A stretch of DNA of 64,000 nucleotides from Candidatus Pacearchaeota archaeon (GTDB taxonomy: Archaea; Nanobdellota; Nanobdellia; Pacearchaeales; DTIR01): positions 305,528 through 369,527 of the forward strand of contig JAGVXL010000001.1 in NCBI GenBank assembly GCA_018303805.1, in the 5' to 3' direction. Both the position numbers and the translations under genes were made by a program. Below, piece by piece: positions 1 through 64,000 of the stretch; positions within the stretch are counted from its first letter, which is position 1; each line of letters starts with the position of its first letter. Below the pieces are notes generated by a model. The model saw only the letters and a program-made list of their open reading frames with translations, did not search any database and was not told the origin of the DNA.

Positions 1-34
1 AGTGAAAAGTCCATCTGATGATGGAGGCAACCTG

Positions 35-99
35 ATTTCCTATGCCCCGAAAAGCCCGTGATGCTCGCTTCGGCGAGGATTGCCTGCTTTTCGCGAAAA
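35..99 (+). repeat. 65-nt structured element, copy 1 (inverted partner at 10335-10399)
   Basis: Matches the reverse complement of 10335-10399 with 2 mismatches (positions 42 and 96). The perfect core is 43-95. It folds as outer stem CGAAAAGC/GCTTTTCG, an 8x8 internal loop, and inner stem CTCGC/GCGAG capped by a TTCG tetraloop. Confidence 0.85.
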
Positions 100-130
100 G
101 AAACTCTAGGAAGGTAGAAAAACTATAATT

Positions 131-183
131 GCAAGTTAGCAGGTTCCCGCAAGGGTCTCTAGGTTCGATTCCTGGCGTCGGCG
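131..183 (+). tRNA. 3' portion of a tRNA gene or tRNA-derived att fragment (short GCAA-capped arm, T arm, 3' acceptor strand)
   Basis: T stem CTAGG (159-163), loop TTCGATT, and CCTGG (171-175). Then a 7-nt acceptor strand CGTCGGC, discriminator G, and a T6 run. No matching 5' acceptor strand (G-Y-Y-G-R-Y-G) occurs in 1-130, so the 5' part is missing, is outside the window, or is separated by a long intron. Confidence 0.4.
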
Positions 184-188
184 TCGAG

Positions 189-194
189 TTTTTT
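189..194 (+). terminator. oligo-T tract directly after the tRNA-like 3' end
   Basis: TTTTTT lies 5 nt after the discriminator base. Archaeal RNA polymerase terminates at T runs. Confidence 0.35.
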
Positions 195-240
195 CTAACA
201 AAAGCGAAACATTTAAAAAGTCAGTAAGACTAATCTTACT

Positions 241-510
241 ATGGCAGAAATAAGCATAACTAAAATAAGCTCAAAAGGGCAGATAGTGATTCCCAAAGAA
301 ATGAGAGAGAACTTGGAAGAAGGAGACAGGCTGGTTATCATAAAAAATGACAATCAGCTTATTCTGAAAAAGGTGGAAGATTTCGATAAAAACCTGAGAG
401 ATGATTTGGAATTTGCCAAGAGAACTGAAGAAGCATGGAAAAGGCATGACAGCTTGGACTTTAGAAGTCTGGACTCCAAAGCTTTCATTAAAGAACTCAG
501 AAAATGGTGA
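241..510 (+). CDS. AbrB/SpoVT-family antitoxin
   Basis: The N-terminal SSKGQIVIPKEMRENL..GDRLVI matches the swapped-hairpin AbrB/SpoVT motif. It overlaps the downstream toxin gene by 7 nt (ATGGTGA). Confidence 0.8.
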   Translation: MAEISITKISSKGQIVIPKEMRENLEEGDRLVIIKNDNQLILKKVEDFDKNLRDDLEFAKRTEEAWKRHDSLDFRSLDSKAFIKELRKW

Positions 511-749
511 TTGTGGACTATGACCCAGATTTCCAAAAGATTTTCAGCAAGCTTGACAAGGGTATTAAGATAAAGGTGGAAAAAGCCTTAACAAAAATAA
601 TAGAAAATCCTGAAATTGGGAAGCCTATGCGATATGCAAGAAAAGGAACAAGGGAAGTCTATATTCCCCCTTTTAGATTATCTTACGCATATCTCCCTAA
701 GGAAAATAAAATAATTATCCTAACTTGGTATCATAAGGACGAGCAATAG
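504..749 (+). CDS. RelE/ParE-superfamily toxin
   Basis: 81 aa with a RelE-like C-terminal half (REVYIPPFRLSYAYLPKENKIIILTWYHKDE). It is coupled to the AbrB gene. Confidence 0.7.
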   Translation: MVIVDYDPDFQKIFSKLDKGIKIKVEKALTKIIENPEIGKPMRYARKGTREVYIPPFRLSYAYLPKENKIIILTWYHKDEQ

Positions 750-830
750 TTTTCCAAAGCCCTGGAAATTACTAAATTCAGGCTAGAAGAATAAATTTGG
801 AAAAGAAAACACACAGAAAAATCCATGCCT

Positions 831-845
831 ATAAAATAAAAAACC
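831..845 (-). terminator. oligo-T tract after the 416-aa surface protein gene
   Basis: The minus strand reads GGTTTTTTATTTTAT immediately after the stop at 850, in a convergent gap with the RelE gene. Confidence 0.3.
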
Positions 846-849
846 AGCT

Positions 850-2100
850 CTACTTCTTTTTCCTGGCCAAAGCTATCACGATTATAGCCAGGATAACTAA
901 CCCAACAGCAATCCCCATCCACAGCAAGCTCTTTGCTGGCTTTGTGGGGGTTATAGGTGTTACAGGCTTCTCTTCTTCCTTGCAGGCATTCTCCACGCAT
1001 TCTTTTCCTGCCCCGCAAGCACAATCTGCAATGCAGCTTGAGCAGTTTTCATCATACTCACAAACCTTGTCCCCGCAGACAGCTTTCTTTTCAGCAGGAG
1101 GCACATAGCCCTTTTTCTGTGCAGTTACCGCAAAATAGCTTAACCCTGGAGATTCCCCATAGTAATAGTAATATGTATCATCTTCTTTGTATTTAGTAGT
1201 AGGCAAGTCCTGCCATGAGTCCCCAACCTTCCTTCTCAATTTTGTTGTGGCAGCATCATAATCATTGGTTATATACCAGGATTTCTCAACCTTAAAGCTG
1301 ATTTTTACAGAGGCAATCTGCTTGTCTTCAATCAAGCTCTTTGTTATCTGGAGGTATTTGTAAGTCCCGCCTTCATCTGAAGCGATAGCAATGCCTGCAG
1401 TGCCTGCGCTTGACTCTGCAACCTTTATTGCTGCATTATCAATCTGTTCTGCCGCCTTAATCTCTATGCTTGTAACCTTCAATGTGTCTTCCTTGCTGTA
1501 TCCTATCTCTTTTATTGAGCCAGCTGAAATTCCCCCTGTGTAAGATGTTTGGCTCTCGCCTGCTGCTGCAGGAACTCCACCGCCCCCACCTCCGCCGCCA
1601 CCACTTGTATCTGTCGGTGTTGGTGCAGTACAAGCACTTGCCTGGCACGCCCCAATTCCATTACCATGATATTCAGATGCCCCTGAACAGCAGTAACCCC
1701 CCGAGCATGCTTCAGAATAGGCGCAGACTGCGCTGTTTGCGAGCTGGGAGATTGTTAAATTCAATTGTGTGGATGCTGTAGCCCCACCAGAGAGAGTATA
1801 GGTATCATTAGCTGTGACATTATATATTGTAAAAATTAGAGGGTCTCCATTGTTTGCATCTATGGACAGCCAATAAGAATAATCTGGCAAGCCAAACCCG
1901 CAGTTAGGATTTCCAACAGTGCAGTTTGCTTTCATTACTCCATTTATATATGCTGCTACGAATGCTCCTGTTGTAGAAGTGTTAGAGCCTATTGCAACCT
2001 TGCCCCTAAATGATTGAAGGTTTGCTGCATTAACAAGAAAAAGGCTGAAAACTACCGAGATTAAAAAAAAATAAAAATTTATTGTTGGTTTGGTAGCCAT
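850..2100 (-). CDS. secreted, C-terminally membrane-anchored surface protein (PGF-pre-PGF-like domain, Cys-rich module, Gly9 run)
   Basis: The ATG at 2100 gives MATKPTINFYFFLISVVFSLFLVNA, a signal-like N-terminus; the track start at 2178 would overlap the giant gene. It contains a GGGGGGGGG run. The segment ...YYYYGESPGLSYFAVTA resembles the archaeal PGF-pre-PGF domain. It also has the Cys-rich CGDKVCEYDENCSSCIADCACG module. The C-terminal TM helix ends in RKKK. Confidence 0.75.
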   Translation of the reverse strand: MATKPTINFYFFLISVVFSLFLVNAANLQSFRGKVAIGSNTSTTGAFVAAYINGVMKANCTVGNPNCGFGLPDYSYWLSIDANNGDPLIFTIYNVTANDTYTLSGGATASTQLNLTISQLANSAVCAYSEACSGGYCCSGASEYHGNGIGACQASACTAPTPTDTSGGGGGGGGGVPAAAGESQTSYTGGISAGSIKEIGYSKEDTLKVTSIEIKAAEQIDNAAIKVAESSAGTAGIAIASDEGGTYKYLQITKSLIEDKQIASVKISFKVEKSWYITNDYDAATTKLRRKVGDSWQDLPTTKYKEDDTYYYYYGESPGLSYFAVTAQKKGYVPPAEKKAVCGDKVCEYDENCSSCIADCACGAGKECVENACKEEEKPVTPITPTKPAKSLLWMGIAVGLVILAIIVIALARKKK

Positions 2101-2158
2101 TTTAACATTTTTTGATTTTCTCTTAATTTTCCTTTCTCCCCCTACACTTTTTAAGAAT

Positions 2159-5100
2159 TTATACAATCTCAAGCGCATCTGTCCTATTCATATAAATTTC
2201 ATATGCCCTACTGTCAGTAGTTGAAGTAAAGTTAGCAAAAGTTCCGCCCACTCCTGGTTCGTAAGCAAGCCAAGAACCAGATGTGAAATTGTAAGCATAG
2301 AAGATTGTATAACTTCCCCTCATCGATGCAAGCACGTTGGTCACATTATAATTGCTTCCAAGTGAAGATACATTTTGCAATGCTGTAAATGAAAAGCTTG
2401 GACTGACCCACGTATTTTGAGAGTAGGTGTTGCCATAAGCCTCAGGCCTTCTTATTGTGTGTTTAGTCCAAGCAGTTATCTTTGTATAGTTGGCAACCAC
2501 ATTGCTCCCTGCCCTGTCCCTTATTGCATTTGCCTGAATTGTAAGTTTCATGTTTTCGTCTGCGTGCGGGTCTAATTCATTATAATCTGCTGCACCTAAT
2601 GATATGTTAATTGTTGTTGAAAGTGTGCTGCTATTAGATGACGTTACAACAGAGCCAGCCGTTATTCTGGTTAATATTGGAGTTCCAAGATAATCAGAAT
2701 AATTAACAGCAATCTTGCTCAAGTCAATTGAGCTTGGGTCCATTGTTTCATTGAATACAAGAGTCAAATTCTTGCTTATTGAGCTGTAATTCCAGCTTGT
2801 CAGGGCAGGAGCAGTGTTATCTATTGTTATACTCACATTTGCAGTTGCATTCTGGTTGTTTACAGTGTCATTTGCCCTTACTTGTATTGTGTATGTTCCA
2901 TCAATCAGGGTAGTCACATCATAGGTTACAGTGGCACTAATCATTGTTGTAAGTGTAAAGTTATCCCATACAGTTGTGTTGCCTATTCCTGATGTATTCA
3001 CAAACCTGTATTGCAATGTAGTGTTAGTAACATTCGTATAAGCATCAGTAGCAGTCACATTAATCAGTAGGGAGCTTCTATTGAAATCATCTGCTTCTGG
3101 CTGGTTTATTGTCACAGCAGGCACACTTGAATCAACAGTAAACTGCCTTGATGATGAAGTTCCTACATTTGAAGCTGAATCACTGCAATTGGCATACCAA
3201 TTGAAATTGCCCTGTGCAAGCCCTGAAATATTATACCTGTTGGCATTTGTGCCAGCAGTAATTCCTCCGACAGCCGTTGTTGTGTTTCTTGCTGAATTTA
3301 AGTATATGTCACATTCAAATACATTATCCAGATTGTCAGTAACACTCCAGTTTGCTATGAAAGTTGCAGAGGTTTGGTTTGTATTATTGGCAATTTGCAA
3401 TGTGACAGTAGGAGCAGTAGTATCAAGGGTTACTGTCCTGTTTGCAACACTGTTATTATTTCCTGCAGCATCAGTAACTGTTGCGCTGAAGCTGTATGTT
3501 TCATCACTCAATGTGACATTAGTGAAATTAGTGAAGTTTGTGTGGGTTCTTGTTGTATTAATGCTTGCATTAGAATAATATACATAGAATGTTATGCTTG
3601 CAAAGTTTGTTTCATTATAAGTTATATTTACAAATATGGAACTAATGCTTCTGTTTGACAAGTCAACTGGAGTTACAGCGGCGTAAGCAGCTACAGGGCT
3701 TGTGGTGTCAAGAGTTACGCTTCTGTTGGAAACAGTCCCATTATTGCCTGATGAATCAGTGACTGTCGCACTAAACAAGTAGGTTCCATCAGCCAAGCCA
3801 GTAAAGTTAGTGAAATTAGTGAAGTTTGTGTGGGTTCTTGCTGTATTCAAAGCGCCGTTTGAGTTGTATAGGTAGAATGTTAGGCTCTGGTAGTTTGTTT
3901 CATTGTATGTTATATTGACAAATATTGAGTTTATGCTTCTGTTTGATGCATCTGAAGGAGTTACTGCTGCGAATGCCACAACAGGATTTGTATTATCTAT
4001 TGTAAATGTATATGTAGCAGATTTGTTATTATTAGTAGCATCATCCCAACAACTGACATTAACAAACTGGTTATCGCCTGCTGATACTGTAACTAATGTT
4101 GAATTTAAAGTTCCTGAAGTTGCACTTGTTGTTGTGTTGGTGTTGCCTATTGTGATATTGCAACCTAATCCTCCTAAGGAAGTATCAATATTATCTGTAG
4201 CTGTCCAGCTTACATTCAGTGAAGTTGAGCTTTGGTTTGTATTGTTTGCAGGGGCTGAAACAGTTATTGTTGGCGCCTCGGTGTCAGAGAATATTTGTAT
4301 TCTGTATGATGTGTTTGTTCCATTGTTGTTTGCCCAGTCAGTCACGTTTATTCCAAGAGTATAGTTGCCTGGAGTAAATGTGCCTGGAACTGTAAAGCTT
4401 GTGTTGCATCCGCCTTTAGCTGAACTATACAAAATAGATGCCATCAAAGTGGCATTAAAGTATATTGTACAATTGCCAATTGCTGCAGTTGCTCCAGAGA
4501 CTCCTGAAGTTGCATCTGTAACATTAAAGGTTATTCCTACACTTGTGCCTACTGAAGCATTATTATAGCTTATGTTCTGTATTACTGGAGCAGTTTTATC
4601 TATAACTATTGTCATGAGAGGAGCAGTTCCTGAATTCTCTGCTGCATCACTTGTATTAGCATAAATTGTGTAAGTTCCATCTGAAAAATTGCTTGCATTT
4701 AATGTTCCATTGAAAAATGCTGAAGTGCCTGACTGGTCCAAACGAGACCATGTCCTGTAGTCACCTGTTGCCTGAGTTCCATTTAAATTGTAATAAGTGC
4801 TGCCTGTTTTTAATGAAGCCCAAACATCTGAAACATTCCAGTTAGTATCTGTTATATTCACGGTTACATTAACTGCCTCGGTAGTTGTCTGATTTGTGTT
4901 GTTTGCAGGGGCCCTTATCTGCAATACAGGAGCAGTTGTGTCAAGCGTGACAGTTCTGTTTGAAAGTGCAGTAGGATTGTTAGCAGTGTCATTTACTGTT
5001 GCGCTAAAGAGGTAAGTTCCGTCTGCCAAGCCTGTAAAGTTTGTGAAATTAGTAAAGTTTGTATGTGTTCTTATTGTGTTTATAGCCCCATTTGAATTAT

Positions 5101-8100
5101 ACAAGTAGAATATTATACCCTGGTAGTTTGTTTCATTATAGGTTATATTCACGAAGATTGAATTTATGCTTCTGTTTGATGCATCTGCAGGAGTTACTGC
5201 TGCGTATGAAACCACAGGAGCAGTAGTATCAAGCGTGACAGTTCTGTTTGAGACACTTCCATTATTACCAGCTGCATCGCTGACTGTTGCGCTGAAGCTG
5301 TATGTTCCCTCACTCAATGTGATGTTAGTGAAGTTTGTTGAGTTGGTGTATCTTCTTGTCTCGTTGATGCTTCCGTTTGAATAGTAAATATAGAAAGTTA
5401 TGCTTGCAAAGTTGGTTTCATTGTATGTTATGTTTGTGAAGATTGATGTTGCGCTTATATTTGAGGCATCTGCAGGAGTTGCAGATGCATATGATACGAC
5501 AGGAGCTGTTGCATCCACAGTTATTGTTCTGATTTGGCTTCTTCCTGTATTGCCTGCATAATCTGAACAGTTAACATAGAATGTATGCGTTGCTTGAGAC
5601 AAGGCAGAAGAAACTATAGTGCCATTCTGCAATGCATCTGCATTTGTATCGTTGTTAACAGTCCAGTTTGTTCCCTTGCTTGTTCCGCCATCTGCAAAAA
5701 GCTCACAGGTGAAGTTTGCTGCAAGGTTGTCAGAAACATTAAATGCAACTGTAGGTGTTGTTGAGGATATATTTGTCAAGTTGGCAGGGCTTGGGCTTAT
5801 TAAAGTGACACTTGGAGCAGTTGTATCAACTGTGAATGTGTTTGTTGAAGATGTTGTAGTGTAGACTGGACTCCAGCAAGTAACATTCCCATTATGTACT
5901 CCTTGGCTTAAGCCAGTAAAGTTATACCAGTTGTTATTTGTGCCGTTGGTTACTGCTATTGATGAGCTCACTGAATTATTTATTGCAATATTGTCAAGAG
6001 AAACATTACAATATAGAGTTGAATATGTAGAAGAGGTTGCAGTCCAGTTTACTTTTATAGTTGTGCTTGATGAGTTTGTTAAATTAGCAGGAGCATTCAA
6101 GGTAACAGTAGGAGCACCTGTCTCAACATAGAAAGTTCTTGTAGCACTTGTGTTTATATTCTTGACATCATCTATGCATGTAACATTCCAAGTATGAGTG
6201 CCATTTGATAAGCCCGCTGCTGAAACTGACAAATTCGCAACTGCTGTATTATTAGAAGCTTCAAAATTGCTTCTATTCACAACAGAATTTAAAGTTAAAT
6301 TACAGGTAAGACTTGTATCTTGTGAATCATTTGCAGTCCATACAAAGCTCATGTTTGTTACGCTTGTATTAGCAAAGGTATCAGGCGTACTCAAGGTTAT
6401 TAGTGGGGGTGTATTGTCTATATGCAATACAAGAGACTTGTTCTCGACAAGATTGCCACCCAAGTCCGAGGCATTAACATAAATTCTGTATTCGCCATCT
6501 GCAAAATTATTTGCGTTTAAAGTGTTATTGAAAAAGTTTGATGAGCCGCTTCTTACTAAATTTGTCCATGTTCTGTAGTCTCCTGTTGCTTGCACTCCTG
6601 CTAAAGTGTAGTAAGCAGTTGTATTTTTTAATGCAGCCCAGACATCCGAGTTATTTCTGTTTGTGTCTGTAATCTGAGCAGTTATGTTAACATCAGAAGC
6701 AGTTTGATTGGTGTTATTTGTTGAAGGCGCCCCTATTGTTATCACCAAAGCAATTAGGTCAATAGTAAAAGACCAGTTCGCTCTTGTCATTGAATTTGCA
6801 ACCATGTCCTTTGCATCAACATAAACTCTTACAACATCGCCATCGCTTAATGGCTCAGCGGTATAGCTGACTTGTATTCCATTTGGTATGTTCTTTCTTG
6901 TTGCATTAGTATAAGTAGTAACATTAACCCATGCACCGGCATTAACCTTAATCTGAAATTCTATTGAGTTGTTATCCACTTTGCTTGCTGTATCAGTTAT
7001 ATTAATATAGATAGTAGGTGTTTGGGTATTCGTGAAGGTTGCATTAGCAGGAGTCAAGTCAGAAGAGCTTGGGCCATTATTATCTATTGTTATGTTAATG
7101 CTTGAATTAGAATTAATATTTCCAGCCAAATCAACTGCTGTGAGATTGATTCTGTAACTTCCATCAGCAAAGTTGTTTGAGTTTATAGTTGCATTGTAGA
7201 AATCTCCTGATGATACCTTAAGCTTTGTGAAATTTCTGTAATCTCCGACTACAGCGGTAGCATCAAGATTGTAATGGTTAGTTGAATTAAACAAGGCAAC
7301 CCAAACAGCAGTATTGTTTATATTTGTGTCTACTACTTGCACAGTAAGGTTATCTGCTGCGCCTGTTAGATTAGAATTATTAGCAGGCACTGTTATATTT
7401 ATTATAGGAACTGTGTTGTCTGTTGTGTAAGTAAAAGCAGGAGCAGCTCTGCTGTTGTCTGCTGCATCCCAAGCTGTTACCCTCCAATAATATACTGTGT
7501 CTGCTCCAAGTGTTGTGCCAGTAACGCCTGTCTTGTTTGTGGCATTTGCATAAGTGCCGGTTGTGTTTACTAGGCTGCTGAAATCTGAGTTGTCATCTAT
7601 CTGCATTGTATAATTGACAAAATTTATCTCATTTGTGGATTCCCATTGCAAAGTAGGAGTTCTGTTTGTGCTTATTGTAGCATTTGTCGGCACAATAAGA
7701 TTAAATGCAGAGGGAACAGTTGTATCAAGCGTGACAGTTCTGTTTGAAAGTGCAGTAGGATTGTTTGCAGTATCATTTACTGTTGCGCTGAAGAGATATG
7801 TTCCATCAGCCAAGCCTGTGAAGTTTGTGAAATTAGTAAAGTTGGTGTGGGTTCTTATTGTATTAATAGCCCCATTTGAGTTGTAAAGATAGAATATTAT
7901 ACTTGCATAATTTGTTTCATTATAGGTTATATTCACGAAGATTGAATTTATGCTTCTGTTTGATGCATCTGAAGGAGTTACTGCTGCGTATGAAACCACA
8001 GGAGCTGTTGTGTCAAGCGTGACAGTTCTGTTTGAGACACTTCCATTATTACCAGCTGCATCGCTGACTGTTGCGCTGAAGCTGTATGTTCCCTCGCTCA

Positions 8101-10129
8101 ATGTGATGTTAGTGAAGTTTGTTGAATTTGTGTATCTTCTTGTCTCGTTGATGCTTCCGTTTGAATAGTAAATATAGAATGTTATGCTTGCAAAATTGGT
8201 TTCATTGTATGTTATGTTTGTGAAGATTGATGTTGCAGTTACATTTGAGGCATCTGCTGTTGTTGTTGCAGCATATGCTACAACAGGGGCTGTGTTATCT
8301 ATTGTTATCTTTCTTGTTGAGCTTGTGCCATTATTACTTGCAAAATCAGAGGCGTTGATGTAAAGAGTGTAAGTGGCATCTGCAAGATTATCGCTATTAA
8401 GAGGGAATGTAAAGGCAGTTGCATTTATCCTTGTCATGTTTGTCCAATTTCTGAAATCACCACCACCTATATAAGATATGTAAGTGCCATCAAGTTGGTA
8501 ATAAGAGCTGTTTGAGTGCTTCATTGCTCCATACACTGCTGAAACATTCTCATTCACAGTAACATTTATGTTATCTGCAGAGCCTGTCAAGTTTGTGTCT
8601 GCTGAAGGTGCTGTTATTCCAATAGTAGGGGCGGTGTTATCTGTTATATAGATAAAAGAGGAATTTGTTCTTGTGTTGCCTGCTGCATCTGTTGCAGTTA
8701 CACGCCACCAGAATGTGCCATCACTTGCAAGCGTACTCATTGTAACAGTGCCTGTAGTTCTATCTGTAACTTCCCTAGTTTCATTAATGCTCGTGAAAGC
8801 AGAATCTGTAGCTATTTGAATAGTATAGTTGATGAAGTTTGCTTCTGTTACCGTTTCCCATGTTAGTGTTGGGGTTCTTATAGTAGAATTTGTATTGTTT
8901 GCAGGTGTGTTGAGTGTGAATGCTGTTGGAGCAGTGTTATCTATCGTTATCTTGCGAGTAGAATTCTCAAGCATATTTCCTGCCAAGTCAGTTGCGTTGA
9001 TGTAAAGAGTGTAAGTTCCATCTTTAAAAATATTTGAATTTAAGGTAGCGTTAAAAAAGGATGTTGAACCTGATTGATATAATCTCGTCCAGGTTTGATA
9101 ACTTCCTGTGAGTTTTGTGCCAGAATTATCAAGTGCATAATAACCTGTTGAGTTCTTTATAGCAGCATAAATATCTGATGTATTAACACTTGTGGGCCAT
9201 GTGTCATTAACCTGCACTGTTATGTTGTCTGATGCTCCTGTTAAGTTTGTATCTGCTGAAGGCGAAATAACACTGACATTTGGCGATGCAGTATCAGCTG
9301 TTATATTCCATTTTGCTTCAGTCATTGCATTTGCATTTGAGGAATTATCTCTTGCATTAACTCTTATAGTGAAATTATCTCCGCTTGCTAAACCTGTTAT
9401 GTATGTATAGCTTACTTGAAAGCCATTCGTGATTGCAGTGATAGTTTCAATAACATTTGCAAATGGCGCGGCATTCTTGGAAACCTCCAAGACAATAGTG
9501 CTTGTGTTAACACCCATGCCCCCATCTGTTATGTTAATGTAAACAGTAGGCGTAGTATCAGAAGTGAAATTGTTTGGGCCAGGCAGTTGGTTAGAGAAAG
9601 TAGGTACAATCGTATCGTTTACAGTCATTGTCTGATTAAAGGATTCTATGGTCCCATTGTCGTACTTTATTGTAACATTTATGCCATAAATTCCTTCAAC
9701 TGAACTATTTATTCCAATCCAGAAACTTCTGTTATTAATTGAGGTGCCGTTAATCAAACCGAATGTATTATTGATCCAGTTTAATGTATTACCATAATAA
9801 GAAAAATTAGCAACACCTGTTATCCCGCTTACTAATGGTGAAGAGCCATTTGAACTTGCATTGAATCCAAATCCAGTCGGCAGTGTTATATTGAACTGGG
9901 TAATGTTAACGGCTGCTTGGGTATTGTTAACTGTAAAATTTATTACATTATAAGTTAAATTAAACGGCTCTATTGTTGTTACATCTGCACTGGCTTGGAA
10001 TACAGCAGCAAGAATAAGATAAACAGAAAAAATAGTCATGGCAAGCAAAGCCATGAAAAAAATTGTCTTGTGCTTTCTCAACGCAGCATACTTGCTTTTC
10101 AAGAAAGATTCAAGTGAATAGGCATGCAT
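2159..10129 (-). CDS. giant (2656 aa) secreted surface protein or adhesin built from repeated Ig-like/FN3-like modules, extremely rich in N-glycosylation sequons
   Basis: An uninterrupted 7.97-kb ORF with an N-terminal signal/TM (IFFMALLAMTIFSVYLILAAVFQASA). Module boundaries recur as I/LDNTAP and LDTTAP. There are about 20 N-x-S/T sequons in the first ~215 residues and a similar density throughout. No C-terminal TM helix. Confidence 0.9.
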   Translation of the reverse strand: MHAYSLESFLKSKYAALRKHKTIFFMALLAMTIFSVYLILAAVFQASADVTTIEPFNLTYNVINFTVNNTQAAVNITQFNITLPTGFGFNASSNGSSPLVSGITGVANFSYYGNTLNWINNTFGLINGTSINNRSFWIGINSSVEGIYGINVTIKYDNGTIESFNQTMTVNDTIVPTFSNQLPGPNNFTSDTTPTVYINITDGGMGVNTSTIVLEVSKNAAPFANVIETITAITNGFQVSYTYITGLASGDNFTIRVNARDNSSNANAMTEAKWNITADTASPNVSVISPSADTNLTGASDNITVQVNDTWPTSVNTSDIYAAIKNSTGYYALDNSGTKLTGSYQTWTRLYQSGSTSFFNATLNSNIFKDGTYTLYINATDLAGNMLENSTRKITIDNTAPTAFTLNTPANNTNSTIRTPTLTWETVTEANFINYTIQIATDSAFTSINETREVTDRTTGTVTMSTLASDGTFWWRVTATDAAGNTRTNSSFIYITDNTAPTIGITAPSADTNLTGSADNINVTVNENVSAVYGAMKHSNSSYYQLDGTYISYIGGGDFRNWTNMTRINATAFTFPLNSDNLADATYTLYINASDFASNNGTSSTRKITIDNTAPVVAYAATTTADASNVTATSIFTNITYNETNFASITFYIYYSNGSINETRRYTNSTNFTNITLSEGTYSFSATVSDAAGNNGSVSNRTVTLDTTAPVVSYAAVTPSDASNRSINSIFVNITYNETNYASIIFYLYNSNGAINTIRTHTNFTNFTNFTGLADGTYLFSATVNDTANNPTALSNRTVTLDTTVPSAFNLIVPTNATISTNRTPTLQWESTNEINFVNYTMQIDDNSDFSSLVNTTGTYANATNKTGVTGTTLGADTVYYWRVTAWDAADNSRAAPAFTYTTDNTVPIINITVPANNSNLTGAADNLTVQVVDTNINNTAVWVALFNSTNHYNLDATAVVGDYRNFTKLKVSSGDFYNATINSNNFADGSYRINLTAVDLAGNINSNSSINITIDNNGPSSSDLTPANATFTNTQTPTIYINITDTASKVDNNSIEFQIKVNAGAWVNVTTYTNATRKNIPNGIQVSYTAEPLSDGDVVRVYVDAKDMVANSMTRANWSFTIDLIALVITIGAPSTNNTNQTASDVNITAQITDTNRNNSDVWAALKNTTAYYTLAGVQATGDYRTWTNLVRSGSSNFFNNTLNANNFADGEYRIYVNASDLGGNLVENKSLVLHIDNTPPLITLSTPDTFANTSVTNMSFVWTANDSQDTSLTCNLTLNSVVNRSNFEASNNTAVANLSVSAAGLSNGTHTWNVTCIDDVKNINTSATRTFYVETGAPTVTLNAPANLTNSSSTTIKVNWTATSSTYSTLYCNVSLDNIAINNSVSSSIAVTNGTNNNWYNFTGLSQGVHNGNVTCWSPVYTTTSSTNTFTVDTTAPSVTLISPSPANLTNISSTTPTVAFNVSDNLAANFTCELFADGGTSKGTNWTVNNDTNADALQNGTIVSSALSQATHTFYVNCSDYAGNTGRSQIRTITVDATAPVVSYASATPADASNISATSIFTNITYNETNFASITFYIYYSNGSINETRRYTNSTNFTNITLSEGTYSFSATVSDAAGNNGSVSNRTVTLDTTAPVVSYAAVTPADASNRSINSIFVNITYNETNYQGIIFYLYNSNGAINTIRTHTNFTNFTNFTGLADGTYLFSATVNDTANNPTALSNRTVTLDTTAPVLQIRAPANNTNQTTTEAVNVTVNITDTNWNVSDVWASLKTGSTYYNLNGTQATGDYRTWSRLDQSGTSAFFNGTLNASNFSDGTYTIYANTSDAAENSGTAPLMTIVIDKTAPVIQNISYNNASVGTSVGITFNVTDATSGVSGATAAIGNCTIYFNATLMASILYSSAKGGCNTSFTVPGTFTPGNYTLGINVTDWANNNGTNTSYRIQIFSDTEAPTITVSAPANNTNQSSTSLNVSWTATDNIDTSLGGLGCNITIGNTNTTTSATSGTLNSTLVTVSAGDNQFVNVSCWDDATNNNKSATYTFTIDNTNPVVAFAAVTPSDASNRSINSIFVNITYNETNYQSLTFYLYNSNGALNTARTHTNFTNFTNFTGLADGTYLFSATVTDSSGNNGTVSNRSVTLDTTSPVAAYAAVTPVDLSNRSISSIFVNITYNETNFASITFYVYYSNASINTTRTHTNFTNFTNVTLSDETYSFSATVTDAAGNNNSVANRTVTLDTTAPTVTLQIANNTNQTSATFIANWSVTDNLDNVFECDIYLNSARNTTTAVGGITAGTNANRYNISGLAQGNFNWYANCSDSASNVGTSSSRQFTVDSSVPAVTINQPEADDFNRSSLLINVTATDAYTNVTNTTLQYRFVNTSGIGNTTVWDNFTLTTMISATVTYDVTTLIDGTYTIQVRANDTVNNQNATANVSITIDNTAPALTSWNYSSISKNLTLVFNETMDPSSIDLSKIAVNYSDYLGTPILTRITAGSVVTSSNSSTLSTTINISLGAADYNELDPHADENMKLTIQANAIRDRAGSNVVANYTKITAWTKHTIRRPEAYGNTYSQNTWVSPSFSFTALQNVSSLGSNYNVTNVLASMRGSYTIFYAYNFTSGSWLAYEPGVGGTFANFTSTTDSRAYEIYMNRTDALEIV
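4933..5473 (-). repeat. 541-bp intragenic repeat, copy B (two Ig-like modules)
   Basis: Aligns without indels to 7717-8257 at a constant offset of 2784. I counted about 35 mismatches by eye, roughly 93 percent identity. More diverged copies lie at about 3400-3960. Confidence 0.85.
7717..8257 (-). repeat. 541-bp intragenic repeat, copy A
   Basis: See 4933-5473. Both copies encode ...TAPVVSYAAVTP.DASNRSINSIFVNITYNETNY..IIFYLYNSNGAINTIRTHTNFTNFTNFTGLADGTYLFSATVNDTANNPTALSNRTVTLDTT. Confidence 0.85.
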
Positions 10130-10334
10130 TCTAATTTTACCTCTTTAACTCCTCTTTTAATATAAAAATTATAATACTTTATGCATTTTGGGGTTTTTAA
10201 ATCTTTTTCTTTTTTCAGCCATTCTGGAAAAATATGGGAAATTAATTCTCCGACGATAAACAAAAAGATTAGTACTGTAAAAAGGATATAATCCAAAAAT
10301 CAAAAAAGAGAGATTTTAGCCTTTAGCCTTTTGG

Positions 10335-10399
10335 TTTCCGCGAAAAGCAGGCAATCCTCGCCGAAGCGAGCATCACGGGCTTTTCGGGGCACAGGAAAT
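10335..10399 (-). repeat. 65-nt structured element, copy 2 (inverted partner of 35-99)
   Basis: Reverse complement of 35-99 with 2 mismatches. On the minus strand it lies upstream of the giant gene and its promoter region. Confidence 0.85.
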
Positions 10400-10471
10400 T
10401 TCTGATTTCCTTGTGTTAGGACTTCAAAATCTTTCAGATTTTGATAGTGCTCAGGAATTAAAGATTCCTGA
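10393..10471. other. cluster of three perfect small hairpins
   Basis: AGGAAAT-ttctg-ATTTCCT (10393-10411). TCAAAATCT-ttc-AGATTTTGA (10424-10444). TCAGGAAT-taaag-ATTCCTGA (10451-10471). Confidence 0.6.
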
Positions 10472-10592
10472 CATGTTTAGAAAGAAAGATAAAAAAAGAG
10501 ATTTTTGCCATTGAATAAGAATATTAACCCTATTCAGGGAAACAGGCAAAATAAAGCTTGGCTTGGATAAATCTCCCAGCTTCTGGCATCTC

Positions 10593-10853
10593 TCACTTTC
10601 TTTTCAGCTGCACAAATAGAATTGCGATTATCGCCAGAATAACAATAATCGCGCCTGCGCCGGCAATTAAGAATATCTTGCTTATCTTTGGTTTCTCAGT
10701 TGTTATGACTGGTTTTTCAGCAGGCACCTCAGCAGGCTTCTCTGCAGGGGTTTCCTCTTCTGCTGGCGTTTCAACAGCAGGAGCAACATAAACCAAAGAT
10801 TTTACAGTTATGTCTGCCTTCATCGTATTGAGATTCACGCTGTTAAGCATCAA
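10593..10853 (-). CDS. duplicated C-terminal anchor cassette of the upstream 1182-aa protein (small anchored protein, remnant, or read-through extension)
   Basis: The 86-aa ORF LMLNSVNLNTMKADITVKSLVYVAPAVETP...TM...KRK parallels the last ~95 residues of the 10878-14426 product. DNA homology runs up to the TGA at 10878, and the ORF is in the same frame as the upstream gene. Confidence 0.4.
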   Translation of the reverse strand: MMLNSVNLNTMKADITVKSLVYVAPAVETPAEEETPAEKPAEVPAEKPVITTEKPKISKIFLIAGAGAIIVILAIIAILFVQLKRK

Positions 10854-10877
10854 TGATAGTTCATTAGATATTCTTTT

Positions 10878-13800
10878 TCACTTCTTCTTCAACTGCCTTG
10901 CCAATACTGCCAGAATTATAACTATAACAATAACAGTGATTATTCCTGCCCACAAAACTGCCTTGCTTATTCTTGGCTTCTCCACGGCTGCTGTTGGAGT
11001 TTCTGCAGCCCCTTCAGGAGGTGTTGTAGCGGGCTCAGATTGATTTCCTGCTGGCGTTTCAACAGCAGGAGCAACGTAAACTAATGACTTAACAGTTATA
11101 TTTGCCTTCATTGTGTTAAGATTGATGCTGTTAAGCATCAGTGAAATCTCATTTATTCCATCAGCATCTATATCAACAAGCTCTTCCTTGCCAACTTGCA
11201 ACAACTTTGTTAATACTACTGACCTTATCTGCACAGAGGCAGAACTTGCAGTCAAGCCAAGCAACTTTAGAGTGTGAGTTTCATTTTCTATCTTGAATTT
11301 AATGCTTTCACTAATACCTATTTCCTTGCTTGCACTTGTTAATTCATTCTCGCTTACATCATAAATTACTGTTGTGGTTGTTCCTCCGCCTCCTGCACTT
11401 GGTGTTGTTGTGCTTGTCGTCGTGGTGGTGGTAGTAGTCGCGCTTCCTGAAATCTTGTTTGCTGTTGTGGAGAAGTGAGGAATTGTAAGCCAGAAATAGC
11501 CTGCATGTCCTGTGGCATTATCATTAGTCACATTCATGTAGCATGACTGTATTGTCGGAGTTGCAGCTGCGGTTGTATTGCCGCATATCATGCCAGGAGT
11601 GCTGAACCATGAACTATTGAAATCAGAATAGTCTGAAGGTATTTGTGAAGTGCCAGTGCCGTTTGCAGTTGCATTCCATATTACATTGTTGTCATTGTCA
11701 TAGAGGAATGAAAGGTTTACATAGTAACTCCAGTTTTCATTTATAGTTGTGTTATAAGGAATTCCTATTATCACATAGTCATAGATATTAGGAGCAAGTG
11801 AGCCGAATTTCCATACCTGAGCCAACGCGCTTGAGCTTGAGCTTGCGCTTGAGGCATTATCATTCATTACAGCGTCAGGAGGTCCAGATGCAATCAAGTC
11901 AACATTAATAAAATAAAGTGTAATGTTGTTTGTAGTTTTCATTCGCAGATTGCTCTTGCCTGCCATCATTGCCTGCATAGGGTCAAAATCTGCTGTTTTT
12001 GAGTCTCCTATTTGGCATGTTGCTGCAGGAAGATAAACATTGCATGCAGTGCTGTATCTCATGAATTTCATCTCCATCCTGCTTCCTGTCATCTTGCTGT
12101 CTGAGAAACTGCCATTTTCCAGGATCATCATTGGCCTGAATGAATATAATGTTATGTTCGTCCTGTTTGCACCGAGATTAATCTTCTGCTCTTTAGGAGC
12201 AAACTGGCTGCCGAATACTCTTACCTTTACTTCCTGTGTGTTGTTAAGTATTGACATATTAAACTTGCCATTTGTCAATGATTCAATTATGTAATGCATT
12301 GTCCCGAAGACGTTGTTGTTTTTTACAATCACCTCAACATGCGCATCCTGTGGAGCAGTGCCGTTGCTGTCCATTATCGCAACTTCTATCTTGCTGGTAT
12401 TTACTACTCCACCCATAGAATATTTGCCGAGCAGCCTTACAAGAGTAAGATTAAAAATCTGGGCACTGTTGCTCATTGTTATGTTCTGGAATATTGCAGA
12501 GTATTCTCCTTCTGCCCCTAAAGCACTTGAATTTTCAGCATATGCCTCAATCAGCCAGCTTATTCCGCCTGCAGCACCCATTAATGTAAGATTAAATGCT
12601 CCAAGTGTGCAGCCTCTCGCACCATTCAAGCCAGAGCCACTTCTCCCAAGAATGAACGAGCTTGTGTCATCTCCATCAAAATCTGAAACCTCTCCTTTCA
12701 TAGGAGGCACAAAACCTTCCCATGGAATCATTTTTGCAATTATATCCTTAACATCAACAGGGGTTGTATTCCCCAATATATTTACACATCCTGTCAAGTT
12801 ATAACTCCCAAAAGCCAAACTCTTGTTTATTGTAACAAGATGAGGGGTTGAATTAACCTCTGATGAATTCTGATATGATAGAATATTATTGCTTGTGATG
12901 CTTATGCTCATTGGAGGGGATGGACAATCAGATGCATTCATATAGCCAGGGCCTGCACAAATAGCTGGAGTCCCAGTCATATTAAAATTAAATGGGTCTC
13001 TCAAGAATATAACTGTATAGTTCCTGTTTGATGGCACAATCACATCAGCAGTCGCTGTGTCTCCTTGGATGTTGCTTTCAATAGGAAATCCTAATGACTG
13101 GTCCATAATTATATAGCCAAACCTCATTGCTCTTGTATCGTTAGTAATATAAGGGGGAGCACCTGTTCCATTTAAAGTAATATTATTATTTGCAAAAAGC
13201 CTTAATGTTGTTGCATTCTGCAAGTAGATTGTTCCGCCCTGCATATTGAACACAAGAGGCTCGCGAGGCAGAGGAGGCAAACTTGGGCCTATTTCTGTTA
13301 CGAGTCCTGCAGAATTATTAAGAAAAACCTTTAATTTATAGATTGTCATCTGCTGTCCCCCAGAGCCATTGTTCTGTATGTCTGTCAGGTTGAACTGCCC
13401 GTTTGCTGATGTTAGGACAGACCTCAAAAATCTTTCTGTTGGCGGCCCTTGCTGTCCCATTATAAACTCATACATGCTTACATTTGCTCCTGAAACATTA
13501 TCGTAAGTGGAATTTTTTACCCAGCCCGAAATAGAGAAGGCATTTACAGTTACTGTGTTGTTAATGCTGGAATAGTTTATATTGTTAGATGTATCTCTGA
13601 CTTGACAATACCATGTATATGTTCCTGGCATTTGAATTGTTTGTGTGAAGTTTGTCTGGTTGTAGGTGCCTGAAACATTAGATGAATTCACGAGGCGCGA
13701 CTGCGGCGTAAATGGACCTCCAGATATAACTTCCAGCATCCACAAATCAATTCTTAGCAATGCTACATTGTCAGAAGCATTGCAGCTGAAATTGACAGTT

Positions 13801-14426
13801 GATGTTGTGTTAAAGGTTGAAAAGTTATTTATGTTAAGTGTTTGATATCCCAAATATCTTGTCGTGTTTATACTTTCGACTAAAGGGGATGTATTATCCT
13901 GCACAGTTATGCTTATGTTAGTTGAATTTACATTAGAGCTATTATCATATATAGATACATTAATGCCGTATGTGCCAGAGGGAAGACTCGCATTAACATA
14001 AACCCAGAAATTTCTTGGGGCGGCGCTTGTAATCAGGCTTATTCCATTTGTGGCAGTTCCATTTGCAATGCTCCAGTTTAAAGTTAGTGAATCTTGAAGT
14101 GAATGGTTTGCTGCGCTTCTCTGCAAGACAGCACTTTCCGCATCTGTGCCATTCAGATTAGTGATTATTTCAAAGCCATTTGGAAAAGTTACAAGCACGT
14201 TAGTTATATTGTCACTTGCGTTATTATTTGAAACAGTAAATGTAAAATTGGTTTCATTATTTGTAGAATTTTTAGCTTGTATACTCGGGGGTACAGGAGA
14301 AGAGAGCACAGCTTGAGCAGGAGCCCTGCCTGCATTAATCAGATAGATAGCAAAAACAGAAATAATTACAAATGCTAAAACTACAAATAACGAGAATAAT
14401 AAAACCTGTTTGCCTCTTTTATTCAT
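10878..14426 (-). CDS. large (1182 aa) sequon-rich surface protein with a Thr-rich linker and C-terminal TM anchor
   Basis: N-terminal signal/TM (VLLFSLFVVLAFVIISVFAIYLINA). Dense N-x-S/T sequons. A TTTTTTTSTTTPSAGGGGTTTT linker. A Pro/Glu/Thr stalk. A C-terminal TM helix ending in RQLKKK. The N-terminal ~130-aa module is homologous to that of the giant protein. Confidence 0.9.
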   Translation of the reverse strand: MNKRGKQVLLFSLFVVLAFVIISVFAIYLINAGRAPAQAVLSSPVPPSIQAKNSTNNETNFTFTVSNNNASDNITNVLVTFPNGFEIITNLNGTDAESAVLQRSAANHSLQDSLTLNWSIANGTATNGISLITSAAPRNFWVYVNASLPSGTYGINVSIYDNSSNVNSTNISITVQDNTSPLVESINTTRYLGYQTLNINNFSTFNTTSTVNFSCNASDNVALLRIDLWMLEVISGGPFTPQSRLVNSSNVSGTYNQTNFTQTIQMPGTYTWYCQVRDTSNNINYSSINNTVTVNAFSISGWVKNSTYDNVSGANVSMYEFIMGQQGPPTERFLRSVLTSANGQFNLTDIQNNGSGGQQMTIYKLKVFLNNSAGLVTEIGPSLPPLPREPLVFNMQGGTIYLQNATTLRLFANNNITLNGTGAPPYITNDTRAMRFGYIIMDQSLGFPIESNIQGDTATADVIVPSNRNYTVIFLRDPFNFNMTGTPAICAGPGYMNASDCPSPPMSISITSNNILSYQNSSEVNSTPHLVTINKSLAFGSYNLTGCVNILGNTTPVDVKDIIAKMIPWEGFVPPMKGEVSDFDGDDTSSFILGRSGSGLNGARGCTLGAFNLTLMGAAGGISWLIEAYAENSSALGAEGEYSAIFQNITMSNSAQIFNLTLVRLLGKYSMGGVVNTSKIEVAIMDSNGTAPQDAHVEVIVKNNNVFGTMHYIIESLTNGKFNMSILNNTQEVKVRVFGSQFAPKEQKINLGANRTNITLYSFRPMMILENGSFSDSKMTGSRMEMKFMRYSTACNVYLPAATCQIGDSKTADFDPMQAMMAGKSNLRMKTTNNITLYFINVDLIASGPPDAVMNDNASSASSSSSALAQVWKFGSLAPNIYDYVIIGIPYNTTINENWSYYVNLSFLYDNDNNVIWNATANGTGTSQIPSDYSDFNSSWFSTPGMICGNTTAAATPTIQSCYMNVTNDNATGHAGYFWLTIPHFSTTANKISGSATTTTTTTTSTTTPSAGGGGTTTTVIYDVSENELTSASKEIGISESIKFKIENETHTLKLLGLTASSASVQIRSVVLTKLLQVGKEELVDIDADGINEISLMLNSINLNTMKANITVKSLVYVAPAVETPAGNQSEPATTPPEGAAETPTAAVEKPRISKAVLWAGIITVIVIVIILAVLARQLKKK

Positions 14427-14560
14427 TTTTAATTCTAACTGGCTTCTGATATCTGATGATACCCAACCTCTTTTTTGGATATAACAAAATATACTGATAT
14501 ATATCTAAAATATGGTATTTAAAAACTTTTCTAAGTTTTGTATCTATGCCAAAGGCGCAA

Positions 14561-14722
14561 TCAGCCCCCATCAAGCATGCTGCTTACCTCTTTGACTAAG
14601 TCCTCTGCGGATTTCTCTTTCTTTACGCAGTTCATCCTGCCGCAATACGGGCATTTCTTTGGAATCTTTTCAGATTCAGAATCAAAGCGGTATCTGCATT
14701 GTGTGCAGATAAATGTTGTCAT
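14561..14722 (-). CDS. 53-aa zinc-ribbon protein (below the ORF-track cutoff)
   Basis: My translation is MTTFICTQCRYRFDSESEKIPKKCPYCGRMNCVKKEKSAEDLVKEVSSMLDGG. It has CxxC...CxxC pairs and a GGAG 7 nt upstream of the ATG. It replaces the implausible plus-strand ORF 14538-14786. Confidence 0.6.
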   Translation of the reverse strand: MTTFICTQCRYRFDSESEKIPKKCPYCGRMNCVKKEKSAEDLVKEVSSMLDGG

Positions 14723-14814
14723 TTTAGCTCCTGTTCTTAATTGTAGATTGCCTCTTTTTGCTTTTGATTATGCAAAATCAAGATAATTGGAATTTTTAAA
14801 TTTTTGGTTTTGGC

Positions 14815-15693
14815 TTAAAATAATGCGGGGGTTACAAAAACCTCTATCAATGCCGCGATAATAAGAACAACAATGGCAATGACTATCAAGTCAACTGAAT
14901 CCCTTAGGACGCACCAGAATTTTTCATTCTTAAAATCATGCCTTATGATTGCTATGCTTAAAATTCCCCCTGCTAAAGCGCCAATGTAATATGCAACAAG
15001 TTCTGGAATTCCATGTATCAGGTAACGCATCAAGCCAATATGCAGCTGCTTAATCTGTGCATTCGTGAATAAGCCTATCGCCGCTGCAATGACGCTTGCA
15101 TTCCACGCAAGGATGAATATTGCCCCTGCGCCGAAGGCAAGAGAAAACACAAGTATGAAAATCAAAACATAAACATTGTTTGTCAATATGCCTAAGAAAT
15201 GCCCTAAATTTCCTGTTGCCTGCCCTGTCACCTGCCCTACTGCCACAAAACTTGTCAAGCCATACTGTTTCAAGCATCTTGAGAAATCTTCAGGCGCGTT
15301 TATCGCGCAGTACTGCTCAATTTGAGCTTTGAAATTCTGTATTGTTACAGACTGCGGCATCAGTATGTAAAGCAAAGAAAATCCAACAATAAAACCCAAG
15401 AAGAGGTAAGTCAGGGCAAGAATCGCCTTCCCATGCTCTTTAATCAGAACCCTTTCTTTTTTTATCTTTATATCCTTGGTTTCCTCAAGCTTGACAAGAA
15501 AATACATAAATGGAATGCAGAATATTGTTGCAAATGTAATCACCAGTATGCTTGTATACTGCGACAGGACAGTATCCCCTAAAAAAATCCAGTCAACAAA
15601 GAGTATTGAGACAGCAGAATAAAAAATTCCGACAAAAAACATCTCCCACGGCCTTCTCTCTGCCTTCTTGGGATTGATAAGCATCTCCAGCAT
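14815..15693 (-). CDS. SpoIIM/DUF95-family integral membrane protein (paralogue 1)
   Basis: A multi-TM protein with the HGIPEL motif and the AFGAGAIFILAWNASVIAAAIG segment typical of Pfam DUF95 (stage II sporulation protein M-like). Confidence 0.7.
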   Translation of the reverse strand: MLEMLINPKKAERRPWEMFFVGIFYSAVSILFVDWIFLGDTVLSQYTSILVITFATIFCIPFMYFLVKLEETKDIKIKKERVLIKEHGKAILALTYLFLGFIVGFSLLYILMPQSVTIQNFKAQIEQYCAINAPEDFSRCLKQYGLTSFVAVGQVTGQATGNLGHFLGILTNNVYVLIFILVFSLAFGAGAIFILAWNASVIAAAIGLFTNAQIKQLHIGLMRYLIHGIPELVAYYIGALAGGILSIAIIRHDFKNEKFWCVLRDSVDLIVIAIVVLIIAALIEVFVTPALF

Positions 15694-15749
15694 TTTTTTA
15701 AAAGCCTCTTTTCAGGTCTGGGATAAATGGAAAATCAATTTAAAAATGT

Positions 15750-16625
15750 TTATACGCCAAAAACTAAAGGAGTGACATAAACCTCAATGAATGCAGCAAG
15801 GAGCAAAATCAGTATTGCAATAACAACAAGCAGGAGTATGTTCGCAATAAGCTTCCTGCTGAAATGCTTGAAGTCCTGCCTTATTAATGCTGTGCTTAAA
15901 ATTCCTCCAGCAAGGGCAATAACAAGGTAAGAGGCAATTTCAGGGATGCCATGGAGCATATACATCATGAATGGGGTAAGAAAGTCAAAATTTCCCCTCG
16001 CTAACAATCCTATCGCCGCTGCAATGACGCTTGCATTCCACGCAAGGATGAATATTGCCCCTGCGCCGAAGGCAAGAGAGAAAATCAGCGTGAAAAGCAG
16101 GACATACAGATTGTTCACAAAAATGCTGCTTAAATCTCCAAGCCCGGCAACTGCATTCCCGGTTAATGTTCCTTTTAAGAATTCTGCAGAGATGCCATAT
16201 TCCTTGAGGCATTCCTGCATGCTTCTTGCGTTGATGCTGCAGAATTTTTCTATCTGTGAGCTAAAATGCACCACAACAGAGTTTTCTGGAAGAAAAATGT
16301 ACCACAATGAAAAAGCCACAAGAAAGCCAAGAAAAAGGAAAAGCAATGCAAGCAATGCCCTTGAATGCCCCGCAAAAATTTTTGATGCCCGTTTTTCCTG
16401 AACCTCGCTGATTTCAGCCCGCCTGATGAGTGAATGGATGAATGGAATGGAGAATATTGTTGTGAATGAGATAAGAAGCATAGACGCATGCTTCATCATT
16501 ACTGCATCCCCTTTTGCTATCATATTCACAAGAAACAGCGAAAGGGAAGAGTAGAGCATGCCTATAAAGAACAAGCTGAATGGATTTCTTTCTGCATGCC
16601 TCGGCGAAACAAGAACCTCAAACAT
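15750..16625 (-). CDS. SpoIIM/DUF95-family integral membrane protein (paralogue 2)
   Basis: Same architecture and motifs (HGIPEI). It is in tandem with 14815-15693 and shares a 71-nt identical DNA tract with it. Confidence 0.7.
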   Translation of the reverse strand: MFEVLVSPRHAERNPFSLFFIGMLYSSLSLFLVNMIAKGDAVMMKHASMLLISFTTIFSIPFIHSLIRRAEISEVQEKRASKIFAGHSRALLALLFLFLGFLVAFSLWYIFLPENSVVVHFSSQIEKFCSINARSMQECLKEYGISAEFLKGTLTGNAVAGLGDLSSIFVNNLYVLLFTLIFSLAFGAGAIFILAWNASVIAAAIGLLARGNFDFLTPFMMYMLHGIPEIASYLVIALAGGILSTALIRQDFKHFSRKLIANILLLVVIAILILLLAAFIEVYVTPLVFGV

Positions 16626-16717
16626 ACTATATATAGGGATAGTACAAATATATAAAGATTGCCAAGCGAAACAAAGAAAAGCAGATAAGAAAGATTTTAA
16701 TATTCCCTGAGATTAGC

Positions 16718-17545
16718 ATGAACATGGATAAAAAAAAGAGGTTTGAAAAGATATGCAATGACATTAAACAGGTTAGAATTCAGGGAGCAAGAAACATTGC
16801 CAAAGCCGCTTTGTATGCATACTCTTTGTTTCCTGATAAAAAACATAAACGGATTTTGATGAATGCAAGGCAAACTGAACCGATGCTTTTTAATGTTCTC
16901 GATAAATTTGAAAAAATTGGCTATAAAAATATATTAAAACACTTTAATGAAAGCCAGGACAGAATAAATCAAAATGTTTTAAAGCTAATCAAAAATAACG
17001 ACATTATTTTTACCCATTGCCATTCTACAAATGTTGTTAATGCTCTGATATACGCCAAGAAAAATGGGAGAAAATTTCAAGTCTATAATACAGAAACACG
17101 CCCTTTATATCAGGGAAGAAAAACAGCGAAAGAGCTAGAAAAGGCAGGGGTAAAGGTAAAGATGTTTATTGACTCTGCCATAGCGATTGCAATAGAAAAA
17201 GAAAATAAAAAAGACAAGATTTATGCCAACAAGATATTCTTAGGAGCAGATGCTCTGCTTGACAAGGGGATTATAAATAAGATTGGTTCAGGCATTATTG
17301 CTGAATTAGCTTATGGCCATAAAATTCCCCTCTATATAATAGCTGATTCATGGAAATATACAAATAAAAATATTCCAATAGAAAACAGAAAGTTAAATGA
17401 AGTTTGGAGCAGGGCTCCAAAACACATAATAATAAAAAATCCCGCATTCGAATTTGTGGAAGCAAGACACATCAGGGCAATAGTCTCTGAGCTGGGCATC
17501 CTTAGTCAGGGGCAGTTTGTGAAAAAAGCAAAGATTGTTTTGTAG
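16718..17545 (+). CDS. e2b2: ribose-1,5-bisphosphate isomerase (eIF-2B alpha/beta/delta-like family)
   Basis: IF-2B family signature GADALLDKGIINKIGSG and the THCHST segment. It lies immediately upstream of RuBisCO, as in the archaeal AMP pathway. Confidence 0.75.
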   Translation: MNMDKKKRFEKICNDIKQVRIQGARNIAKAALYAYSLFPDKKHKRILMNARQTEPMLFNVLDKFEKIGYKNILKHFNESQDRINQNVLKLIKNNDIIFTHCHSTNVVNALIYAKKNGRKFQVYNTETRPLYQGRKTAKELEKAGVKVKMFIDSAIAIAIEKENKKDKIYANKIFLGADALLDKGIINKIGSGIIAELAYGHKIPLYIIADSWKYTNKNIPIENRKLNEVWSRAPKHIIIKNPAFEFVEARHIRAIVSELGILSQGQFVKKAKIVL

Positions 17546-17590
17546 GATAAAATCAGAAAAATTTATATACAAATAAATTCTCTTCTTGAT

Positions 17591-18754
17591 ATGGCTTACA
17601 AAGATTATGTAAATCTAAAATTCAAGCCAGATAAAAAGGGTTTGATATGCACTTATTATATTGAGCCATTGCATCTTTCCTTGCAGGAAACAGCAGGGGG
17701 GGTTGCTGCTGAGAGCAGCACAGGAACGTGGATTGATGTCAAGACAAAACAAAATTATGTGAAAAAGCTTGACGCAACTGTCTTCTCGATAAAAAAACAA
17801 CAGCAAGGTGCTGAAATAAAGATTTACTATCCTTCCGGGCTTTTTGAAAAAGGAAATATGCCCAATATTCTAAGCAGCATAGCTGGAAACATCTTCGGCA
17901 TGGAGGAAATAAAAAACATAAAACTCCTTGATATTAGCTTTCCAAATGAAATTGCAAGAAGTTTTGCAGGCCCGAAATACGGCATTCAGGGAATAAGGAA
18001 GATTATGAAAGTTCACAACAGGCCATTGCTCGGGACAATAATAAAGCCCAAGCTTGGCTTGAAAACAGGGCATCATGCGAAAGTTGCATATGAATCCTGG
18101 CTGGGTGGATGTGATGTGGTAAAGGATGATGAAAATCTCTCAAGCCAGAAATTCAACAGATTTGAGGATAGATTAAAAGAAACACTAAAAATGAAGGAAC
18201 GGGCTGAAAAAGAAACAGGGAGCAAAAAGGCATATCTTGTGAATGTTACAGCAGAGACAAAAGAAATGCTAAGAAGAGCGAAGCTTGCTGAAAATTATGG
18301 AAATGAATATATAATGATTGATGTTTTAACTGCCGGCTTCTCTGCCTTGCAGACATTAAGGCAAGAGAATTTTGATTTGATAATTCATGCCCATCGCGCA
18401 GGGCATGCGGCAATGACAAAAAATCACAAGCATGGAATAGGCATGAATGTCCTTGTGAAAATGCTGAGGCTTGTCGGGGTTGACCAGCTGCATGTTGGAG
18501 CTGCAGTTGGGAAGATGTTTGAAACTTCGGCAGAAGTAAAAGAAAACATTCTTGCAGCAAAAGAAAAAACTTTCAATTTAAAACCAGTCATGCCTGTTGC
18601 ATCTGGCGGCTTGGCAATAAAAGATATTCCAGCTGTTGTCAAAATTTTTGGAAAGGATGTTGTTATCCAGATGGGCGGGGGAATTCATTCACATCCGCAA
18701 GGCACTTTTGCAGGGGCAAGGGAAGCGAGAGAAGCGATTGAGAATGCAGTGTAA
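17591..18754 (+). CDS. rbcL: RuBisCO large subunit, form III-like, short (387 aa)
   Basis: Catalytic motifs are present: GTIIKPKLGL, VVKDDENL (the carbamylated Lys context), HAHRAGHAA, LHVGAAVGK, PVASGG and MGGGIHSHPQG. Confidence 0.9.
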   Translation: MAYKDYVNLKFKPDKKGLICTYYIEPLHLSLQETAGGVAAESSTGTWIDVKTKQNYVKKLDATVFSIKKQQQGAEIKIYYPSGLFEKGNMPNILSSIAGNIFGMEEIKNIKLLDISFPNEIARSFAGPKYGIQGIRKIMKVHNRPLLGTIIKPKLGLKTGHHAKVAYESWLGGCDVVKDDENLSSQKFNRFEDRLKETLKMKERAEKETGSKKAYLVNVTAETKEMLRRAKLAENYGNEYIMIDVLTAGFSALQTLRQENFDLIIHAHRAGHAAMTKNHKHGIGMNVLVKMLRLVGVDQLHVGAAVGKMFETSAEVKENILAAKEKTFNLKPVMPVASGGLAIKDIPAVVKIFGKDVVIQMGGGIHSHPQGTFAGAREAREAIENAV

Positions 18755-18806
18755 TTGCAATAGAAATCTATTTAATCTATAATCCTCTAAGGTTAAAGGG
18801 AGAGGA

Positions 18807-18965
18807 ATGGCAAGAAATCTCTTTAGCAAATTAGAAGCGCTTCTTATAAAAGTAAGAGTTTTTTGCAGTAACTATTCTAACCCTACAGTTTGCATGGACG
18901 ACTATGAAAGAGCAAGCATGTTTTATAGAAAATGTGCAAATGAAAAAAATGGGATTATTTGTTAG
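18807..18965 (+). CDS. candidate 52-aa Cys-containing small protein
   Basis: My translation is MARNLFSKLEALLIKVRVFCSNYSNPTVCMDDYERASMFYRKCANEKNGIIC. It is preceded by AGGGAGAGGA. No family was recognised. Confidence 0.25.
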   Translation: MARNLFSKLEALLIKVRVFCSNYSNPTVCMDDYERASMFYRKCANEKNGIIC

Positions 18966-19013
18966 AATTCAGGGAAACCAGAATATTTTAAAAGAAATAC
19001 AAAGAAAGGAGAA

Positions 19014-19124
19014 ATGGCTGATTTGATATGCCTGAAAACAGTGCAAAACTGGAAAAATCATTTGGGTATATTGAATATTCAGATGGTGGAAGAAGAAAAG
19101 ATAATTTATTATAAAAAAATTTGA
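19014..19124 (+). CDS. candidate 36-aa small protein
   Basis: My translation is MADLICLKTVQNWKNHLGILNIQMVEEEKIIYYKKI. It is preceded by AAAGGAGAA. No family was recognised. Confidence 0.2.
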   Translation: MADLICLKTVQNWKNHLGILNIQMVEEEKIIYYKKI

Positions 19125-19133
19125 AGAGATAAT

Positions 19134-19559
19134 CTAATCTTTGATTAGTTCTTGCACAATTCCTTGAAATTCTACGGCAATTTTGTCTTTCAATTCCGAA
19201 AGCTTTGCAATATCATTCTCCACCAGTTTCTTTGTTTCAGGGATGCTTTTCTTTACAACTGTCTTGGCTCCAACATTCACAAGCAGGTCCTTGCTTAGTA
19301 ATGCCATCTTAACAAAAATATTTTTTCCAAGAGAAGCAAGAATCTCGTCCTTCTCTTTTGCCTTTTCAATCTCGCCAAGGGCAATTTTTAAATTCTGCAG
19401 CTCAGCAATCTGCTGCTCAATCTGCTTGGCATCCTGCTCGAGCATGTTTAATCTTATCATTTTTTCATGCTGCTCCTGCTCAGCAGAATGCAGGTGTTCA
19501 TGTTCGGCATTTTCTGCCATATGCTTGTTTTCCTGCTGTCCCCCTGTTTTTTTTGCCAT
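19134..19559 (-). CDS. pfdA: prefoldin alpha subunit
   Basis: Coiled coil, then two beta hairpins (EILASLGKNIFVKMALLSKDLLVNVGAKTVVKKS), then coiled coil. It has a His/Glu-rich N-terminal extension. Confidence 0.6.
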   Translation of the reverse strand: MAKKTGGQQENKHMAENAEHEHLHSAEQEQHEKMIRLNMLEQDAKQIEQQIAELQNLKIALGEIEKAKEKDEILASLGKNIFVKMALLSKDLLVNVGAKTVVKKSIPETKKLVENDIAKLSELKDKIAVEFQGIVQELIKD

Positions 19560-19580
19560 TTTTTGTTCTTGAATTGAATA

Positions 19581-20033
19581 TTAATACACCTTTAAAACCT
19601 TCCTCAAAACTGAATTAAAAATCAAGCTAAAAATGACATAGGAAAGAAACCATCCTGCGCCTGTGCCAACCAGTGGCAGGTTAACCTGCCATGAGATTAT
19701 CTCTCCTATAGCTGCATCTGTGTAAACCTGTTTTAAAAAACCGAAGGCAAAAATTAAAGGCAAAAATGAAATCAGCAATGGTTTGAAAGATTCCCTCATC
19801 TGCTCCATGCTCATCTGCATCATCTCATTCTGCAATTCAAGAAGTTTTTGCGGCTCATCTCTAAACTGCTTCTGCTTTTCCCTGAACTCTTTCTGCTTTT
19901 CCATTCTCTCCTTGCTTTTCTCCTGGTTTGTGAATTTCTTGTAGAGCAAGGTTAGAAGGAGTGTAATAACAAAAGAAAAAAGGGCTATGCCAAGCAATGG
20001 AAATTCCCTCACAATATTAACAATCAGTTCCAT
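19581..20033 (-). CDS. DUF106 / EMC3-YidC-like membrane insertase homologue
   Basis: TM1, then a charged coiled-coil loop (KSKERMEKQKEFREKQKQF...MMQMSMEQMRESFKP), then TM2 and TM3. It sits next to secY, as in many archaea. Confidence 0.65.
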   Translation of the reverse strand: MELIVNIVREFPLLGIALFSFVITLLLTLLYKKFTNQEKSKERMEKQKEFREKQKQFRDEPQKLLELQNEMMQMSMEQMRESFKPLLISFLPLIFAFGFLKQVYTDAAIGEIISWQVNLPLVGTGAGWFLSYVIFSLIFNSVLRKVLKVY

Positions 20034-20041
20034 TTTTAAGT

Positions 20042-21454
20042 TTAACCAAACATCTTCCTCATGGCAGGATGCATATCCACTGCATGCTGCTTTGATATAT
20101 CCTTGTAAAGATTATATATTATCATCACAAGCAGCAGGATAGCAGTGCCGCTTACAAGAGTGCCAAGCAAGTCAGAAAGCGCTGCAAGCAGCCCGATTGC
20201 AGCGCCGCCCATAACTGTCAATGGCATTATGTACCTAGATAAAATTGATTCTAAAACCCTCTCATCTTTCCTGAAGCCTGGAATCTGCAATCCAGAAGCA
20301 AGAATCTGCTCTGCCTGATTTCTCGCGTCAGTGCCGGATGTTCTGACCCAAAAAATGGCAAAAATTACTGAAAAAAAGATGAAAAATAGCGCATGTGTCC
20401 CTGCCTGCAGCAGATATCTCGGCAAAAAGCTTTTGGTTATTATCGCATCAAGGATATTTGGGGCATTAAGCCACAATGATAATCCGCTTAATGCCTGCCC
20501 TTGCGAGGAGAAAGTCCCCAGCCAGGTAAACTTGGATGCAATTGCCGCCCCTAAACCGCATGTTGCCCCTTTCAAACACGCTTCAGCTGCATTTTGCGCA
20601 AGGCTTGCAAAAAGCTGTATATTGGAGATTAACGCAGCAGCGAGAATGACAGGGATAACTGATGTGTAAAAAAAAGCAAGAGGCCATCTAATCCCAAATC
20701 CCCTCAATCTGCCAAAGCTCAAGGGGACTTCAACCTTTAATGACTGCATCCACACAACAATCAGGAACAGCAGCACTGTAACAATAACTGCAGCTGCCGC
20801 CCTGATAGCAGAGGTGACATCCCCTGCTGAAATTGAAGTGAAAAATACAAGCACTCTGCCAACAGGCATAAACTCCCCCTGAGTCCCAAGAAAGCCGAAT
20901 GCCTGCGCAAATAGCCTTCTGCCTACGCCCGCGGCGATAAACAAGCTGACTCCTGAGCCAAGCCCCCATTTTGTTGTTACTTCATCCATAAAAACAATAA
21001 GCAGCCCCCCAACTACAAGCTGCACTATGACAAGCAGAGTCATGCCCGGCATTGCCTCTAAGCCTCGCATCAAAACATAAACCATTGCCTCGAATATTAC
21101 AAAGAAAAATACAAGCAGTTTCTGCAGGCCCTGAAAATACCGCTTCCCTTCATGGGTTGTCATGTCTATATTCAAAATTTTTGAGCCGACAAGCAGCTGC
21201 AAGATTATGGAAGCTATAACTATCGGCCCTATACCCAATGATATCACTGAGCCAAAACTTGTGCCAAAAATAATCGCAAGAAATTCAAATCTTTCAAGTG
21301 AATTTTTTGCCAAGCCAAATAAAGGAATATTTTCTAGGACAAAATAAGCAACAAGGATTATCAAAGTCCATTTAAGCTTTGTATTAAAATTAAGTTTTTT
21401 TTCAGTTGGCGCGGCAACTTCAGGCAGATTTCTTATAAAATACCCCAGATTCAT
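20042..21454 (-). CDS. secY: preprotein translocase subunit SecY
   Basis: A 470-aa protein consistent with 10 TM helices, in the conserved position after uL15. Confidence 0.9.
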   Translation of the reverse strand: MNLGYFIRNLPEVAAPTEKKLNFNTKLKWTLIILVAYFVLENIPLFGLAKNSLERFEFLAIIFGTSFGSVISLGIGPIVIASIILQLLVGSKILNIDMTTHEGKRYFQGLQKLLVFFFVIFEAMVYVLMRGLEAMPGMTLLVIVQLVVGGLLIVFMDEVTTKWGLGSGVSLFIAAGVGRRLFAQAFGFLGTQGEFMPVGRVLVFFTSISAGDVTSAIRAAAAVIVTVLLFLIVVWMQSLKVEVPLSFGRLRGFGIRWPLAFFYTSVIPVILAAALISNIQLFASLAQNAAEACLKGATCGLGAAIASKFTWLGTFSSQGQALSGLSLWLNAPNILDAIITKSFLPRYLLQAGTHALFFIFFSVIFAIFWVRTSGTDARNQAEQILASGLQIPGFRKDERVLESILSRYIMPLTVMGGAAIGLLAALSDLLGTLVSGTAILLLVMIIYNLYKDISKQHAVDMHPAMRKMFG

Positions 21455-21479
21455 TTTTGAATTTAAAATTTACACTTGC

Positions 21480-21968
21480 TTATTTTGCTTCCTCTTTTGC
21501 CCCTGCATGCAAGGTGTCAACATTCTCCTCAACAATAATCTTCCCGCCTGCTTTTTCTATTTTCTCTCTTGCCTGAGATGAAGCAGACATTGCCTTTATT
21601 ATAAGCTTCTCTTTGATTTCCCCTTTCCCGAGAATCTTGAAATCTGGAAGCAAAAGCTCTATTCCTGAAGAAGTCTCCTTTGCAAGCCCCTTCTCGATAA
21701 AATTATCCAGCCTTTCTTCTATCTCAGAAAGATTGATTATTTTTGGCTTTAGATTATTGATTTGTTTTAAGCTTTTGAACCCATGCTTGCCAAAATAGCC
21801 TGGCATGTATTTATCAATGAAATTCCTTTTGTGCCCTGCACGCTTGCCTGTTCCAGCCATTCCCTTACCACCCTTGCTTCCCTTGCCCCTGTGCTTCTTG
21901 CCAAAGCCATAGCCGCATCTTCTTGCTCCCCTTAACCTACTTCTCTTGTCTCTTTTATGGATTTTCAT
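21480..21968 (-). CDS. rpl15: ribosomal protein uL15
   Basis: RGARRCGYGFGKKHRGKGSKGGKGMAGTGKR motif and operon position. Confidence 0.9.
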   Translation of the reverse strand: MKIHKRDKRSRLRGARRCGYGFGKKHRGKGSKGGKGMAGTGKRAGHKRNFIDKYMPGYFGKHGFKSLKQINNLKPKIINLSEIEERLDNFIEKGLAKETSSGIELLLPDFKILGKGEIKEKLIIKAMSASSQAREKIEKAGGKIIVEENVDTLHAGAKEEAK

Positions 21969-22120
21969 TTTTCAAAATTTTCCTTGACTAATTTTTTATA
22001 GCAATCCTGGCAAATATGCCACTTTTTTGCGAGGTTTTTCTTGTCTGGAGGCGAGAATAATAATGCCCCGTAATCCTCAAGCTCATTTTTACATGCATCG
22101 CATTTTGGTTTTATCGCCAT
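21965..22120 (-). CDS. 51-aa CxxC...CxxC zinc-finger-like protein inserted between uL30 and uL15 (below the ORF-track cutoff)
   Basis: My translation is MAIKPKCDACKNELEDYGALLFSPPDKKNLAKKWHICQDCYKKLVKENFEK. Its TGA overlaps the uL15 ATG in an ATGA coupling. Confidence 0.55.
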   Translation of the reverse strand: MAIKPKCDACKNELEDYGALLFSPPDKKNLAKKWHICQDCYKKLVKENFEK

Positions 22121-22155
22121 TTTTTCAGCTTTTCGTAAAACTTTTTCTAAAAGTT

Positions 22156-22590
22156 TTACAGCATCCTCCTTAATAACTCATTTATCCTGGCTCCATGATT
22201 GCCAAGTATTCCTTTTGGATAAAACTGCTTTGTGCTTTTCTTTAACCCTTGAACAGGTGGATGAAGCCTGAAAAAAGGCTTCATGCCAAAATCTTTCAAT
22301 TTTTTCCTGCCGGAAAAAATTTCCTCAATAACTGAATCAGAAATTTTCTTTGTGTCAACAAGCCGGTTCCCAGGCAATCTGCCTCTCTTCAATACCAACA
22401 TCTTTAATGTTTCCTTGTCAATTTCCCCGAAGGCAATAAATGCCCTCACTTTCTGGAGCATTCCCTTAATTTCTGCATTTGGATTTAGGATAATACATGC
22501 ATATTTTCTGCCAAGCCTCAATCTTGTTAGTGTCGCCTCAACATCCTCGTCAATTCCAACCATCCCTGAAATTCTTATTACAGATATCAT
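22156..22590 (-). CDS. rpl30: ribosomal protein uL30
   Basis: VIRISGMVGIDEDVEATLTRLRLGRKY motif and operon position. Confidence 0.9.
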   Translation of the reverse strand: MISVIRISGMVGIDEDVEATLTRLRLGRKYACIILNPNAEIKGMLQKVRAFIAFGEIDKETLKMLVLKRGRLPGNRLVDTKKISDSVIEEIFSGRKKLKDFGMKPFFRLHPPVQGLKKSTKQFYPKGILGNHGARINELLRRML

Positions 22591-23426
22591 CTTAAAGAAC
22601 TAAGGTTCTTGCCGATACCCCTGCCTCCTTTTCCTTTCCTTGTCTGCCCTTCTGTTTTCTTTAATGCCTCAAAACATGCTTTCGCAAGATTTATCTTTGT
22701 CCTTGTCTGCCCAAATGTTTTGCTGTAAATATCCTTGATGCCTGCAAAACCAAGAATCTTCTTGCATTCATCTTCTATAACCAGTCCAGTTCCCTTTGGT
22801 GCAGGCATAAGAATCATCTCTGAACTTCCGCATTTTCCTTTCACTTTAAAAGGAATTGAATGTAAATTTTTACAGGAGCAGTCAAAGCTTCCGCAGCCCC
22901 TCGTTATCCTTATTAAATTAATTTTAGCATCTCTCAATGCCTTTTCTTTTGCAGGCAGTGTTTCCTTTGACTTCCCATAACCTACGCCCACATATCCTCC
23001 CTCATCACCAACAACAGCCATACATGCAAATGTTGGCACATTCCCCTCTGCTGTTTTCCTCTGTGTTTGCCTCCATGCACGTTTCTTGCCTCCGCCAAAC
23101 TTTCCTTTTGACTGCCCTATCGCAATTAAATCTGTCTTTAATCTAACCAGCTTGTCAATTATCTCTGCCTCCAAAATCTTCTCTCCTGCATTCAGAATGG
23201 CATCAATATTCTTAATCTCTCCATTTTTCACCATTTTGCCGAGCCTTGTTCTAGGCACCCATGATGCAATTTTCTCTTCCTCTCTCGCTTTCCTGGCATC
23301 TTCAATTGAATATTCCCCTAATTCCTGGGTTGGCTCATTTTTCTCAATATCCTCTGATTCTTTTACCTCTTCAATCTTGCTTTCTTCTGTTTCCTTCCCA
23401 ATTTGTTTTGCTTGTTCTTCTGCCAT
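22587..23426 (-). CDS. rps5: ribosomal protein uS5 with a long acidic N-terminal extension
   Basis: VVGDEGGYVGVGYGKSKE core. The N-terminus is MAEEQAKQIGKETEES. Confidence 0.9.
   Translation of the reverse strand: MAEEQAKQIGKETEESKIEEVKESEDIEKNEPTQELGEYSIEDARKAREEEKIASWVPRTRLGKMVKNGEIKNIDAILNAGEKILEAEIIDKLVRLKTDLIAIGQSKGKFGGGKKRAWRQTQRKTAEGNVPTFACMAVVGDEGGYVGVGYGKSKETLPAKEKALRDAKINLIRITRGCGSFDCSCKNLHSIPFKVKGKCGSSEMILMPAPKGTGLVIEDECKKILGFAGIKDIYSKTFGQTRTKINLAKACFEALKKTEGQTRKGKGGRGIGKNLSSLR
23377..23426 (-). repeat. shared start module, copy on uS5
   Basis: 50 nt identical to 30343-30392. The mRNA sense reads ATGGCAGAAGAACAAGCAAAACAAATTGGGAAGGAAACAGAAGAAAGCAA. Confidence 0.9.
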
Positions 23427-23427
23427 T

Positions 23428-23943
23428 TCACTTCTCCCGCTCCTTTTTAATTAACAGTCTCTCTTTTAGCTCCCCCACAGGAATCTCTTTTTGCATATGC
23501 CTACCATGAATCCTGGCATCATTGGGCATAATCTTTTCAGAATAGGGTACACTTAAACCGGCATCAGCCATGCCTTTAACACAAGCAAAAAGCCTTGAGC
23601 CATTTGTTACCCTTGCAATCCCCAAATCAACAACTGCTTTTTTAACATCAATTTTCTTCTCGGCAATTTTTCTCGCCAGCAAAATCCCTGTTAAATAAGC
23701 AGCAGGAACTGATTTCAGCGAGCCTGAATTTTTTTCAGGCCATCCATGCTGCAATAGCTCTTTTGAATTTGCTGTGCATAAAACAAAATCTATTGCCTCC
23801 TTGCTTTCGATAAGTTGCGCGATTATATACCTGTTAGTTTTTCTTATCGCAACTCTTGGTAAAAAGGATTTCAATAAAGACAGCCTGGCTCTGTAATCTG
23901 TTTTTCTGTGCCTTCTCCTTTTAAATTTCACCCGGTATACCAT
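23428..23943 (-). CDS. rpl18: ribosomal protein uL18
   Basis: RRRHRKTDYRARLSLL...RKTNRYIIAQLI motif. Confidence 0.9.
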   Translation of the reverse strand: MVYRVKFKRRRHRKTDYRARLSLLKSFLPRVAIRKTNRYIIAQLIESKEAIDFVLCTANSKELLQHGWPEKNSGSLKSVPAAYLTGILLARKIAEKKIDVKKAVVDLGIARVTNGSRLFACVKGMADAGLSVPYSEKIMPNDARIHGRHMQKEIPVGELKERLLIKKEREK

Positions 23944-23950
23944 TTTTTAA

Positions 23951-24355
23951 TTAAGATCCAATCTTAGATATATGCTCCTTTAAATGTCTTAAGTCTGTAA
24001 AGATTCCTGATTTGGCATAATTTCTTAATTTTTTATATTCCACAGAGCTTAATTTATTTATCTGCCTTAGCATTTTCAGGTATTGCCTCATTTTTCTTAT
24101 TTTCATGACATATTCCATTTTGTCCCTTACAACTTTTTTCTTCTTTCCCCCGCCTCTGCGCCACTTTCTTTTCTTCTTTGCTTTTTTGCCTGTTGTTGGC
24201 TTTATTTTTATCACCTTCTCCTTGATTAAATCCTTAATATCCTGCCTTGTTATAGCTTCTTTCACATCATCAAGTCTTGCAGGGTTGAACCATACCCTTT
24301 CAAGACCTACATTCAAAACCTTCGCAGCAAGTTTTTTCTTTCTATCCAGCTTCAT
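23951..24355 (-). CDS. rpl19e: ribosomal protein eL19
   Basis: KKLAAKVLNVGLERVWFNP motif and a Lys/Arg-rich centre. Confidence 0.9.
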   Translation of the reverse strand: MKLDRKKKLAAKVLNVGLERVWFNPARLDDVKEAITRQDIKDLIKEKVIKIKPTTGKKAKKKRKWRRGGGKKKKVVRDKMEYVMKIRKMRQYLKMLRQINKLSSVEYKKLRNYAKSGIFTDLRHLKEHISKIGS

Positions 24356-24837
24356 TTTTTCTTCTCCAGTTTAGTTTCATTCTTGGGCTCTATTTTTTCT
24401 AGCTTGCCCTTATCTTTGATTTGGAATTCATTCAAAAATTTATCAATATCAAGATTTACAAATTTAACACCCAACTGTTTTGCTTTTGTTGCAATCTGTA
24501 TTCTCTTTTTCAAACCAATACTTGCCATAACCGCTATACCCTCCTGTTTCAGATTATTAAGTTGACTTTCATTTATTATCCAAATCGGTGTTAAGCCTTG
24601 AAATGTCCCCCTAATGCTTTTTGGGCTTCTGTAGCCCACCCCCGGCATTTTTCCTACGCTGCGTTTTTTTGCCCTTAATTTATTATGCCTCCCTTTTGGC
24701 TTTCTCCACCTTTGTTTTTTCTTTCTGCCCCTGCCAAGTTTGGATAATTCCCTCCAGTCCTTTCTTACAAATCTGGGCTTTCTGCTCTTAAGCAAGCTTC
24801 TTTGCTCCAATAACCTTTTAGTATTGTCTTGTGGCAT
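24352..24837 (-). CDS. rpl32e: ribosomal protein eL32 (start moved to the ATG at 24837)
   Basis: RFVRKDW...WRKPKGRHNKLR motif. The track start at 24873 would overlap uL6. Confidence 0.85.
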   Translation of the reverse strand: MPQDNTKRLLEQRSLLKSRKPRFVRKDWRELSKLGRGRKKKQRWRKPKGRHNKLRAKKRSVGKMPGVGYRSPKSIRGTFQGLTPIWIINESQLNNLKQEGIAVMASIGLKKRIQIATKAKQLGVKFVNLDIDKFLNEFQIKDKGKLEKIEPKNETKLEKKK

Positions 24838-24847
24838 TTTTACTTGG

Positions 24848-25396
24848 TTAAATTTTATCTCCTGCTTTCTCAATCATGAAAATTCCGTCTTGGAATACTC
24901 TCCTGTCTCTCGCTCTTACTCTTGTAGCTTTTTCTATATTCAAGGCAGTCTGCCCTGCTTTTTCCTTGTCTATTGAATTGATCGTGATTATGTCCCCATT
25001 GATTTGGACATCTACACCCTCAATTAATTTCGCTTTCCTTTCTTTTACTTCACCTAAAAAATTCTTGATTATTACAACATGATTGGTAGCATCAATATGC
25101 ACAGTTATCGGGAAATGAACCGAGCATACCTGCAATTTATACTCAAAACCATTTTCTACTCCAAAAATCATATTCTTAATATGGGCAATAATTGTGCCGA
25201 GGATTTTTTTCTCGTATCTTGTTGCCTTTTCTGCCCTGAACATTATTTTGCTGTCTTGTTTTTCAATTTTTATGCCCCTAAACTTAAATGTTCTGTTTAT
25301 CCCCCCTTTTTTGCCTTTGACAATTACTGTACTTGCGTCTAACTGAACTGCAATTCCTTGCGGGATTTCCACTTCCTTGGTGATATCCTGTTTCAT
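24848..25396 (-). CDS. rpl6: ribosomal protein uL6
   Basis: Two-domain L6 pattern and operon position. Confidence 0.9.
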   Translation of the reverse strand: MKQDITKEVEIPQGIAVQLDASTVIVKGKKGGINRTFKFRGIKIEKQDSKIMFRAEKATRYEKKILGTIIAHIKNMIFGVENGFEYKLQVCSVHFPITVHIDATNHVVIIKNFLGEVKERKAKLIEGVDVQINGDIITINSIDKEKAGQTALNIEKATRVRARDRRVFQDGIFMIEKAGDKI

Positions 25397-25489
25397 TTTT
25401 TATTTTTAATAGGAGTTCCAAAGAACCTTGGTTCCCAAGAAAATCCTCTGGATTTTCTGGGCCCGAAGATCTTTCAGATTTTCGTGGCT
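25397..25489 (-). promoter_or_regulatory. structured 93-nt spacer between uS8 and uL6 (candidate attenuator, processing site or autoregulatory site)
   Basis: Elsewhere this operon is spaced by only -4 to +10 nt. Hairpins here: CCCAAGAAAATCC-tct-GGATTTTCTGGG (25434-25461, one bulge), CGAAGATCT-ttc-AGATTTTCG (25464-25484, one G-U pair), and the palindrome GAACC-TT-GGTTC. Confidence 0.45.
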
Positions 25490-25858
25490 TTAAAAGCAAT
25501 AAGCAATCAAGCTGCCCCCAATATTTTTTTCCATTGCTTCCTCATGAGCCATCAAGCCTTTTGATGTTGAAACTATCAAAATGCCAAAATCTCTGGCAGG
25601 CAACAATCTCCTTATAAACTTGTCATACTCTGAAACAGTGACGTTAAACCTTGGCTTTATTGCTCTGCACTCTGTTATATTCCCTAGTTCTACTGTTACT
25701 TCATTGCCTTCTTTGCTGTAAGCCACAATATAGCCCCTCTTCTTCATTATTTCAACAATTGCGATTAATAATTTTGAACTTGGGACTGTGCAGTCTGCCT
25801 TTCCCGCCCTTATTGCATTCATCATGCAATTCAAGGCATTCCCAACTATTTCTTTCAT
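25490..25858 (-). CDS. rps8: ribosomal protein uS8
   Basis: NALNCMMNAIRAGK...MKKRGYI motif. Confidence 0.9.
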   Translation of the reverse strand: MKEIVGNALNCMMNAIRAGKADCTVPSSKLLIAIVEIMKKRGYIVAYSKEGNEVTVELGNITECRAIKPRFNVTVSEYDKFIRRLLPARDFGILIVSTSKGLMAHEEAMEKNIGGSLIAYCF

Positions 25859-25872
25859 TTTTGCCTTTCCTC

Positions 25873-26103
25873 CTAGAGATATTTTTTAAATCCTATTTTT
25901 TCGGCTATTTCCCTGAAGCATTGCCTGCACAAATGCAAGCCATATTGGGAGATGTGCGCGCCGAATCTCCCGCATCTATGGCACTTTTTTGAGGCTATGC
26001 CAAACTTTCTTTCCTTCGGCTTGCAGAACCTCAAAAATCTCTGCTTAATTGCAGGTTTTGCGTCAAGCTGTTTCAGTATTTTATTCCAATCACTTGCGCT
26101 CAT
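25873..26103 (-). CDS. rps14: ribosomal protein uS14 (zinc type)
   Basis: [25 protein letters not shown]. The ATG at 26103 is preferred over the TTG at 26115. Confidence 0.85.
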
Positions 26104-26653
26104 TTTTCCTCTCAAGAATTTTTGTATTAAACATGCTCTGCATAAATCTTTTTGTTTCTTCCTTGCTTATCCTGTGCCTTAATGGAACACGCCCCTTCTT
26201 TGTTTTTCTTTCTGAGATTGTGCTGCCTGCTCTTGTCAAATTCACTGATACATCAAACCCTAGCATGCCTATTTCTCTCGAAAACTGCACGCCGGGGATT
26301 TCTATGTACTCTTGAATCCCAAAGCTTAGCTGGCCATTGCCGATTTGTTTCTCTAAGAACTGGTTGCCTACTGCATCCAGCAGACTTTTAAGCAGGGCTT
26401 CGGCTTCCTTGCCCTTAAGAGTAATTTTGCATCCGGTTGGCAGACCTGGCCTCAGGCTAAAAGCTGGAATTCTCTTCTTGGTTAACGTAATGATTGGCTC
26501 TTTTCCAGTTACCATCTTTAGCAGTTTAATTGAACGTTCAAGTTTTTCTGCAAGAGCCCCACAATTTAACACAATCTCAGATATCTTTAAGGCTCTCATG
26601 GGGTTTTCCTTACTTTCTTCTTTTTCAACTTGTTTTGCTTGTTCTTCTATCAT
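26090..26653 (-). CDS. rpl5: ribosomal protein uL5 (start at the ATG at 26653)
   Basis: The [16 protein letters not shown] core is preceded by a 16-aa [16 protein letters not shown] extension. Confidence 0.9.
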
Positions 26654-26659
26654 TTTGCC
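26626..26659 (-). repeat. shared start module, diverged copy on uL5
   Basis: mRNA sense reads GGCAAA-ATGATAGAAGAACAAGCAAAACAAGTTG. Confidence 0.7.
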
Positions 26660-27294
26660 TAGCCAACAACCCAAACCTTCTCCGAAGATATTTTTAATTT
26701 AGTTTTATTAATCTCAACATCAAGCTCCCTTCCTTTTATGGCAGTTACAACCCCCTCGATTCCCGCATTCTTTCCCACAATAATAATAACCCTCGCATTT
26801 TCCTGCAAAGGCAGATGCTTCACAATTTTATTCTGTTTTAAATCCACAAGAACAGAATCCCCCACTTTTGCTTTTATATCCCCGACGGAATTCACACCGC
26901 CGAACAGGTTAAATTGTATCTTCCCGCTGTTTAAGACCTTCTTGCCTATAATCTTGGAAATTTTAACAGAAGCTTCTTTTTCACTAATCTCTTTTAAACT
27001 AAGCCTTTTGCCCTTTACCACCAAAATAAAATGCTTGCCTATTGCGGGGATAAAAAGCACATCGAATATATCCAGGGGAAAGTCGTCTGCATAAATCTTT
27101 TTCCCATTGATGAGCACACACCCCTCTTTCAAAATAAATTTTGCCTCTTTCCTGGTTTTTGCTATTCTTAAGATATCCCTTAATACAACAAGCACTGCAA
27201 GACTGTTCTCTTTAGAACCCCTTGGCTCTAAGATAAATCTTGGTGTTCCCTTCCTTGCTATCGGCCATCTTTTAGGCATTGCTATCCGTTTCAT
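26659..27294 (-). CDS. rps4e: ribosomal protein eS4
   Basis: MPKRWPIARKG...LRDILRIAKTRKEAKFIL motif. Confidence 0.9.
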   Translation of the reverse strand: MKRIAMPKRWPIARKGTPRFILEPRGSKENSLAVLVVLRDILRIAKTRKEAKFILKEGCVLINGKKIYADDFPLDIFDVLFIPAIGKHFILVVKGKRLSLKEISEKEASVKISKIIGKKVLNSGKIQFNLFGGVNSVGDIKAKVGDSVLVDLKQNKIVKHLPLQENARVIIIVGKNAGIEGVVTAIKGRELDVEINKTKLKISSEKVWVVG

Positions 27295-27689
27295 TTGTTT
27301 TCTCCCTTTGTTTTTCTTTCTAAAGACTTAATTCTTTTTTTATCATCCATATTTAATTCAACAATTTGCAGTTTTGTTGGATTAAATGCAATATTGAGTT
27401 TTGTGCCATCCTTCTTTGCTTTCTGCACACCTTCAACATATACCTTTAAATTTACAGTATCTATTCCTGTAATCTTTCCTTTCTTTCCTGCAAACTCCCC
27501 CCTCATAATTTTAACAATATCGCCCTTGTGCAGCCCAAAACTCCTTTTTGAATATTTCCTCCTTAGTTCTTTGGAGAGATTTGCGCTGAAAAATTTTCTT
27601 TTTATATGCAGGGGGGCGTTATGCCTATATTTTATTTGTTTTCTAATCTGCCTGCTTGCCTTCCATTTAAGTGAAAATTTCTTTTTCAT
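27291..27689 (-). CDS. rpl24: ribosomal protein uL24 (start at the ATG at 27689)
   Basis: KOW motif HKGDIVKIMRGEFAGKKGKI. Confidence 0.85.
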   Translation of the reverse strand: MKKKFSLKWKASRQIRKQIKYRHNAPLHIKRKFFSANLSKELRRKYSKRSFGLHKGDIVKIMRGEFAGKKGKITGIDTVNLKVYVEGVQKAKKDGTKLNIAFNPTKLQIVELNMDDKKRIKSLERKTKGENK

Positions 27690-27690
27690 T

Positions 27691-28092
27691 TTACACGACA
27701 ACTCCTGCGATCTTTGCAACATGGGGCCATCTTTCGATAACCTCCCTTGCAGTAGGCCCTTTTATTAATGTGCCCTTGGGATTCCCCTTTTCGTCTTTCA
27801 AAAGCACAACAGCATTATCATAGAACCCTATTCTTTCTCCAGTAAGCCTGCGATACGGCTTTCTCTGCCTTATCACAACTGCATCAAAAACCTGCCCAGT
27901 CATTTCAGGCTGCCCTGCTTTTATGCTGACTTTAACCCAATCTGAAACTGCACATGAAACCTGCCTGCCGCGGACTGTCTTTGCTCTTTTGACTGAAATT
28001 ACTTTTGCGATTCTTCCCCCCGAATTGTCAGCAACATTAACAAATGCGCCTAAATTCATCCCCTTGGCTCGCCTTGCTGAAATTGCTTTCAT
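27691..28092 (-). CDS. rpl14: ribosomal protein uL14
   Basis: NVADNSGGRIAKVISV motif. Confidence 0.9.
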   Translation of the reverse strand: MKAISARRAKGMNLGAFVNVADNSGGRIAKVISVKRAKTVRGRQVSCAVSDWVKVSIKAGQPEMTGQVFDAVVIRQRKPYRRLTGERIGFYDNAVVLLKDEKGNPKGTLIKGPTAREVIERWPHVAKIAGVVV

Positions 28093-28472
28093 TTTTTCTC
28101 TTTGTTTTCTATCTTAGATGTTACAACATGATGTATCATTTTGCTTAATGGCCTGCATTCGGCAATCACAACATAATCCCCTGTCTTTATCTGGGGAATC
28201 AAACAGTCTGGAAGATGGGCATGTATCTTTGTCTTGCGCCTTTCATATCTTTCATACTTATACACATACCTTATCCTGCTGAATTCCACAACTGCTTTTT
28301 TTTCTCCTAACTTGATAACATAGCCGTTAAATGTTCTCCCTCTTGTCTTCACATGGCCGTGAAAAGGGCATTTCTTGTCCTTGCATTCAGCAGCTTCAGG
28401 AATTTTCTCTATTGATATGCCTCTGGCTGATTTTGCTTTTTTTCCAATTTGTTTTGCTTTTTCCTCTGCCAT
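28089..28472 (-). CDS. rps17: ribosomal protein uS17 (start at the ATG at 28472)
   Basis: CKDKKCPFHGHVKTRGRTFNGYV core. The N-terminus is MAEEKAKQIGKKAK. Confidence 0.9.
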   Translation of the reverse strand: MAEEKAKQIGKKAKSARGISIEKIPEAAECKDKKCPFHGHVKTRGRTFNGYVIKLGEKKAVVEFSRIRYVYKYERYERRKTKIHAHLPDCLIPQIKTGDYVVIAECRPLSKMIHHVVTSKIENKEKK

Positions 28473-28478
28473 TTTGCC
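28444..28478 (-). repeat. shared start module, diverged copy on uS17
   Basis: mRNA sense reads GGCAAA-ATGGCAGAGGAAAAAGCAAAACAAATTGG. Confidence 0.7.
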
Positions 28479-28548
28479 TTCTTTTGCTATTCCTATTTTA
28501 TATTTATAATGACTTTTTCCAGGGATTTTTATACGTTCTTCTTGGTTC

Positions 28549-28842
28549 TCAAACAGATTCTGCAGGGAATCCAAGCCCTTGCAACACTTCCTGCGCTTTC
28601 TTCCTGTGTTCTCCCTGCAACTCTATGGCGTTGTTCTTTATTGTCCCGCCGCAGGCAAGTTCGCTTTTCAATGTTTTTGCGATTTGTTTCATGTCAATGC
28701 TTGGGTCAATTCCCGTTATCACTGTTGAAATTTTGCCGTATCTCTTCTTCACTATATCAATCTTTATTTTCTGCTCTGTTTTTACAATGCCTTCACAAAC
28801 GCATGCTTCCTTAGGCAAGCCACACTTCGGACATATGTCCAT
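28549..28842 (-). CDS. sui1: translation initiation factor aSUI1/eIF1
   Basis: N-terminal CPKCGLPKEACVC zinc knuckle and the SUI1 fold segment KRYGKISTVITGI...ACGGTIKNNAIELQGEHR. Confidence 0.8.
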   Translation of the reverse strand: MDICPKCGLPKEACVCEGIVKTEQKIKIDIVKKRYGKISTVITGIDPSIDMKQIAKTLKSELACGGTIKNNAIELQGEHRKKAQEVLQGLGFPAESV

Positions 28843-28847
28843 GTTTT

Positions 28848-29105
28848 TTATATTTTCTCCTTATCTTGTTTTTTATTTTCTTGTTTGCGTGCATTAAGCT
28901 GAACTTTTTCTGCCTTTTTCAATTTTTGGTTGAGGAGTGTTAAGATTCTTGCAATTGTCTTTCTTGTCTCCCGAATCTTGACATTTTTCATCTGCGCGGA
29001 TTTTTGTGCATTCATCCTCAGCAGTTCAAATCTTAAATCTTTTAGCCTTTCATTTAAAGTTTTTTCATTCATATCCCTTAATCCCTTTTTTCTTATTATT
29101 GCCAT
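28848..29105 (-). CDS. rpl29: ribosomal protein uL29
   Basis: LRDMNEKTLNERLKDLRFELLRMNAQ motif. Confidence 0.9.
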   Translation of the reverse strand: MAIIRKKGLRDMNEKTLNERLKDLRFELLRMNAQKSAQMKNVKIRETRKTIARILTLLNQKLKKAEKVQLNARKQENKKQDKEKI

Positions 29106-29107
29106 TT

Positions 29108-29902
29108 TTATTTCTCTTTACTCTCTTCCCCCCTCTTCCTTTTTTCCTCTTCAAGGGTTTTTATTTGATTTTTTTCTTTTGATTTTGTTTTTTTCTTTAT
29201 GCTTTTCTTTCTTTTAGGGGGTTTCTCTCCAGATTCTTTTCCAGTTTCAGTTGTTTGCTGAGCTTGTGCTTGCTGTGCCGCCTGTACTGCCTCACCTGAA
29301 ACAATTTTGAAATCCTTGATTTCTAGTTTGTCTACTATATATGCATTAGGGGGCATTATCTCCACCTTGATTCCTACAGACCCTGGAATTGTTTGTGCCG
29401 CTATTCTTGCCCTATCAACAACTTTTGCTGGGTCGCCTGTTTTTTTGAGCAAACCATATGAAAAACGCCAGGATTTTGCCCTTTCACCGGGCAATTTTCC
29501 ACCCAAACGTATTTCAGCCCCTAATGCTCCGGCTCGTTTTATCCTCTCCAGCATCTTATACGCAGTCATTTTAAACCTTATTGGCCCGAACCTTTCTAAA
29601 GCCAAGGCAATTTCATCTGCAACAGCCCATGCATCCAAATCAGGATTGTCTATTTCCTGGATCTCTATATGGGGGTTATCCATCTTAAACTCCCGTTTCA
29701 GTGTGCTGGTTAGATTAATAATCTTCTCCCCACGCCGGCCTATAATCAAGCCGGGTTTACTTGTTCTTACTAAAATCTTCTCTCCTACAGGAGTTCTTTC
29801 TATTCCAATAGAGCTTATCTTGCCCTTGCCAAGTTCCTTCCTTACAAATTCTTTTAATGTAAACTCGTCCTTATTCATCTGAACAAATTTTCTTTCAATC
29901 AT
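29108..29902 (-). CDS. rps3: ribosomal protein uS3 with a Lys/Glu-rich C-terminal tail
   Basis: KH domain GIERTPVGEKILVRTSKPGLIIGRRGEKI. Confidence 0.9.
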   Translation of the reverse strand: MIERKFVQMNKDEFTLKEFVRKELGKGKISSIGIERTPVGEKILVRTSKPGLIIGRRGEKIINLTSTLKREFKMDNPHIEIQEIDNPDLDAWAVADEIALALERFGPIRFKMTAYKMLERIKRAGALGAEIRLGGKLPGERAKSWRFSYGLLKKTGDPAKVVDRARIAAQTIPGSVGIKVEIMPPNAYIVDKLEIKDFKIVSGEAVQAAQQAQAQQTTETGKESGEKPPKRKKSIKKKTKSKEKNQIKTLEEEKRKRGEESKEK

Positions 29903-30392
29903 TTTTTGCTGTGCCCCCTCTCTCCTTTGCTATCAATGTAACATGTGTGCGTTTGAATTTTCTAAACTTTCGGTGGTATCTCTTTCTTGAAGCAAGGTTT
30001 GCTTTTGCAATTGCAATTCTTACTCTTGAGATTTCCAAGCCATTTACTGAAGCATTGGCAGAGAGGTTTCTAAGCAGTTTGATAAACTGCTTTGCTGCTT
30101 TTATAGGGTATCTCCCTGACATCATACCTCCTCTATGGGGGATTTCATCTCCGTACATGGGCACGGCTTTCTTGCCTGCAACAACTGCCTGTAAATCTGC
30201 AATTGCTCTTTCAATTGAATTCTTTTTTATCATATTGCATATTGCTATTGAGTGTTTTGGGGATATAGACAAATCCCTTGCATTAACAGCTGCCTCCTGC
30301 AATTTCCTTTTTGATTTTACTGCTGCTTTTTTCTCAGGCTTTTTGCTTTCTTCTGTTTCCTTCCCAATTTGTTTTGCTTGTTCTTCTGCCAT
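29895..30392 (-). CDS. rpl22: ribosomal protein uL22 (start at the ATG at 30392)
   Basis: ARDLSISPKHSIAICNMIK core. The N-terminus is MAEEQAKQIGKETEESKK. The track start at 30482 would overlap uS19. Confidence 0.9.
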   Translation of the reverse strand: MAEEQAKQIGKETEESKKPEKKAAVKSKRKLQEAAVNARDLSISPKHSIAICNMIKKNSIERAIADLQAVVAGKKAVPMYGDEIPHRGGMMSGRYPIKAAKQFIKLLRNLSANASVNGLEISRVRIAIAKANLASRKRYHRKFRKFKRTHVTLIAKERGGTAKND

Positions 30393-30398
30393 TTTGCC
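30343..30398 (-). repeat. shared start module, copy on uL22
   Basis: 50 nt identical to 23377-23426, plus GGCAAA immediately upstream of the ATG. Confidence 0.9.
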
Positions 30399-30399
30399 C

Positions 30400-30786
30400 T
30401 CACTTAACAGACAAGGCGGCAGAGCTCTTTGTTGCCCCGATTCCTGGGGCGCTATGCTCCACCTTCTTTCTTGTTGATGCAAACTCTCCTAATTTATGCC
30501 CTAACATCTCTGTCTTTATCTGAACAGGCACGAACTCCTTGCCATTATGGATTGCTATGGTTAATCCAACCATCGCAGGCACAATGATTATGTCCCTATC
30601 ATGAGTCCTGATTAGCTTTCCTGCCTTTCTTTTCTTATCAATTCTCAAAATAAATTTCTCAATACTGCTGAATTGCCTCAGCAGCGCTCTCCTGCCTCTT
30701 GATTTCAGAAATTTTGCGAACTCACGAATACCTAGTTGCTTTAATTCATCTATTTTTTTGCCGCGATACAAAAATTCATGAGCCAT
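30400..30786 (-). CDS. rps19: ribosomal protein uS19
   Basis: [30 protein letters not shown] motif. Confidence 0.9.
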
Positions 30787-30787
30787 C

Positions 30788-31498
30788 TTATTTCTTTCTC
30801 CTTCCCGTTCTTCTAGGCCTTAATAATCCAACCTTCCTTCCAGGAGGGGCATTGCGTTTTGCAATCTTTGATTTTATTCTTTTTCCTCTTCCTGAACCAA
30901 ATGGATGATCAACAACATTCATCTTGACTGCAGATGTTCTAGGCCATAACTTGTTTCTTGCTTTCATCATGTGCCACATCTTCCCTGCCTTAACAATGGG
31001 CTTATCAAGCCTTCCAGCAGCCGCAACAATTCCAACTGTCGCCCTTGCCTTATCACTAAAGCTCTTTTCCTGCTTTGATGGTAGTAAGACAATCACATTT
31101 CCACTCTCTTTTTTTAAAATTTTTGCACTTGTGCCAGATGTTCTCACAAGCTTGCCCCCGCCAAAAGGCATTGTTTCTATGTTGCATATCTCGGTTCCAG
31201 TAGGGATATCTGCAAGTTGCATTATGTCCCCGGCTTTAACTTCTGAATTTTCCCTTTTATTGCCTATTGCAATATCCTGCCCTTCTACCAACCCATCAAC
31301 TGCGATATCATAAAAGATTTCAGTTCCGACTTTAATTTTCGCAATCGGCGCAGTATGCGCTGGAGAATTAAGCAACTTGGCAACCTTGCCAAATCCTGAA
31401 GTTGGGGGGTATTTTAATCTGAACTTATAGGCTTTTCTTCTGACTCTATAAGTAAAGCTTCCATGCCCTCTTGCCTGCTGTATTATTCTTTTTCCCAT
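30788..31498 (-). CDS. rpl2: ribosomal protein uL2
   Basis: [14 protein letters not shown] motif. Confidence 0.9.
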
Positions 31499-31499
31499 T

Positions 31500-31745
31500 T
31501 TATATCAGCCCTAATTTAGTTGCAATATCTATTGCCTTGTTTTCCGGATTCAGTTTTATATACGCAATCTTCTGATTTCCCTTGTTTTGTGTGTTGACTG
31601 ACTGGGCTTTAACATTGAATTGCTCCTGAAGTTCCTTTTTAATCACTTGCTTGCTTGCTCTGCTGTCAACGACAAACACGATTGTGTTTTCTGTTTCAAT
31701 TAGCTTTATTGCCTTCTCTGTTCTGAGGGGAAATTTCAGGATCAT
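31500..31745 (-). CDS. rpl23: ribosomal protein uL23
   Basis: PLRTEKAIKLIE...FVVD motif and operon position. Confidence 0.9.
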   Translation of the reverse strand: MILKFPLRTEKAIKLIETENTIVFVVDSRASKQVIKKELQEQFNVKAQSVNTQNKGNQKIAYIKLNPENKAIDIATKLGLI

Positions 31746-32554
31746 TTTTTTCCACCATATTTTGCATTAAGCTCTGCAATTGCTTTTTCAGTATACACGG
31801 CTAGCCTGCCTGGGACTCCTGCGGGAGCCAGCTGCTCCAGGCTTAAATTTTTAACATTAACAGCCTCAAATTTCCTGCATTTAATCCTCTCGTCAGAGGC
31901 AATAACCATCAATAATCCCCTGGATGACTTATATTTCCTGCCCCTTGCTTTCCCCTTGCCTGCCCTAACGCTTTTTTCACGCAGGGCAACAGCAAAATTT
32001 TCTCCCAAAACTTTTTGAAGCAATTTTATTATTTCTTTAACCTTTAATCCAGTAATAGCGGAATCAAAAACAATCGGCAGATTGACATTCAGCTTTTCAA
32101 TTCTCGCATATCTCTTGGAGATTTTTTCAGCAGAAGATGTTGCCGCCAATGCACCCAAAATTGCTTTTATCTTCTCTTTCTTGTTTATCTTTTTGCTGTT
32201 GAGGATTGCTTCTATTTTTGGCGGATGAGCTTGCCTGCCGCCAACTGCTGAAGAGATTGTAGCGCCAACCCACATGAATCTTGAACCCCTCCTTGTGTGT
32301 ATCTTTCTTGGCACTCTTGAAATTCCATATCCATAAAGTGTTTTCCATTTGTGCCTCACGTGCTTTAACTTCCCTGATGCAGAATGCTGCATACCTGCAA
32401 GGATGTATGGGGAGTATGGCTGTTTATGCAAAGATGAGAAATAAACCTTCATGATAATATCGTCTCTGACTGGCCCTGAAAAAAAATCAGGCAGTTCAAT
32501 CTGCTTTACAGCATTGCCCTCCTTGTTTAAAATCTGTATTTTTATATTCTTCAT
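31742..32554 (-). CDS. rpl4: ribosomal protein uL4
   Basis: Archaeal L4/L1e pattern (SRVPRKIHTRRGSRF) and operon position. Confidence 0.9.
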   Translation of the reverse strand: MKNIKIQILNKEGNAVKQIELPDFFSGPVRDDIIMKVYFSSLHKQPYSPYILAGMQHSASGKLKHVRHKWKTLYGYGISRVPRKIHTRRGSRFMWVGATISSAVGGRQAHPPKIEAILNSKKINKKEKIKAILGALAATSSAEKISKRYARIEKLNVNLPIVFDSAITGLKVKEIIKLLQKVLGENFAVALREKSVRAGKGKARGRKYKSSRGLLMVIASDERIKCRKFEAVNVKNLSLEQLAPAGVPGRLAVYTEKAIAELNAKYGGKK

Positions 32555-32560
32555 TTTTTA

Positions 32561-33526
32561 TTAATTCATAATTTTGATTATTTCATAATTTTTCTTTCCA
32601 GCATTTTTACTTGGCCTAGCAGATATGGCAAGCAATACAGGCCTTTTGGCGGGGCCTTGAATAGAGCCCTTCATTAAAAGGCAGGGATTTTTCACAAATC
32701 CGTATCTATGAAATCCTTTTTTAGGATTAATCTCTGCGGAGGCTATTTTTATTATCTTGCTGTTATATATGACGCGTGTGAAAAAGCCTGTTTGTCCTGC
32801 CTGTGGAGCATAAAACATTACCTTGCTTGGCGTCCAAGGACCCAGGGTTCCCGGCCTTCTGACTCCCTTTTCTGACTTATGGCTTCTCTTGCCAATCCCA
32901 AATCTTTTCATTGGACCCTGGAAACCATGGCCCTTTGTGACAGCATGCACATCAATAAGCTGTCCGGCAGAAAAAACATCAGAGATATTAATCTCCTTGC
33001 CGATTAAACCTTTTGCAAATTCAAATTTTTCTTTTATACTCCCGGAAAGTGCAATCTCAGAGATATCTGGAGTTTTCTTTAGATGTATTTTCCTAATATC
33101 TGAATAAAGGATAATTTTTGCATCGTCATAACCTTCAATGCTCTTCTCAATATCCGGCAATTTGGCAAGTTGCAGTTCCTTGGGGGCTTTGACTATTTTT
33201 TTTAATTCTTTTTCATTAGAAACAACCGCCTCTGCAACAACTCTACCATTCTTGTAGAGCCTTATCGAATATAACTTCAAGGGGGGGCATTCAATGACTG
33301 TTACAGGGACAACAATCTCCTTGTTTTTGGTCATAGAATGCTGTGTCAAATCATTAACGAGAACCCTTAACATGCCTGCCTTATAGCCGAAAAAACCCAG
33401 AATCTTCTGCCCTGTTTTTTCTCTGCCATATAAGGGGGTCCAGTTTACACTGGGCAAGATCTTCTCTGCTCTGACTCTCGGCCAGAACTGCAAACTTCCT
33501 TTTCTTGGCTTATGTCGTTTAGGCAT
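32561..33526 (-). CDS. rpl3: ribosomal protein uL3
   Basis: GSLQFWPRVRA start and the KGHGFQGPMKRFG motif. It is the first gene of the operon. Confidence 0.9.
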   Translation of the reverse strand: MPKRHKPRKGSLQFWPRVRAEKILPSVNWTPLYGREKTGQKILGFFGYKAGMLRVLVNDLTQHSMTKNKEIVVPVTVIECPPLKLYSIRLYKNGRVVAEAVVSNEKELKKIVKAPKELQLAKLPDIEKSIEGYDDAKIILYSDIRKIHLKKTPDISEIALSGSIKEKFEFAKGLIGKEINISDVFSAGQLIDVHAVTKGHGFQGPMKRFGIGKRSHKSEKGVRRPGTLGPWTPSKVMFYAPQAGQTGFFTRVIYNSKIIKIASAEINPKKGFHRYGFVKNPCLLMKGSIQGPAKRPVLLAISARPSKNAGKKNYEIIKIMN

Positions 33527-33665
33527 TTCTTGATTTTAGAGAGCACAGTCTCTAGGTTTATATTTTCCATTTTTACACCCGTGAACCCCTAAAAGATTAA
33601 ATTTTCATGAAAGAACGATTTATAAAGCTTGCGATGCCTCAAAGAAAAAATAATTTATGCTAATT

Positions 33666-34409
33666 TTAAGCCTCAAAGGCCTTTTCTTGCTGGATAATAT
33701 TGCCATCAACTTCTGCCTGCCTTATAATCTTGCCTTTTTTCCTTGCATCTAACCTTATTCGCTCAAAATCCTTTTCCCCTTTTGGCAGAATAATGTCTGA
33801 AATGACAAATGTGTGCCTTACCTTTGCCTTTTTGAACTCATAAGGCAGGCCAAAAAGGAAATCTTCATGAAACTGCTTGTAAAATTTTTCGTCAAGCTCA
33901 AGAATGCAGAATTTGCCATCAATCTTTTCAGCGCCTGACTTGCCTGGCTTCGGCAGTTTCTTTTTTGTCTTTAAGCTTATTCCGGGGGCTTCTGCATCTA
34001 ACAGCATACAATAAATCTTATCCTTGATTTCAGCAACTGTCTTGCTGGATACATCTCTAGTTATATAAACAAACAGCCCTTTTTTTTTGCTCTCGTCAAT
34101 TTCAACACCATTTTTTAAAAAGATTTCGCCAAGATTTTCCCTGCTTAATATCACTCCAGAAAAGTTGACATTAGGCAGCTCTGCAAGGAACAAGACAAAA
34201 TCATTTGCGAACTCAAATGTGCTTCTTAATTTGATTATCTTGCTTTTGTTTATGCTTATAACTGCACGATTTTCAAAAGTACCGCGAGAAAATCTAATGA
34301 ATTGTGCATGAGCTTTTTCATCAGCATTATCAAGCCATATCTTCCTAATAAAATTAACAGCCATATCTTTCCCCAAAAAAGGAGATTTATAAACCTTTTT
34401 AATTTCCAT
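33666..34409 (-). CDS. hypothetical cytoplasmic protein (start set at the ATG at 34409)
   Basis: A clean ORF with no family recognised. The ATG at 34409 lies about 23 nt from a TATA-like box. The track start at 34445 is a TTG. Confidence 0.6.
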   Translation of the reverse strand: MEIKKVYKSPFLGKDMAVNFIRKIWLDNADEKAHAQFIRFSRGTFENRAVISINKSKIIKLRSTFEFANDFVLFLAELPNVNFSGVILSRENLGEIFLKNGVEIDESKKKGLFVYITRDVSSKTVAEIKDKIYCMLLDAEAPGISLKTKKKLPKPGKSGAEKIDGKFCILELDEKFYKQFHEDFLFGLPYEFKKAKVRHTFVISDIILPKGEKDFERIRLDARKKGKIIRQAEVDGNIIQQEKAFEA

Positions 34410-34427
34410 AAAATTAAACAGAAAAGA

Positions 34428-34435
34428 TTTATAAA
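34428..34435. promoter_or_regulatory. palindromic TATA-like box TTTATAAA shared by divergent genes
   Basis: Its centre is 22.5 nt from the ATG at 34409 (minus) and 25.5 nt from the ATG at 34457 (plus). That spacing is compatible with two leaderless transcripts from one symmetric TATA element. Confidence 0.35.
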
Positions 34436-34456
34436 ACATTTGCAACTTGTATCTTT

Positions 34457-35491
34457 ATGGTTCCGGAACCTTTCTGTTTGAGCGGCAAAACTGTTGCCTT
34501 TATTGTCATTATCTTGCTTGCAGTTCTGACATTTATTGTTGCCAGGCCTTTTATTTTAACTATCGTAAGCTCAATGGTTCTTGCGTATGTAACGCATCCC
34601 CTCTATAAAAGATTAAAAAAGATATTAAAAAGCTCTTCGTTAAGCGCCGCAATTCTCAGTACAATTATTGTTTTTGCGATTTCTATGATTGTATGGTTCT
34701 TGATGCCGATTATGATAAGACAAACATTTGATATTTACACTACATTGCAAAAAGTGGATTTTGCCGCCCCTTTTAGGGTCTTGGCCCCAAAATTCTTCAC
34801 ATCTCCCGAGTTTACAAGGGATTTCACAATAACAATCAATCAGGTAATCTCAAAGGGCGCAAGTTCAATTATGAATCGATTTGAAAGTGTGATAATAAAT
34901 TTGCCAGTGCTTTTTGTGCAGTTTGTTGTCATGCTCTTCATATTCTTTTTTACTCTCCGGGATAATGAAGGGATTGTTGATTTTTTAAGAGGTTTATCAC
35001 CATTAAAAGAATTGAGTGAAAAAAGGTTTATAAAAAAATTTAATGACATAACAAAATCTATTGTTTATGGAATGTTTATAATTGGGTTTGTACAAGGTCT
35101 TTTGGCAGGCATAGGCTTTTTTGCATTCAAGGTTCCTCAAGCTCTTTTCATGAGCATTATCGCAATATTTTTTGGGATAGTGCCTTATATAGGCACTTGG
35201 GCTGTTTGGGTTCCTATAAGCATTGGGATGATGCTCTTAGGCAATATGCAGACTGCTGTTGCATTCATAATCTATCAGTTAATCGCCGCAGGATTAATAG
35301 AATTCTTTATCAGGCCCTATATAATCAAAAAACAGGCAAAAATACCAATGTCCACTGTGATAATCGGCATGTTGGGTGGGGGTTATGCATTTGGCATCAT
35401 CGGCCTGGTGATAGGGCCATTAATAATAGAGTATTTCCTGTTATTCTTGGAGTTTTACAGGACAAAAAGCCTGCATGAGCTTTTTGGATAA
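34457..35491 (+). CDS. AI-2E family transporter (PerM/UPF0118)
   Basis: A multi-TM protein with the family-typical segment FFGIVPYIGTWAVWVPISI. Confidence 0.7.
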   Translation: MVPEPFCLSGKTVAFIVIILLAVLTFIVARPFILTIVSSMVLAYVTHPLYKRLKKILKSSSLSAAILSTIIVFAISMIVWFLMPIMIRQTFDIYTTLQKVDFAAPFRVLAPKFFTSPEFTRDFTITINQVISKGASSIMNRFESVIINLPVLFVQFVVMLFIFFFTLRDNEGIVDFLRGLSPLKELSEKRFIKKFNDITKSIVYGMFIIGFVQGLLAGIGFFAFKVPQALFMSIIAIFFGIVPYIGTWAVWVPISIGMMLLGNMQTAVAFIIYQLIAAGLIEFFIRPYIIKKQAKIPMSTVIIGMLGGGYAFGIIGLVIGPLIIEYFLLFLEFYRTKSLHELFG

Positions 35492-35533
35492 AAAAGGAAA
35501 AAATAAAAAAGAATATAAGAATAATAATCAAAA

Positions 35534-37009
35534 ATGCTGCTGAAGGTAAAATCACTTGGCTTAATGGCTGGGAGACCTGTTGCTATCCTGCATGCTGAAA
35601 CTGCAAGAAAATTAAATGTGCATATTGATGAGAGGGTGAATATTACATCAAAAAGAGGAGAAATTATAAGTGTTGTAGACACTGCAAAGGGCATGCTTGA
35701 TAAAAATAGTATAGTTCTCTCTGGGGAGATAATTGATTATCTCCAGATTAGAAATAATGAGAATGTAGAGGTTAGTGTTGCAGGAGAAACAAGAAGCGCA
35801 CATTATATACGGGAAAAAATAAAGGGAATTGAACTCAACAAGGAGAAGATAAAAGCAATAATCTCGGATATCGTGTCAAACAAGCTTACAGAGGCGGAAA
35901 TCGCATATTTTGTTGCTGCTGAATACATCAACAGGATGAGCATGAAAGAGATAGAGTATCTAGTTGAATCAATAGTATCCACAGGCAGAACACTTGGCAT
36001 TAAAAACCGCATTATAGCAGACAAGCATAGTATAGGGGGCATTTCAGGCAACAGAACAACACCCCTAGTTGTTCCAATATGCTCTGCTGCGGGATTGATG
36101 ATGCCTAAAACCTCATCAAGAGCAATAACATCTGCTGCAGGAACAGCAGATTCTGTAGAGGCAATTGCAAAAGTTGAGTTCAGCGTTGATGAGATACGAA
36201 ATATTGTAAAAAAGGTTAATGCATGTATGGTATGGGGCGGAGCTTTAGGCTTGGCTCCTGCAGATGACAAAATCATACAGGTTGAAAGATTATTAAATCT
36301 GGACCCTGAAGCGCAGTTGCTCGCGAGCATTATTTCAAAAAAGGTTTCTGCCGGCTCAACCCATGTTGTAATTGACATTCCATGCGGAAAGTCAGCTAAA
36401 TTTACAAGAGAGGAAGGCAAGGCATTGGGGGAAAAATTCAGCCAAATTGGGAGAAAATTTGGGTTAAAAATAAAGACAATCATAACTGAAGGGGACGAAC
36501 CAATAGGAAATGGGATAGGGCCCCTATTGGAAATGAGGGATATAATCTCTGTTTTAAGGCAGGAGGAAAAGAGGCCATTGGATTTAGAAAGGAAATCTTT
36601 GATGCTTTCAGCTGAGATTCTTGAATTGACTGGGACTGCAAGAAAGGGCAGAGGTTACGAACTCGCAGAAAAACTGCTGAGGTCAAAAGTTGCATGGACA
36701 AAATTCAAAGAGATTATAAAAGCGCAAAAAGGAAATGCAGACAAAAAGCTGAATTTAGCTGAATATTACTGGGATGTGAAATCCCCCCGTGATGGAAGAA
36801 TTATTGAAATAAACAACAAAAGCATAAATGCAGTAGCAAGGATATCTGGCTGCCCTGCTGACAAAGCAGCGGGCATCTATCTTTACAAACACTGCAACGA
36901 GAATGTAATCAAAAATGAAAAGATCCTCACAATCTACTCTGAAAGCCCGCAGAAGTTAGAGTCTGCAAAGAAACTATTCAATAAAATCCAACCTGTTACA
37001 ATAAAATAA
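35534..37009 (+). CDS. deoA: AMP phosphorylase (thymidine phosphorylase family with an N-terminal extension)
   Basis: DKHSIGGISGNRTTPLVVPICSAAGLMMPKTSSRAITSAAGTADSVE core. The N-terminal domain MLLKVKSLGLMAGRPVAILH is typical of archaeal AMP phosphorylase. Confidence 0.8.
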   Translation: MLLKVKSLGLMAGRPVAILHAETARKLNVHIDERVNITSKRGEIISVVDTAKGMLDKNSIVLSGEIIDYLQIRNNENVEVSVAGETRSAHYIREKIKGIELNKEKIKAIISDIVSNKLTEAEIAYFVAAEYINRMSMKEIEYLVESIVSTGRTLGIKNRIIADKHSIGGISGNRTTPLVVPICSAAGLMMPKTSSRAITSAAGTADSVEAIAKVEFSVDEIRNIVKKVNACMVWGGALGLAPADDKIIQVERLLNLDPEAQLLASIISKKVSAGSTHVVIDIPCGKSAKFTREEGKALGEKFSQIGRKFGLKIKTIITEGDEPIGNGIGPLLEMRDIISVLRQEEKRPLDLERKSLMLSAEILELTGTARKGRGYELAEKLLRSKVAWTKFKEIIKAQKGNADKKLNLAEYYWDVKSPRDGRIIEINNKSINAVARISGCPADKAAGIYLYKHCNENVIKNEKILTIYSESPQKLESAKKLFNKIQPVTIK

Positions 37010-37064
37010 ACTGCAACAAACAGCATATAAATAACTTTTTAAGTTTGTTTATGCATGATAAAAA

Positions 37065-39875
37065 ATGGTGAAGAAGACTATAATTGATGAAAAACCAGGG
37101 ACTGAAAAACAGCAAGAAGAAAATGAAAAGGGGGTTATTGACATAAGAAAAGAGAAATTTAAAGAGCTGTTTCTTAATAAGGGGCTGATATTTATTCTCG
37201 GTTTGATCATAATAATCCTAATAACCATAAATGTCAGGACAAGCAATATTTCTGGACTGAAAGATATAACAACAGGCAATTACACGCTTGCTCCTGACTT
37301 GGATCCATTCCTGTTTTTGAGATGGGCGAAATACATTGCTGTGCATGGCACAATAATGAACATAGATATAATGCGTTACTCTCCCTTAGGATACCACCCA
37401 AGGGCAGAAGCATTATTAACCTCATACATCATTGCATACCTCTACAAATTCCTTCATATTTTTTATCCAACAATCACAATTGAATTTGTTGCAGTGATAT
37501 ACTCCCCTATATTTTTCGCTCTGGCAACACTTTTCTTCTTCCTGTTTGTAAGAAGGCTATTTGTAAATTACCCCCTCCTAAAGAAAAATTTAATTGCCCT
37601 GCTTTCAACGCTCTTCTTTGTATTCATGCCATCATTGCTGCACAGGACAACTGGCGGAGTGCCGGAAAAAGAGGCTGCAGGAATAATGTTTGTTTTTCTT
37701 GCATTATACCTCTTTGTCTGCGCATTGCAAAGCAAGGATAAAAAGAATGCATTTATTATCGGATTAACAAGCGGTTTGGCAACAAGCCTGCTGAATATAA
37801 CCTGGGGGGGAGTTAATTTTGTTTTGTTAAGCATAGAGATAAGCATGCTGGCATACTTCTTTGTTGAGAGCATCTCAAAGAAGGAATTTCTCGCATATGC
37901 CGGCTGGATTACTGCGTTTACACTGTTTTCTGGTTTTATACCCTTTACAGCAATAAGATCGGGATATATAACGGGCTTATTAACCTCAACAATAACACAA
38001 GTAGCCTATTTCGTCTTTTTTGTGATATGCATCGACATGTTTGTCACTCCAAGAATTTACCAAAAAAGGAAAATAAAGATACCGAGAATAGCTTTCTCGT
38101 TACTTATATCCTTTATATCTGCTTTTCTATTACTAGTAATAACAAATCCCTCTGCAATTGCAAGTTATACAACTGGCTTGAAAACGCAACTGCTGCATCC
38201 TATAGGCACTGACCGCATCACATTAACTGTTGCAGAGAACAATCAGCCATATTTTGGCACCTGGAAAGGCACATTCACAATGAAATATTTCTGGCTTTTT
38301 ATGATTGCTGCTGTATTGCTGTTTTATGAGGCAATGCAAAAAATGAAAAAGAATGAAAGATATATCCTTTCAGCAGTTTATGCCTTATTCCTGATTTGCC
38401 TTGTATTCTCCAGATATTCCTCCAATTCAATTTTCAACGGAACAAGCTTCATAAGCCAGTTTGTATATTTCGGCGGATTTGCAGTCTTTATTTTAACATT
38501 CTTGGCAATATACTACAATGCGCACAAATCCGGAGAAATTGAAAAAATCAGGGGGATAAGCAAGGAATTTGTGCTTGTTCTTATAATGTTCTTTATTGCC
38601 ATGGTCTCTGCAAGGGGCGCGATAAGGCTGTTTTTCTTGCTTGCGCCAGTCACAACAATTCTTGTATCATTCATCAGCGTAGAATTAGTGGATAAAAGCA
38701 TTAAATCTTATAAAAGCAAGAAAGAATTGGCAACAATAATCTATGCAACCATTGCGCTGGGGATAATATTCTTAATACTCCTCCCATCATTCAATACTTT
38801 TTCCAACTCAACTATCAATGAGGCAAAATACACCCGGCCGGGATATTATGAGGTGTTATGGCAGAAGGCAATGGCATGGGTTAGAACTAACACACCTCAA
38901 AATGCTGTTTTCTCCCATTGGTGGGACTATGGATATTGGATACAAGCAATCGGTGAAAGGGCAACATTCTTGGATGGGGGAAACTCTTATGGCTACTGGG
39001 ATTACCAAATGGGCAGATATGTTCTAACAGGGCAAAATGAGCAGGAAGCATTAGAAGTGTTAAAAACACACAATGTTTCCTATCTCTTGATAGACCCTAC
39101 AGATATAGGAAAATATCCTGCGTACAGCAGCATAGGTTCTGATTTGGGGTATGACAGGTATAATTATATTCCAACTTTTATGCTGGATGAAAAACAAACC
39201 CAAGAAACAAGAGATGAGAGATTATTTTGGTATCAGGGCGGAGCTTTATTCAGCAAGGATTTCGTGTGGTATGACAAGAGCAGCAAGCAGCAATTCTTTT
39301 TTCCTGCACAAAATGAAGAGGCAATAATTGCAGGGGTGATATTGCCAGTACAGGAGTTGAATGCCAATGATACAATTCTCGCAAACTTGATACAGCCGGG
39401 CAATCTGCCAGTATTGATAAAGCAGCCAAGGGCAGTTGTTGTCTACAAAAGAACAACAAGAATAGACATCCCTCTGTGCTATCTATTCTATAACGGCTCA
39501 TATAGCTATGAAGACAACGGAGCATGCCTCAAGGCAGGTTTGTATGTAATACCCAAGATAGTGCCAAGTGGGGGGGGCTCCAGCATCATGCCAAACGGTG
39601 CTGCAATGTTCTTGAATGAAAGGGCAATGAGTGCCTTATGGGTTAAGCTTTATCTGCTTAATCAAGGCAAGAATTTTGAACTTGTGCATGTGGAATCCAG
39701 CCCGATTGTTGAACAGATGAACCAGCAAGGCGCGAAGTTGCCAGATTTTATCTATCTCGGGGATGTTTTTGGGCCTATTAAAATATGGAAAGTCAACTAC
39801 CCTGAAAATGTGACAATAAAGCCGGAATATCTCAATACATTATACCCCGATGTCAGATTGACAATAGCCAGATAG
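37065..39875 (+). CDS. aglB: oligosaccharyltransferase AglB (STT3 family)
   Basis: A 936-aa protein with a multi-TM N-terminal half, a WWDYGYW motif, and an Asp-containing first external loop (APDLDPFLFLRW). Confidence 0.9.
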   Translation: MVKKTIIDEKPGTEKQQEENEKGVIDIRKEKFKELFLNKGLIFILGLIIIILITINVRTSNISGLKDITTGNYTLAPDLDPFLFLRWAKYIAVHGTIMNIDIMRYSPLGYHPRAEALLTSYIIAYLYKFLHIFYPTITIEFVAVIYSPIFFALATLFFFLFVRRLFVNYPLLKKNLIALLSTLFFVFMPSLLHRTTGGVPEKEAAGIMFVFLALYLFVCALQSKDKKNAFIIGLTSGLATSLLNITWGGVNFVLLSIEISMLAYFFVESISKKEFLAYAGWITAFTLFSGFIPFTAIRSGYITGLLTSTITQVAYFVFFVICIDMFVTPRIYQKRKIKIPRIAFSLLISFISAFLLLVITNPSAIASYTTGLKTQLLHPIGTDRITLTVAENNQPYFGTWKGTFTMKYFWLFMIAAVLLFYEAMQKMKKNERYILSAVYALFLICLVFSRYSSNSIFNGTSFISQFVYFGGFAVFILTFLAIYYNAHKSGEIEKIRGISKEFVLVLIMFFIAMVSARGAIRLFFLLAPVTTILVSFISVELVDKSIKSYKSKKELATIIYATIALGIIFLILLPSFNTFSNSTINEAKYTRPGYYEVLWQKAMAWVRTNTPQNAVFSHWWDYGYWIQAIGERATFLDGGNSYGYWDYQMGRYVLTGQNEQEALEVLKTHNVSYLLIDPTDIGKYPAYSSIGSDLGYDRYNYIPTFMLDEKQTQETRDERLFWYQGGALFSKDFVWYDKSSKQQFFFPAQNEEAIIAGVILPVQELNANDTILANLIQPGNLPVLIKQPRAVVVYKRTTRIDIPLCYLFYNGSYSYEDNGACLKAGLYVIPKIVPSGGGSSIMPNGAAMFLNERAMSALWVKLYLLNQGKNFELVHVESSPIVEQMNQQGAKLPDFIYLGDVFGPIKIWKVNYPENVTIKPEYLNTLYPDVRLTIAR

Positions 39876-39919
39876 AAAATTTCACAAAAGATTTAAATCA
39901 TCAAAAGAGACTAATTTAA

Positions 39920-40915
39920 ATGAAATATCTTTACCTTATCCTTGGCATCATAAGTTTTGTTGTAACCTTATACTTGACTCCATGGGCTATAAGATACATG
40001 AAAAGGATAGGGGTTGTTGTAAAGGACCAAAATAAAAAGAAACAGCCATTAATTCCAATTTCTGGGGGATTGGCAGTTTTTGCAGGGATGTTCATTTCAA
40101 TAATGTTTATTACATTTGTTAAAACATTTGTATACAATTCAACAGCCGAGATAATCTTGCTGCTTGCAGCCACAATAGCTATAATGTTTATTACAATCGT
40201 GGGATTCATAGATGACTTGCTTATCAAGAGGAACAAGGAAAGCAGCGTTGGCTTAAGGCAGTGGCAGAAGCCATTGCTTACATTAAGTGCTGCGATTCCA
40301 TTAATGGTTGTCAATGCCGGAACGAGGATAGTAAATTTGCCTTTTTTAGGAAGGGCTGATATTGGCTTGCTTTATCCCCTGTTGCTGGTTCCTCTTGGTG
40401 TTGTGATTGCAGCGAACATGGTGAATATGCTTGCTGGCTTCAACGGCATGGAATCTGGAATGGGCATAATATACACTCTTTCTCTTGGCTTGTATTCCCT
40501 GTTTTATGGCACGCAGGTTGCGGCAATAATAGCCTTTGCAGCCTTGGGAAGCCTGGTTGCTTTCCACCTTTACAACAAATTCCCCGCAAAAATCCTGCCA
40601 GGGGACTCTTTAACCTACTTGCTTGGCGGCGTTATAGCAACAATAGGCATACTCGGCAACATTGAAAGGGCGGGGATAATAATATCAATTCCTTTTGCTG
40701 CCGAATTCTTCCTTAAAGCAAGAAGCAGATTCAAGGCGCAAAGCTATGGTTATGAAAAAAATGGCAGGATTCAGTCAAGATACAAAAAAATCTACTCCAT
40801 CCCCCACCTATTCACAAGAACTGGAAAATTTACAGAAAAACAAATCACATTCTTCATGATTTTGATTGAGCTTTTCTTTTGCATTCTCATATGGTTTCTG
40901 CCGATAAGCCAATGA
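39920..40915 (+). CDS. polyprenyl/dolichyl-phosphate HexNAc-1-phosphate transferase (MraY/WecA/GPT family, AglH-like)
   Basis: GFIDDL and NMVNMLAGFNGMESG motifs in a multi-TM protein. Confidence 0.8.
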   Translation: MKYLYLILGIISFVVTLYLTPWAIRYMKRIGVVVKDQNKKKQPLIPISGGLAVFAGMFISIMFITFVKTFVYNSTAEIILLLAATIAIMFITIVGFIDDLLIKRNKESSVGLRQWQKPLLTLSAAIPLMVVNAGTRIVNLPFLGRADIGLLYPLLLVPLGVVIAANMVNMLAGFNGMESGMGIIYTLSLGLYSLFYGTQVAAIIAFAALGSLVAFHLYNKFPAKILPGDSLTYLLGGVIATIGILGNIERAGIIISIPFAAEFFLKARSRFKAQSYGYEKNGRIQSRYKKIYSIPHLFTRTGKFTEKQITFFMILIELFFCILIWFLPISQ

Positions 40916-40974
40916 AATAAAGACAAAAATAAAAATTTTAGAAAAAGTTTTATTAAAAATAGAAATAAAGGAAA

Positions 40975-41970
40975 ATGAAAAACAAAAAAGATTTTGTTTC
41001 GATAATAGTTCCATGCCGGGATATAGATAAGTACACCAAAGAATGCATAAGGCACTGCAATAAGCTTAATTATGGGAATTATGAAATTTTGCTGCTGCCT
41101 GACAAGAAAAATGGGAAATTGCAGGGCATCAAAACAGAAAAACCGAGGGAATTGAGAATAATCGCAACAGGCAGCATTAAGCCGGGAGAGAAGAGGAACA
41201 TGGCAATGAAAAAAGCAAGGGGGGAGATTTATGCTTTTATTGATTCTGACGCTTACCCTGAAAAGAACTGGCTGAAAAATGCAGTAAGATATTTTTCCAA
41301 CATCAGGATAGGAATTGTTGGGGGGCCAAACTTAACTCCAAAGGCAGATAATTTCAGGCAGAAAATTTCTGGCATGCTGCTTGCAAACTGGTTATGTGCA
41401 GGGCCAAGAGCAAGCATAAGATACAGGGCTGCAAAAAAACAATTCACGCCGGAACTGCCAACATGCAATCTTCTTGTCAGGAAAGACGCTGTAAAGAATT
41501 TCAATCTCAAATTTAAGCCAGAACTGCTGACTGAAGAGGATTCAAAATTTTGCTTTGACATGGCAAAAAATGGCAAGAAAGTGCTATATGTCCCCGATGC
41601 TGTAGTGTATCATCATAGGAGAGAGGCATTTTTGCCGCACTTGAGGCAGATATGGATTTACGGGAGGGATGTTGCATTTCTCTTCAAAAAAGAAATTTCT
41701 CCTGTTATGCTCTATTATACCCTGCTCCCATTATTTGTTCTTGGCGTCATTGCAGGGGCAATCCTGTCATTTTTCAGCATCTTTATAAAAACAATGTATC
41801 TTGCATCAATCTTGCTTTATTTAGCAATAACACTTGCATCCAGCATAAAGAAAGATATTAAAACAACATTCATGCTTTTCTTGGGCATAATAGCAACGCA
41901 TTTTGCCTATGGACTGGGTTTTTTATACGGCTTGTTGAGCAAGAACAGGGCAGGATTGAATGTGAGGTAA
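40975..41970 (+). CDS. family 2 glycosyltransferase with C-terminal TM helices
   Basis: VSIIVPCRD start, FIDSDAYP (DxD motif), and a C-terminal hydrophobic region. Confidence 0.8.
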   Translation: MKNKKDFVSIIVPCRDIDKYTKECIRHCNKLNYGNYEILLLPDKKNGKLQGIKTEKPRELRIIATGSIKPGEKRNMAMKKARGEIYAFIDSDAYPEKNWLKNAVRYFSNIRIGIVGGPNLTPKADNFRQKISGMLLANWLCAGPRASIRYRAAKKQFTPELPTCNLLVRKDAVKNFNLKFKPELLTEEDSKFCFDMAKNGKKVLYVPDAVVYHHRREAFLPHLRQIWIYGRDVAFLFKKEISPVMLYYTLLPLFVLGVIAGAILSFFSIFIKTMYLASILLYLAITLASSIKKDIKTTFMLFLGIIATHFAYGLGFLYGLLSKNRAGLNVR

Positions 41971-41980
41971 AAATAAACTT

Positions 41981-42311
41981 TTGCGGAAGTTTAATCAAAA
42001 GATGGATTTTTTGAAAAGTTTCATTCAAGATTGCAGGTATTATGATTTAGAAAAAAGAGAAATTAAAACAATCTTGAAATATGTGAATTTAAAAAATAAA
42101 ACACTTTTGGATGCCGGGACGGGCATTGGCAGACTGGCTTTTCCTCTTTCTAAATATGCAAAAAGAATTGTAGCCATTGATAAAAATAAACAAAGATAAA
42201 AAAGAGAAATTAAAGAAAATAGTAAAAAAATACAAAAGGAATAAAAAGGTTAAAATCTCAGAAAGAATATTCTTTTATTTACTAGAACAAAAATGGCAAG
42301 AAAATTAGAAA
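41981..42311 (+). pseudogene. frameshifted, internally deleted class I SAM-methyltransferase remnant
   Basis: Motif I LLDAGTGIGRLAF and post-I IVAIDKN are followed by a stop inside an A-rich run. A shifted frame continues as KDKKEKLKKIVKKYKRNKKVKISERIFFYLLEQK. Total length is far below a functional methyltransferase. Confidence 0.5.
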
Positions 42312-42592
42312 AAAGTTTGGAAAATCAAAGATGCAGGATTGAGAGATTTGAAGTTGATAAAAGGGGTTATGCAAAAATGACTATAAAAACAAAATCTGGC
42401 GAGTATGGATTCCCATTAAAAAATGAAACAGCCAGAAAGTTATGGCTGGGGGATATCCTAACATGTAAATTAGGGGTATGTTCCAGCCCTGATTTCCTCG
42501 GCGATAGAGTTGAAGACATGAAAGCCGCAACTATGAGCTATGAAATTGCAGAGTTAAAAGATAAAAAAGGAAACATAATTTATAAAAAATGA
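42293..42592 (+). CDS. hypothetical 99-aa protein, ATGA-coupled to the downstream radical SAM gene
   Basis: A clean ORF with no family recognised. Its stop overlaps the radical SAM start at 42589-42592. Confidence 0.55.
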   Translation: MARKLEKSLENQRCRIERFEVDKRGYAKMTIKTKSGEYGFPLKNETARKLWLGDILTCKLGVCSSPDFLGDRVEDMKAATMSYEIAELKDKKGNIIYKK

Positions 42593-44046
42593 AAATCATG
42601 CTTGCCTATCCCCCGATAGAAAGCAACAAAGGCATTCCTCTCTTGAGCCAGAACAGGCAGTTCCAGTTCTTTCACAATCCAACTTATATTTTTCCTGTTG
42701 TGCCTGCAAGTGCTGCAACTTTGCTTCAAAGCAAGGGTTATGAAGTGCTATGGAAGGATGGGATAGCTGAAAATCTCAGCCAAGAGCAGTTTTACAAATA
42801 TTTTTCAGAGCAGAATCCTGATTTAATAGCAATAGAAACAAAAACTCCTGTTATAAAGCAGCAGTGGAAAATTGTTAATGAACTGAAAAAAATCAATCCT
42901 GATTGCAGGATTGTCCTGATGGGTGACCATGTTACAGCATTGCCTCAAGAATCATTAAAAAACAGCAATGCAGATTTTATTCTGCTTGGCGGGGACTATG
43001 ATTTTGCACTTGCTGAATTGTGCGATGCCCTTGAAAACAAAAAGAAAATTCCAAGGGGATTTACATACAGAAAAGGAAAAAAAATTATCTCAACAGGAAA
43101 GTTTCAATTGCAGCATAAATTAGATGAGCTTCCATTTATAGATAGAGAATTAACAAAATGGAAACTTTACCAGAGAGAATACAACATAAAAGGCAGGCCT
43201 TACACCTACATCATGTCTGCAAGAGACTGCCCCTGGCATTCTTGCAAGTTCTGCGCATGGCCTGTTTTGTTTCCAAAATTCAGGACAAGAAGCGTGAAAA
43301 ATGTCTTGGATGAGATAGAACTGCTTGTTGAGAAATATCATGTCAAGGAAATTTTTGATGATGCTGGAACATTTCCTGCCAATCCACCAGGCAAGTGGCT
43401 AGAAGATTTCTGCAAAGGCATGAGAAAAAGAAAGCTAAACGAGAAAATTGATTACTCTTGCAATATGCGTGCGGACTACCTTACTGAAAAAAATGCAAAA
43501 TTGATGTCAGAAGCTGGTTTCCGGCTTTTGAAAATGGGTTTGGAGAGTGCAAATCAATACACCCTGGACAGGATTGACAAAGGGATAAAAGTTGAGCAAA
43601 TCAGCCAGGCATGCAGGGATGCAAAAAAATATGGCTTGACAGTGCATCTGACAATGATTGTGGGGTATCCCTGGGAAACAAGGCAGGACGCATTAAATAC
43701 ATTGAAACTTGCAAAATTTCTCATGCAAAAAGGTTACGCAGATGTTCTGCAATCAACTGTGCTTATATCTTATCCAGGCACAGCATTATGGAAAGAGGCA
43801 ATGCAAAAAAAATGGTTTACAATAAATCCAGAAGATTATGAAAAATATGACATGTCCAAGCCGATATTGAAGACACCGATGCCTGAAGAGGAGGTTATGC
43901 AAATATGCAACAGCATATACCGGATTTTCCTAACACCCCAATATATATACCAAAGAATAAAATCCATAAGGGATTTTGACGACTTGTTGTTCATCCTGCG
44001 AGGGGCAAGGGCAGTTTTTGGGCATCTGCAGGATTTCTCAAGATAA
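42589..44046 (+). CDS. B12-binding-domain (class B) radical SAM enzyme with a CX4CX2C cluster motif
   Basis: N-terminal Rossmann-like B12-type domain (MKIMLAYPP..., DLIAIETKTP). Cluster motif ARDCPWHSCKFCAW at 43228-43254. Confidence 0.75.
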   Translation: MKIMLAYPPIESNKGIPLLSQNRQFQFFHNPTYIFPVVPASAATLLQSKGYEVLWKDGIAENLSQEQFYKYFSEQNPDLIAIETKTPVIKQQWKIVNELKKINPDCRIVLMGDHVTALPQESLKNSNADFILLGGDYDFALAELCDALENKKKIPRGFTYRKGKKIISTGKFQLQHKLDELPFIDRELTKWKLYQREYNIKGRPYTYIMSARDCPWHSCKFCAWPVLFPKFRTRSVKNVLDEIELLVEKYHVKEIFDDAGTFPANPPGKWLEDFCKGMRKRKLNEKIDYSCNMRADYLTEKNAKLMSEAGFRLLKMGLESANQYTLDRIDKGIKVEQISQACRDAKKYGLTVHLTMIVGYPWETRQDALNTLKLAKFLMQKGYADVLQSTVLISYPGTALWKEAMQKKWFTINPEDYEKYDMSKPILKTPMPEEEVMQICNSIYRIFLTPQYIYQRIKSIRDFDDLLFILRGARAVFGHLQDFSR

Positions 44047-44249
44047 TTCTGTAGAGACAATTGATTTCATTTATCAGATTATTTACAAAAATCTCAAAGT
44101 TTGATTCATAGGTTAAGAGGTTACAAACTTTTTCTCCACAATAAGTTATGCCTTTATCATGATTCTTTAAACACCTGCCCTCTTTGCATAAATAAAGATT
44201 ATCAAATTGCTCAAGCTTTTCTTTTTTGCACTTTTCTGCTCGCCTCTTG

Positions 44250-45074
44250 TCAATTACCCTTAATAATCCCATTTTCAGATAAAAAGTTTTTTACTGTGCT
44301 GAACTTATAACATTTTCTTTTTGCCCATCTGATGTAACTATCCAATTTGCCAGATAATATCCTTCCTGTATCCCTTTTTATGTACGCGGGCAATTTGAAA
44401 CCTGAAGAATTCAAATCAACAAACTCCCAAGGATGAAACAGCAGCATTACATACCTTGAATCCAGAAAACACCAATTTGTGCAGAATTTTGAATATGCCA
44501 GGCCAAGATTTCTGAAGGCAAACCAGAAAAGAGGCAGCCTTAATAAAGAAGTAACGGAAATAGGGACTTCAATCAGTTTTCCATGCTTGTGTATTTCCCT
44601 TTCTGTAAAAAAATTGTTATATCTTCCAGGTATGTAAGTTGGATGCAGTGAGGAGTCATATTTAATTCCAATGGTGGGCAGCAGTTTTATTTTTTTAATG
44701 TGGAATCGTGGAGCCCTAAAGCCAATAACATTCTTGCCAATAATTTTTTCTACAAGCTTTTTGCCCCTGCTTAATCTTTTTAATGCTAAATCTTCTTTCA
44801 TATGCCTGTAATCATCACTATGCATTAAACCATGCAGGGCTATTTCATGTTTTTTGCTTAATTGTTTTACCAGTTTCTTGTTTGCAAGGGCGAATTTTGC
44901 GGTAACAAAAAAAGTTGCTATAACTTGTTGTTTATTAAGAATTTTAAGCAAATTTTTCAAGCCATTTCTTGAAATTCCAATTTGTTCTTTGTCAGAAATT
45001 TCTTCATGATACTCAAGAGGCAAATCAAACTCCTCCAAATCAAATGTAAGCAGGATATTTTTTGTTTTTTTCAT
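44250..45074 (-). CDS. polysaccharide deacetylase-like (CE4/NodB-related) protein
   Basis: ILLTFDLEEFD N-terminal motif, HGLMHSD His pair, and GFRAPRF segment. Confidence 0.65.
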   Translation of the reverse strand: MKKTKNILLTFDLEEFDLPLEYHEEISDKEQIGISRNGLKNLLKILNKQQVIATFFVTAKFALANKKLVKQLSKKHEIALHGLMHSDDYRHMKEDLALKRLSRGKKLVEKIIGKNVIGFRAPRFHIKKIKLLPTIGIKYDSSLHPTYIPGRYNNFFTEREIHKHGKLIEVPISVTSLLRLPLFWFAFRNLGLAYSKFCTNWCFLDSRYVMLLFHPWEFVDLNSSGFKLPAYIKRDTGRILSGKLDSYIRWAKRKCYKFSTVKNFLSENGIIKGN

Positions 45075-45076
45075 TT

Positions 45077-46513
45077 TTAAATTCTTTCCAGATTATACTT
45101 GTTTATTGTGAATCTCCAGGCATTATCTATCTCTAGATTATATTTTGGCTTGTAATAAACCAAAAAAACAAGCAAGTCCCACAAAAAGATAATATTCTTC
45201 TTTTTCAAGCCCTCAATCAGATACCTCTTTATCTGCTCATTCCTTATTCCCCCCACAAAATTTTGAATCTGCTCTCTTGTTGCATATTTAGTTCTTGCAA
45301 CTGGTTTCGTGTACATCACATGGGAATCTTTAAATCCGCTTTCTTCTATCAGCCCCTCTTTTTCACATACCTCTTTTATTTCAGTGCATGGCAGCGGCAT
45401 TAATATGGGGAAAAGCTCGTAATCTGCGCCAGAATTTTTAGCCATTGCAAAACTTTCCCGCATCATCTCAATTGTTTCGTATGGCGCCCCGATTATAAAC
45501 TGCAGCCTCAAATTCAAGCCGTATTTCTTGATTATTCCGATTGCATCGTATATCTGCTCCCTGCTCATGTTCCTTTTGTATACAACATTTCTTATGTAAT
45601 CATTTCCCGCCTCAACGCCCATCCTCACCTCATAACAACCGGCATCTTTCATTGCTTTGATAATTTCTTCAGTAACAAGATTTGCCCTGACATTAACATT
45701 CCACTTTAATACCTTATCGTATCCTTTTTCCTTGTATTTCCTGCAAAATTCAAGAATATAGTTCCTGTCAAGAATGAATGTATCATCATAAAAAAATAGG
45801 TATCTCAAGCCCTTGCTGCGGTACTGCTTAATTCTCAGCCCTACTTCCTGCATAACATTGTCAACACTCCGGGATCTTACATATTTTCCCTCTAATTTTT
45901 TTCTTAAGGCATGATTGCTGCAATACGTGCAGTTATACGGGCATCCTCTTGCAGCCATTATAGGCAGGTGCCGGTTATTTATCAGAAAATATTTCTCAAG
46001 TTCAAAATCATCCCAATCAGGAAAGGGAAGTTCATCAAGATTCTCTGCAAGCCTTCTCGTTTTATTCTTGATTATTTTTCCATCCTTTTTATACCATATT
46101 CCTTCTATTCCCTTGGAATCAAGATTGTTATCCAGCAGTTCCTTTATTGTATACTCCCCTTCGCAGATGCAGACAATGTCTACCTGCTCATTTTTTATAA
46201 CCTCTTCTGGCATCAATATTGTATGAACCCCCCCGAACATTATTTTGATATTATAATTTTTCTTGACAAATGAAGCAATATCCAAAGCCTGACTGTAATT
46301 AAAACTTAATATGGAAATGCCTATCAAATCAGGCTTCTCTGCCTCTATTCTCTCGCTGAGATAATCCCGCCAATTCTTCCTATGAAATGTCAAGTCAACT
46401 ATCCTTGCCTTGTGCTTTGTTTTTTCATTTATGAATGATTTTAAAACAGCGAGAGACATTGTCGGGATTAGTATCTCTCCTTCTATATTTGGCTCTATCA
46501 GCAGAACTTTCAT
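45077..46513 (-). CDS. B12-binding-domain (class B) radical SAM enzyme
   Basis: N-terminal MKVLLIEPN...DLIGISILS B12-type domain. Canonical cluster motif ARGCPYNCTYCS. Confidence 0.8.
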   Translation of the reverse strand: MKVLLIEPNIEGEILIPTMSLAVLKSFINEKTKHKARIVDLTFHRKNWRDYLSERIEAEKPDLIGISILSFNYSQALDIASFVKKNYNIKIMFGGVHTILMPEEVIKNEQVDIVCICEGEYTIKELLDNNLDSKGIEGIWYKKDGKIIKNKTRRLAENLDELPFPDWDDFELEKYFLINNRHLPIMAARGCPYNCTYCSNHALRKKLEGKYVRSRSVDNVMQEVGLRIKQYRSKGLRYLFFYDDTFILDRNYILEFCRKYKEKGYDKVLKWNVNVRANLVTEEIIKAMKDAGCYEVRMGVEAGNDYIRNVVYKRNMSREQIYDAIGIIKKYGLNLRLQFIIGAPYETIEMMRESFAMAKNSGADYELFPILMPLPCTEIKEVCEKEGLIEESGFKDSHVMYTKPVARTKYATREQIQNFVGGIRNEQIKRYLIEGLKKKNIIFLWDLLVFLVYYKPKYNLEIDNAWRFTINKYNLERI

Positions 46514-46522
46514 TTTAACTTA

Positions 46523-47263
46523 TTAAGATGCCTTGCTCCATAGTTTAAGCATCCTCCAAAACATTCCCGGGATAAACTTGAGGCGGAAAGTGCTGAATGG
46601 GGATATCTTTGCAAGAGGCACATAAACTTCCTTGACAATAAAACCTTTTCTCTTAAGCTTGTAAAGCAGCTCAACATCAAAATCAAATCCTGTGCAGACA
46701 AAATTTTTGTCTATGGCATCAAACGCTTTCTTCTTCAGGAATTTGCATCCCGCCTGAGTGTCATGAAACCTCATCTGCAAAAGGAACAGTGTCAGAGCCT
46801 TCCAGCCGACTGCAAGAACTTTTCTTGTTAACGGCTCTGGAATTTTAAGAACATGCCTATCAAGCCATTTCGAAGCTATAACGCAATCATGCCTGTCAAG
46901 CTGCTTAAGCATGCCTGCAACAGCATTCAAATCAAAAACGCAGTCAGCATCCATGAAACCAATTATCCTGTATTTCGCAGATTTAAACCCCTTTAATATT
47001 GCATAGCCCTTGCCCCTCTCTTTTATGCTTACAACCCTGACATGCTTGTTCTGTCTAGCCGTTCTCCTCGCAAGTTGTTCAGTATTGTCGGTGCATGCAT
47101 TGCACACAACAATAATCTCATATTTTGCTGAGAGTTTGGAAAGAAAAATAGAATATTTTTTGATGCTTCTTGCTATCACCATACCAGAATTATGCGCAGG
47201 CACAACAAGTGAAATTCCCGGATTATTCTCCCTTCCCTTGAGCCCTTTCCCCGCCTTGTTCAT
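46523..47263 (-). CDS. GT2 polyprenyl/dolichyl-phosphate glycosyltransferase (Dpm1/GtrB-like)
   Basis: ISLVVPAHN start, FMDADCVFD (DxD motif), and a size of 246 aa typical of the Dpm1/GtrB group. Confidence 0.7.
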   Translation of the reverse strand: MNKAGKGLKGRENNPGISLVVPAHNSGMVIARSIKKYSIFLSKLSAKYEIIVVCNACTDNTEQLARRTARQNKHVRVVSIKERGKGYAILKGFKSAKYRIIGFMDADCVFDLNAVAGMLKQLDRHDCVIASKWLDRHVLKIPEPLTRKVLAVGWKALTLFLLQMRFHDTQAGCKFLKKKAFDAIDKNFVCTGFDFDVELLYKLKRKGFIVKEVYVPLAKISPFSTFRLKFIPGMFWRMLKLWSKAS

Positions 47264-47431
47264 TGCAAATCTAAAATCCTTTTATTTTTAAATATGCTTC
47301 TTAAACAAAAAGCTTTCTTTGAAAGAAACAAAAAGGTGCCTCCTGAATTAAACCATAAGCTTTTTATTCTCTTTTTTGCTTGCATCATAAACTTTTAGAA
47401 AAAGTTTAATCAAAAGGAGAAAAACTGAAAA

Positions 47432-48379
47432 ATGAAGCTGGACAAATTATTTCCGGTTATAGGCATACTGCTTTTTGCTTATATAGTCATAAGAATAAGC
47501 CCGGCTAAAATTTGGTTCAGCCTTGTTAATTCTGACTTTCGCTATATCCTATTAGCCTTATTGCTGTTTGTGCCTATCCCCCTGCTGCAGGCAGCCAAAT
47601 GGGGCTATATTCTCCAGAAACAGGGAATAAAAGTGAAATTCAAGAATTTGCTCAGATTGCAGCTTATAAGCATGTTTTATGGGGAAGTCACGCCAGGCAG
47701 GCTGGGGACATTAATAAAGATACCTTACTTATGCAAAGAAACAAAGAAGCCGGCTTCAGAATGCAGTTCAAGCGTTATCATCGACAGATTATTTGATTTA
47801 GTGTCTGTGGCGTTATTTGCCGCGCTCGGGGCAATGCTGGTATTAAGAAAATTCGCCGGTTTCTTCTATTTTTCCTTGGCGGTATTTTTCGGCTTGCTAA
47901 TCGCAATGTTTATTTTCACAAATAAAAAAACAAGCCAGATTATGCTGAGAATTATTTTCAGGTTTCTTGTCCCTGAAAAATTCAAGGAAAAAGCAAGGAT
48001 ATCATTTGACAGATTCTATGGAAATTTACCCCCATTAACCAAATTAATCCCGGCATTTTTGATTACACTGCTTGTCTGGTCTATAATTTATACCCAATCA
48101 TACCTGGTTGCCCTTGCTTTCTCGGTAAAAGTCCCTTATTTATACTTCATAACAACTTTTGCCATAGTCACTGTTATCAGCCTTGTTCCTATTACCCTCG
48201 CAGGGTTAGGCACAAGGGAAGCAACGCTTCTGACATTACTCAGTCCATATGCCCTTTTGCCTGAGAAGATTGTTGGATTTTCAATATTATTAAGTGTAAT
48301 CTCCATTATTATCTACTCACTCGCTGGTTTATGGTTCATATTCAAAATCAAAAAGAAAAAAATTGCAAGGAATAAATAA
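47432..48379 (+). CDS. flippase-like membrane protein (UPF0104 / LPG-synthase TM-domain family)
   Basis: A multi-TM protein with the TPGRLGTLIK and LAGLGTREA motifs typical of this family. Confidence 0.65.
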   Translation: MKLDKLFPVIGILLFAYIVIRISPAKIWFSLVNSDFRYILLALLLFVPIPLLQAAKWGYILQKQGIKVKFKNLLRLQLISMFYGEVTPGRLGTLIKIPYLCKETKKPASECSSSVIIDRLFDLVSVALFAALGAMLVLRKFAGFFYFSLAVFFGLLIAMFIFTNKKTSQIMLRIIFRFLVPEKFKEKARISFDRFYGNLPPLTKLIPAFLITLLVWSIIYTQSYLVALAFSVKVPYLYFITTFAIVTVISLVPITLAGLGTREATLLTLLSPYALLPEKIVGFSILLSVISIIIYSLAGLWFIFKIKKKKIARNK

Positions 48380-48388
48380 AAAACGAAG

Positions 48389-49222
48389 ATGATTAAAAAT
48401 AAAAGCAGAACAGGGAAACTCGTTTCGGTAATAGTGCCAACAAAAAATTCTGAGGCAGCAATAAAAAGATGCCTTGTTTCCATAAAAAACCAGACATACA
48501 GGCAAAGGGAGATAATTGTTATTGACAACAACAGCGCTGACAAAACAAAGGAAATTGCAAGAAAATATGCTCGAGTATACAATAAAGGGCCTGAAAGAAA
48601 TGCGCAAAGGAATTTTGGTGCAAAGATAGCTAAGGGGAATTATCTGTTTTTTGCTGATTCAGACATGGAATTGACGCCAAGAATAGTGGAGGAATGCGCC
48701 AGATTAAGCAGAAAATATGATGCAATAATAATAGAGGAAAATAATATCGGCTCTACATTCTGGGCTAGGTGCAGGACATTCGAGAAAAAAACATACATAG
48801 GAGACGAGGATATTGTTGCTGCAAGGTTCTTCAGAAAACAGGTTTTCAAGGAAGCGGGGGGTTATGATGAAAACCTCTTAGTGAATGAAGACATCTCCCT
48901 GCACCAGACAATCAAAAACAAGGGCTATAAGATTGGCAGGATAAAATCATTCATAAATCATTATGAAGATGACACATTTCTTGATGTTATCCGCAGTTCA
49001 TTTTTCTATGGCAAGTCCCTCCACAAGTTCATGAAAAAACACCCTGTTTACGGCATCAAATACAACACCCTTGCAAGATTCAAGGCCTATGCAAGGAACT
49101 GGAGATTATTCCTGAAAGAGCCAATCTATGGCATTGGCTCAATCATCAGAAAATTCCTAGAATATCTTTTTGCATTTTTAGGAATGATATATGCATTGCT
49201 CTTTGAGCGAGGCAAAAAATAA
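48389..49222 (+). CDS. family 2 glycosyltransferase
   Basis: VSVIVPTKNSE start, VIDNNSADKT segment, and FFADSDMEL (DxD motif). Confidence 0.8.
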   Translation: MIKNKSRTGKLVSVIVPTKNSEAAIKRCLVSIKNQTYRQREIIVIDNNSADKTKEIARKYARVYNKGPERNAQRNFGAKIAKGNYLFFADSDMELTPRIVEECARLSRKYDAIIIEENNIGSTFWARCRTFEKKTYIGDEDIVAARFFRKQVFKEAGGYDENLLVNEDISLHQTIKNKGYKIGRIKSFINHYEDDTFLDVIRSSFFYGKSLHKFMKKHPVYGIKYNTLARFKAYARNWRLFLKEPIYGIGSIIRKFLEYLFAFLGMIYALLFERGKK

Positions 49223-49348
49223 ACAAATTATTAAAATAATCCAAAAGCAAGAAAAAATAAGCACAAGTTAAAAGCAAAAAAAATAATATCCAAATTAATG
49301 GCACAACCTAAAAATGAAAAAGCAACCAAATAATCTCAAAACAAGAAA

Positions 49349-50419
49349 ATGAAAAAATATAACTCTATTTTGGCAGGGTTTTTGCATAATTATCCCTCCT
49401 ACCTTATTTTCTTTGTCACGGCAAGATGCAATTCAAAATGCAGGATGTGCTTCTACTGGAAGGAAATAGAAAAGGCAAAAAACAAGAAAGAACTGTCAAT
49501 AAAAGAAATAGAAAAAATAACAAAGCACTTTAAAACCCTGCCTTATGTTTCCCTGGGCGGAGGCGAGCCTTTCCTTAGGCAGGATATAGATAAAATATGC
49601 TGCTTATTTTACAAAAATTGCAATGCAAGATTCATTAATATCCCTACAAATGGCATTCTAACATCAACGATAAGCGCAAAAGCAAAGAACATTCTTGAAA
49701 AATGCCCTGAAGCGCAATTGAACATAGATTTGTCAATTGACGGCATCGGCAGATTGCATGACAAGATAAGGGGTGTGAAGGGCAATTTTGAGATGGCTAT
49801 GAAAACATATCAGGAACTTGACAAATTAAGAAAAAAATTCCCCAATCTTTCAATAAATGTCCTGACAGTATTTTCAACATACAATCAAGACAAAATATCA
49901 GAGATTATAGATTATATCAAAAGAAATCTTGATGTAAACAGCCACAGAATCGGGCTGGCAAGAACTGACAGCAGGGAGCAGAAAGCCAAGGAAGTTTCAA
50001 TACAGCAATACAAAAAATGCATTGATATCCTAAACAGGACAAAAAAGGCAAGCAGGGGATTTTTTGCAAGAATATTAAGAGGCGTATATGAAACATCTGC
50101 TGAAATAGCATATAAAACAGGAAAAAACAATAGGGCATGCCTGCAATGCGTGGCAGGAAAAAAACTTATTGTAATGAGTGAAGAAGGAAATATCTACCCT
50201 TGCGAGTTATTAAGCAAAAAGATAGGCAACATAAGGGATTATGATTATGATATCGGCAAGCTTCTTTCAAGCAAAACTGCCAAGGAAACAAGAAAATTCA
50301 TAAAAGAGACAAAATGCTTCTGCACCTGGGAGTGCGGCATAATGAACAGCCTGTTTTTCAACCCAAAATTTTATCCTAAAATTTTGAAAAATGCATTAAA
50401 ACAAGCAAAAACAAAATAG
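49349..50419 (+). CDS. radical SAM enzyme with a SPASM/twitch-like C-terminal Cys-rich domain
   Basis: Cluster motif ARCNSKCRMCFYW, the GGGEPFLRQD segment, and C-terminal cysteines (CLQCVAG...YPCELL...CFCTWECG). Confidence 0.75.
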   Translation: MKKYNSILAGFLHNYPSYLIFFVTARCNSKCRMCFYWKEIEKAKNKKELSIKEIEKITKHFKTLPYVSLGGGEPFLRQDIDKICCLFYKNCNARFINIPTNGILTSTISAKAKNILEKCPEAQLNIDLSIDGIGRLHDKIRGVKGNFEMAMKTYQELDKLRKKFPNLSINVLTVFSTYNQDKISEIIDYIKRNLDVNSHRIGLARTDSREQKAKEVSIQQYKKCIDILNRTKKASRGFFARILRGVYETSAEIAYKTGKNNRACLQCVAGKKLIVMSEEGNIYPCELLSKKIGNIRDYDYDIGKLLSSKTAKETRKFIKETKCFCTWECGIMNSLFFNPKFYPKILKNALKQAKTK

Positions 50420-50459
50420 CATAAGCAGGATTATGGTTAAATAAATTATGATTAATCTT

Positions 50460-51068
50460 TTATTTATCATTTTTTATCCCCCTATTAGAAATAATTATGT
50501 GTAAAAAAAGAATGATTATACCTAAAATTAGCGGAAAGATTATAAAAAATATATCACTCCATTTATCCAACTTGGGGGCAATATCTATGAATGATGAAAG
50601 AATTGAAATAATTAAAATAATTCCAAAAAATAAACCTAAAAATGAAAGAATTTTCTTAAATAAATCTTTTTTGATTAATAACTTTTTATGAATAATAAAG
50701 ATTGTATATAAAATTGTAAATTGAAATGGTAAGAGGATAGTCATAATTCCTTCATAAAGAAAAGAGGAATATGTGGCTTTTCCCTTAATTGCAGCATAAA
50801 CCCAAAAACTATCTGCTAGTATTGGACTAATTAATAAATAGAGTAGATTAATAAATAAATTATTTAAGAACAGTGCCCTTTTCCCAATCAATATTATTAT
50901 GAAAAGAGGGATCAATGTCAGAAGAGAAAGTATAACCGCTTCAAAAGGATTTCCAAAATAAGTAAAAAAAATAAAAACAGGAAAAAAGAGGGCTCCTGTA
51001 ACAATTAAAGCTGTCTTAAAACTTATTTTCCACTTTTCTTGGTTTGTCAGTTTTGTATTTTTTATCAT
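50460..51068 (-). CDS. hypothetical polytopic membrane protein
   Basis: 202 aa, almost entirely hydrophobic helices. No family recognised. Confidence 0.6.
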   Translation of the reverse strand: MIKNTKLTNQEKWKISFKTALIVTGALFFPVFIFFTYFGNPFEAVILSLLTLIPLFIIILIGKRALFLNNLFINLLYLLISPILADSFWVYAAIKGKATYSSFLYEGIMTILLPFQFTILYTIFIIHKKLLIKKDLFKKILSFLGLFFGIILIISILSSFIDIAPKLDKWSDIFFIIFPLILGIIILFLHIIISNRGIKNDK

Positions 51069-51071
51069 TTT

Positions 51072-51533
51072 TTAAACCGCCTCTATTTCTCTAGGATTTG
51101 TGCCCTTCTCATCTCTAGCCCATTCTCCAATTCCTTTTTCAATTATATATGAAGAAATTTTATCTTCTGCTAAAATATCGCCTATCCACTTAACGCCTAC
51201 AAGATTAACTGCTTGTCTTGGAGTTATCTTATCAAGAGAAACAAACCATGCTTTGTTAGGAATATAATCTAACAACTTAATACCAGCATTTTCAAGTGCT
51301 TTTCTCTCCCCAATTATTGGGAAATTTTCTAATTGGATTAGAAAATGTTTATTAGTTAAGGAAGAAAAGAAAGATACATCATATTCTTTATCTGGAGTAA
51401 ATTGTCTTGATTTCAAAAGAATATTATTGGGGGTTGGTTGTTTATTCACTGATATTGCTGTTACAAAAATATTAAATTCTATAAGAAACAATATCCCTAC
51501 TAAAATTAAGAATAACATCTTATAATTCTTCAT
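51072..51533 (-). CDS. small secreted or anchored protein with a subtilase-propeptide-like (I9-like) pattern
   Basis: N-terminal signal/TM. The segment FLIQLENFPIIGERKALENAGIKLLDYIPNKAWFVSL...VKWIGDILAEDKIS resembles beta-alpha-beta propeptide domains. This is a weak call from memory. Confidence 0.5.
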   Translation of the reverse strand: MKNYKMLFLILVGILFLIEFNIFVTAISVNKQPTPNNILLKSRQFTPDKEYDVSFFSSLTNKHFLIQLENFPIIGERKALENAGIKLLDYIPNKAWFVSLDKITPRQAVNLVGVKWIGDILAEDKISSYIIEKGIGEWARDEKGTNPREIEAV

Positions 51534-51556
51534 TTTTTAATAATTTAAGGAGAGAT

Positions 51557-52801
51557 TTAAGCCCATGGACAAATAGCACCAGTCGTAACACACTGGTTAT
51601 TCACACATTTATTACATTCTATACAAGCCCCAGAGTAACCTTGACAAGTATTCCCCCCACAAAGTGTGGGCACATCTTCTTGATTATAATTATTATTTAC
51701 GCATTTTCCATAGGGTTCTCTATCTCCCCAAGTCATTTTTTCTCCATCCCAACTACCACTCTGACAACAGGGAACACAATCAGAATCCTTAGTGCAATAC
51801 AAAGCCCCTATAACCCCCTCGCAGTCACCTGGGCAACTGTCCTTATTCTCTCCTTCATCCAATTCACATTTTTCATTGCCACAATAAGGAACTATCCATA
51901 TGTGTTCACAAAGATAAGTGGATGTATCGCAGTAATCAATAGTCCAATTAGTTCTGTCATCGCACGACCTCGGGCATTCTGTCTTTGGAATGCAATTATG
52001 CATTACGCAAGTCTCATTAGTCTCGCAATCCCCCCCCTTACAACAAGAATAATTTATACAAGAATTATTAACTAAATATTGGCAATAACTGCAAGTTATG
52101 TTTGTAATATTGCTGCTTTCTTGTGTTTTTTCTTCTGTTCCTATTTCACTTAGATTTGTCTTAGGCTCTTCGGACATATTTAATTCATTGATTTCACTTA
52201 GATTTTTAGGGGAGCTTTCATTTAGCTGAAAGATAGCATTGAATAAAGACCTGAAAAAATCAATAATGCCACTAAACCATGATTTGGGCTCTTCTATTTC
52301 TACTATTGTTGTTTCATTCTTAATTAAAGAGATGCTCTCATTTAGAAAGGTAGTTAGCTGTCTTACTAAGCCTATACTTCTTACTCTTGAATCGTTCGCT
52401 AGCCTCTGAAACCCCTCTTTCGTAATATCCGCAACAAAAGATGGTGATAAAGCAGATAATTGGCTTTCCGTAATATTCATCGCTTTCTCTGTAATGTGAG
52501 AGAAGAGGTTCTTTGTAGTTGTTATATTCGCATAATATATTGCCAACTCTTCCTCATTTTGTAGTGTAACTTGCATATCTCCATTGTATTTAACGAAGAC
52601 TTCAACCCGAGTGCTATTTTCAAATGCGGTTAGAATCTCTGGGTCTATGTGTTGCAAGGAAACATTAGTTTGATTGGGGGGTTCATTCACAGATTCATTT
52701 ATTTGAGCATTAGCTACAGATGAAAAAGTTAAGAAAGATACAATTACTACTAATAAAATTAATACAAAACAAATCTTCCAGCTATTTTTATCAAATCCCA
52801 T
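51557..52801 (-). CDS. secreted Cys-rich protein
   Basis: N-terminal signal/TM and an I9-like segment (SFVADITKEGFQRLANDSRVRSI). The C-terminal ~190 aa are dense in Cys, including CGNEKCELDEGENKDSCPGDC. Confidence 0.7.
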   Translation of the reverse strand: MGFDKNSWKICFVLILLVVIVSFLTFSSVANAQINESVNEPPNQTNVSLQHIDPEILTAFENSTRVEVFVKYNGDMQVTLQNEEELAIYYANITTTKNLFSHITEKAMNITESQLSALSPSFVADITKEGFQRLANDSRVRSIGLVRQLTTFLNESISLIKNETTIVEIEEPKSWFSGIIDFFRSLFNAIFQLNESSPKNLSEINELNMSEEPKTNLSEIGTEEKTQESSNITNITCSYCQYLVNNSCINYSCCKGGDCETNETCVMHNCIPKTECPRSCDDRTNWTIDYCDTSTYLCEHIWIVPYCGNEKCELDEGENKDSCPGDCEGVIGALYCTKDSDCVPCCQSGSWDGEKMTWGDREPYGKCVNNNYNQEDVPTLCGGNTCQGYSGACIECNKCVNNQCVTTGAICPWA

Positions 52802-52956
52802 TTTCCCATTCTCAAATCTTAGTTGAATTGATGAAAGCTAACAGACTATACGCAAGAATGGTCTTACCTCTTTTACTCATCTCTCCCTCTTTTCTCTTGT
52901 TTGATTGAGGATATTAATATTTAAAAGGTTTTGTGTGTTTAAATTTGGAAATAAAA

Positions 52957-54165
52957 ATGGCAAAAATAAGATACACCATTTCAGAAAAGGCAGATGAGAA
53001 AGTCCAGCGGGACATGGACATTATAAAGGGGATAATAGCCAAGAAGATAAAACCGGAAAGCATAATCCTGTTCGGCGGCTTTGGCCGGGGCGAAGGAAGC
53101 TTTGAAATCAGAAATGGAAAAATTATGCCTTTAAACGATTATGATATGTATGTAATAACAAAAAGCAAAATTTCAGACAAAACTCTTGATGAAGTCGGCA
53201 AAGAATGTTCCAAAGCCATAGGGCGCGGTGGAAATGAATTTTATGAGACTCCTCTTGAAATTTATGACAAAAACAGGTTTTTTCATGTTGATTTAAGGTG
53301 CATAACAATTTCAGAACTTGCAAGATTAAAGAAAATAAACAGGACATATGAACTGAAACATTCAAGTAATGTAATTTACGGCAAAGACTTAAGAAACAAA
53401 ATTAAGGATTTTGAAATGCCTATTTCAGAGGCATTCCGCTATTTAATGAATCCCGCTTGCCAGCTTCTTGTGTGCATGGATTCAAGAAGGCTAAAGGGCA
53501 GGTTCAGGAAGGATGAAAAATTCTACGCAATGCACCATATTAACAAAGTATACCTTTCATGCGCCTCTGCACTGCTGATTTCTGCAAAAAAATTCCAACC
53601 GACTTACAGGGGAACAAACAAAATATTCAGAAAGATTTACAGCAAGAAATTCCCTAAATTAGCAGGAAAACTTGATGAAGCAATAAAATTCAAATTAAAT
53701 CCTGAGCGCAAGCTCAAAGGAAACATAACAAAAGAATGGCTTGAAGCAAGAGATATTTTAACTGAAACATTGCAGTATCTGGCTGAAAAGCACCTGGGCA
53801 TAAAAGCAGAGAACATAGAAGAGTTGACGAAAAAAATACATAAAAAGCTTCCATTTGTTTATTTCACACCATATATGCCATTTGGATTTTTTTCAAAATT
53901 CCTGTTTCCTGCGCAATATTTTCTGAACATGCTCTATTTTAACAGGGCGCGGCATTTTCCTGTGTTATTAAGCTGGCGTGATGCTGGAATAAGGATTTTC
54001 ATTGCGGCATTGCTGTTATTGCATGCCCTGAAAAATAAAGCCCTGCTTGAAAAATCCAATGGCTATATAAGGGATTTTGCCCCTGTAAAATCAGCAAGCT
54101 GGGAAAATCTCAGAGCATCATTGCTTTATGCTTATGACAAGTATTTTTCACAAAAATTGATATGA
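52957..54165 (+). CDS. Pol-beta-superfamily nucleotidyltransferase-domain protein with a long helical C-terminal region
   Basis: ILFGGFGRGEGS...NDYDMYVI fits the G[GS]-x(9-13)-DxD pattern. The ATG at 52957 is preferred over the GTG at 52933. Confidence 0.65.
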   Translation: MAKIRYTISEKADEKVQRDMDIIKGIIAKKIKPESIILFGGFGRGEGSFEIRNGKIMPLNDYDMYVITKSKISDKTLDEVGKECSKAIGRGGNEFYETPLEIYDKNRFFHVDLRCITISELARLKKINRTYELKHSSNVIYGKDLRNKIKDFEMPISEAFRYLMNPACQLLVCMDSRRLKGRFRKDEKFYAMHHINKVYLSCASALLISAKKFQPTYRGTNKIFRKIYSKKFPKLAGKLDEAIKFKLNPERKLKGNITKEWLEARDILTETLQYLAEKHLGIKAENIEELTKKIHKKLPFVYFTPYMPFGFFSKFLFPAQYFLNMLYFNRARHFPVLLSWRDAGIRIFIAALLLLHALKNKALLEKSNGYIRDFAPVKSASWENLRASLLYAYDKYFSQKLI

Positions 54166-54240
54166 AGAAAAAGATTTAAAATATATAAGCACTTTTTAAA
54201 GAAGAGGTGATTTCTGCTCACGGAATTCGTGAGTTTTATA

Positions 54241-55020
54241 ATGGACAGCAATAATTTAGAAAATTTGTTGAAGGATTACCAAATAACTGCTATGCAGAAA
54301 GCATGGGCTCAGAAAGTGTTGGGCAATCCTGAGCGATATATTGAAGCATCAAATAACTTTTATGAGCACAATACCGCAATTATAGGAGAGATTGAAGCGC
54401 TTATTGAGGCGGGCATTCTTAGTATAAGCAATCAAGATGCATTTGAATCTTACAAAAATCTTGGCTTAGATGATAAATGCAATCATATTTTAAAAGAAAG
54501 CACTTGGAATTTGCCACATTTATACGAACAAATTAGTTTTATAATAAATCCTCATAAATTAACGCTACTAGACTTGGAAAAAATAAAACATAGAAAAAAA
54601 TTGACTCGCGCAAGTGGAAAAGAAGATTTGGAGAATTGGGAGGGGAGTTGGGAGAATGGACACCTGCATTTTAAATTAGATTTGCCCTTTGAGGAGTTTC
54701 TTGAAAGGCTTGATTTAAGCTACTTCTTGTATAATGCAAACATGGACGCAACTGAAAGACATAATCGGGGCAATATCAAAGAAAAAATTAAATCAAAGAA
54801 AGAAGATTTTGTGATTTGTTATTATCCAGAAGGAAAACTCAGATATTACTATGACAACTCGCACAATTTTATTTGGACTGTATTTGAAGAAGATTCTACA
54901 AAAAAGCATCTGGAGATAAGGCCATCATGGCAAGAAGAGACTTTCACAGTGATAGAAGGGGACTGGATAAGGGGGTTAGCTTCTTTAATAGAGAATTATA
55001 TAAAATTGGATAAAAAATAA
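54241..55020 (+). CDS. hypothetical cytoplasmic protein
   Basis: A clean ORF with no family recognised. The ATG at 54241 is preferred over the GTG at 54229. Confidence 0.55.
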   Translation: MDSNNLENLLKDYQITAMQKAWAQKVLGNPERYIEASNNFYEHNTAIIGEIEALIEAGILSISNQDAFESYKNLGLDDKCNHILKESTWNLPHLYEQISFIINPHKLTLLDLEKIKHRKKLTRASGKEDLENWEGSWENGHLHFKLDLPFEEFLERLDLSYFLYNANMDATERHNRGNIKEKIKSKKEDFVICYYPEGKLRYYYDNSHNFIWTVFEEDSTKKHLEIRPSWQEETFTVIEGDWIRGLASLIENYIKLDKK

Positions 55021-55054
55021 AGATTTTAAAAGATGTTTTCTTTTAAGATATAAA

Positions 55055-56152
55055 ATGTTATGCATATTCATAGACGCCTTGAACCCAAAATACCTGAAAT
55101 ACATGCCTTTTCTGAGCGAAATGGCAAAAAAAAATCTGCATGGCGGCCTTGAAGTGCCTCTTGGCTATACCAGCATAATTGCATCATTTATGACAGGCAT
55201 GCATCCTGAAAAGCATGGTATTTTTGACCTCTTCAAACTGGCAGAAAAGCCAAAATTGCAGATACAAAATAAATATCTCCTATCAATGAAAAATCTTTTG
55301 CAGAACAAAAGATTTTTCTATAGCCCATTGCAGATTCCACAGGCAAAGGCAAGGTTCTTTGAAGCAAGCATGAGCAAGGCATGGACCCAGAAAAATTGCC
55401 TGCCATGCCCTACCTTGTTTGACATTCTGGAAAAAAACAGGAAGAGCTTTGCATTAATAGACTGGCCAAATTATTTCAGGAACAGGAAAGCGGCAATTTT
55501 CTTTTCAGAATCTTCTGATAAAGTGATTAGCTTAATCAAAAAATCAAAAGATTTTGATTTTATATTTGCCCATTTCCTGGATTTGGAGGCGGCGCATTCC
55601 TGCGGGACAAATTCAAGGCAGATAATTGCTATAGCAAAAAATCTGGACAAAAAGGTCTCGCAAATTGCGAATCTTCATGAGAATGTGCTCTTTTTCTCTG
55701 ACCACAGCATGGACAATATAAAAAAAGAGTTTGACATTATATCAAAGATTAACGAGCTCAACCTTAAATTTGGAAAGGACTTAATTTATCTTGTCGGCTC
55801 AACAACAGTTGAATTTTGGTTCAGGAACAACACCGCAAAAATCAAAGTGATTAAGCTGCTGAAAACCATTAAAGGGGGGAAAATTGTAAACGTTAAAAAA
55901 TTCAAACTGCCAAAAACCTCTGGCTTGCTTTTCCTAGCTAATTTAGGAACAGCATTTCATCCGAATTTTTTCTCAAAAAAAAGGTTCAGGGCTATGCATG
56001 GATGGAATCCAAAACAGCAGAAAACAGCTTATATCTTAAAAAACAGCAAGAAAGGCGGAAAAAGAGATGCAAGAATAATAGATATGATGCCGACAATCTT
56101 AAAACTGATTGGACTGCCAAAAGTTGAATGTGATGGGCACTCCTTGATATGA
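55055..56152 (+). CDS. alkaline-phosphatase-superfamily protein (type I phosphodiesterase / nucleotide pyrophosphatase-like)
   Basis: IFIDALNPKYL...SIIASFMTGMHPEKHGIF and FFSDHSM segments match the metal- and nucleophile-region pattern of this superfamily. Confidence 0.6.
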   Translation: MLCIFIDALNPKYLKYMPFLSEMAKKNLHGGLEVPLGYTSIIASFMTGMHPEKHGIFDLFKLAEKPKLQIQNKYLLSMKNLLQNKRFFYSPLQIPQAKARFFEASMSKAWTQKNCLPCPTLFDILEKNRKSFALIDWPNYFRNRKAAIFFSESSDKVISLIKKSKDFDFIFAHFLDLEAAHSCGTNSRQIIAIAKNLDKKVSQIANLHENVLFFSDHSMDNIKKEFDIISKINELNLKFGKDLIYLVGSTTVEFWFRNNTAKIKVIKLLKTIKGGKIVNVKKFKLPKTSGLLFLANLGTAFHPNFFSKKRFRAMHGWNPKQQKTAYILKNSKKGGKRDARIIDMMPTILKLIGLPKVECDGHSLI

Positions 56153-56778
56153 AGATGAAAAACAAGCATAAGCAGATTGGCAGAGGAATTTATCCTGATT
56201 TTAATAATGTAATAATAACTGAAACTAAGGGGGTTTCGCCAGTAGGCAATGACACGAAAGTTATTGCATTGAATGCAGCAAGATTAAAGCCAAAACTGGC
56301 AATAGACATGGGCAGCGGAACAGGATTTATCCCAATATTCCTGAAAAAGAGGGGAATTAATTGTGATGGAGCAGACATAAATCCTGCTGCAATAGAAAAT
56401 GCCAGAAAAAATGCAAAAAGAAACAAATTAAAGATTAATTTTTACCAGTCAGACTTATTCAGCAATGTCCGGAAGAAATATGATTTGATAATGTTCAATC
56501 CGCCTTATGGCAGCACAAAATCAGCAGCATCAAACAAATTGCTTGAAATAATAAAATCCTTTATCCCTAAGGGAACAATCATAACAAAACTGGCTTATCC
56601 TTTCATAAGCAGAGGAAGGAAAAAATTGATTGAAAGATTTTTTCAGGAAGCCAGAGGGCATTTAACAAAAAAAGGCGGAATAATCATCCTGTTGGATAAT
56701 CTGGAAATAGGGCTTTTAAAAAACAAAAGATACAGGATTCTTGATAGTTATGGAAAAGGAAAACTGGTTCTGGTCTAA
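56149..56778 (+). CDS. NPPY-motif class I methyltransferase (HemK/Mtq2-like)
   Basis: SAM motif AIDMGSGTGFI and catalytic FNPPYG. ATGA-coupled to the upstream gene. Confidence 0.7.
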   Translation: MKMKNKHKQIGRGIYPDFNNVIITETKGVSPVGNDTKVIALNAARLKPKLAIDMGSGTGFIPIFLKKRGINCDGADINPAAIENARKNAKRNKLKINFYQSDLFSNVRKKYDLIMFNPPYGSTKSAASNKLLEIIKSFIPKGTIITKLAYPFISRGRKKLIERFFQEARGHLTKKGGIIILLDNLEIGLLKNKRYRILDSYGKGKLVLV

Positions 56779-56824
56779 AAACGCCCAACGCGAAAACTTA
56801 TAATGTCTCATTCAATATAAGACT

Positions 56825-57370
56825 ATGGCAGAAAAAAAGCAGGAAAGGATATCTATTTTTATTGATGGAAGTAATCTCTATTATAGCTTGAAAGATTTGG
56901 GAGTTGCTAAAATTGATTTTCAGAAACTTGTTGATTTGCTGAAAAAAGGAAGATTGCTTGTCTCTGTTTTCTACTATAATGCTCCATTAGATATAAGTGT
57001 CGATGCAAAGAAATACTGGGAACAGCAAAAGTTCTTTGATGCTTTAAGAAGAATCCCTGGTTTTAATGTTATTCTTGCAAGAATGAGAAAGCACAAAAGA
57101 GAAAATGGAACTTTTGTTTTTGAAGTTAAAGGTGATGATATTTATTTTGCAACCGACTTAGTAAGTGGAGCTTATGAAGACCTTTACGACACTGCTTTAA
57201 TTGTATCAGGAGATGAAGATTTTGTTCCTGCGATAAGAAAAGTCCAAAAATTAGGCAAGAAAGTAGAAAATATTTATTTCTGGTCTACTTCTTCAAATTA
57301 CTTAAAGAAAACTTGCAATACCTCTTTTTGTATAGATAAGAAGATAGCTAAATCAATAGAATTGAAATAA
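56825..57370 (+). CDS. NYN-domain (LabA-like, PIN-related) protein
   Basis: RISIFIDGSNLYYS and ALIVSGDEDFVPAIRKVQKLGKKV motifs. Confidence 0.75.
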   Translation: MAEKKQERISIFIDGSNLYYSLKDLGVAKIDFQKLVDLLKKGRLLVSVFYYNAPLDISVDAKKYWEQQKFFDALRRIPGFNVILARMRKHKRENGTFVFEVKGDDIYFATDLVSGAYEDLYDTALIVSGDEDFVPAIRKVQKLGKKVENIYFWSTSSNYLKKTCNTSFCIDKKIAKSIELK

Positions 57371-57514
57371 AGATAAAAGCCCGGCATTGCCCGAAAGCCA
57401 TACCGGGGAACATATTAATATCGCTATCATCTTAAACTTTAAAAAACCTTCGGTTTGACATCACTACTTCTAAAACCCCAAGATACTCAAGCCCATCCCC
57501 GTGGATATGCCTGC

Positions 57515-57531
57515 GAAAATCTTCGATTTTC
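57515..57531. other. hairpin GAAAATC-ttc-GATTTTC in a convergent intergenic region
   Basis: A perfect 7-bp stem. Same sequence family as the hairpins at 10424-10444 and 25464-25484. Confidence 0.5.
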
Positions 57532-57682
57532 TTGTAGACATTGCATTTTTCTCTTCACTTGACCTTGCTGAACAGACATTAAACGGTTTGAAGATTGCAT
57601 CTCCTCAATCCCAATTTTTCAGTTAATTATAATCTCAAGATTGCTGAAAAACTGCATTGGATGTCATATTATGTTGAGAAAC

Positions 57683-59287
57683 TTAAGCTGTCTGGTTAAA
57701 TCCCTTAAAATTATTCCAGTTAAGTAGATATATTATCAACATAGGCTGTTTCTGCTCTGCATCTGCAAACCATGCCTTTACAGGCACTGCCAAGTTAGGA
57801 TATTTCTGCGGCCATGAATAGCTCCAACTTGGGGTGAGATATGGCGGCTCAAACACAGACACAACTAAAAATTTAGGTCTTTTCTCTTCCAAGGCTATCA
57901 TAAAGCTTTCTTCTGATTTATTAATGTCCCAGCCCAAACCATAGGTATCTCTTTCAGAATAATAAATATTCTGGACAACAGACATTGTAAAAATAACATC
58001 ATTTGGCTGGGAATTCTCTTTCATCCATAAACCAGCTTCCTTTACAGGCATGTAAGAATCAACTTTCGCCTTGGTTAATTCATAGCCGTAAACAAGCTGC
58101 TGCTGCGCACCCCACGCAAGGACAAGCAAAATGGCTAACGCGGCAATAATCTTGCTGTATTTGCCAATCCACTTATAAAATTGCAAGATGCCGGCAGCCA
58201 TTATCCCAAAAAAGAAAAAACCATAGGAAAGCGCATGCCTCTGTTCTGCATATTGGGTTGTGATACCCAACATAACCATGGGGAGCAATATCCATATAAC
58301 AATCATAAGCTTTAATCTTAAATTTTGGTATTCTTTTTTCAGCAGCAGGTCCGGGGCAATCAGCAGTTCAGATAGGAATATAACCAAGCTAACCAAGAAG
58401 ATAACCAAAAAAGGAGTTTTCAAGAGATTTGGCACATCCTGAAAATAAACAGGCAGTCCTTTCAAGCCCATTGATCCATGCTCCTGCTGGGCAAATCTGC
58501 CATATTTCAATCCAATAAATCTGCCGATAGGGTCATCTGGATAAACATAAGAAAGCCAAATGAAAAAGGGGAGAATAACAATAAAAGCGAGCAATGCAGC
58601 AATCCACAAGTTCTTGTTCAGGACAAAACGCCATTTGTCTTCAAGCAGGATATAAGCAAAAAACGGCACAATCATTATTCCAACAGTAACTCTCGCAAGA
58701 AACATCAACGCAAAAAAAATGCCGAAAAGCCATATGTATTTTGAGCCCTCTTTTTGGATATAGCCCTTATAAAAAAAGTGTGTTGCCAAAAGCAGAAACA
58801 GTGTTGATAGCATAAGGGTTTCAAACCTTGAGGCAAAAAACAAAGGCACCCACCATACTGACATTAAAAATGCAGCAATCAATCCTGCCTGTTTGCTGAA
58901 AAAATCCTTTATAACAAGATAAGTGGAATAAACTATCGCAAATGAGCAGAGAGTCATTATAAATTTCAAGGCAGTCTCGCCAAATCCAATCCTGTAAAGC
59001 ATGCCAAATATGAAGCTCATGAGAATCGGCTTTCTCGGACTCCACTGCCAGCCCCAGTCAAAACCAAAGGCAATTTTTTTTGCCTGAACAACATACTCTG
59101 CCTCATCCCACCACACCGCCTGGTTTTTTGTTATAAAAAAGAAAACAAGCCTGACAGCAAAAGCCAGCAGAAGTATTGAAAATAGCGTCAAATTTGACGG
59201 ATCTTTGAACCAAGCCCCTATTTTTTCCTTGATTGTGTGCATTCTTCCTGCAAGCTTGCCTGCCTCTTTTTTATCCTCTTCTGCCAT
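57683..59287 (-). CDS. GT-C fold glycosyltransferase (GT39/ArnT/PMT_2-like)
   Basis: A 534-aa polytopic protein. The first loop contains WWDEAEY (an acidic motif). It has a soluble C-terminal domain. Confidence 0.75.
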   Translation of the reverse strand: MAEEDKKEAGKLAGRMHTIKEKIGAWFKDPSNLTLFSILLLAFAVRLVFFFITKNQAVWWDEAEYVVQAKKIAFGFDWGWQWSPRKPILMSFIFGMLYRIGFGETALKFIMTLCSFAIVYSTYLVIKDFFSKQAGLIAAFLMSVWWVPLFFASRFETLMLSTLFLLLATHFFYKGYIQKEGSKYIWLFGIFFALMFLARVTVGIMIVPFFAYILLEDKWRFVLNKNLWIAALLAFIVILPFFIWLSYVYPDDPIGRFIGLKYGRFAQQEHGSMGLKGLPVYFQDVPNLLKTPFLVIFLVSLVIFLSELLIAPDLLLKKEYQNLRLKLMIVIWILLPMVMLGITTQYAEQRHALSYGFFFFGIMAAGILQFYKWIGKYSKIIAALAILLVLAWGAQQQLVYGYELTKAKVDSYMPVKEAGLWMKENSQPNDVIFTMSVVQNIYYSERDTYGLGWDINKSEESFMIALEEKRPKFLVVSVFEPPYLTPSWSYSWPQKYPNLAVPVKAWFADAEQKQPMLIIYLLNWNNFKGFNQTA

Positions 59288-59337
59288 TGGAAATTTCTTA
59301 TTTAATATTATTTTAAAATCTATTTCTTCTAATATTT

Positions 59338-59877
59338 TTATTTTTCATCTATTATTAGTTTTTCCATCTCTCTTGCAAATTCCTTTGCTCTTTGCAACGA
59401 GGTTTTTGCTTTGGATTTCTTCTCAAATTCAATAGTTTTATATTGAATTAATCCTCTCTTGCTTCTCTCAAAATCAAAGGACTCTATTATTTTATCGGCC
59501 TTTATTCCAGCTAGATTTAATGCTTCCTCTTTTGTTTCTTCATATTCTTCAATAAGGGATGTTCTTAGTTTTTTTCTTGCATAAACAATTAAGGCGTCTG
59601 AAGCCACTTTATGAACTATTTTATCCCCTACTTTATAGCCCAACTTTAATAGAATCGCGTTTGCATAATAGAACATAGCATAATATGAACAGACGATTGT
59701 CCATAACTCTGAGGTATCTTTCCGATGAACCTCCTCTGCAACTCGCAAACTTTCTTTTGCATTCCTCAAAAGAATATTTATAACATTTTTGTCTGGAGCG
59801 GTTTTTTTCAATAAGCATTCTGCTAAGTATGACTTTACGTTAGATTCTGCTTCTTTTATTCTTTTTTCATTCAGCAT
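59338..59877 (-). CDS. HEPN-like protein (putative partner of the upstream nucleotidyltransferase)
   Basis: An all-helical 179-aa protein. It has R-x5-H (RVAEEVH) and ERSKRGLIQY segments. It overlaps the MNT gene by 11 nt. Confidence 0.45.
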   Translation of the reverse strand: MLNEKRIKEAESNVKSYLAECLLKKTAPDKNVINILLRNAKESLRVAEEVHRKDTSELWTIVCSYYAMFYYANAILLKLGYKVGDKIVHKVASDALIVYARKKLRTSLIEEYEETKEEALNLAGIKADKIIESFDFERSKRGLIQYKTIEFEKKSKAKTSLQRAKEFAREMEKLIIDEK

Positions 59878-60439
59878 TTGACAACAACCTGTAATATTCT
59901 TCTATTCCAACTAAGATTATGTTATTTTTAATGGCTTCGCTTACTACTGTAAACTCCTTGCTTTTTACCATGTGAATAAAATCTCTGTAAGTTACAGATG
60001 TTAAATGAATTTTTTCAGGCCATAAGGATATTATAGAGTTAATTTCTTTTTCATCCCCCCCTATTGTTAACAAGTCCATATCTGAGTGTTTGTTTGCTTT
60101 TCTTTTGGCATGAGAGCCGAATAACAATGCTATAAATGAAAATGGCAATTCAAACAGCCTTTTATAAAGCAACAGGAAATCCTTGTTTTTAAAGAGTTTT
60201 TTCCTTCTTTCATATTCGGCTTCAAAAATCAGAGGATGAATTTTCTTGTTTAGAATAACTTTTTTATTTTTGCCAAATGATCTTAGTGTTATCAATCCTT
60301 CTTTTTCAAGATTTTTAACTGTCAAATAAGTATTTTTATAGTCAATTCCAGAATATCTGGCTATTTTAGCTATGTTAAGCTCCTCTTCCTGTTTCTCTAT
60401 CAAAACCTTAATAATCTCAACATAATTCCTTTTTACCAT
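59867..60439 (-). CDS. wHTH plus minimal nucleotidyltransferase (MNT) protein
   Basis: N-terminal wHTH-like IAKIARYSGIDYKNTYLTVKNLEKEGLI. NTase motif LFGSHAKRKANKHSDMDLL. Confidence 0.7.
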   Translation of the reverse strand: MVKRNYVEIIKVLIEKQEEELNIAKIARYSGIDYKNTYLTVKNLEKEGLITLRSFGKNKKVILNKKIHPLIFEAEYERRKKLFKNKDFLLLYKRLFELPFSFIALLFGSHAKRKANKHSDMDLLTIGGDEKEINSIISLWPEKIHLTSVTYRDFIHMVKSKEFTVVSEAIKNNIILVGIEEYYRLLSNAE

Positions 60440-60624
60440 AACATTATGGTTAATTTACCATATATTTAAAGCTTTTGGTTGATTTTAGAAGTAATCGGAA
60501 ATAAAACTCAGGAAACTGATTAACTTGTTTCCTTCACTGTTGTCTAGGATTTCTTCCGCTAAATTTTTAATTTTTCTAATGTTAAATCTTTTCTTCATTC
60601 TGCCTTTGATTGCTTTTTAATTTC

Positions 60625-61662
60625 TTATTTAATGTCCTTCCATCTTTTTATAGCTTTCTCATATCCCCCAAAAGTTCCAGTGTCAAACCATCTTCCCTTG
60701 AATTTATAGCCATGCAGTTTCCCAAGTTTGGCTATTTTTGGAAAAACATCCTTTTCCAGCATTGCAAATCCCAAAGGGATATATCTGAAAACCTCCGGCT
60801 CCAGAATATAAAGGCCGGAATTAATAAATTTTGAAGGTTCTTTTCCCCTTGGAGGTTTCTCAACAAATTCAAGTATTCTGCTGCCTTTCAGCCTTGCTAC
60901 ACCATAAGCGTTTGGCTCCTGAACCTCAGTCAAGGCGATTGTAGCAAGCGCTTTGGTTTGTTTGTGCTGTTTTAGCATCTCATTTAGGTTTATATCTTTG
61001 AGCTCATCACCGTTTGAAACAATGAAGGTCTCATTTATCCTGTCCTTAATCAGATTCAGGCAACCAGCGGTTCCGAGTGGCTTGTTTTCCTCTGCATAAG
61101 CAACCCTTAACTCAAACTTCTCTCCATTTCCTATATGCTCTTTGATTTTTTCTTTCAAATATCCTACAGAGAGGATTATATCCCTTACTTCATATTTCTT
61201 GAACAAGTCAAAAAGATGCTCTATAATCGATCTGCCATGCACCGGCAATAACGGCTTCGGCATCTCATATGTCAATGGCTTCATCCTTGTGCCCTTGCCG
61301 CCGCATAAAATAACCGCCTTCAGAACCTTGCCTCCATCAACTAGCCTGTATGAATCAGCATCAAGATGGTGGGTTGAAAACTCAATAAGTTTTGAATCTT
61401 CCAAGGCGGTTGCCCTATGCACATCCCCCGGTGAAATTTCAATGATATCTCCGGGTTTTAAAACAAAATCCTCCTTGCCAGAAGAAAAAACTATCTTGCC
61501 AGAAAGAACATAGAAAGTCTCGTCTTTCTGCTTGTGATAGTGGAAACTTGTCTGGCTTGTTTTTTTCAATGTAAGAATTTTCCCGCAGTAATCCTTGTTC
61601 ACAATCCATTCCTCTTTGCCCCAAGGCTTCTCAACAGTCCTGGCAAAATTCCGTTTTTTCAT
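60625..61662 (-). CDS. cupin domain fused to a sugar-1-phosphate nucleotidylyltransferase
   Basis: N-terminal cupin (EKPWGKEEWIV...FHYHKQKDETFYVLSG). Then the NTP-transferase signature AVILCGGKGTRMKPLTYEMPKPLLPV. Confidence 0.8.
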   Translation of the reverse strand: MKKRNFARTVEKPWGKEEWIVNKDYCGKILTLKKTSQTSFHYHKQKDETFYVLSGKIVFSSGKEDFVLKPGDIIEISPGDVHRATALEDSKLIEFSTHHLDADSYRLVDGGKVLKAVILCGGKGTRMKPLTYEMPKPLLPVHGRSIIEHLFDLFKKYEVRDIILSVGYLKEKIKEHIGNGEKFELRVAYAEENKPLGTAGCLNLIKDRINETFIVSNGDELKDINLNEMLKQHKQTKALATIALTEVQEPNAYGVARLKGSRILEFVEKPPRGKEPSKFINSGLYILEPEVFRYIPLGFAMLEKDVFPKIAKLGKLHGYKFKGRWFDTGTFGGYEKAIKRWKDIK

Positions 61663-61671
61663 TTTTTAAGA

Positions 61672-62550
61672 TTATTTTGTTGAATAAGGCACTTTCCATA
61701 TCTGCTGCAATGGCTTGTTTGTCTTGGCAAGATAATACCCCTTTACCCAGGCATAGGCATATACTGCTGCAGAAAATAAGAATTTATGCCATCTTGTTAA
61801 GGGGATTTTCATAAGTTCAGCTAGAAAAAACAAGATTTCCCCGCCCATGGCTCTTGGCGCTTTTTCTGCTCTCTTGGACAAAAAATAATATCCTGCCCTC
61901 ACCCTTGCCTTCTGATTTATGAAATCCTTGATAGTTGTTGGGCATTTGACTAATACCCCTGCTCTTGGCTCATAAACCATCTTATAGCCATTACGTGAGA
62001 TTATTCTCCCCATCAAAGCATCCACAGCGCCTTTCGCATTTGGAACTTTTTTCAGCGCTTTTTTCCTAAATGCAAGCAAGTACCCTGAAAGATGCCAGAA
62101 TGTTCCCTCTCTGCTTTCCTTCATGCGCAATTCATGTATTTTTTTATAGCTCATAATGGTCCATTCATAAAATAGATTTTTTGCAGGAATAATAGGCATA
62201 GGATTTCCAGAAACTCCTCCAATTTTTGGATTATTAAAATGCTCAACAAGCGCCTTAATTGCCCCTTGTTTTAAGACAACATCTGCATCTGTCTGCACAA
62301 TAATATCGCTTTTTGCGCTCTTGATAATAAGATTTAATGCAGGGCACTTGCCATTATTCCCTTTTATAGTCAAAAGTTTTACCCTTTTGTCTTTTTTCTG
62401 CATCTTTTTTATTTCTTCTGCAGTCCCGTCAGCCGAGCCATTGTCAACCACAAGCACCTGATCATTTCTGGAGATTTGCTCTAGAATTGATGCTATTGTT
62501 TTAGCTACTGATTTCTCCTCATTATATGCTGGAAGCCCTACTGTTATCAT
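61672..62550 (-). CDS. family 2 glycosyltransferase (start at the ATG at 62550)
   Basis: ITVGLPAYNEE start, VVDNGSADGT segment, and VQTDADVVL (DxD motif). ATGA-coupled to the upstream gene. Confidence 0.8.
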   Translation of the reverse strand: MITVGLPAYNEEKSVAKTIASILEQISRNDQVLVVDNGSADGTAEEIKKMQKKDKRVKLLTIKGNNGKCPALNLIIKSAKSDIIVQTDADVVLKQGAIKALVEHFNNPKIGGVSGNPMPIIPAKNLFYEWTIMSYKKIHELRMKESREGTFWHLSGYLLAFRKKALKKVPNAKGAVDALMGRIISRNGYKMVYEPRAGVLVKCPTTIKDFINQKARVRAGYYFLSKRAEKAPRAMGGEILFFLAELMKIPLTRWHKFLFSAAVYAYAWVKGYYLAKTNKPLQQIWKVPYSTK

Positions 62551-63245
62551 TTTAGGCCCTTCCATTTTTGTTTTGCCTCTTCATATCTCTCAAAAGTTCC
62601 GGTGTCAAACCACTGGCCTTTGAACTTGTATCCATAAAGCCTTCCCTCTTTTGCAAGTTTTGGAAATACTCCTGTCTCAAGCATGGTATAATTTTCTGGA
62701 ATATGCTTTAAGATTTCAGGCTCCATGATGTATAAACCTGCATTTATGAAATGGGGGGGCGCTTCTTCTAATTGGGGTTTTTCTACAAATTCCAAAATTT
62801 GATTTCCCCTTAGCCTTACAGCCCCATATTTTGAGGGGTCTAAAACTTCTCTTATTGCCAGAGTGGCTATTGCTTTAGTCTCTTTATGCTGCCTGATCAT
62901 ATCTTCCAAATCAATCTCTTTGAGCTCATCACCGTTTGAAACCAAAAAAGTTTCATTCAAATGTTGTTTTGCAAGAGCAATATGGTTTGCAGTTCCCAAA
63001 AGGGTCTCTTCTTCTATATAAAGAATATTTACTCCGAATTTCTTTCCATTCCCGAAATATTCTTTAAATTTTTCCTTTAAATAGCAAGTTGTAAGAATAA
63101 TGTCTTTTATCCCGTATTTCTTGAACAAGTCAAAAAGATGTTCGATTACTGTTTTTCCCTGCAAGGGAATCATGGGCTTTGGAATTTGCGAAGTAAGAGG
63201 GCTTAATCTTGTTCCTTCTCCGCCGCAAAATAAGATTGCCTTCAT
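62547..63245 (-). CDS. sugar-1-phosphate nucleotidylyltransferase
   Basis: AILFCGGEGTRLSPLTSQIPKPMIPL signature. It is a paralogue of the C-terminal part of 60625-61662, with which it shares identical short DNA tracts. Confidence 0.85.
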   Translation of the reverse strand: MKAILFCGGEGTRLSPLTSQIPKPMIPLQGKTVIEHLFDLFKKYGIKDIILTTCYLKEKFKEYFGNGKKFGVNILYIEEETLLGTANHIALAKQHLNETFLVSNGDELKEIDLEDMIRQHKETKAIATLAIREVLDPSKYGAVRLRGNQILEFVEKPQLEEAPPHFINAGLYIMEPEILKHIPENYTMLETGVFPKLAKEGRLYGYKFKGQWFDTGTFERYEEAKQKWKGLK

Positions 63246-63253
63246 CTTTTAGC

Positions 63254-64000
63254 TCACCATACCTCTTTGTATTTTGCCTTTATTTTATTTATATTAGAAA
63301 TGCCTATTATCGCCCTCATATTGATTATTGTCTGACCCTTGTCTAATTTTTCAAATATTTTTTCATCTAATTTGGCATTTATAACCAAAGTTTTGCATTT
63401 TATAACCTCATCCAAAGAAGACAGGGATGATTCTATGCTATCAAGCAAATCCTTTAAATTTTTAAATTCCATTAACTCGCTTAATAAAGGGTCGTAAATA
63501 ACCTCTTTATAGCTGTTGCGAATGTTCTCTATTTGCTCTTTCTTGACGATAGGATCATATACCTTGACATTGTATCCTTCAGATTTTAATTTTTCTATCA
63601 CATAAATTATCGGACTGCCCCGGAGATCATCAGTGCCTGGCTTGAATGAAACTCCGAAAATTCCCACCTCTCTAGATTTGCTATTGTCTGCCTCTTCCGT
63701 AATTATTTTATAGCTTCTTTTTATCTGATTAAGATTGCTTTTAGAGATAGAATCTAATATATTACAATCAACTTTAAGGTCTTTTCCGAGTTTTTTAAGT
63801 GCGGCAAGGTCTTTTGGCAGGCAGCTTCCGCCATACCCTATATTCGGCTTGAGATAATAATCTGATAGATTCAGTTTTGTGTCTGATGAAAAAAGTTTTA
63901 TTAATTCCATGCTGTTCATATTCAGCTTTCTGCAGATGCTGCTGACCTCATTTACAAATCCTATTTCGAGCGCATGCCATGAATTGTTTATGAACTTTAT
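63254..64000 (-). CDS. UDP-glucose/GDP-mannose 6-dehydrogenase family protein (partial; N-terminus is beyond the window end)
   Basis: GYGGSCLPKDL catalytic Cys motif. The frame stays open upstream of the track Met to position 64000 (IKFINNSWHALEIGFVNEVSSICRKLN...). Confidence 0.8.
   Translation of the reverse strand: MKFINNSWHALEIGFVNEVSSICRKLNMNSMELIKLFSSDTKLNLSDYYLKPNIGYGGSCLPKDLAALKKLGKDLKVDCNILDSISKSNLNQIKRSYKIITEEADNSKSREVGIFGVSFKPGTDDLRGSPIIYVIEKLKSEGYNVKVYDPIVKKEQIENIRNSYKEVIYDPLLSELMEFKNLKDLLDSIESSLSSLDEVIKCKTLVINAKLDEKIFEKLDKGQTIINMRAIIGISNINKIKAKYKEVW

Follow-up and report, generated by a model that had tools for sequence, protein, structure and literature searches.

The two arms of a 65-nt inverted repeat in a 64,000-nt stretch of Candidatus Pacearchaeota DNA (the window) are probably two copies of the same variant, extended and specific to this lineage, of a short palindromic repeat with a modular build that resembles REP/BIME elements. 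From sequence comparison, the family is a two-hairpin module of about 50 nt, scattered through non-coding regions in this ultrasmall archaeon and in its relatives. Its basic unit consists of CAGAGGAAATC-loop-GATTTCCT, an ATG or GTG linker, and CCCCGAAAAKC-loop-GMTTTTCGCGG.

The repeat pair and its predicted fold

An earlier note on this DNA described the repeat, and a new repeat search recovered the same pair: 35-99 is the reverse complement of 10335-10399 at 63 of 65 positions (97% complementary). The alignment places the two mismatches at window positions 42 and 96, so the perfect 53-nt core spans 43-95. A 46-nt core occurs exactly twice in the window, versus 0.00 expected from 100 shuffles. 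The rapid decay of flanking similarity described by the note holds on the right, where it ends within a few nucleotides. On the left, similarity may resume beyond a 32-nt indel, as ACA(G)AGGAAATCA; this score was reached by 28 of 500 shuffles and is marginal alone, though family members identified afterwards corroborate the extension. The parts of the two copies are as follows.

1..40, + strand: hairpin H1 at copy 1 (32-nt loop insert and 3' arm), whose 5' arm falls before the window
8 nt immediately preceding the window start: H1 5' arm, GGAAATCA, in the upstream-extended sequence
1-32, + strand: H1 loop insert, 32 nt, with C/D-like boxes CUGAUGA (14-20) and CUGA (31-34)
33-40, + strand: H1 3' arm, TGATTTCC
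35..99, + strand: copy 1 of the 65-nt repeat (H1 3' arm, ATG linker, and extended H4 hairpin)
45..96, + strand: copy 1 hairpin H4; stem position 3 is a C.C mismatch
45-55 and 86-96, + strand: H4 basal arms of copy 1, CCCCGAAAAGC and GCTTTTCGCGA
56..85, + strand: apical insert CCGTGATGCTCGCTTCGGCGAGGATTGCCT, 30 nt, GC-rich, UUCG-capped
10130..10592, - strand: 463-nt spacer between two surface-protein genes, holding copy 2
10302..10307, - strand: T6 run, 27 nt downstream of copy 2 (direct sequence reading)
10335..10399, - strand: copy 2 of the 65-nt repeat (H4 at 10338-10389, apical insert at 10349-10378)
10394..10410, - strand: short H1 of copy 2, GGAAAT-CAGAA-ATTTCC, with AACACAA just before it
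10424..10471, - strand: two more 8-bp hairpins, TCAAAATC/GATTTTGA and TCAGGAAT/ATTCCTGA

The window holds no second copy of the 32-nt H1 loop insert, and the T6 run is a possible archaeal termination signal.

The two copies fold into hairpins of -25.1 and -28.4 kcal/mol (z about -4.4), with none of 200 shuffles as stable, and their opposite strands fold more weakly (-21.1 and -23.2 kcal/mol). The upper stem of H4 is predicted to have 5 bp and a UUCG cap. Below it, the symmetric 8x8 internal loop claimed previously gives way to a mostly paired region (G-C, U.G, G.U, A-U, U-A), with one 2x2 mismatch and one G.G mismatch as the unpaired remainder of the predicted fold. No K-turn register fits the sequence of the hairpin.

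It is hardly credible that the hairpin is a guide RNA or an L7Ae-binding module (C/D box, H/ACA, or K-turn). UGAUG and GA dinucleotides do lie mid-hairpin, C/D-like boxes stand just upstream (window 14-34) with a weak match to Rfam sR2, and the stem-pocket-stem outline superficially recalls an H/ACA hairpin. In box C/D and K-turn RNAs, however, a stem brings the C (RUGAUGA) and D (CUGA) boxes together, tandem G.A pairs adjoin a 3-nt bulge, and the guides are about 12 nt long. Here the sR2 match scores 14.5 bits, far under the gathering threshold of 42, and falls outside the 65-nt repeat, and a hand check of the sequence placed a G.A/A.G tandem beside a 3-nt bulge in no register. In H/ACA RNAs the lower stem is followed on its 3' side by an ACA box, and the upper stem contains a K-turn or K-loop, but the stem seen here is followed by CGAAAA or CGGAAA, with AAA in place of ACA, its 5-bp, UUCG-capped upper part has no K-loop, and the "pocket" is predicted to be paired. 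Moreover, shorter family members are without the whole apical part, which therefore does not define the element. The idea of a structured module in two copies survives in outline: there is a genuine hairpin, a member of a conserved family, but it carries no K-turn, C/D, or H/ACA signature, and an Rfam search of the repeat matched no family.

Family members elsewhere and the variability of their positions

A covariance model (R1) built from the two window copies was used to search about 84 kb of this genome, including locus L001 (extended by 10 kb of recovered upstream sequence, with its coordinate equal to window + 9760), and relatives sampled only around the L10 gene, a sampling that biases the module locations seen in them. 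The matches outside the window copies are shorter relatives. One lies in the L1-L10 spacer of this genome (L001 8145-8185, 29 bits), and the others are on DPANN (Nanoarchaeota-like) contigs: in an L1 leader (L032 229-266, 34 bits), in a P1-downstream spacer (L049 4065-4102, 41 bits), and, inverted, in a pre-tRNA-Ser leader (L050 1874-1912, 29.5 bits). The window also holds a diverged pair.

25434..25487, strand unassigned: diverged pair of family-like hairpins in the S8-L6 ribosomal-protein gene spacer, CCCAAGAAAATCC..GGATTTTCTGGG and CCCGAAGATC..GATTTTCGTGG

The 84 kb thus contain 2 extended copies, one four-hairpin cluster (4 basal hairpins), and one diverged pair, and all except the S8-L6 pair fall at most 12 kb from the L1 operon. 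Two scans of public collections, one of which demonstrably lacks this organism, gave only chance-level matches. Tandem arrangement recurs, with four hairpins in the L1-L10 spacer, a similar cluster of four at copy 2 (H1, H4, and the two 8-bp hairpins), and an inverted plus direct pair in L050.

Across eight basal hairpins, stem positions 5 and 10 vary in a compensatory manner, position 3 is invariably a C.C mismatch, and the loops measure 3, 4, 6, or 30 nt. The 30-nt apical insert occupies the spot of the 3- to 6-nt loop in other members, as in the L049 counterpart of H4, CCCCGAAAAGC-ACA-GCTTTTCGCGG. It is common only to the two window copies, and this derived feature points to a recent duplicate or conversion product. 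The intron copy (copy 1) and the non-orthologous L049 copy are identical at 50 of 50 positions over three blocks, in genomes whose L10 proteins are 67 to 71% identical.

The family sites in this genome and in relatives are not orthologous, and one clean empty/filled pair was found: the L1 leader of L064 reads ...ggttc|tgatgtaggagg, and L032 carries a 51-nt module at precisely that point, a precise indel with no duplication of 2 nt or more. The module is likewise absent from the L1-L10 spacer of L032, from the L1 leader of this genome, and from the homologous spacers upstream of the giant surface-protein gene in L047 (206 nt) and L048 (280 nt). Since its positions differ among close relatives, the unit would be gained and lost as a discrete block, and the small module itself behaves like an inserted, putatively mobile repeat. 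MITEs are defined by terminal inverted repeats and a target-site duplication; the ends of the module are not mutually inverted repeats, and no target-site duplication is present at the clean empty site. With no GTAG/CGTC tag at either end of the family hairpins either, the module lacks the features that define classical REP-RAYT elements and MITEs.

Tight sequence conservation and an invariant mismatch would also fit a functional protein-binding RNA, which counts against the repeat reading. On this alternative, for which we see perhaps a modest chance, the hairpin is a cis-acting RNA motif, a protein-binding or processing site for mRNA stability, operon processing, or translational coupling, kept where useful, including in pre-tRNA and in a non-coding transcript beside the surface-protein gene. 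The module is conserved like tRNA exons across the genomes compared, its stem changes are compensatory around the constant mismatch, and the constancy of the stem over loops of 3 to 30 nt suggests recognition as a hairpin rather than as a DNA duplex. Two G.U pairs of the apical insert form only on the strand that matches local transcription, this sense strand folds 4 to 5 kcal/mol better, and in L032 and this genome the module 3' end sits 10 to 14 nt ahead of the L1 or L10 Shine-Dalgarno sequence. Against such a role, positions are unconserved even between relatives with 86% identical L10 proteins, the L050 copy is inverted, the S8-L6 pair looks antisense to its genes, and no cis role is evident that the intron copy could share with the one lying about 200 nt upstream of a promoter; the lack of an Rfam family points the same way. 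Bacterial REPs are repeats and functional alike, and a cis-acting role does not exclude a repeat origin.

Copy 1 in a tRNA-Ser(UGA) intron and the bracketed 10-kb segment

The earlier note placed copy 1 ahead of a tRNA-like fragment. The fragment proves to be the genuine 3' exon of tRNA-Ser(UGA), a gene whose intron contains copy 1; this context was misread because the window starts within the intron and cuts the gene in half. On the upstream-extended locus, ARAGORN with introns allowed predicted tRNA-Ser(UGA) interrupted at the canonical 37/38 position by an intron of 170 nt (L001 9728-9897); the intron begins 33 nt ahead of the window, and the 5' exon lies 33 to 68 nt before the window start.

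1..137, + strand: 3' 137 nt of the tRNA-Ser(UGA) intron (ARAGORN on L001)
138..183, + strand: tRNA-Ser(UGA) 3' exon, then a T6 run (ARAGORN and exon comparison); the exon holds position 38, the 3' strand of the anticodon stem, the long variable arm, the T arm, and the 3' strand of the acceptor stem

Removing the 170 nt leaves a tRNA of 82 nt, the spliced construct likewise yields a Ser(tga) call, and the exons are identical to those of L032. The boundary falls between ...CUUGAG and AGCAGG.... In a bulge-helix-bulge motif (BHB), a 4-bp helix separates two 3-nt bulges; by hand, a central helix CUUG/CAAG and a 3' bulge UUA are found, with AGU as a possible 5' bulge. Because the outer helix has just 1 to 2 bp, the motif would be of the relaxed type (BHL). 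The same pattern is seen in L032, and the unconstrained minimum free energy fold of the region does not display it. With a cloverleaf after removal and the 37/38 position, the intron is predicted to be of the archaeal endonuclease-spliced class. In relatives, the same gene has introns of 0, 51 (L032), 56 (L033), or 92 nt (L034), all without the module, and these introns have blocks identical to operon spacers.

The gene structure bears on two further proposals of the note. One was recombination between the arms that could invert the 10.2-kb segment. We assign only a slight chance to this inversion, which could be a surface-protein phase switch or a step toward a split tRNA-Ser. Inverted repeats of 65 bp and near-identity suffice for homologous recombination, and the flipped form would put the T6 run after the 5' tRNA half and a self-complementary hairpin on both halves. 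Nevertheless, a single arrangement was found in all contigs, from several samples, read through MazE (15) and through the 1182-aa gene (6), and no recombinase gene was found among about 60 ORFs in 84 kb. The inversion would also break this copy of an essential-type tRNA-Ser gene, and the promoter of the 2656-aa gene would not move relative to its ORF. The inverted-form junction would read 5' exon-hairpin-GGAAACCAAAAGG.

The other proposal was that the arms are termini left by a mobile element. A 10.4-kb transposon or integrated element that has the arms as its terminal inverted repeats, and the surface-protein genes and toxin-antitoxin pair as its cargo, is extremely improbable. The region is an integration hot spot in relatives, with duplicates of the tRNA-Ser 3' end in L034 and L064, and in L034 ParE and the 1182-aa orthologue stand without the 442-aa and 2656-aa genes between them. 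Synteny contradicts such an element, however: the tRNA 3' exon and MazE-ParE are bracketed by the arms here, but they are also syntenic in L032 and L034, where both arms are absent. In addition, one "terminus" would stand mid-intron with both intron flanks orthologous to the L032 intron, no transposase was found, and the module also occurs singly elsewhere. An integrative element that targets a tRNA gene leaves a direct repeat of the tRNA 3' part (att site) at the island's far end; the window holds no second copy of TGGCGTCGGCGTCGAG.

The complementarity of the copies also allows for an antisense RNA, a quite doubtful reading in which a + strand transcript of copy 2 (about 175 nt), complementary to the intron module at 63 of 65 positions, modulates pre-tRNA splicing or sponges the excised intron. 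The complementarity is a fact, a T5 run lies at about 10502, and an A-rich box similar to AAAAATTAAAAAGC, the promoter box of tRNA-Ser, precedes copy 2 by about 25 nt on the + strand (AAAAATCAAAAAAG, 10295-10308). But such a box is weakly specific in an AT-rich genome (5 matches in the window, mostly away from gene starts), the copy 2 hairpin is more stable on the minus strand, and other family members have no such pairing partner.

Known systems and a possible origin of the two copies

The repeat reading finds its closest counterpart in bacterial REP/BIME elements (repetitive extragenic palindromes), which RepRanger has reported from archaea as well (PMC12306157). Both are short imperfect palindromes (20 to 65 nt) in transcribed intergenic spacers, single or in tandem clusters, often in alternating orientation, with stems kept by compensatory changes, conserved mismatches, and variable presence among close relatives. 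The module differs in that it has no GTAG/CGTC tag, and no cognate RAYT, transposase (Y1, IS200/IS605-type, or other), integrase, or recombinase was found among the roughly 60 ORFs. It is also a two-hairpin unit with nested loop insertions, and one copy lies in a tRNA intron and one in a pre-tRNA leader.

Near-identical blocks common to an archaeal tRNA intron and another locus are also described for tRNA intron "transposition" in Thermoproteales (Fujishima et al. 2010, via PMC4090602), by a mechanism that the review calls still unknown. Such sharing implies DNA-level copying of intron sequence. As that review presents them, however, the partners there are introns of other tRNA genes, whereas here they are mRNA leaders and operon spacers, and the shared sequence is limited to a module inside the intron. 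In Caldiarchaeum subterraneum a tRNA gene is disrupted by a 1.8-kb recombinase-encoding mobile element (PMC3293823). Intron content at one tRNA locus is there too heterogeneous at the population or relative level, tRNA fragments lie nearby (here in L034 and L064), and mobile DNA is linked to intron gain, but here the inserted units are non-coding hairpins of 50 to 120 nt.

The intron of euryarchaeal tRNA-Trp encodes a box C/D RNA and is likewise a long, canonically placed intron bearing an extra structured module; here the C/D signature is absent, and copies of the module lie outside tRNA genes too. Small palindromic inserts such as the Rickettsia palindromic elements land inside genes where tolerated, in-frame in protein genes, whereas here RNA splicing may provide the tolerance.

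On the reading as a modular repeat, a non-autonomous unit would have spread at the DNA level by some hairpin-recognising activity, or alternatively by gene conversion between basal hairpins already present. One variant would have gained the 30-nt GC-rich insert in the H4 loop and now stands at two sites 10.2 kb apart: inside the 170-nt tRNA-Ser(UGA) intron, where it would be neutral and tolerated because it is removed along with the intron, and in the spacer that precedes the giant surface-protein gene. The inverted orientation of the copies and the genes "bracketed" between them are best read as incidental. As judged from the sites found, the niches of the unit in this DPANN clade appear to be transcribed but untranslated, namely mRNA leaders, spacers of ribosomal-protein operons, a pre-tRNA leader, and a tRNA intron.

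The inverted repeat and the intron that holds one arm

The window carries the inverted repeat described in the earlier note, which was confirmed by repeat search and alignment as two arms of 65 nt that are 97% complementary. The copies mismatch at window 42 and 96, leaving a perfect core of 53 nt, and a 46-nt core has two exact matches in the 64 kb, where none is expected from 100 shuffles. An antisense reading of the two arms seems most improbable. Each copy is predicted to form a long imperfect hairpin, with fold energies of −25.1 and −28.4 kcal/mol (z ∼ −4.4; 0 of 200 shuffles were as stable). The plus strand of copy 1 and the minus strand of copy 2 fold 4 to 5 kcal/mol better than the opposite strands, because two of the pairs are G.U. 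In place of the 8x8 internal loop proposed earlier, the predicted fold has five pairs between a 2x2 mismatch and a G.G mismatch. A K-turn was also not borne out, as none of the registers checked by hand places tandem G.A pairs next to a bulge of 3 nt.

The features discussed are as follows (window coordinates unless stated otherwise):
35-99, plus strand: copy 1 of the repeat
10335-10399, minus strand: copy 2 of the repeat
L001 9692-9943: tRNA-Ser(UGA) gene, covering window 1-183 plus 68 nt upstream
33 nt before the window to 137: intron of this gene
138-183: its 3′ exon
14-34: C/D-like boxes
241-510: MazE
2159-10129: surface-protein cassette with the 2656-aa gene

The 10 kb upstream (L001, where coordinates equal window plus 9760) were recovered by looking up the MazE protein in public assemblies. 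They contain an archaeal L1-L10-P1 ribosomal-protein operon shortly before the window, whose start cuts a tRNA-Ser(UGA) gene. ARAGORN with introns allowed assigns this gene an intron of 170 nt at the canonical 37/38 position, and because of this intron both default ARAGORN and Rfam overlook the gene. The “tRNA-like fragment” noticed earlier thus does belong to a tRNA, of which it is the 3′ exon, and copy 1 does not precede it as a separate element but lies wholly within the intron. Read by hand, the splice sites form a central CUUG/CAAG helix with a 3-nt 3′ bulge and a weak outer helix, which would amount to a relaxed bulge-helix-bulge.

Copy 2 and the bracketed segment

Copy 2 lies in a 463-nt spacer between an 86-aa ORF and the start of the 2656-aa gene, as the final one of four consecutive hairpins that are followed by a T6 run. 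No tRNA was found near it by ARAGORN -i or a T-loop regex. A promoter-like box considered for plus-strand transcription of copy 2 was discarded as too unspecific. The 86-aa ORF, located downstream of the 1182-aa surface-protein gene, partly duplicates the 3′ end of that gene (repeat D11, window 10593-10865 versus 11048-11153; 85% over 106 nt) and is probably a rearrangement scar adjoining copy 2. The homologous spacers upstream of the giant gene in two relatives (L047 and L048) measure 206 and 280 nt and lack copy 2.

The 2656-aa protein consists of diverged Ig-like repeats of 285 to 300 nt (families D1-D3) and is paired with a 442-aa protein, homologues of which are annotated PGF-pre-PGF; a search with the N-terminal 400 aa of the 2656-aa protein gave no match. 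In the related contig L034, the 1182-aa gene has an ortholog (51% identity, full length) directly after ParE, and the 442-aa/2656-aa cassette is absent between the two. Elsewhere in the window, genes for form III RuBisCO, an IF-2B-family protein (ribose-1,5-bisphosphate isomerase-like), and an AMP-phosphorylase-like protein (16718-18754 and 35534-37009) make up the nucleotide-salvage CO2-fixing pathway that DPANN archaea typically have. A HEPN and nucleotidyltransferase (MNT-like) gene pair (59338-60439) is a second toxin-antitoxin-type module besides MazE-ParE, which follows the tRNA.

The paired arms had been taken as a possible substrate for inversion of the 10-kb segment or as the termini of a mobile element. 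Inversion, for which the diagnostic junction is 5′ exon...hairpin...GGAAACCAAAAGG, would split the tRNA-Ser gene, and a single arrangement is seen in all the contigs read, which come from several samples (15 obtained via MazE and 6 via the 1182-aa gene). The ∼60 ORFs in the window and the 10 kb before it include no domain of a recombinase, integrase, or transposase. An inversion or split-tRNA arrangement is therefore very improbable. The same holds for transposon termini, given that the bracketed tRNA 3′ exon and MazE-ParE are syntenic in relatives that lack the arms.

A family of hairpin modules

Several searches for further copies returned nothing credible. With patterns drawn from the apical part of the repeat, genome contigs gave 24 matches to CCGTGATGC-N12-GGATTGCCT, all bacterial and without the stem, and metagenome contigs gave 10 matches to the 21-mer GATGCTCGCTTCGGCGAGGAT on bacterial-looking contigs of 50 to 72% G+C without hairpin arms; both sets are thus attributed to chance. 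The metagenome scan missed the JGI contig L002, in which the exact sequence is present, showing that this collection lacks the organism and that the scan is uninformative on copy number. Viral contigs scanned with the extended and basal patterns gave chance matches only. Rfam, at gathering and E-value thresholds, found nothing credible in the window, both repeat regions, or the L1-tRNA region, and Smith-Waterman on the repeat flanks gave nothing on the right and a marginal result on the left.

When the two copies were used to build a covariance model, it did detect shorter relatives of the repeat, the sequences of which were then read directly. Related contigs were gathered through homologues of L10 and of the 442-aa gene; those with L10 homologues are syntenic contigs of related DPANN archaea (nearest named, “Nanoarchaeota archaeon”), among them L032 at 86 to 87% L10 identity. 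The basal module is a unit of ∼50 nt with two hairpins, H1 and H4, joined by an ATG or GTG linker, and has the consensus CAGAGGAAATC..GATTTCCT-RTG-CCCCRAAAA..TTTTYGCGG. Its occurrences are the following:
This genome, L1-L10 spacer, first of four tandem hairpins: AGGAAATC-tgct-GATTTCCT
Same spacer, second: GGAAAATC-tata-GATTTTCC
Same spacer, third: CCCCAAAAACC-gaaa-GGTTTTTGCGG
Same spacer, fourth: CCCCGAAAATC-ttggaa-GATTTTCGCGG
L032, L1 leader: CAGAGGAAATC-aaaa-GATTTCCT-ATG-CCCCGAAAATC-ttt-GATTTTCGCGG
L049, spacer downstream of P1: same unit as in the L032 L1 leader, with H4 = CCCCGAAAAGC-aca-GCTTTTCGCGG
L050, leader before tRNA-Ser: inverted H4, then an H3-like hairpin
Window 25434-25487, S8-L6 gene spacer: two adjacent diverged family-like hairpins (AAAATC/GATTTT cores, GC clamps)

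No members were found in the 20 kb around the window end. Judged by sequence, the window repeat is this module with a 30-nt GC-rich insert in place of the H4 loop, and this derived insert, common to both copies, indicates a recent duplicate or conversion product. Copy 1 carries an additional 32-nt insert in the H1 loop, exactly where the window starts, so that the 5′ arm of H1 was hidden from the earlier note. The C/D-like boxes (CUGAUGA and CUGA, 10 nt apart) fall within this second insert and give a weak match to Rfam sR2 (14.5 bits versus a gathering score of 42), with no C′/D′ boxes and no K-turn around them. A guide RNA of the C/D or H/ACA type was rejected and has a very low probability: these boxes, the only ones of C/D type, are outside the repeat, the stem has no ACA box after it, and other family members lack the apical part.

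Among eight basal hairpins, compensatory changes occur at stem positions 5 (G-C/A-U) and 10 (G-C/U-A/C-G), the C.C mismatch at position 3 is invariant, and the loops range from 3 to 30 nt. The conserved linker AUG or GUG opens short ORFs of 11 to 31 codons beginning MPRK or MPQK (window 42-128; L032 236-271; L001 8124-8204), which end within the L1 Shine-Dalgarno in L032 and at the TAAAATG of L10 in this genome; these stop positions could reflect translational coupling or coincidence. A small peptide read from the linker AUG was rejected, since what the sequence variation maintains is pairing rather than the peptide.

At 50 positions in three blocks, the copy in the intron is identical to that in the L049 spacer, despite L10 proteins that are only 67 to 71% identical, which suggests that the hairpin is read by some trans-acting factor. 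That the hairpin is a functional protein-binding RNA is the main rival explanation; it is compatible with a repeat origin, and we regard it as rather unlikely. An L1/L10 operator mimic was raised since copies occupy the L1 and L10 leaders. The sites are nonorthologous, L032 having the unit before L1 and none between L1 and L10 and this genome the reverse. The mimic was rejected as the main explanation because position is unconserved between these 86%-identical relatives and copies also occur in a tRNA leader and a tRNA intron. For the L032 L1-leader insertion, L064 provides a clean empty site, with no target duplication.

The repeat is probably a REP/BIME-like modular palindromic repeat. At the DNA level, the module would be copied into transcribed noncoding niches, preferentially existing hairpin loops, by a putative hairpin-recognizing activity or by gene conversion between basal hairpins. 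The inverted orientation of the two window copies would then be incidental, and the intron copy would be harmless in the tRNA gene because it is spliced out.

Introns of tRNA-Ser(UGA) across relatives

The tRNA-Ser(UGA) gene follows P1 in L032, L033, and L034, with introns of 51, 56, and ∼92 nt that all lack the module, and it has no intron (0 nt) in L049, L050, and L064. Since the module is missing from these introns and copy 2 from the relatives' spacers, both window copies are lineage-specific. A four-way alignment shows that in this genome ∼115 nt, including copy 1, were inserted in the loop of an ancestral intron hairpin (GTTTCTTTTT/AAAAGAAAC), and that an independent insert of 36 nt lies at roughly this position in the L034 intron. 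On an L10 neighbor-joining tree the intron-bearing pairs (this genome with L032, and L033 with L034) are separated by intronless lineages, a distribution that requires a minimum of two gains or two losses.

The introns also resemble spacers, and blocks that look like donors are present in the same genome or in a relative. In L033, a block of its own L1-L10 spacer matches the initial 33 nt of the intron at 100% identity, and the intron of this genome has 63 of 65 nt in common with the spacer 10 kb away. The L034 insert shares an identical stretch of 22 nt with the spacer between L1 and L10 in L050, and the L032 intron is similar to the L050 spacer downstream of P1 (27 nt, 93% identity). A second repeat family, of CUCUCUU/AAGAGAG-type hairpins and GACCUUGGAGAGAAAC-like 16-mers (L033 4537-4626), is arranged in tandem ahead of start codons and also makes up the body of the tRNA-Ser introns (L032, L033, L034, and window 97-137).

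Near the gene, L034 (2781-2795 and ∼3690-3705) and L064 (∼3296-3307) carry additional fragments of the 5′ or 3′ end of tRNA-Ser, and in L034 MazE-ParE is flanked by the tRNA on one side and a 3′-end duplicate on the other. These fragments look like integration scars, which would make tRNA-Ser a hot spot for inserted DNA. L033, L034, L049, L050, and L064 have an intact small Zn-ribbon ORF (Trm112-like, CPxC...CPxC) between P1 and tRNA-Ser, which appears degenerate or truncated in this genome (L001 ∼9530-9570, ∼200 to 230 nt upstream of the window start).

We tentatively propose, as a possibility, that the tRNA-Ser(UGA) intron of this clade was built from leader and spacer hairpin modules, and that REP-like modules entering loops, the anticodon loop included, may be a DNA-level route for the birth and growth of archaeal tRNA introns. 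The family documents a conserved hairpin repeat in DPANN archaea, whose noncoding DNA is little studied, and long-intron tRNAs may explain part of the tRNAs reported “missing” in DPANN genomes. The findings bear on how archaeal tRNA genes gain introns: one gene offers a graded natural series across close relatives (none, 51, 56, 92, and 170 nt), and, together with the modules common to introns and nearby spacers, this makes intron growth, and possibly birth, testable.

Follow-up and report, generated by a model that had tools for sequence, protein, structure and literature searches.

A start-codon cassette on four ribosomal protein genes of a Pacearchaeota archaeon, probably homogenised by recombination

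Why should four non-homologous ribosomal protein genes begin with nearly the same DNA? The question is raised by an operon of a tiny groundwater archaeon, Candidatus Pacearchaeota (DPANN), within the 64,000 nucleotides analyzed here (the window). The first-pass annotation had described one 16-codon module on the starts of uS5, uL5, uS17 and uL22, with the first 50 nt identical in uS5 and uL22. All four genes, which lie on the minus strand, do carry it at their starts, and the uS5/uL22 identity is exact, although it runs to 52 bases (AA + ATG...AGCAA); all 17 codons are common to these two genes only, and uS17 matches over about 10-11. The other two copies are diverged, as had been reported: uS17 has 2 mismatches within its first 29 nt, and uL5 has 2 in a 23-nt core, followed further on by a 2-codon gap. 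Also as reported, GGCAAA abuts the ATG on its 5' side in uL22, uS17 and uL5 (in uL5 its first G also ends the eS4 stop codon TAG). The uS5 copy has GTGAA instead, because the uL18 stop codon TGA (23428-23430), which bounds the upstream end of this copy, fills positions -4 to -2 relative to the ATG at 23426. The cassette is a dispersed repeat, about 30-57 nt long, made up of a GGCAAA leader (the last 6 nt before the gene), the start codon and the 8-17 codons at the head of the gene (Table 1).

Table 1. Features of the four cassette genes, in window positions
Feature	Position	Strand	Description
uS5 gene	22587..23426	minus	279 aa; PF00333 and PF03719 matches
uS5 cassette	23377..23428	minus	52 nt, identical to 30343-30394
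uL5 gene	26090..26653	minus	187 aa from ATG; PF00281 at residues 17-68, PF00673 at residues 72-147
uL5 cassette	26606..26659	minus	GGCAAA + 16 codons, 2-codon gap relative to uL22
uS17 gene	28089..28472	minus	127 aa; PF00366 at residues 56-118; weak S17_N match from residue 23
uS17 21-nt segment	28431..28451	minus	codons 8-14; between two AAAGCAAAA direct repeats
uS17 cassette	28440..28478	minus	GGCAAA + codons 1-11 (MAEEKAKQIGK)
SUI1-uS17 spacer	28473..28548	minus	76 nt, non-coding
uL22 gene	29895..30392	minus	165 aa; PF00237 at residues 38-141
uL22 cassette	30343..30398	minus	GGCAAA 30393-30398, ATG 30390-30392, codons 2-17 MAEEQAKQIGKETEESK

The repeat stands out from its surroundings. Its 52 exact bases form the longest exact repeat of the 14-kb operon, the next being an unrelated repeat of 17 nt. 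With 3 mismatches allowed, a 29-nt pattern was found at 3 sites and in none of 100 shuffles. Across the 64 kb, the 23-nt core (6 mismatches allowed) and a peptide motif each occurred at exactly four sites, every one a ribosomal protein gene start. When gene 5' ends (-6 to +30) were compared, the six pairs among the four genes outranked all others of the 253 gene pairs in the locus, with 28-33 of 36 positions identical (background 15.8 +/- 3.6, next best pair 23).

We compared the window lineage (W) with two sister lineages known from low-coverage short contigs alone: H, from Hainich groundwater, and S, from Logan run SRR22388321. The sister lineages show about 88-91% DNA identity overall, and the three are about 87-93% identical in pairwise DNA comparisons across the operon. 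The comparison with H covers uL22, uS17 and uL5, and the ribosomal protein genes analyzed are those of the operon. Both sister lineages carry the cassette on these three genes; in H and S the uS17 copy keeps its position and has the version of its lineage.

An assembly or chimera artefact, named in the first-pass annotation as an outcome that would undo its claim, is the explanation we regard as having almost no chance of being correct. Logan contigs built with k=31 do break at the repeat, and three S contig ends stop exactly at the GGCAAA...CA stretch. However, the 52-nt repeat is shorter than a sequencing read, and at least 8 contigs, drawn from different ENA assemblies and assemblers, have the identical uS5 start together with the flanks proper to uS5; the uL22 protein was present on 12 contigs. 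In H, the uS17 and uL5 copies lie together on a single contig (L131), and the uL5 copy reads the same in two replicate assemblies. Since several independent assemblies reproduce the sequence, the cassette is not an assembly artefact.

Judging from the reading frames, the cassette appears to be read as coding sequence. Its indels all have lengths divisible by three (6 nt for uL5 of W, 21 nt for uS17 and 12 nt for uS5), no alternative ATG was detected upstream of the conserved cores, and the NCBI annotation of uL5 uses the same start codon. In uS17, a 1-nt indel between W and H interrupts the upstream extension of the reading frame, and therefore the cassette ATG is the start codon. Within the SUI1-uS17 spacer, an AT-rich stretch at about 28495-28509 is TATA-like and might be a promoter; it lies 22 nt ahead of the uS17 ATG. 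TATAAATATAAAAT in this spacer is kept between W and H.

The evidence on the origin of the uniformity comes from the lineage comparison. The cassette peptide is lineage-specific (MAEEQAKQ in W, MTEKKAKQ in H and MAEEKTKQ in S), with one version common to the genes of each lineage. At the DNA level, uL22 and uS5 of W share ATG GCA GAA GAA CAA GCA AAA CAA, from which W uL5 differs by ATA at codon 2, and W uS17 has GCA GAG GAA AAA. In H, uL22 and uS17 share ATG ACA GAG AAA AAA GCA AAA and uL5 has ACA GAG GAA AAA, whereas in S all three genes read GGCAAA ATG GCA GAA GAA AAA ACA AAA CA (uL5 versions: MTEEKAKQIGKEAEESKE in H, MAEEKTKQVEKE in S; the uL22 copy of S sits in contig L136). Over codons 1-7, W and H orthologs differ at 4 of 21 positions in uL22, 3/21 in uL5 and 2/21 in uS17. 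Within a genome, the differences are 0/21 for W uL22/uS5 and for H uL22/uS17, and otherwise 1-4. Sequence 3' of the cassette tracks the gene tree. The orthologous uL22 copy of H (L011) also has GGCAAA and KETEESKK. The synonymous site of codon 3 is GAG in all H copies, GAA in all S copies and GAA in 3 of 4 W copies; this sorting largely by genome points to a DNA-level process.

We simulated independent evolution with 6% change per lineage, including a two-lineage version. Agreement of two or more genes of one lineage on a derived base at 4 or more sites had P = 7e-4, and 2 or more sites common to all three genes of a lineage had P = 1e-5. As within-genome copies are more alike than orthologs, the data indicate concerted evolution by short-tract gene conversion. 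Uniformity through gene conversion, which the first-pass annotation had proposed for a shared acidic tag, is therefore strongly supported for the DNA.

The same data bear on convergence alone, in which K/E-rich tails of similar composition and start context would have become alike without recombination. In Pacearchaeota, uS5 and uL22 proteins often start with MAEE, MAEK or MVEE, an unrelated bacterial bL12 has the same first 25 nt, and uS5 of the relative L008 agrees with the consensus at 22 of the first 24 nt. Against convergence stand the 52 exact bases, when no other repeat in the operon exceeds 17 nt, the empty shuffles, and lineage-specific substitutions common to 2-3 genes at several sites, with the simulated P values above. 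Other K/E-rich tails in the window (family D19) are only about 67-72% identical to each other. Convergence is already disfavored by these data and is very improbable.

The uS5 copy allows a probable transfer to be reconstructed. At the cassette site, S uS5 (L135) reads ATGGCAGAAGAG AGCAAAGAATCAGAAACAGAA AGCAAG and lacks the QAKQIGK core, while its uS5-specific downstream sequence is the same as in W. Because the core is missing from S, W uS5 probably gained it recently, with uL22 the probable donor. The W uS5 core (CAAGCAAAACAAATTGGGAAG...) is flanked by sequence that both genes already had in common, AA-ATGGCAGAAGA on the 5' side and GAAACAGAA..AGCAA on the 3' side. The suggestion of a transplanted initiation cassette is thus supported as history, with no support for a special role in initiation: the start regions show no consistent lack of structure relative to other operon genes (folding energies were unremarkable), the AAA-ATG context is generic throughout the operon, and the cassette codons are mostly the commonest synonymous ones, with ordinary usage and no rare-codon ramp found.

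What kind of sequence receives these copies? The four carriers are the operon genes with a free, variable K/E-rich N-terminal tail in Pacearchaeota. Only in uL5 does the conserved part follow the module directly, as had been claimed for the proteins in general: residue 17 is the first of its Pfam L5 domain. The uL22 core begins at residue 38 (not after about 45 residues, as first noted) and the cores of uS17 and uS5 at about residues 23 and 55, respectively; in these three a further variable K/E-rich tail lies between cassette and core. Such variable N-termini occur throughout 240 uL22 and uS5 homologs and 149 uS17 representatives, among which the module words are confined to the W/H/S clade. 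In more distant relatives the same four genes have unrelated lysine/glutamate-rich tails; L009 (about 72% DNA identity) and L008 (lower identity) lack the cassette, and L008 has tails on all four genes yet no common cassette. The proposed comparison of orthologs hence recovered the cassette in the sister lineages, with a nucleotide version specific to each. By its absence from L009 and L008, the cassette is judged to be young.

The tails are probably translated, disordered and unconstrained in sequence. In AlphaFold2 models the module has pLDDT <50, being coil in one of uL22 and uS5 and a lone helix in the other. For uL22, residues 1-19 are mostly below 50, 10-residue block means over residues 1-30 are 46, 45 and 59, and no secondary structure precedes residue 33; for uS5, block means over residues 1-40 are 38-47. 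The peptide drifts between lineages (A2T, E4K, Q5K, A6T, I9T/M) and tolerates 2-, 4- and 7-codon indels. In a strain of the same species (L132), otherwise 100% identical to the window, exactly the 21-nt segment of uS17 is deleted, and H uS17 likewise lacks it.

Ribosomal proteins with N-terminal additions are known: ubiquitin is fused to eS31 and eL40, and bL27 has a cleaved N-terminal propeptide. The cassette might similarly be a shared peptide tag for a common chaperone, modifying enzyme or protease in ribosome assembly, and it is indeed always in frame at the extreme N-terminus, with the reading frame kept by all indels. We consider such a tag improbable. The uL22 versions differ (MAEEQAKQIGK, MTEKKAKQTGK, MAEEKTKQMEK), position 2 being A, T or I, and one strain and lineage H have lost 7 residues from uS17. 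The peptide is only 8-17 residues long with no Pfam domain, no peptidase is among the Pfam labels of the operon genes, and the sorting of codon 3 by genome is synonymous. The drift, the tolerated indels and the low pLDDT make a sequence-specific acidic tag unlikely.

A second selective explanation is that the cassette is a cis-acting RNA signal, through which one trans-acting factor (a protein or small antisense RNA) co-regulates the four genes in translation or processing, gene conversion merely keeping the copies matched to the factor. GGCAAA and 8 codons are near-identical among genes in three lineages, in lineage-specific versions; change between lineages with sameness within a genome would be expected from co-evolution with a trans factor. 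In addition, the start codon is always inside the cassette, and the genes encode two proteins of each ribosomal subunit, a set that it would make sense to keep in balance. However, no conserved or above-background secondary structure was detected in the cassette (folding z-scores +1.3, +1.7, -0.8 and +0.7), it matches no Rfam family, and the 64-kb window contains no reverse-complement copy. Structure and Rfam thus lend no support to the common RNA target suggested earlier. GGCAAA is missing from the uS5 copy, the carriers are only the four free-tail genes, as expected if tolerance decides location, and a young cassette is a further point against this explanation. We regard an RNA signal, with its attendant co-regulation, as unlikely, though less so than a peptide tag.

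In our view, the cassette is likely a tolerated translation start and tail homogenized by recombination, its sameness being mainly a by-product of that process and not a selected signal. Since the tails all begin with similar A/G-rich codons (ATG GCA GAA GAA ...), microhomology between gene starts could seed repeated ectopic short-tract gene conversion, or template switching, among same-orientation genes 1.8-7 kb apart. Such conversions would survive because the tails are translated but unconstrained in sequence and probably disordered. The 52-nt identity would be the latest event, from uL22 to uS5, and functionally the cassette would be an ordinary translation start that also encodes the opening residues of a flexible tail. 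A point against conversion is that homologous recombination is not efficient over homology as short as 20-50 nt. It should also be noted that, in all three lineages, GGCAAA and the first 8 codons stay near-identical among genes while the peptide drifts between lineages, which could reflect selection for sameness, through a shared trans-acting partner, and not conversion alone.

Concerted evolution of paralogs by gene conversion is known from tufA/tufB of enterobacteria. Archaea, too, are known to carry out gene conversion. In the methanogen mtr operon, mtrA-1/mtrA-2 evolve in concert by interlocus gene conversion (PMC4632066). The cassette resembles these pairs in that copies within a genome are more alike than orthologs, tracts are mosaic and the partners share an operon or chromosome. 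In contrast to these paralogs, the cassette genes belong to different Pfam families and have only a 30-57-nt 5' tail in common, the converted tract holding the start codon and 6 nt of leader; this homology itself seems to be secondary, a product of compositional convergence. Helicobacter bab/sab and Mycoplasma vlp genes also share short identical 5' cassettes (leader and signal peptide), including the translation start, kept uniform among several genes by recombination, but they are paralogous, non-essential and serve antigenic variation, whereas the cassette genes are essential, single-copy, non-homologous housekeeping genes. In the E. coli spc operon, S8 autoregulates at an mRNA site at the L5 start, and the cassette similarly lies at translation starts of internal cistrons, uL5 included, in an S10/spc-type operon; however, known autoregulatory sites are structured rRNA mimics and the cassette is purine-rich, unstructured and matched by no Rfam family. 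Ubiquitin fused N-terminally to eL40 and eS31 (PMC8122580) likewise places one moiety on non-homologous ribosomal proteins of both subunits, but it is folded, highly conserved, 76 residues long and cleaved off, as opposed to 8-17 drifting residues with a low-confidence model and no evident cleavage. Ribosomal protein terminal tails are described as flexible and predominantly disordered (bioRxiv 10.64898/2026.06.18.733196), and the cassette encodes the start of such charged N-terminal tails; the part of that work used here deals with composition in bacterial, eukaryotic and mitochondrial ribosomes, and mentions neither archaea nor DNA identity between tails of different proteins. Non-homologous essential genes that evolve in concert through copied gene starts are unusual but explicable: a known process, gene conversion, probably acts here in a new setting, that of essential ribosomal protein genes without common ancestry.

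The minus strand between 20 and 34 kb of the window carries an archaeal S10/spc-type ribosomal protein operon, from uL3 to SecY. The whole window, assigned by public annotation to a Candidatus Pacearchaeota archaeon (a DPANN lineage), recurs unchanged within a 591-kb groundwater metagenome scaffold. Four genes of this operon, uL22, uS17, uL5 and uS5, begin with a near-identical cassette that consists of the leader hexamer GGCAAA, the ATG and the first 8–17 codons. Pfam assigns the four genes to different families (L22, S17, L5 and S5) and only their N-terminal tails are alike, i.e., the partners are not paralogous genes. The exact repeat of uS5 and uL22 measures 52 nt, rather than the 50 nt of the first-pass annotation. 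No other exact repeat of the operon comes near this length, as the longest unrelated one has 17 nt. Diverged copies on uS17 and uL5, and GGCAAA directly 5' of the ATG in uL22, uS17 and uL5, had also been described there and were found again; in uS5 this space is taken by the uL18 stop codon. To this account we add that every copy is on the minus strand. All copies span the start codon; aligned with uL22, the window's uL5 copy lacks 6 nt. Across copies, only E3, A6, K7 and Q8 are conserved, with A6 changed to T in one sister lineage (S, see below). The conserved domain had been thought to follow directly upon the cassette. This holds for uL5 only: the core begins at residue 38 in uL22 (an earlier estimate was about 45), at about residue 23 in uS17 and at about residue 55 in uS5.

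When positions -6 to +30 were compared for all 23 genes of the locus, the six pairs formed by the cassette genes ranked 1–6 of 253, with 28–33 of 36 positions identical against a background of 15.8 +/- 3.6. Shuffled sequence gave no match to the cassette pattern, and no further copies were detected on either strand of the 64 kb window.

Positions of the cassette copies and of other features in the window and in other contigs
Feature	Position	Strand	Remarks
uS5 cassette copy	23377-23428	minus	ATG at 23426; 52 nt identical to 30343-30394
uL22 cassette copy	30343-30394	minus	ATG at 30392; 2 leader bases, ATG and 47 bases
uS17 diverged cassette copy		minus	ATG at 28472
uL5 diverged cassette copy		minus	ATG at 26653
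uS17 21-nt deleted segment	28431-28451	minus	versus L132:1763-1790; between AAAGCAAAA direct repeats
TATA-like stretch TTATAAATATAAAAT	28495-28509	minus	22 nt upstream of uS17 ATG
eL32, uncertain start	24352-24873	minus
51-aa CxxC ORF	21965-22120	minus	between uL30 and uL15
RuBisCO large-subunit and IF-2B-family genes	16724-18754	plus
Very long ORF(s) with internal direct repeats	about 2800-10000
Logan contig breaks in cassette	L136:1-30 and 1955-1984; L137:1896-1925; L138:1-28		lineage S
Winged-helix gene	L137:607-840		lineage S; between uL14 and uL24
Shared start regions of uL14, eS4, eL19	L008:12139-12158, 12937-12956, 15665-15680
bL12 with cassette-like start	L070:5350-5886		bacterial L11-L1-L10-L12 operon

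The start of uS5, together with its own flanks, is identical in contigs of several ENA assemblies made by different assemblers. The uL22 protein is present on 12 contigs, and the 52-nt repeat is shorter than the sequencing reads. The possibility that the repeat arose by misassembly or chimerism, raised in the first-pass annotation, is effectively excluded by these independent assemblies. Logan contigs (k=31) of lineage S begin or finish exactly within the cassette (GGCAAAATGGCAGAAGAAAAAACAAAACA). Because these contigs break inside the repeat, short-k assemblies are fragmented in an operon that serves to infer phylogeny and to estimate completeness. A second practical consequence is that non-orthologous identical residues are placed at the N-termini of marker proteins.

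Short contigs of two sister lineages were reached through 90%-identity clusters of the operon proteins. Next to the window lineage (W), these are lineage H, from Hainich groundwater well H51 (L011, L130, L131), and lineage S, from Logan runs SRR22388321 and SRR22387997 (L135-L138). Pairwise DNA identity of W, H and S over the operon is ~87–93%. GGCAAA precedes each cassette copy listed for the three lineages except W uS5.

Gene starts in the three sister lineages
Lineage and gene	Start
W uL22, uS5	ATG GCA GAA GAA CAA GCA AAA CAA ATT GGG AAG GAA ACA GAA GAA AGC
W uL5	ATG ATA GAA GAA CAA GCA AAA CAA GTT GAA AAA GAA GAA AGT
W uS17	ATG GCA GAG GAA AAA GCA AAA CAA ATT GGA AAA
H uL22	ATG ACA GAG AAA AAA GCA AAA CAA ACT GGT AAG GAA ACA GAA GAA AGC
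H uS17	ATG ACA GAG AAA AAA GCA AAA, then 7-codon gap
H uL5	ATG ACA GAG GAA AAA GCA AAA CAA ATT GGG AAA GAA GCA GAA GAA AGC
S uL22, uS17, uL5	GGCAAA ATG GCA GAA GAA AAA ACA AAA CA (identical over 29 nt in all three)
S uL22, continuation	MAEEKTKQMEKEEKR
S uL5, continuation	MAEEKTKQVEKENPMR
S uS5 (cassette core absent)	ATG GCA GAA GAG AGC AAA GAA TCA GAA ACA GAA AGC AAG ATT GAA GAG = MAEESKESETESKIEE

Copies within one genome are closer to each other than to their orthologues in the sister genomes. Over codons 1–7, W uL22 and uS5 are identical (0/21 differences), as are H uL22 and uS17 (0/21), and orthologues differ at 2–4 of these 21 coding bases (4/21 for uL22 of W versus H). Several codons are private to a lineage. 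In H, each of the three copies has ACA at codon 2, and two have AAA at codon 4; in W, three copies have CAA at codon 5; in S, codon 6 is ACA in each of the three copies. The synonymous site at codon 3 sorts largely by genome: H copies have only GAG and S copies only GAA, and of the four W copies three have GAA and uS17 has GAG. In simulations of independent evolution with 6% change per lineage, parallel derived bases at four or more sites had P = 7e-4, and two or more sites common to all three genes of a lineage had P = 1e-5. The shared lineage-specific substitutions thus exceed what independent mutation allows; pure convergence, in which each gene would have reached the same start on its own, is effectively excluded.

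Downstream of the cassette, each gene tracks its own orthologue, so that the copies are mosaics of converted segments with borders and of flanks that follow the gene tree. For example, uL5 continues after codon 8 with GTT GAR AAR GAA in W and S, and in H with a uL22-like stretch (ATT GGG AAA GAA GCA GAA GAA AGC), a tract longer than that of W and S. Judged from these sequences, the pattern is the signature of concerted evolution, putatively via short-tract gene conversion. Uniformity through gene conversion, which had been one option of the first-pass annotation, is thus supported across W, H and S.

The most recent exchange may be seen in uS5. The cassette is present on uL22 in W, H and S, and W uS5 has acquired the core CAA GCA AAA CAA ATT GGG AAG, which makes it identical to uL22; S uS5 does not have this core. 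The W and S genes are orthologous up to ATGGCAGAAGA and again from AGCAAGATTGAAGAG on (in S, orthology is clear from AGC AAG ATT), and only the core between differs. The simplest history would be a uL22-to-uS5 conversion in the W lineage after its split from S. Such an event would have been anchored in microhomology already present on both sides of the core, which is to be expected since uS5 tails of the phylum typically begin MAE(E/K). In L008, a more distant relative, uS5 agrees with the cassette consensus at 22 of its 24 opening nt. Turnover is also evident in uS17: a strain of W (L132, sample ERZ27254836) has cleanly lost 21 nt within the uS17 cassette and is otherwise 100% identical, and this segment is also missing from H uS17. 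The tail is thus polymorphic in the population, and read set SRR3989338 encodes I9M in it. We considered uS17 as a clear origin of the KQIGK core, but its likeness to L008 uS17 was absent in other relatives.

Tails of uL22 and uS5 are long, variable and lysine/glutamate-rich in all listed Pacearchaeota and Nanoarchaeota homologues, and often start with MAEE, MAEK or MVEE. Among 240 homologues, words of the cassette were restricted to uL22 and uS5 of the window itself and to a single further uL22 with 87% identity. The 149 uS17 representatives gave the same picture (variable tails, restricted words), and a library-wide uS17 search found no cassette beyond the window's own cluster. L008, which has the full operon (uL22 62% identical), carries tails on the same four genes without a shared cassette and without GGCAAA; in the closer relative L009 (~72% DNA identity), uL22 and uS17 have no cassette. 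Since it is absent from these relatives and from the wider homologues, the cassette is young and restricted to a narrow clade. In the comparison of orthologues proposed in the first-pass annotation, the cassette was found on genes of the sister lineages but not on those of more distant relatives.

Other searches were less informative. A search of genome contigs with an eS4 query returned only a distant Micrarchaeum locus, and a chimeric uS5+uL5+uS17 protein query matched nearly exclusively uS5 homologues, none of them close. A metagenome DNA pattern scan with GARRAAMAAGCAAAACAARYTG was too permissive, with at least 118 chance matches in unrelated genes; the sole start-codon match among the matches listed was a bacterial bL12 (contig L070). 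This protein has a K/E/T/Q-rich N-terminal extension, and its first 25 nt equal the cassette (ATGGCAGAAGAACAAGCAAAACAAG, MAEEQAKQ). The match is probably a convergence of A-rich tail starts, and 22 of its bases were forced by the scan. In L008, uL14, eS4 and eL19 have a common start region of 16–20 nt (AAGGAGCAAAAAAAATGAAA) with a Shine-Dalgarno-like motif, an A-rich spacer and the ATG. It is a milder case of alike start regions on different ribosomal protein genes.

The four cassette genes are the operon members with a free, variable N-terminal tail in the phylum. Other operon genes mostly appear to begin directly at conserved residues; a possible exception is eL32, with a short variable tail. 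Overwriting of the first codons by a conversion is tolerable only in unconstrained sequence, which would explain why these four genes carry the cassette. AlphaFold2 models built from family alignments gave pLDDT below 50 over the cassette in both uL22 (drawn as coil) and uS5 (drawn as a lone helix), with a confident fold from residue 33 and about residue 41, respectively, and no Pfam domain covers the 8–17-residue peptide. Flexible tails are a recognised feature of ribosomal proteins (bioRxiv 10.64898/2026.06.18.733196). We consider it probable that the cassette as a whole is a tolerated start-plus-tail repeat homogenised by conversion. At 30–57 nt, this repeat extends from the leader hexamer across the ATG and takes in the first 8–17 codons. 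Its copies, on genes of the same orientation that lie 1.8–7 kb apart, would be kept alike by recurrent short-tract ectopic gene conversion or by template switching. Compositional microhomology of A/G-rich tail codons would seed these events, and the flexibility and lack of constraint of the tails would make them tolerable. The latest of them would have produced the 52-nt identity. The repeat itself would then have no specific function.

The cassette is very probably translated from its ATG, because its indels are all multiples of three, no other ATG occurs before the conserved cores, and a 1-nt indel in H interrupts the ORF extension upstream of uS17. Longer upstream starts were rejected on the latter ground and because TTG extensions overlap upstream genes. 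The spacer before uS17 is the only sizeable one in the operon and contains a TATA-like stretch, which is conserved in H and almost conserved in S. It is possible that this predicted internal promoter yields a very short leader starting near GGCAAA. It is uncertain where eL32 starts: in public gene calls it begins at a TTG (147 aa), and an in-frame ATG (MPQDNTKRLLEQRSLLKSRKPRF) upstream of it gives a better length fit to the L008 orthologue.

Several further features were observed. A 51-aa ORF with two CxxC pairs is zinc-ribbon-like; it has no Pfam family above cut-off and is absent at that position in L008. A 77-aa winged-helix gene (PF08461 HTH_12, E = 3e-7) is present in addition in lineage S and is absent in W, H and L008. 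A RuBisCO large-subunit gene, probably of form III, adjoins an IF-2B-family gene (ribose-1,5-bisphosphate isomerase-like); the two lie a little beyond SecY, an EMC3-like gene and prefoldin. Such nucleotide-salvage pairs are often reported in DPANN archaea. The very long ORF(s) near the beginning of the window contain direct repeats of 285–300 nt with 63–96% identity (families D1–D5), which suggests a large repetitive, surface-type protein.

An RNA target common to the four genes had been another option of the first-pass annotation. A selected RNA signal for a common trans factor would also explain why the copies stay the same while the version drifts. However, neither structure nor complementary sequence supports it. 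No Rfam family matches the cassette, and no tRNA-like or tmRNA features were found in it. The four 80-nt cassette regions fold weakly (MFE -0.7 to -7.1 kcal/mol), no better than shuffles (z-scores +1.3, +1.7, -0.8 and +0.7), and have no common structure, so a structured RNA or Rfam family was ruled out. We therefore regard such a signal as distinctly unlikely; of the earlier interpretation, the conversion part is supported, and the RNA target has no support from structure or Rfam. Three simpler properties were also considered, one being a weakly structured, A-rich 5' coding region that enhances translation. Among 27 start regions, uS5 and uS17 were among the least structured and uL22 and uL5 were mid-range, i.e., cassette genes are not consistently less structured than other genes of the locus. 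The operon as a whole is A-rich around start codons, AAA before ATG is generic in it, and uS8 too has GGCAAAA-ATG; GGCAAA is thus not a signal of the cassette only. A rare-codon ramp was dismissed because 11 of the 16 codons are the commonest synonymous choice.

That the encoded peptide serves as a tag, the acidic tag of the first-pass annotation, seems very unlikely: the peptide drifts and carries indels, and the synonymous site sorts partly by genome. The cassette might also be a selected, portable start module that marks a defined subset of ribosomal proteins of both subunits for common control by one trans-acting partner. This partner would act on their synthesis, RNA processing or assembly. 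As it evolves, conversion would hold the copies in agreement with it, and the module would be able to recruit new genes, such as uS5 in W. We think this unlikely. Should the sameness be selected, archaeal ribosomal protein production would have a coordinating signal of a new kind.

Under the preferred reading, a tolerated repeat homogenised by conversion, concerted evolution can take hold even among essential single-copy genes that are not homologous. Unconstrained tails that converge in composition would provide microhomology, microhomology would allow recombination, and recombination would produce true identity across the start codon. This would be a route for swapping translation starts and N-terminal tails between unrelated genes. 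The locus could further serve as a natural model for measuring the minimal homology and tract length of gene conversion in an uncultivated DPANN archaeon.

The literature searched contained no description of ribosomal protein genes that share and convert a start cassette, which is no proof of novelty. Several known systems resemble it in part. An autoregulatory rRNA-mimic mRNA element likewise overlaps the translation start of cistrons, but has a conserved secondary structure, and the cassette has neither such structure nor an Rfam match. A bL27/Prp-type propeptide comes with an adjoining protease gene and a cleavage motif, whereas no peptidase is found among the Pfam labels of all operon genes and the copies have no conserved motif apart from the four residues named above. 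Unrelated ribosomal proteins with a common N-terminal moiety are known from the fusion of ubiquitin to eL40 and eS31 (PMC8122580), and in this respect the cassette is similar. However, ubiquitin is a folded, conserved beta-grasp of ~76 residues that is cleaved, whereas the cassette has 8–17 drifting residues with pLDDT below 50. The closest correspondence is with interlocus gene conversion, documented for paralogues inside an archaeal operon, e.g., mtrA-1/mtrA-2 (PMC4632066). The cassette shows the defining pattern of that process, but between non-homologous partners. Concerted evolution that reaches the 5' ends of non-homologous essential genes is well documented here in three sister lineages.

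What the first reader, a model, noticed from the sequence alone, without database searches (positions are those of the whole stretch)
37065..50419. AglB-centred glycosylation island unusually rich in radical SAM enzymes
**Seen directly.** Within 13 kb lie:
- AglB;
- a GPT-family HexNAc-1-P transferase;
- three GT2 enzymes, one of them Dpm1/GtrB-like;
- a UPF0104 flippase-like protein;
- a CE4-like deacetylase;
- two B12-domain (class B) radical SAM enzymes;
- one SPASM-type radical SAM enzyme.

**Established knowledge.** Class B radical SAM enzymes typically methylate unactivated carbon or phosphorus centres, or do other difficult C-C chemistry. Archaeal examples act on membrane lipids. They are not standard components of described Agl pathways.

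**Inference.** The island may build a lipid-linked glycan carrying radical-SAM-installed modifications, such as C-methylated or otherwise rearranged sugars, destined for the sequon-saturated surface proteins in this window. Alternatively it may tailor the lipid carrier or scavenged membrane lipids.
Basis: partly seen in the sequence, partly recalled or inferred. Interest (0 to 1): 0.6.

Follow-up and report, generated by a model that had tools for sequence, protein, structure and literature searches.

The report
Radical-SAM-rich AglB glycosylation island
A tiny (575 kb) DPANN archaeon keeps three radical-SAM enzymes, two with vitamin-B12-type domains, inside the gene island around its protein-glycosylating enzyme AglB; related archaea have the same layout, which points to an undescribed radical modification of lipid-linked surface sugars.

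Summary
**Observation: confirmed.** All eleven genes are intact and are of the stated kinds.

**Island conservation.**
- The order AglB-GT4-GT2-rSAM-A, with a UPF0104 flippase-like gene nearby, recurs in all 10 contexts examined. An eleventh is split by a contig break.
- The conserved block reaches the GT-C gene at 57683-59287, beyond the finding's end.

**Genome-wide picture.**
- The genome has 16 radical SAM genes, 8 of them class B.
- 7 of the 8 class B genes lie in one 62-kb glycan super-island.
- No BtuC-type permease or corrinoid adenosyltransferase was found.

**Family placement.**
- None of the three radical SAM proteins reaches any curated family cut-off.
- rSAM-A has an invariant CX4CX2C motif. 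It groups with HpnJ, and its model best matches the sugar dehydratase AprD4.
- GT2 + CE4 deacetylase + class B rSAM + UPF0104 mirrors the bacterial hpnI-J-K-L set, by analogy only.
- rSAM-B has 57-59% identical orthologues in bacterial sugar-nucleotide clusters.

**Best reading.** These enzymes do radical tailoring of lipid-linked (amino)sugars before flipping and transfer. The chemistry is unresolved.

**Prior work.** This scan found the same kind of island before on other DNA. I found no paper describing it.

The parts
37065..39875 (+). AglB/STT3 oligosaccharyltransferase (936 aa)
   Evidence: Pfam STT3. WWDYG at residue 619. Single-copy orthologue in 40 of 41 genomes of the order.
39920..40915 (+). 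GT4 / GPT-family HexNAc-1-P transferase (331 aa)
   Evidence: Pfam Glycos_transf_4, E 1e-30. It follows AglB in all contexts.
40975..41970 (+). GT2 'GT2a' with a C-terminal membrane tail (331 aa)
   Evidence: Pfam GT2. Orthologues at 46-58% identity sit between GT4 and rSAM-A in G002, G003, G004 and G030; in G001 the 58% orthologue follows GT4 up to the contig break.
42293..42592 (+). 99-aa ORF whose stop overlaps the rSAM-A start (ATGA)
   Evidence: No family hit. Conserved only in the same-genus genome G001, 74% over 88 aa. Absent from the GT2a/rSAM-A junction in G002 and G003.
42589..44046 (+). rSAM-A: class B radical SAM with a CX4CX2C cluster motif (485 aa)
   Evidence: B12-binding + Radical_SAM. 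Best NCBIfam hit is HpnJ, 201 bits against a cut-off of 577.6. More than 120 orthologue clusters at 58% identity or more, all named ones DPANN. C214/C219/C222 are invariant in 40 sequences. Groups with HpnJ in the tree. AF2 pLDDT 90.6; top fold match AprD4.
44250..45074 (-). CE4 polysaccharide deacetylase (274 aa)
   Evidence: Pfam Polysacc_deac_1. Best NCBIfam hit is the XrtA-system deacetylase, below cut-off. The GT2b-CE4 pair is conserved in G001, G003, G004 and G030.
45077..46513 (-). rSAM-B: class B radical SAM, CX3CX2C (478 aa), lying inside the GT2b-CE4 operon
   Evidence: More than 100 orthologue clusters at 56-73% identity, including Desulfobacula (57%) and Brocadiaceae (59%). It is 28% identical to rSAM-A.
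46523..47263 (-). GT2 'GT2b', Dpm1-like catalytic domain (246 aa)
   Evidence: Pfam GT2, E 2e-21. PDB match to dolichol-P-mannose synthase 5mlz.
47432..48379 (+). UPF0104 / LPG_synthase_TM flippase-like membrane protein (315 aa)
   Evidence: Pfam E 2.5e-43 and TIGR00374. Present next to the rSAM genes in all archaeal contexts, and next to the rSAM-B orthologue in Brocadiaceae.
48389..49222 (+). GT2 'GT2c' (277 aa)
   Evidence: Pfam GT2, E 2.7e-24.
49349..50419 (+). Radical SAM with a SPASM-like Cys-rich C-terminus (356 aa)
   Evidence: Radical_SAM E 3e-16; SPASM 17.2 bits, below the cut-off. CX3CX2C at residues 27-34. Best relative among the loci is 34% identical, in G003, so this element is variable.
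52933..54165 (+). Conserved island member 'NT410': Pol-beta-fold nucleotidyltransferase with a helical domain (outside the finding)
   Evidence: No Pfam or NCBIfam hit. Orthologues follow UPF0104 in all contexts except G004 (locus ends before it) and G002 (contig end). AF2 pLDDT 92.8. Top fold matches are the aminoglycoside nucleotidyltransferases AAD(9) and ANT(3'')(9).
55055..56152 (+). Phosphodiest (alkaline-phosphatase superfamily) protein, a conserved island member
   Evidence: Pfam E 8.6e-12. Orthologues occur in the islands of relatives.
57683..59287 (-). GT-C glycosyltransferase (PMT_2), the conserved far end of the island core
   Evidence: Pfam PMT_2, E 6e-18. Orthologues at 30-46% identity in L023, L025, L026, G001, G003 and G030.

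Best explanation
This is a conserved AglB-anchored glycan-assembly island of a Pacearchaeota-type DPANN archaeon. Uncharacterised class B radical SAM enzymes in it most likely act as tailoring enzymes for membrane-anchored (lipid-linked) sugars.

**Proposed sequence (inferred).**
1. On the cytoplasmic face, the GT4 enzyme and a GT2 enzyme put HexNAc or other sugars on a polyprenyl/dolichyl phosphate. The Dpm1-like GT2b makes a lipid-P-HexNAc.
2. The CE4 enzyme removes the N-acetyl group.
3. rSAM-A (HpnJ-like, CX4CX2C) and rSAM-B use a 5'-deoxyadenosyl radical to alter the lipid-linked (amino)sugar. Possible reactions are ring contraction, C-methylation and deoxygenation.
4. The UPF0104 protein flips the product.
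5. AglB, or the GT-C (PMT_2) enzyme, transfers it to the sequon-rich surface proteins or to their glycans.

**Shown:** gene identities, conserved synteny, family relationships and fold.

**Inferred:** substrate, order of steps, chemistry and cobalamin use.
For: **Gene content.** Domains confirmed.

**Synteny.**
- rSAM-A orthologues (47-84% identity) always follow AglB-GT4-GT2 and sit beside UPF0104. Ten contexts show this: G000, G002, G003, G004, G030, L023, L025, L026, L043 and L044.
- G001 has the same parts split over a contig break.
- Class B rSAM genes lie 1-15 kb from aglB in 10 of 11 relatives with both on one contig.

**HpnJ relationship.**
- rSAM-A's best curated family is HpnJ.
- Its clade groups with a bona fide HpnJ and a Lawsonia glycan-cluster homologue (SH-aLRT 98).
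- A real hpn locus reads hpnI(GT2)-hpnJ-hpnK(deacetylase)-LPG_synthase-domain gene. The same four component types lie in window 42589-48379 and in G001, G003, G004 and G030.
- HpnJ co-clusters with MoeK5 and Fom3 in a published similarity network (PMC9204698).

**Sugar-level evidence.**
- rSAM-B orthologues at 57-59% identity in Desulfobacula and Brocadiaceae sit among NTP-transferase, GHMP kinase, DegT, SDR, methyltransferase and UPF0104 genes.
- rSAM-A homologues on Lawsonia and Solidesulfovibrio plasmids sit among GT2, GalE, SIS, HAD, epimerase and acyltransferase genes.
- The AF2 model of rSAM-A (pLDDT 90.6) best matches the aminosugar diol-dehydratase AprD4.

**Carrier lipid.** The genome keeps a cis-prenyltransferase.
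Against: - There is no biochemical evidence, and no characterised close homologue. All NCBIfam scores are far below cut-off.
- The tree has only two characterised references, HpnJ and BchE, so 'sister to HpnJ' is a limited statement.
- GT2b is not HpnI-like (no BLAST hit). CE4 is a different fold family from HpnK. The UPF0104 protein does not match the HpnL model. The hpn parallel is therefore analogy, not homology.
- CE4 is absent from the more distant islands L023, L025, L026, L043 and L044. rSAM-B lies between GT2b and CE4 only in this genome.
- No BtuC-type permease, PduO-type or CobA-type gene was found, so cobalamin supply is unexplained.
Confidence: 0.6

Rival explanations
1. The class B enzymes act on soluble nucleotide-sugar precursors, as GenK, AprD4 and DesII act on free aminoglycoside or NDP-sugar intermediates. 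The glycosyltransferases then use the modified NDP-sugar, and the lipid-linked stage is not the substrate.
For: - The bacterial orthologue clusters are dominated by NDP-sugar enzymes: NTP_transferase, GHMP kinase, DegT and SDR.
- AprD4 is the top sequence and fold match in the PDB.
- The second cluster in this genome puts class B rSAM genes beside NeuB, a CMP-transferase-like gene, PIG-L and UXS.
Against: - rSAM-A always sits directly after a GT2 and beside the UPF0104 membrane protein, not beside NDP-sugar genes.
- The closest characterised family, HpnJ, acts on a membrane-anchored sugar. MoeK5, its published network neighbour, does so too, from my own knowledge.
- This genome lacks the heptose-pathway genes that accompany the bacterial clusters.
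Confidence: 0.2
2. The radical SAM enzymes modify the lipid, not the sugar. The target would be the dolichol-type carrier or membrane lipids scavenged from a host, for example by methylation, cyclisation or cross-linking of isoprenoid chains, as done by archaeal GDGT-modifying radical SAM enzymes or HpnP/HpnR.
For: - Characterised archaeal and hopanoid class B or related rSAM enzymes act on isoprenoid lipids (review PMC13459092).
- The genes lie next to a lipid-flippase-like protein.
- The genome has a cis-prenyltransferase but no trans-polyprenyl synthase, so it depends on imported isoprenoid precursors.
- NCBIfam lists weak hits to the ladderane-lipid rSAM and to HpnR.
Against: - rSAM-B is 57-59% identical to proteins of Desulfobacula and Brocadiaceae, whose lipids differ from archaeal ones, and these lie in sugar-nucleotide clusters.
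- Scores to Tes, HpnR and the ladderane family are far below cut-off, and lower than the score to HpnJ.
- Four to eight divergent paralogues per genome, with content changing even within a genus, is the pattern of glycan diversification, not of core lipid synthesis.
Confidence: 0.12
3. The enzymes modify proteins or peptides: residues of the surface glycoproteins, or a small precursor such as the 99-aa ORF. This would resemble the methyl-coenzyme M reductase methylases or RiPP maturases. Their placement beside glycosylation genes would then reflect a shared target, not shared chemistry.
For: - The MCR glutamine methylase MgmA (9ccb) is among the best PDB matches.
- NCBIfam gives sub-threshold hits to RiPP C-methyltransferases and to ApyD.
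- A 99-aa ORF is translationally coupled to rSAM-A.
- SPASM-type enzymes are often peptide maturases.
Against: - The 99-aa ORF is conserved only within the genus, and is missing from the GT2a/rSAM-A junction in G002 and G003.
- None of the 10 contexts carries protease, transporter or precursor-peptide genes typical of RiPP clusters.
- The constant neighbours are glycosyltransferases, a flippase-like protein and a GT-C enzyme.
Confidence: 0.06

Closest known systems
HpnI-HpnJ-HpnK-HpnL module of bacterial hopanoid side-chain biosynthesis (bacteriohopanetetrol cyclitol ether)
   Same: - The component set is the same: a GT2 that puts GlcNAc on a membrane lipid, a deacetylase, a class B radical SAM enzyme and a UPF0104/LPG_synthase-domain membrane protein. 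This was verified in a real hpn locus.
- HpnJ is the best curated family hit for both class B proteins.
- HpnJ groups with the rSAM-A clade in the tree.
   Different: - Scores are far below the HpnJ cut-off: 201 and 158 bits against 577.6.
- GT2b shows no specific similarity to HpnI.
- The deacetylase is CE4, not the HpnK family (recalled from memory as YdjC-type).
- UPF0104 does not match the HpnL model.
- The organism is an archaeon, the genes are linked to AglB, GT4 and GT-C, and the acceptor cannot be assumed to be a hopanoid.
- rSAM-A has CX4CX2C, whereas HpnJ has CX3CX2C.
Sugar-tailoring class B / B12-domain radical SAM enzymes of antibiotic pathways (AprD4, GenK, MoeK5, Fom3)
   Same: - The two-domain fold is the same. 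AprD4 is the top PDB match by sequence and by fold.
- These enzymes act on aminosugars or lipid-linked sugars.
- HpnJ, MoeK5 and Fom3 co-cluster in a published similarity network (PMC9204698).
   Different: - Identity to AprD4 in the structural alignment is only about 16%.
- The AprD4 NCBIfam score is 55-85 bits against a cut-off of 500.
- Those enzymes serve secondary metabolism in actinomycetes, not protein glycosylation or cell-surface glycans.
- GenK, MoeK5 and Fom3 sequences could not be fetched here, so no direct comparison was made.
Archaeal AglB-dependent N-glycosylation (agl) clusters of Haloferax, Methanococcus and Sulfolobus
   Same: AglB with WWDYG, a GT4 initiating enzyme and several GT2 enzymes are clustered. 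The likely targets are sequon-rich surface proteins.
   Different: - From my own knowledge, the described agl clusters contain no class B radical SAM enzymes. No paper in the held library pairs AglB with radical SAM.
- Here up to seven class B genes follow aglB within 62 kb.
Polyprenyl-phosphate sugar routes with a GT-C end enzyme (ArnC-ArnD-ArnE/F-ArnT; Dpm1/PMT)
   Same: The parts match: a Dpm1/ArnC-like GT2, a CE4 deacylase like ArnD, a flippase-like membrane protein, and a GT-C (PMT_2) enzyme at 57683-59287.
   Different: - No radical SAM step exists in those routes.
- Similarity to ArnC is weak (27.8 bits against a cut-off of 529).
- The flippase-like protein belongs to a different family from ArnE/F.

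Membership tests
HpnJ (TIGR03471 equivalog) | Score at or above the curated cut-off of 577.6 bits | tested here: not met
   rSAM-A scores 201.3 bits and rSAM-B 157.8 bits. The best paralogue in the genome scores 257.6 bits.
HpnJ (TIGR03471 equivalog) | Genomic association with hpnI, hpnK and hpnL homologues and hopanoid synthesis | tested here: not met
   Analogous component types are present, but GT2b has no BLAST hit to HpnI, CE4 is a different family from HpnK, and there is no HpnL-model match at E<=1. Squalene-hopene cyclase was not searched for.
Class B (cobalamin-domain) radical SAM enzymes | N-terminal B12-binding domain (PF02310) plus a Radical_SAM core (PF04055), both above the Pfam cut-offs | tested here: met
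   rSAM-A scores 34.6 and 70.0 bits. rSAM-B scores 58.4 and 74.2 bits.
Class B (cobalamin-domain) radical SAM enzymes | CX3CX2C cluster motif | tested here: inconclusive
   rSAM-B has CPYNCTYC. rSAM-A has CX4CX2C (CPWHSCKFC), which is invariant across 40 orthologues. This is a conserved variant, not a defect.
Class B (cobalamin-domain) radical SAM enzymes | Two-domain fold like solved members | tested here: met
   The AF2 model has pLDDT 90.6. Foldseek matches AprD4 (TM 0.74), then TsrM, MgmA, OxsB, CysS and TokK, all at E<=1e-14.
Class B (cobalamin-domain) radical SAM enzymes | Binds and uses cobalamin | not testable with these tools
   AprD4, the closest structure, is reported not to use cobalamin (from my own knowledge). 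No FecCD/BtuC, PduO or CobA genes are in the genome.
AglB / STT3 oligosaccharyltransferase | STT3 domain and the WWDYG catalytic motif | tested here: met
   Pfam STT3 scores 38.2 bits against a cut-off of 24.5. WWDYG is at residue 619 and DLD at residue 78. Orthologues occur in 40 of 41 genomes of the order.
AglB / STT3 oligosaccharyltransferase | NCBIfam archaeo_STT3 (TIGR04154) cut-off of 450 bits | tested here: not met
   It scores 86.3 bits. That model describes the archaeosortase-A-associated subfamily, so this is a different AglB lineage.
SPASM-domain radical SAM enzymes | SPASM domain (PF13186) above its cut-off | tested here: inconclusive
   It scores 17.2 bits against a cut-off of 21.5. 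The C-terminal Cys pattern CLQC...C...CFCTWEC is present. All SPASM-type NCBIfam families score far below cut-off.
Dpm1/GtrB/ArnC-type polyprenyl-phosphate glycosyltransferases (for GT2b) | Specific similarity to characterised members | tested here: inconclusive
   The PDB match to Pyrococcus DPMS 5mlz covers residues 17-205, E 9e-7. NCBIfam hits to AglJ, the Dol-P hexose transferase, ArnC and PpgS are all far below cut-off.

The most novel reading that the evidence does not exclude
These DPANN archaea decorate their N-glycans, or a second lipid-linked sugar delivered by the GT-C enzyme, with carbocyclic (cyclitol-like), C-branched or deoxygenated aminosugars. A radiation of at least eight class B radical SAM orthogroups would make them. 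That would be a sugar chemistry not known in any protein glycosylation system. With eight B12-domain enzymes and no recognisable cobalamin uptake or processing genes in 575 kb, the cells would also have to obtain cobalamin from a host by an unknown route, or run these enzymes without it.
Probability: 0.25. Interest if true: 0.8.

Novelty: new variant of a known kind. Interest (0 to 1): 0.6.

Why it matters
**Chemistry.** Archaeal N-glycosylation and class B radical SAM chemistry are each well studied, but I found no described link between them. A conserved island that welds them together predicts unknown sugar structures on the surface of DPANN archaea. That surface mediates attachment to host cells.

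**Experimental targets.** The work defines concrete families to express:
- rSAM-A, which has a conserved CX4CX2C motif and more than 120 orthologue clusters.
- rSAM-B, which is shared with sulfate reducers and anammox bacteria.

**Cofactor supply.** A 575-kb genome spends about 2% of its DNA on eight B12-domain enzymes while lacking recognisable cobalamin import. This bears on what these symbionts take from their hosts.

Tried and rejected
- **Curated family membership.** All NCBIfam equivalogs (HpnJ, BchE, PhpK, ladderane, ApyD, MJ_1487, BzaD, HpnR, Mmp10-type, ArsL, AprD4, TsrM, KedN5, Tes, AhbD, NirJ, MoaA and others) score far below cut-off. Membership in any of them is rejected.
- **GT2b-rSAM-B-CE4 as a conserved three-gene operon.** Rejected. 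In G001, G003 and G004 the GT2b-CE4 pair is adjacent without rSAM-B. In more distant islands rSAM-B sits beside the Phosphodiest and methyltransferase genes instead.
- **Heptose as the common substrate.** GHMP kinase, SIS, HAD, HldE-like and GT9 genes accompany many homologous clusters. This genome has none of them, so the idea is not general.
- **HpnL membership of the UPF0104 protein.** No match at E<=1.
- **The 99-aa ORF as a conserved partner of rSAM-A.** It is conserved only within the genus.
- **The decayed methyltransferase at 41981-42311 as a remnant of the 222-224-aa methyltransferase next to GT2b in G003 and G004.** No similarity found.
- **NT410 by sequence.** No Pfam, NCBIfam or PDB sequence match. 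Only the fold search gave a lead.
- **Literature.** Six searches found no paper on this island. The methylated anammox S-layer O-glycan (PMC5088730) is only a loose lead for the Brocadiaceae homologue.
- **Thermoplasmatales orthologue.** Its context was uninformative.

Full report
**1. What is in the sequence**

ORF listing with Pfam and NCBIfam confirms every item of the finding.

| Coordinates | Strand | Product | Evidence |
|---|---|---|---|
| 37065-39875 | + | STT3/AglB | WWDYG at 619, DLD at 78 |
| 39920-40915 | + | GT4/GPT enzyme | Pfam |
| 40975-41970 | + | GT2a | Pfam |
| 42589-44046 | + | B12-binding + Radical_SAM protein, 'rSAM-A' | Cluster motif CPWHSCKFC, i.e. CX4CX2C |
| 46523-47263 | - | GT2b, first gene of a minus-strand operon | Catalytic domain matches Pyrococcus Dol-P-mannose synthase |
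| 45077-46513 | - | 'rSAM-B', second gene of that operon | Cluster motif CPYNCTYC |
| 44250-45074 | - | CE4 deacetylase, third gene of that operon | Metal-site motifs intact |
| 47432-48379 | + | UPF0104/LPG_synthase_TM protein | Transcribed divergently from the operon |
| 48389-49222 | + | GT2c | Pfam |
| 49349-50419 | + | Radical SAM protein with a Cys-rich C-terminus | SPASM hit just under the Pfam cut-off |

- rSAM-A and rSAM-B are only 28% identical.
One has 212 N-X-S/T sites in 2656 aa, ten times the genome mean.

**2. Genome context**

- The window lies in a single 575,132-bp contig.
- That genome has 16 radical SAM genes, 8 of them with a B12-binding domain.
- Seven of the eight class B genes, and 9 of all 16, lie in the 62.5 kb that starts at aglB (P about 1e-6 and 1e-5 if placement were independent).
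- The stretch just past the window end holds these genes:
  - GT1 enzymes, a FemAB-like gene, a second Dpm1-like GT2 and four class B genes;
  - a methyltransferase and a GT-C-like protein;
  - NeuB, a CMP-transferase-like gene, a second SPASM enzyme, an ATP-grasp enzyme, DUF218 and PIG-L;
  - a further class B gene, UXS and a Wzx-like flippase.
- The finding is therefore the aglB-proximal end of a much larger glycan super-island.
- Base composition of the island is like the rest of the genome.

**3. Conservation**

*AglB and class B genes across the order.*
- AglB is single-copy in 40 of 41 genomes of the order.
- Class B homologues (E<=1e-20) occur in only 12 of those 41. These include all five genomes of the window's own family, with 4-8 copies each.
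- Where both genes are on one contig, the nearest class B gene is 1-15 kb from aglB in 10 of 11 genomes.

*rSAM-A.*
- It has more than 120 orthologue clusters at 58% identity or more. All named ones are Pacearchaeota, Nanoarchaeota or Micrarchaeota.
- In every context read, the order is AglB-GT4-(GT2)-GT2-rSAM-A with UPF0104 next to it. The contexts are G002, G003, G004, G030, L023, L025, L026, L043 and L044, plus this window.
- Further along come a ~380-430-aa protein with no family hit (window 52933-54165), a Phosphodiest protein, one to three more class B genes, a small methyltransferase and a GT-C (PMT_2) enzyme (window 57683-59287). G002 and G004 were read too short to show these.
- The conserved block thus extends beyond the finding's end.
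- The CX4CX2C motif is invariant in 40 orthologues, as are C275, C291, C342 and C440.

*The GT2b-CE4 pair.*
- It is adjacent to rSAM-A in G001, G003, G004 and G030.
- rSAM-B lies between GT2b and CE4 only in this genome.
- Four paralogues of the second cluster have 1:1 orthologues in the same-genus genome G001. rSAM-B does not, so island content turns over quickly.

**4. Family placement**

- All NCBIfam hits are far below cut-off.
- The best hit for both class B proteins is HpnJ (201 and 158 bits against 577.6), followed by BchE, ApyD and PhpK.
- I built a 47-sequence tree with a bona fide HpnJ (fetched from a Mycetohabitans megaplasmid) and a BchE.
  - The rSAM-A clade (SH-aLRT 100) groups with HpnJ and a Lawsonia plasmid homologue (SH-aLRT 98).
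  - rSAM-B forms a separate clade with Desulfobacula and Brocadiaceae proteins (SH-aLRT 100).
  - With only two characterised references, this placement is limited.
- The AF2 model of rSAM-A is confident (pLDDT 90.6).
- It matches AprD4 best (TM 0.74), then TsrM, MgmA, OxsB, CysS and TokK.
- Sequence searches of the PDB also gave AprD4 and 9ccb (MgmA) as the top two for both proteins, in opposite order.

**5. What it works like**

*The hpn parallel.*
- The real hpn locus reads hpnI (GT2), hpnJ (class B rSAM), hpnK (deacetylase), then an LPG_synthase-domain gene.
- Reviews describe the pathway as GlcNAc transfer to the lipid, deacetylation, then a proposed radical ring contraction to a cyclitol ether (PMC13459092; PMC9204698).
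- The same four component types lie within window 42589-48379.
- This is analogy, not homology. GT2b is not HpnI-like, CE4 is another family than HpnK, and the UPF0104 protein does not match the HpnL model.

*A second parallel.* The Arn/Dpm1-type route has a polyprenyl-P sugar synthase, a CE4 deacylase, a flippase and a GT-C enzyme.

*Bacterial relatives point to sugar-level chemistry.*
- rSAM-B orthologues at 57-59% identity sit among NTP-transferase, GHMP kinase, DegT, SDR, methyltransferase, UPF0104 and further radical SAM genes in Desulfobacula and Brocadiaceae.
- rSAM-A homologues sit in glycan clusters on Lawsonia and Solidesulfovibrio plasmids.
- Heptose-pathway genes often accompany these clusters but are absent from this genome.

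*The unknown conserved protein (window 52933-54165).*
- It has a Pol-beta nucleotidyltransferase signature.
- Its confident model (pLDDT 92.8) best matches aminoglycoside O-nucleotidyltransferases, at modest TM scores.

**6. Most likely mechanism**

- Shown: gene identities, linkage, conservation, fold and nearest families.
- Inferred: GT4 and GT2 enzymes build lipid-linked sugars on the cytoplasmic face. CE4 de-N-acetylates a HexNAc. The class B enzymes alter the lipid-linked (amino)sugar by radical chemistry. UPF0104 flips it. AglB or the GT-C enzyme transfers it outward.
- The chemistry cannot be decided from sequence. Candidates are ring contraction as proposed for HpnJ, C-methylation as in MoeK5 or GenK, and deoxygenation as in AprD4.
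- I put about 0.6 on lipid-linked sugar tailoring, 0.2 on nucleotide-sugar tailoring, 0.12 on lipid modification and 0.06 on protein or peptide modification.

**7. Cofactor and carrier**

- No FecCD/BtuC permease, PduO-type or CobA-type adenosyltransferase was found. The controls responded in most reference genomes.
- Other transporter types were not tested.
- A cis-prenyltransferase is present but no trans-polyprenyl synthase. The carrier lipid can be elongated in-house, but only from imported precursors.

**8. Novelty**

- Six literature searches found no description of this island.
- This scan has noted the same kind of island on other DNA many times, with similar conclusions. I reached the HpnIJKL reading before seeing those notes and tested it here.
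- I class the finding as a new variant of a known kind: an Agl-type glycosylation cluster with new radical SAM tailoring families.

Noticed in passing
L045:1905-4724 (G002 contig C18, minus strand): A 939-aa class B radical SAM gene in a same-family genome carries an intein. Intein_splicing, a LAGLIDADG homing endonuclease and an HTH lie between the B12-binding domain and the radical SAM core.
   Followed up: partly
window 52933-54165: This 410-aa protein has no Pfam, NCBIfam or PDB sequence hit, but about 900 representative homologues. It has a Pol-beta nucleotidyltransferase signature (GGxGxGEGS...NDYD). Its confident AF2 model best matches aminoglycoside O-nucleotidyltransferases. It is a constant member of the island, next to UPF0104 and the Phosphodiest protein.
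   Followed up: partly
whole genome (G000): There are eight B12-domain radical SAM genes in 575 kb, but no FecCD/BtuC permease and no PduO- or CobA-type corrinoid adenosyltransferase.
   Followed up: partly
genome 433094-433759 (outside the window): A cis-prenyltransferase (UppS-type) is present, while no trans-polyprenyl synthase is found. The glycan carrier lipid seems to be elongated from imported isoprenoid precursors.
   Followed up: no
window 59338-60439, minus strand: A HEPN / minimal nucleotidyltransferase (toxin-antitoxin-like) gene pair lies between the GT-C gene and the NTP-transferase genes of the island.
   Followed up: no
window 42589-44046 and alignment A2: Besides the CX4CX2C cysteines, four further cysteines (C275, C291, C342, C440) are invariant in 40 rSAM-A orthologues. 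HpnJ shares only C291. They may form an auxiliary cluster.
   Followed up: no
window 42293-42592; L041:2-265: The 99-aa ORF coupled to rSAM-A is conserved (74% over 88 aa) in the same-genus genome at a contig start next to GT2a. This suggests that contigs C3 and C7 of that assembly join here. The ORF is absent from other relatives.
   Followed up: yes
L044:9001-11545: In a Pacearchaeota genome from a public assembly, a SPASM radical SAM gene overlaps the end of the rSAM-A orthologue by 14 bases. This suggests a coupled class B/SPASM pair. It is only 24% identical to the window's SPASM-like gene.
   Followed up: partly
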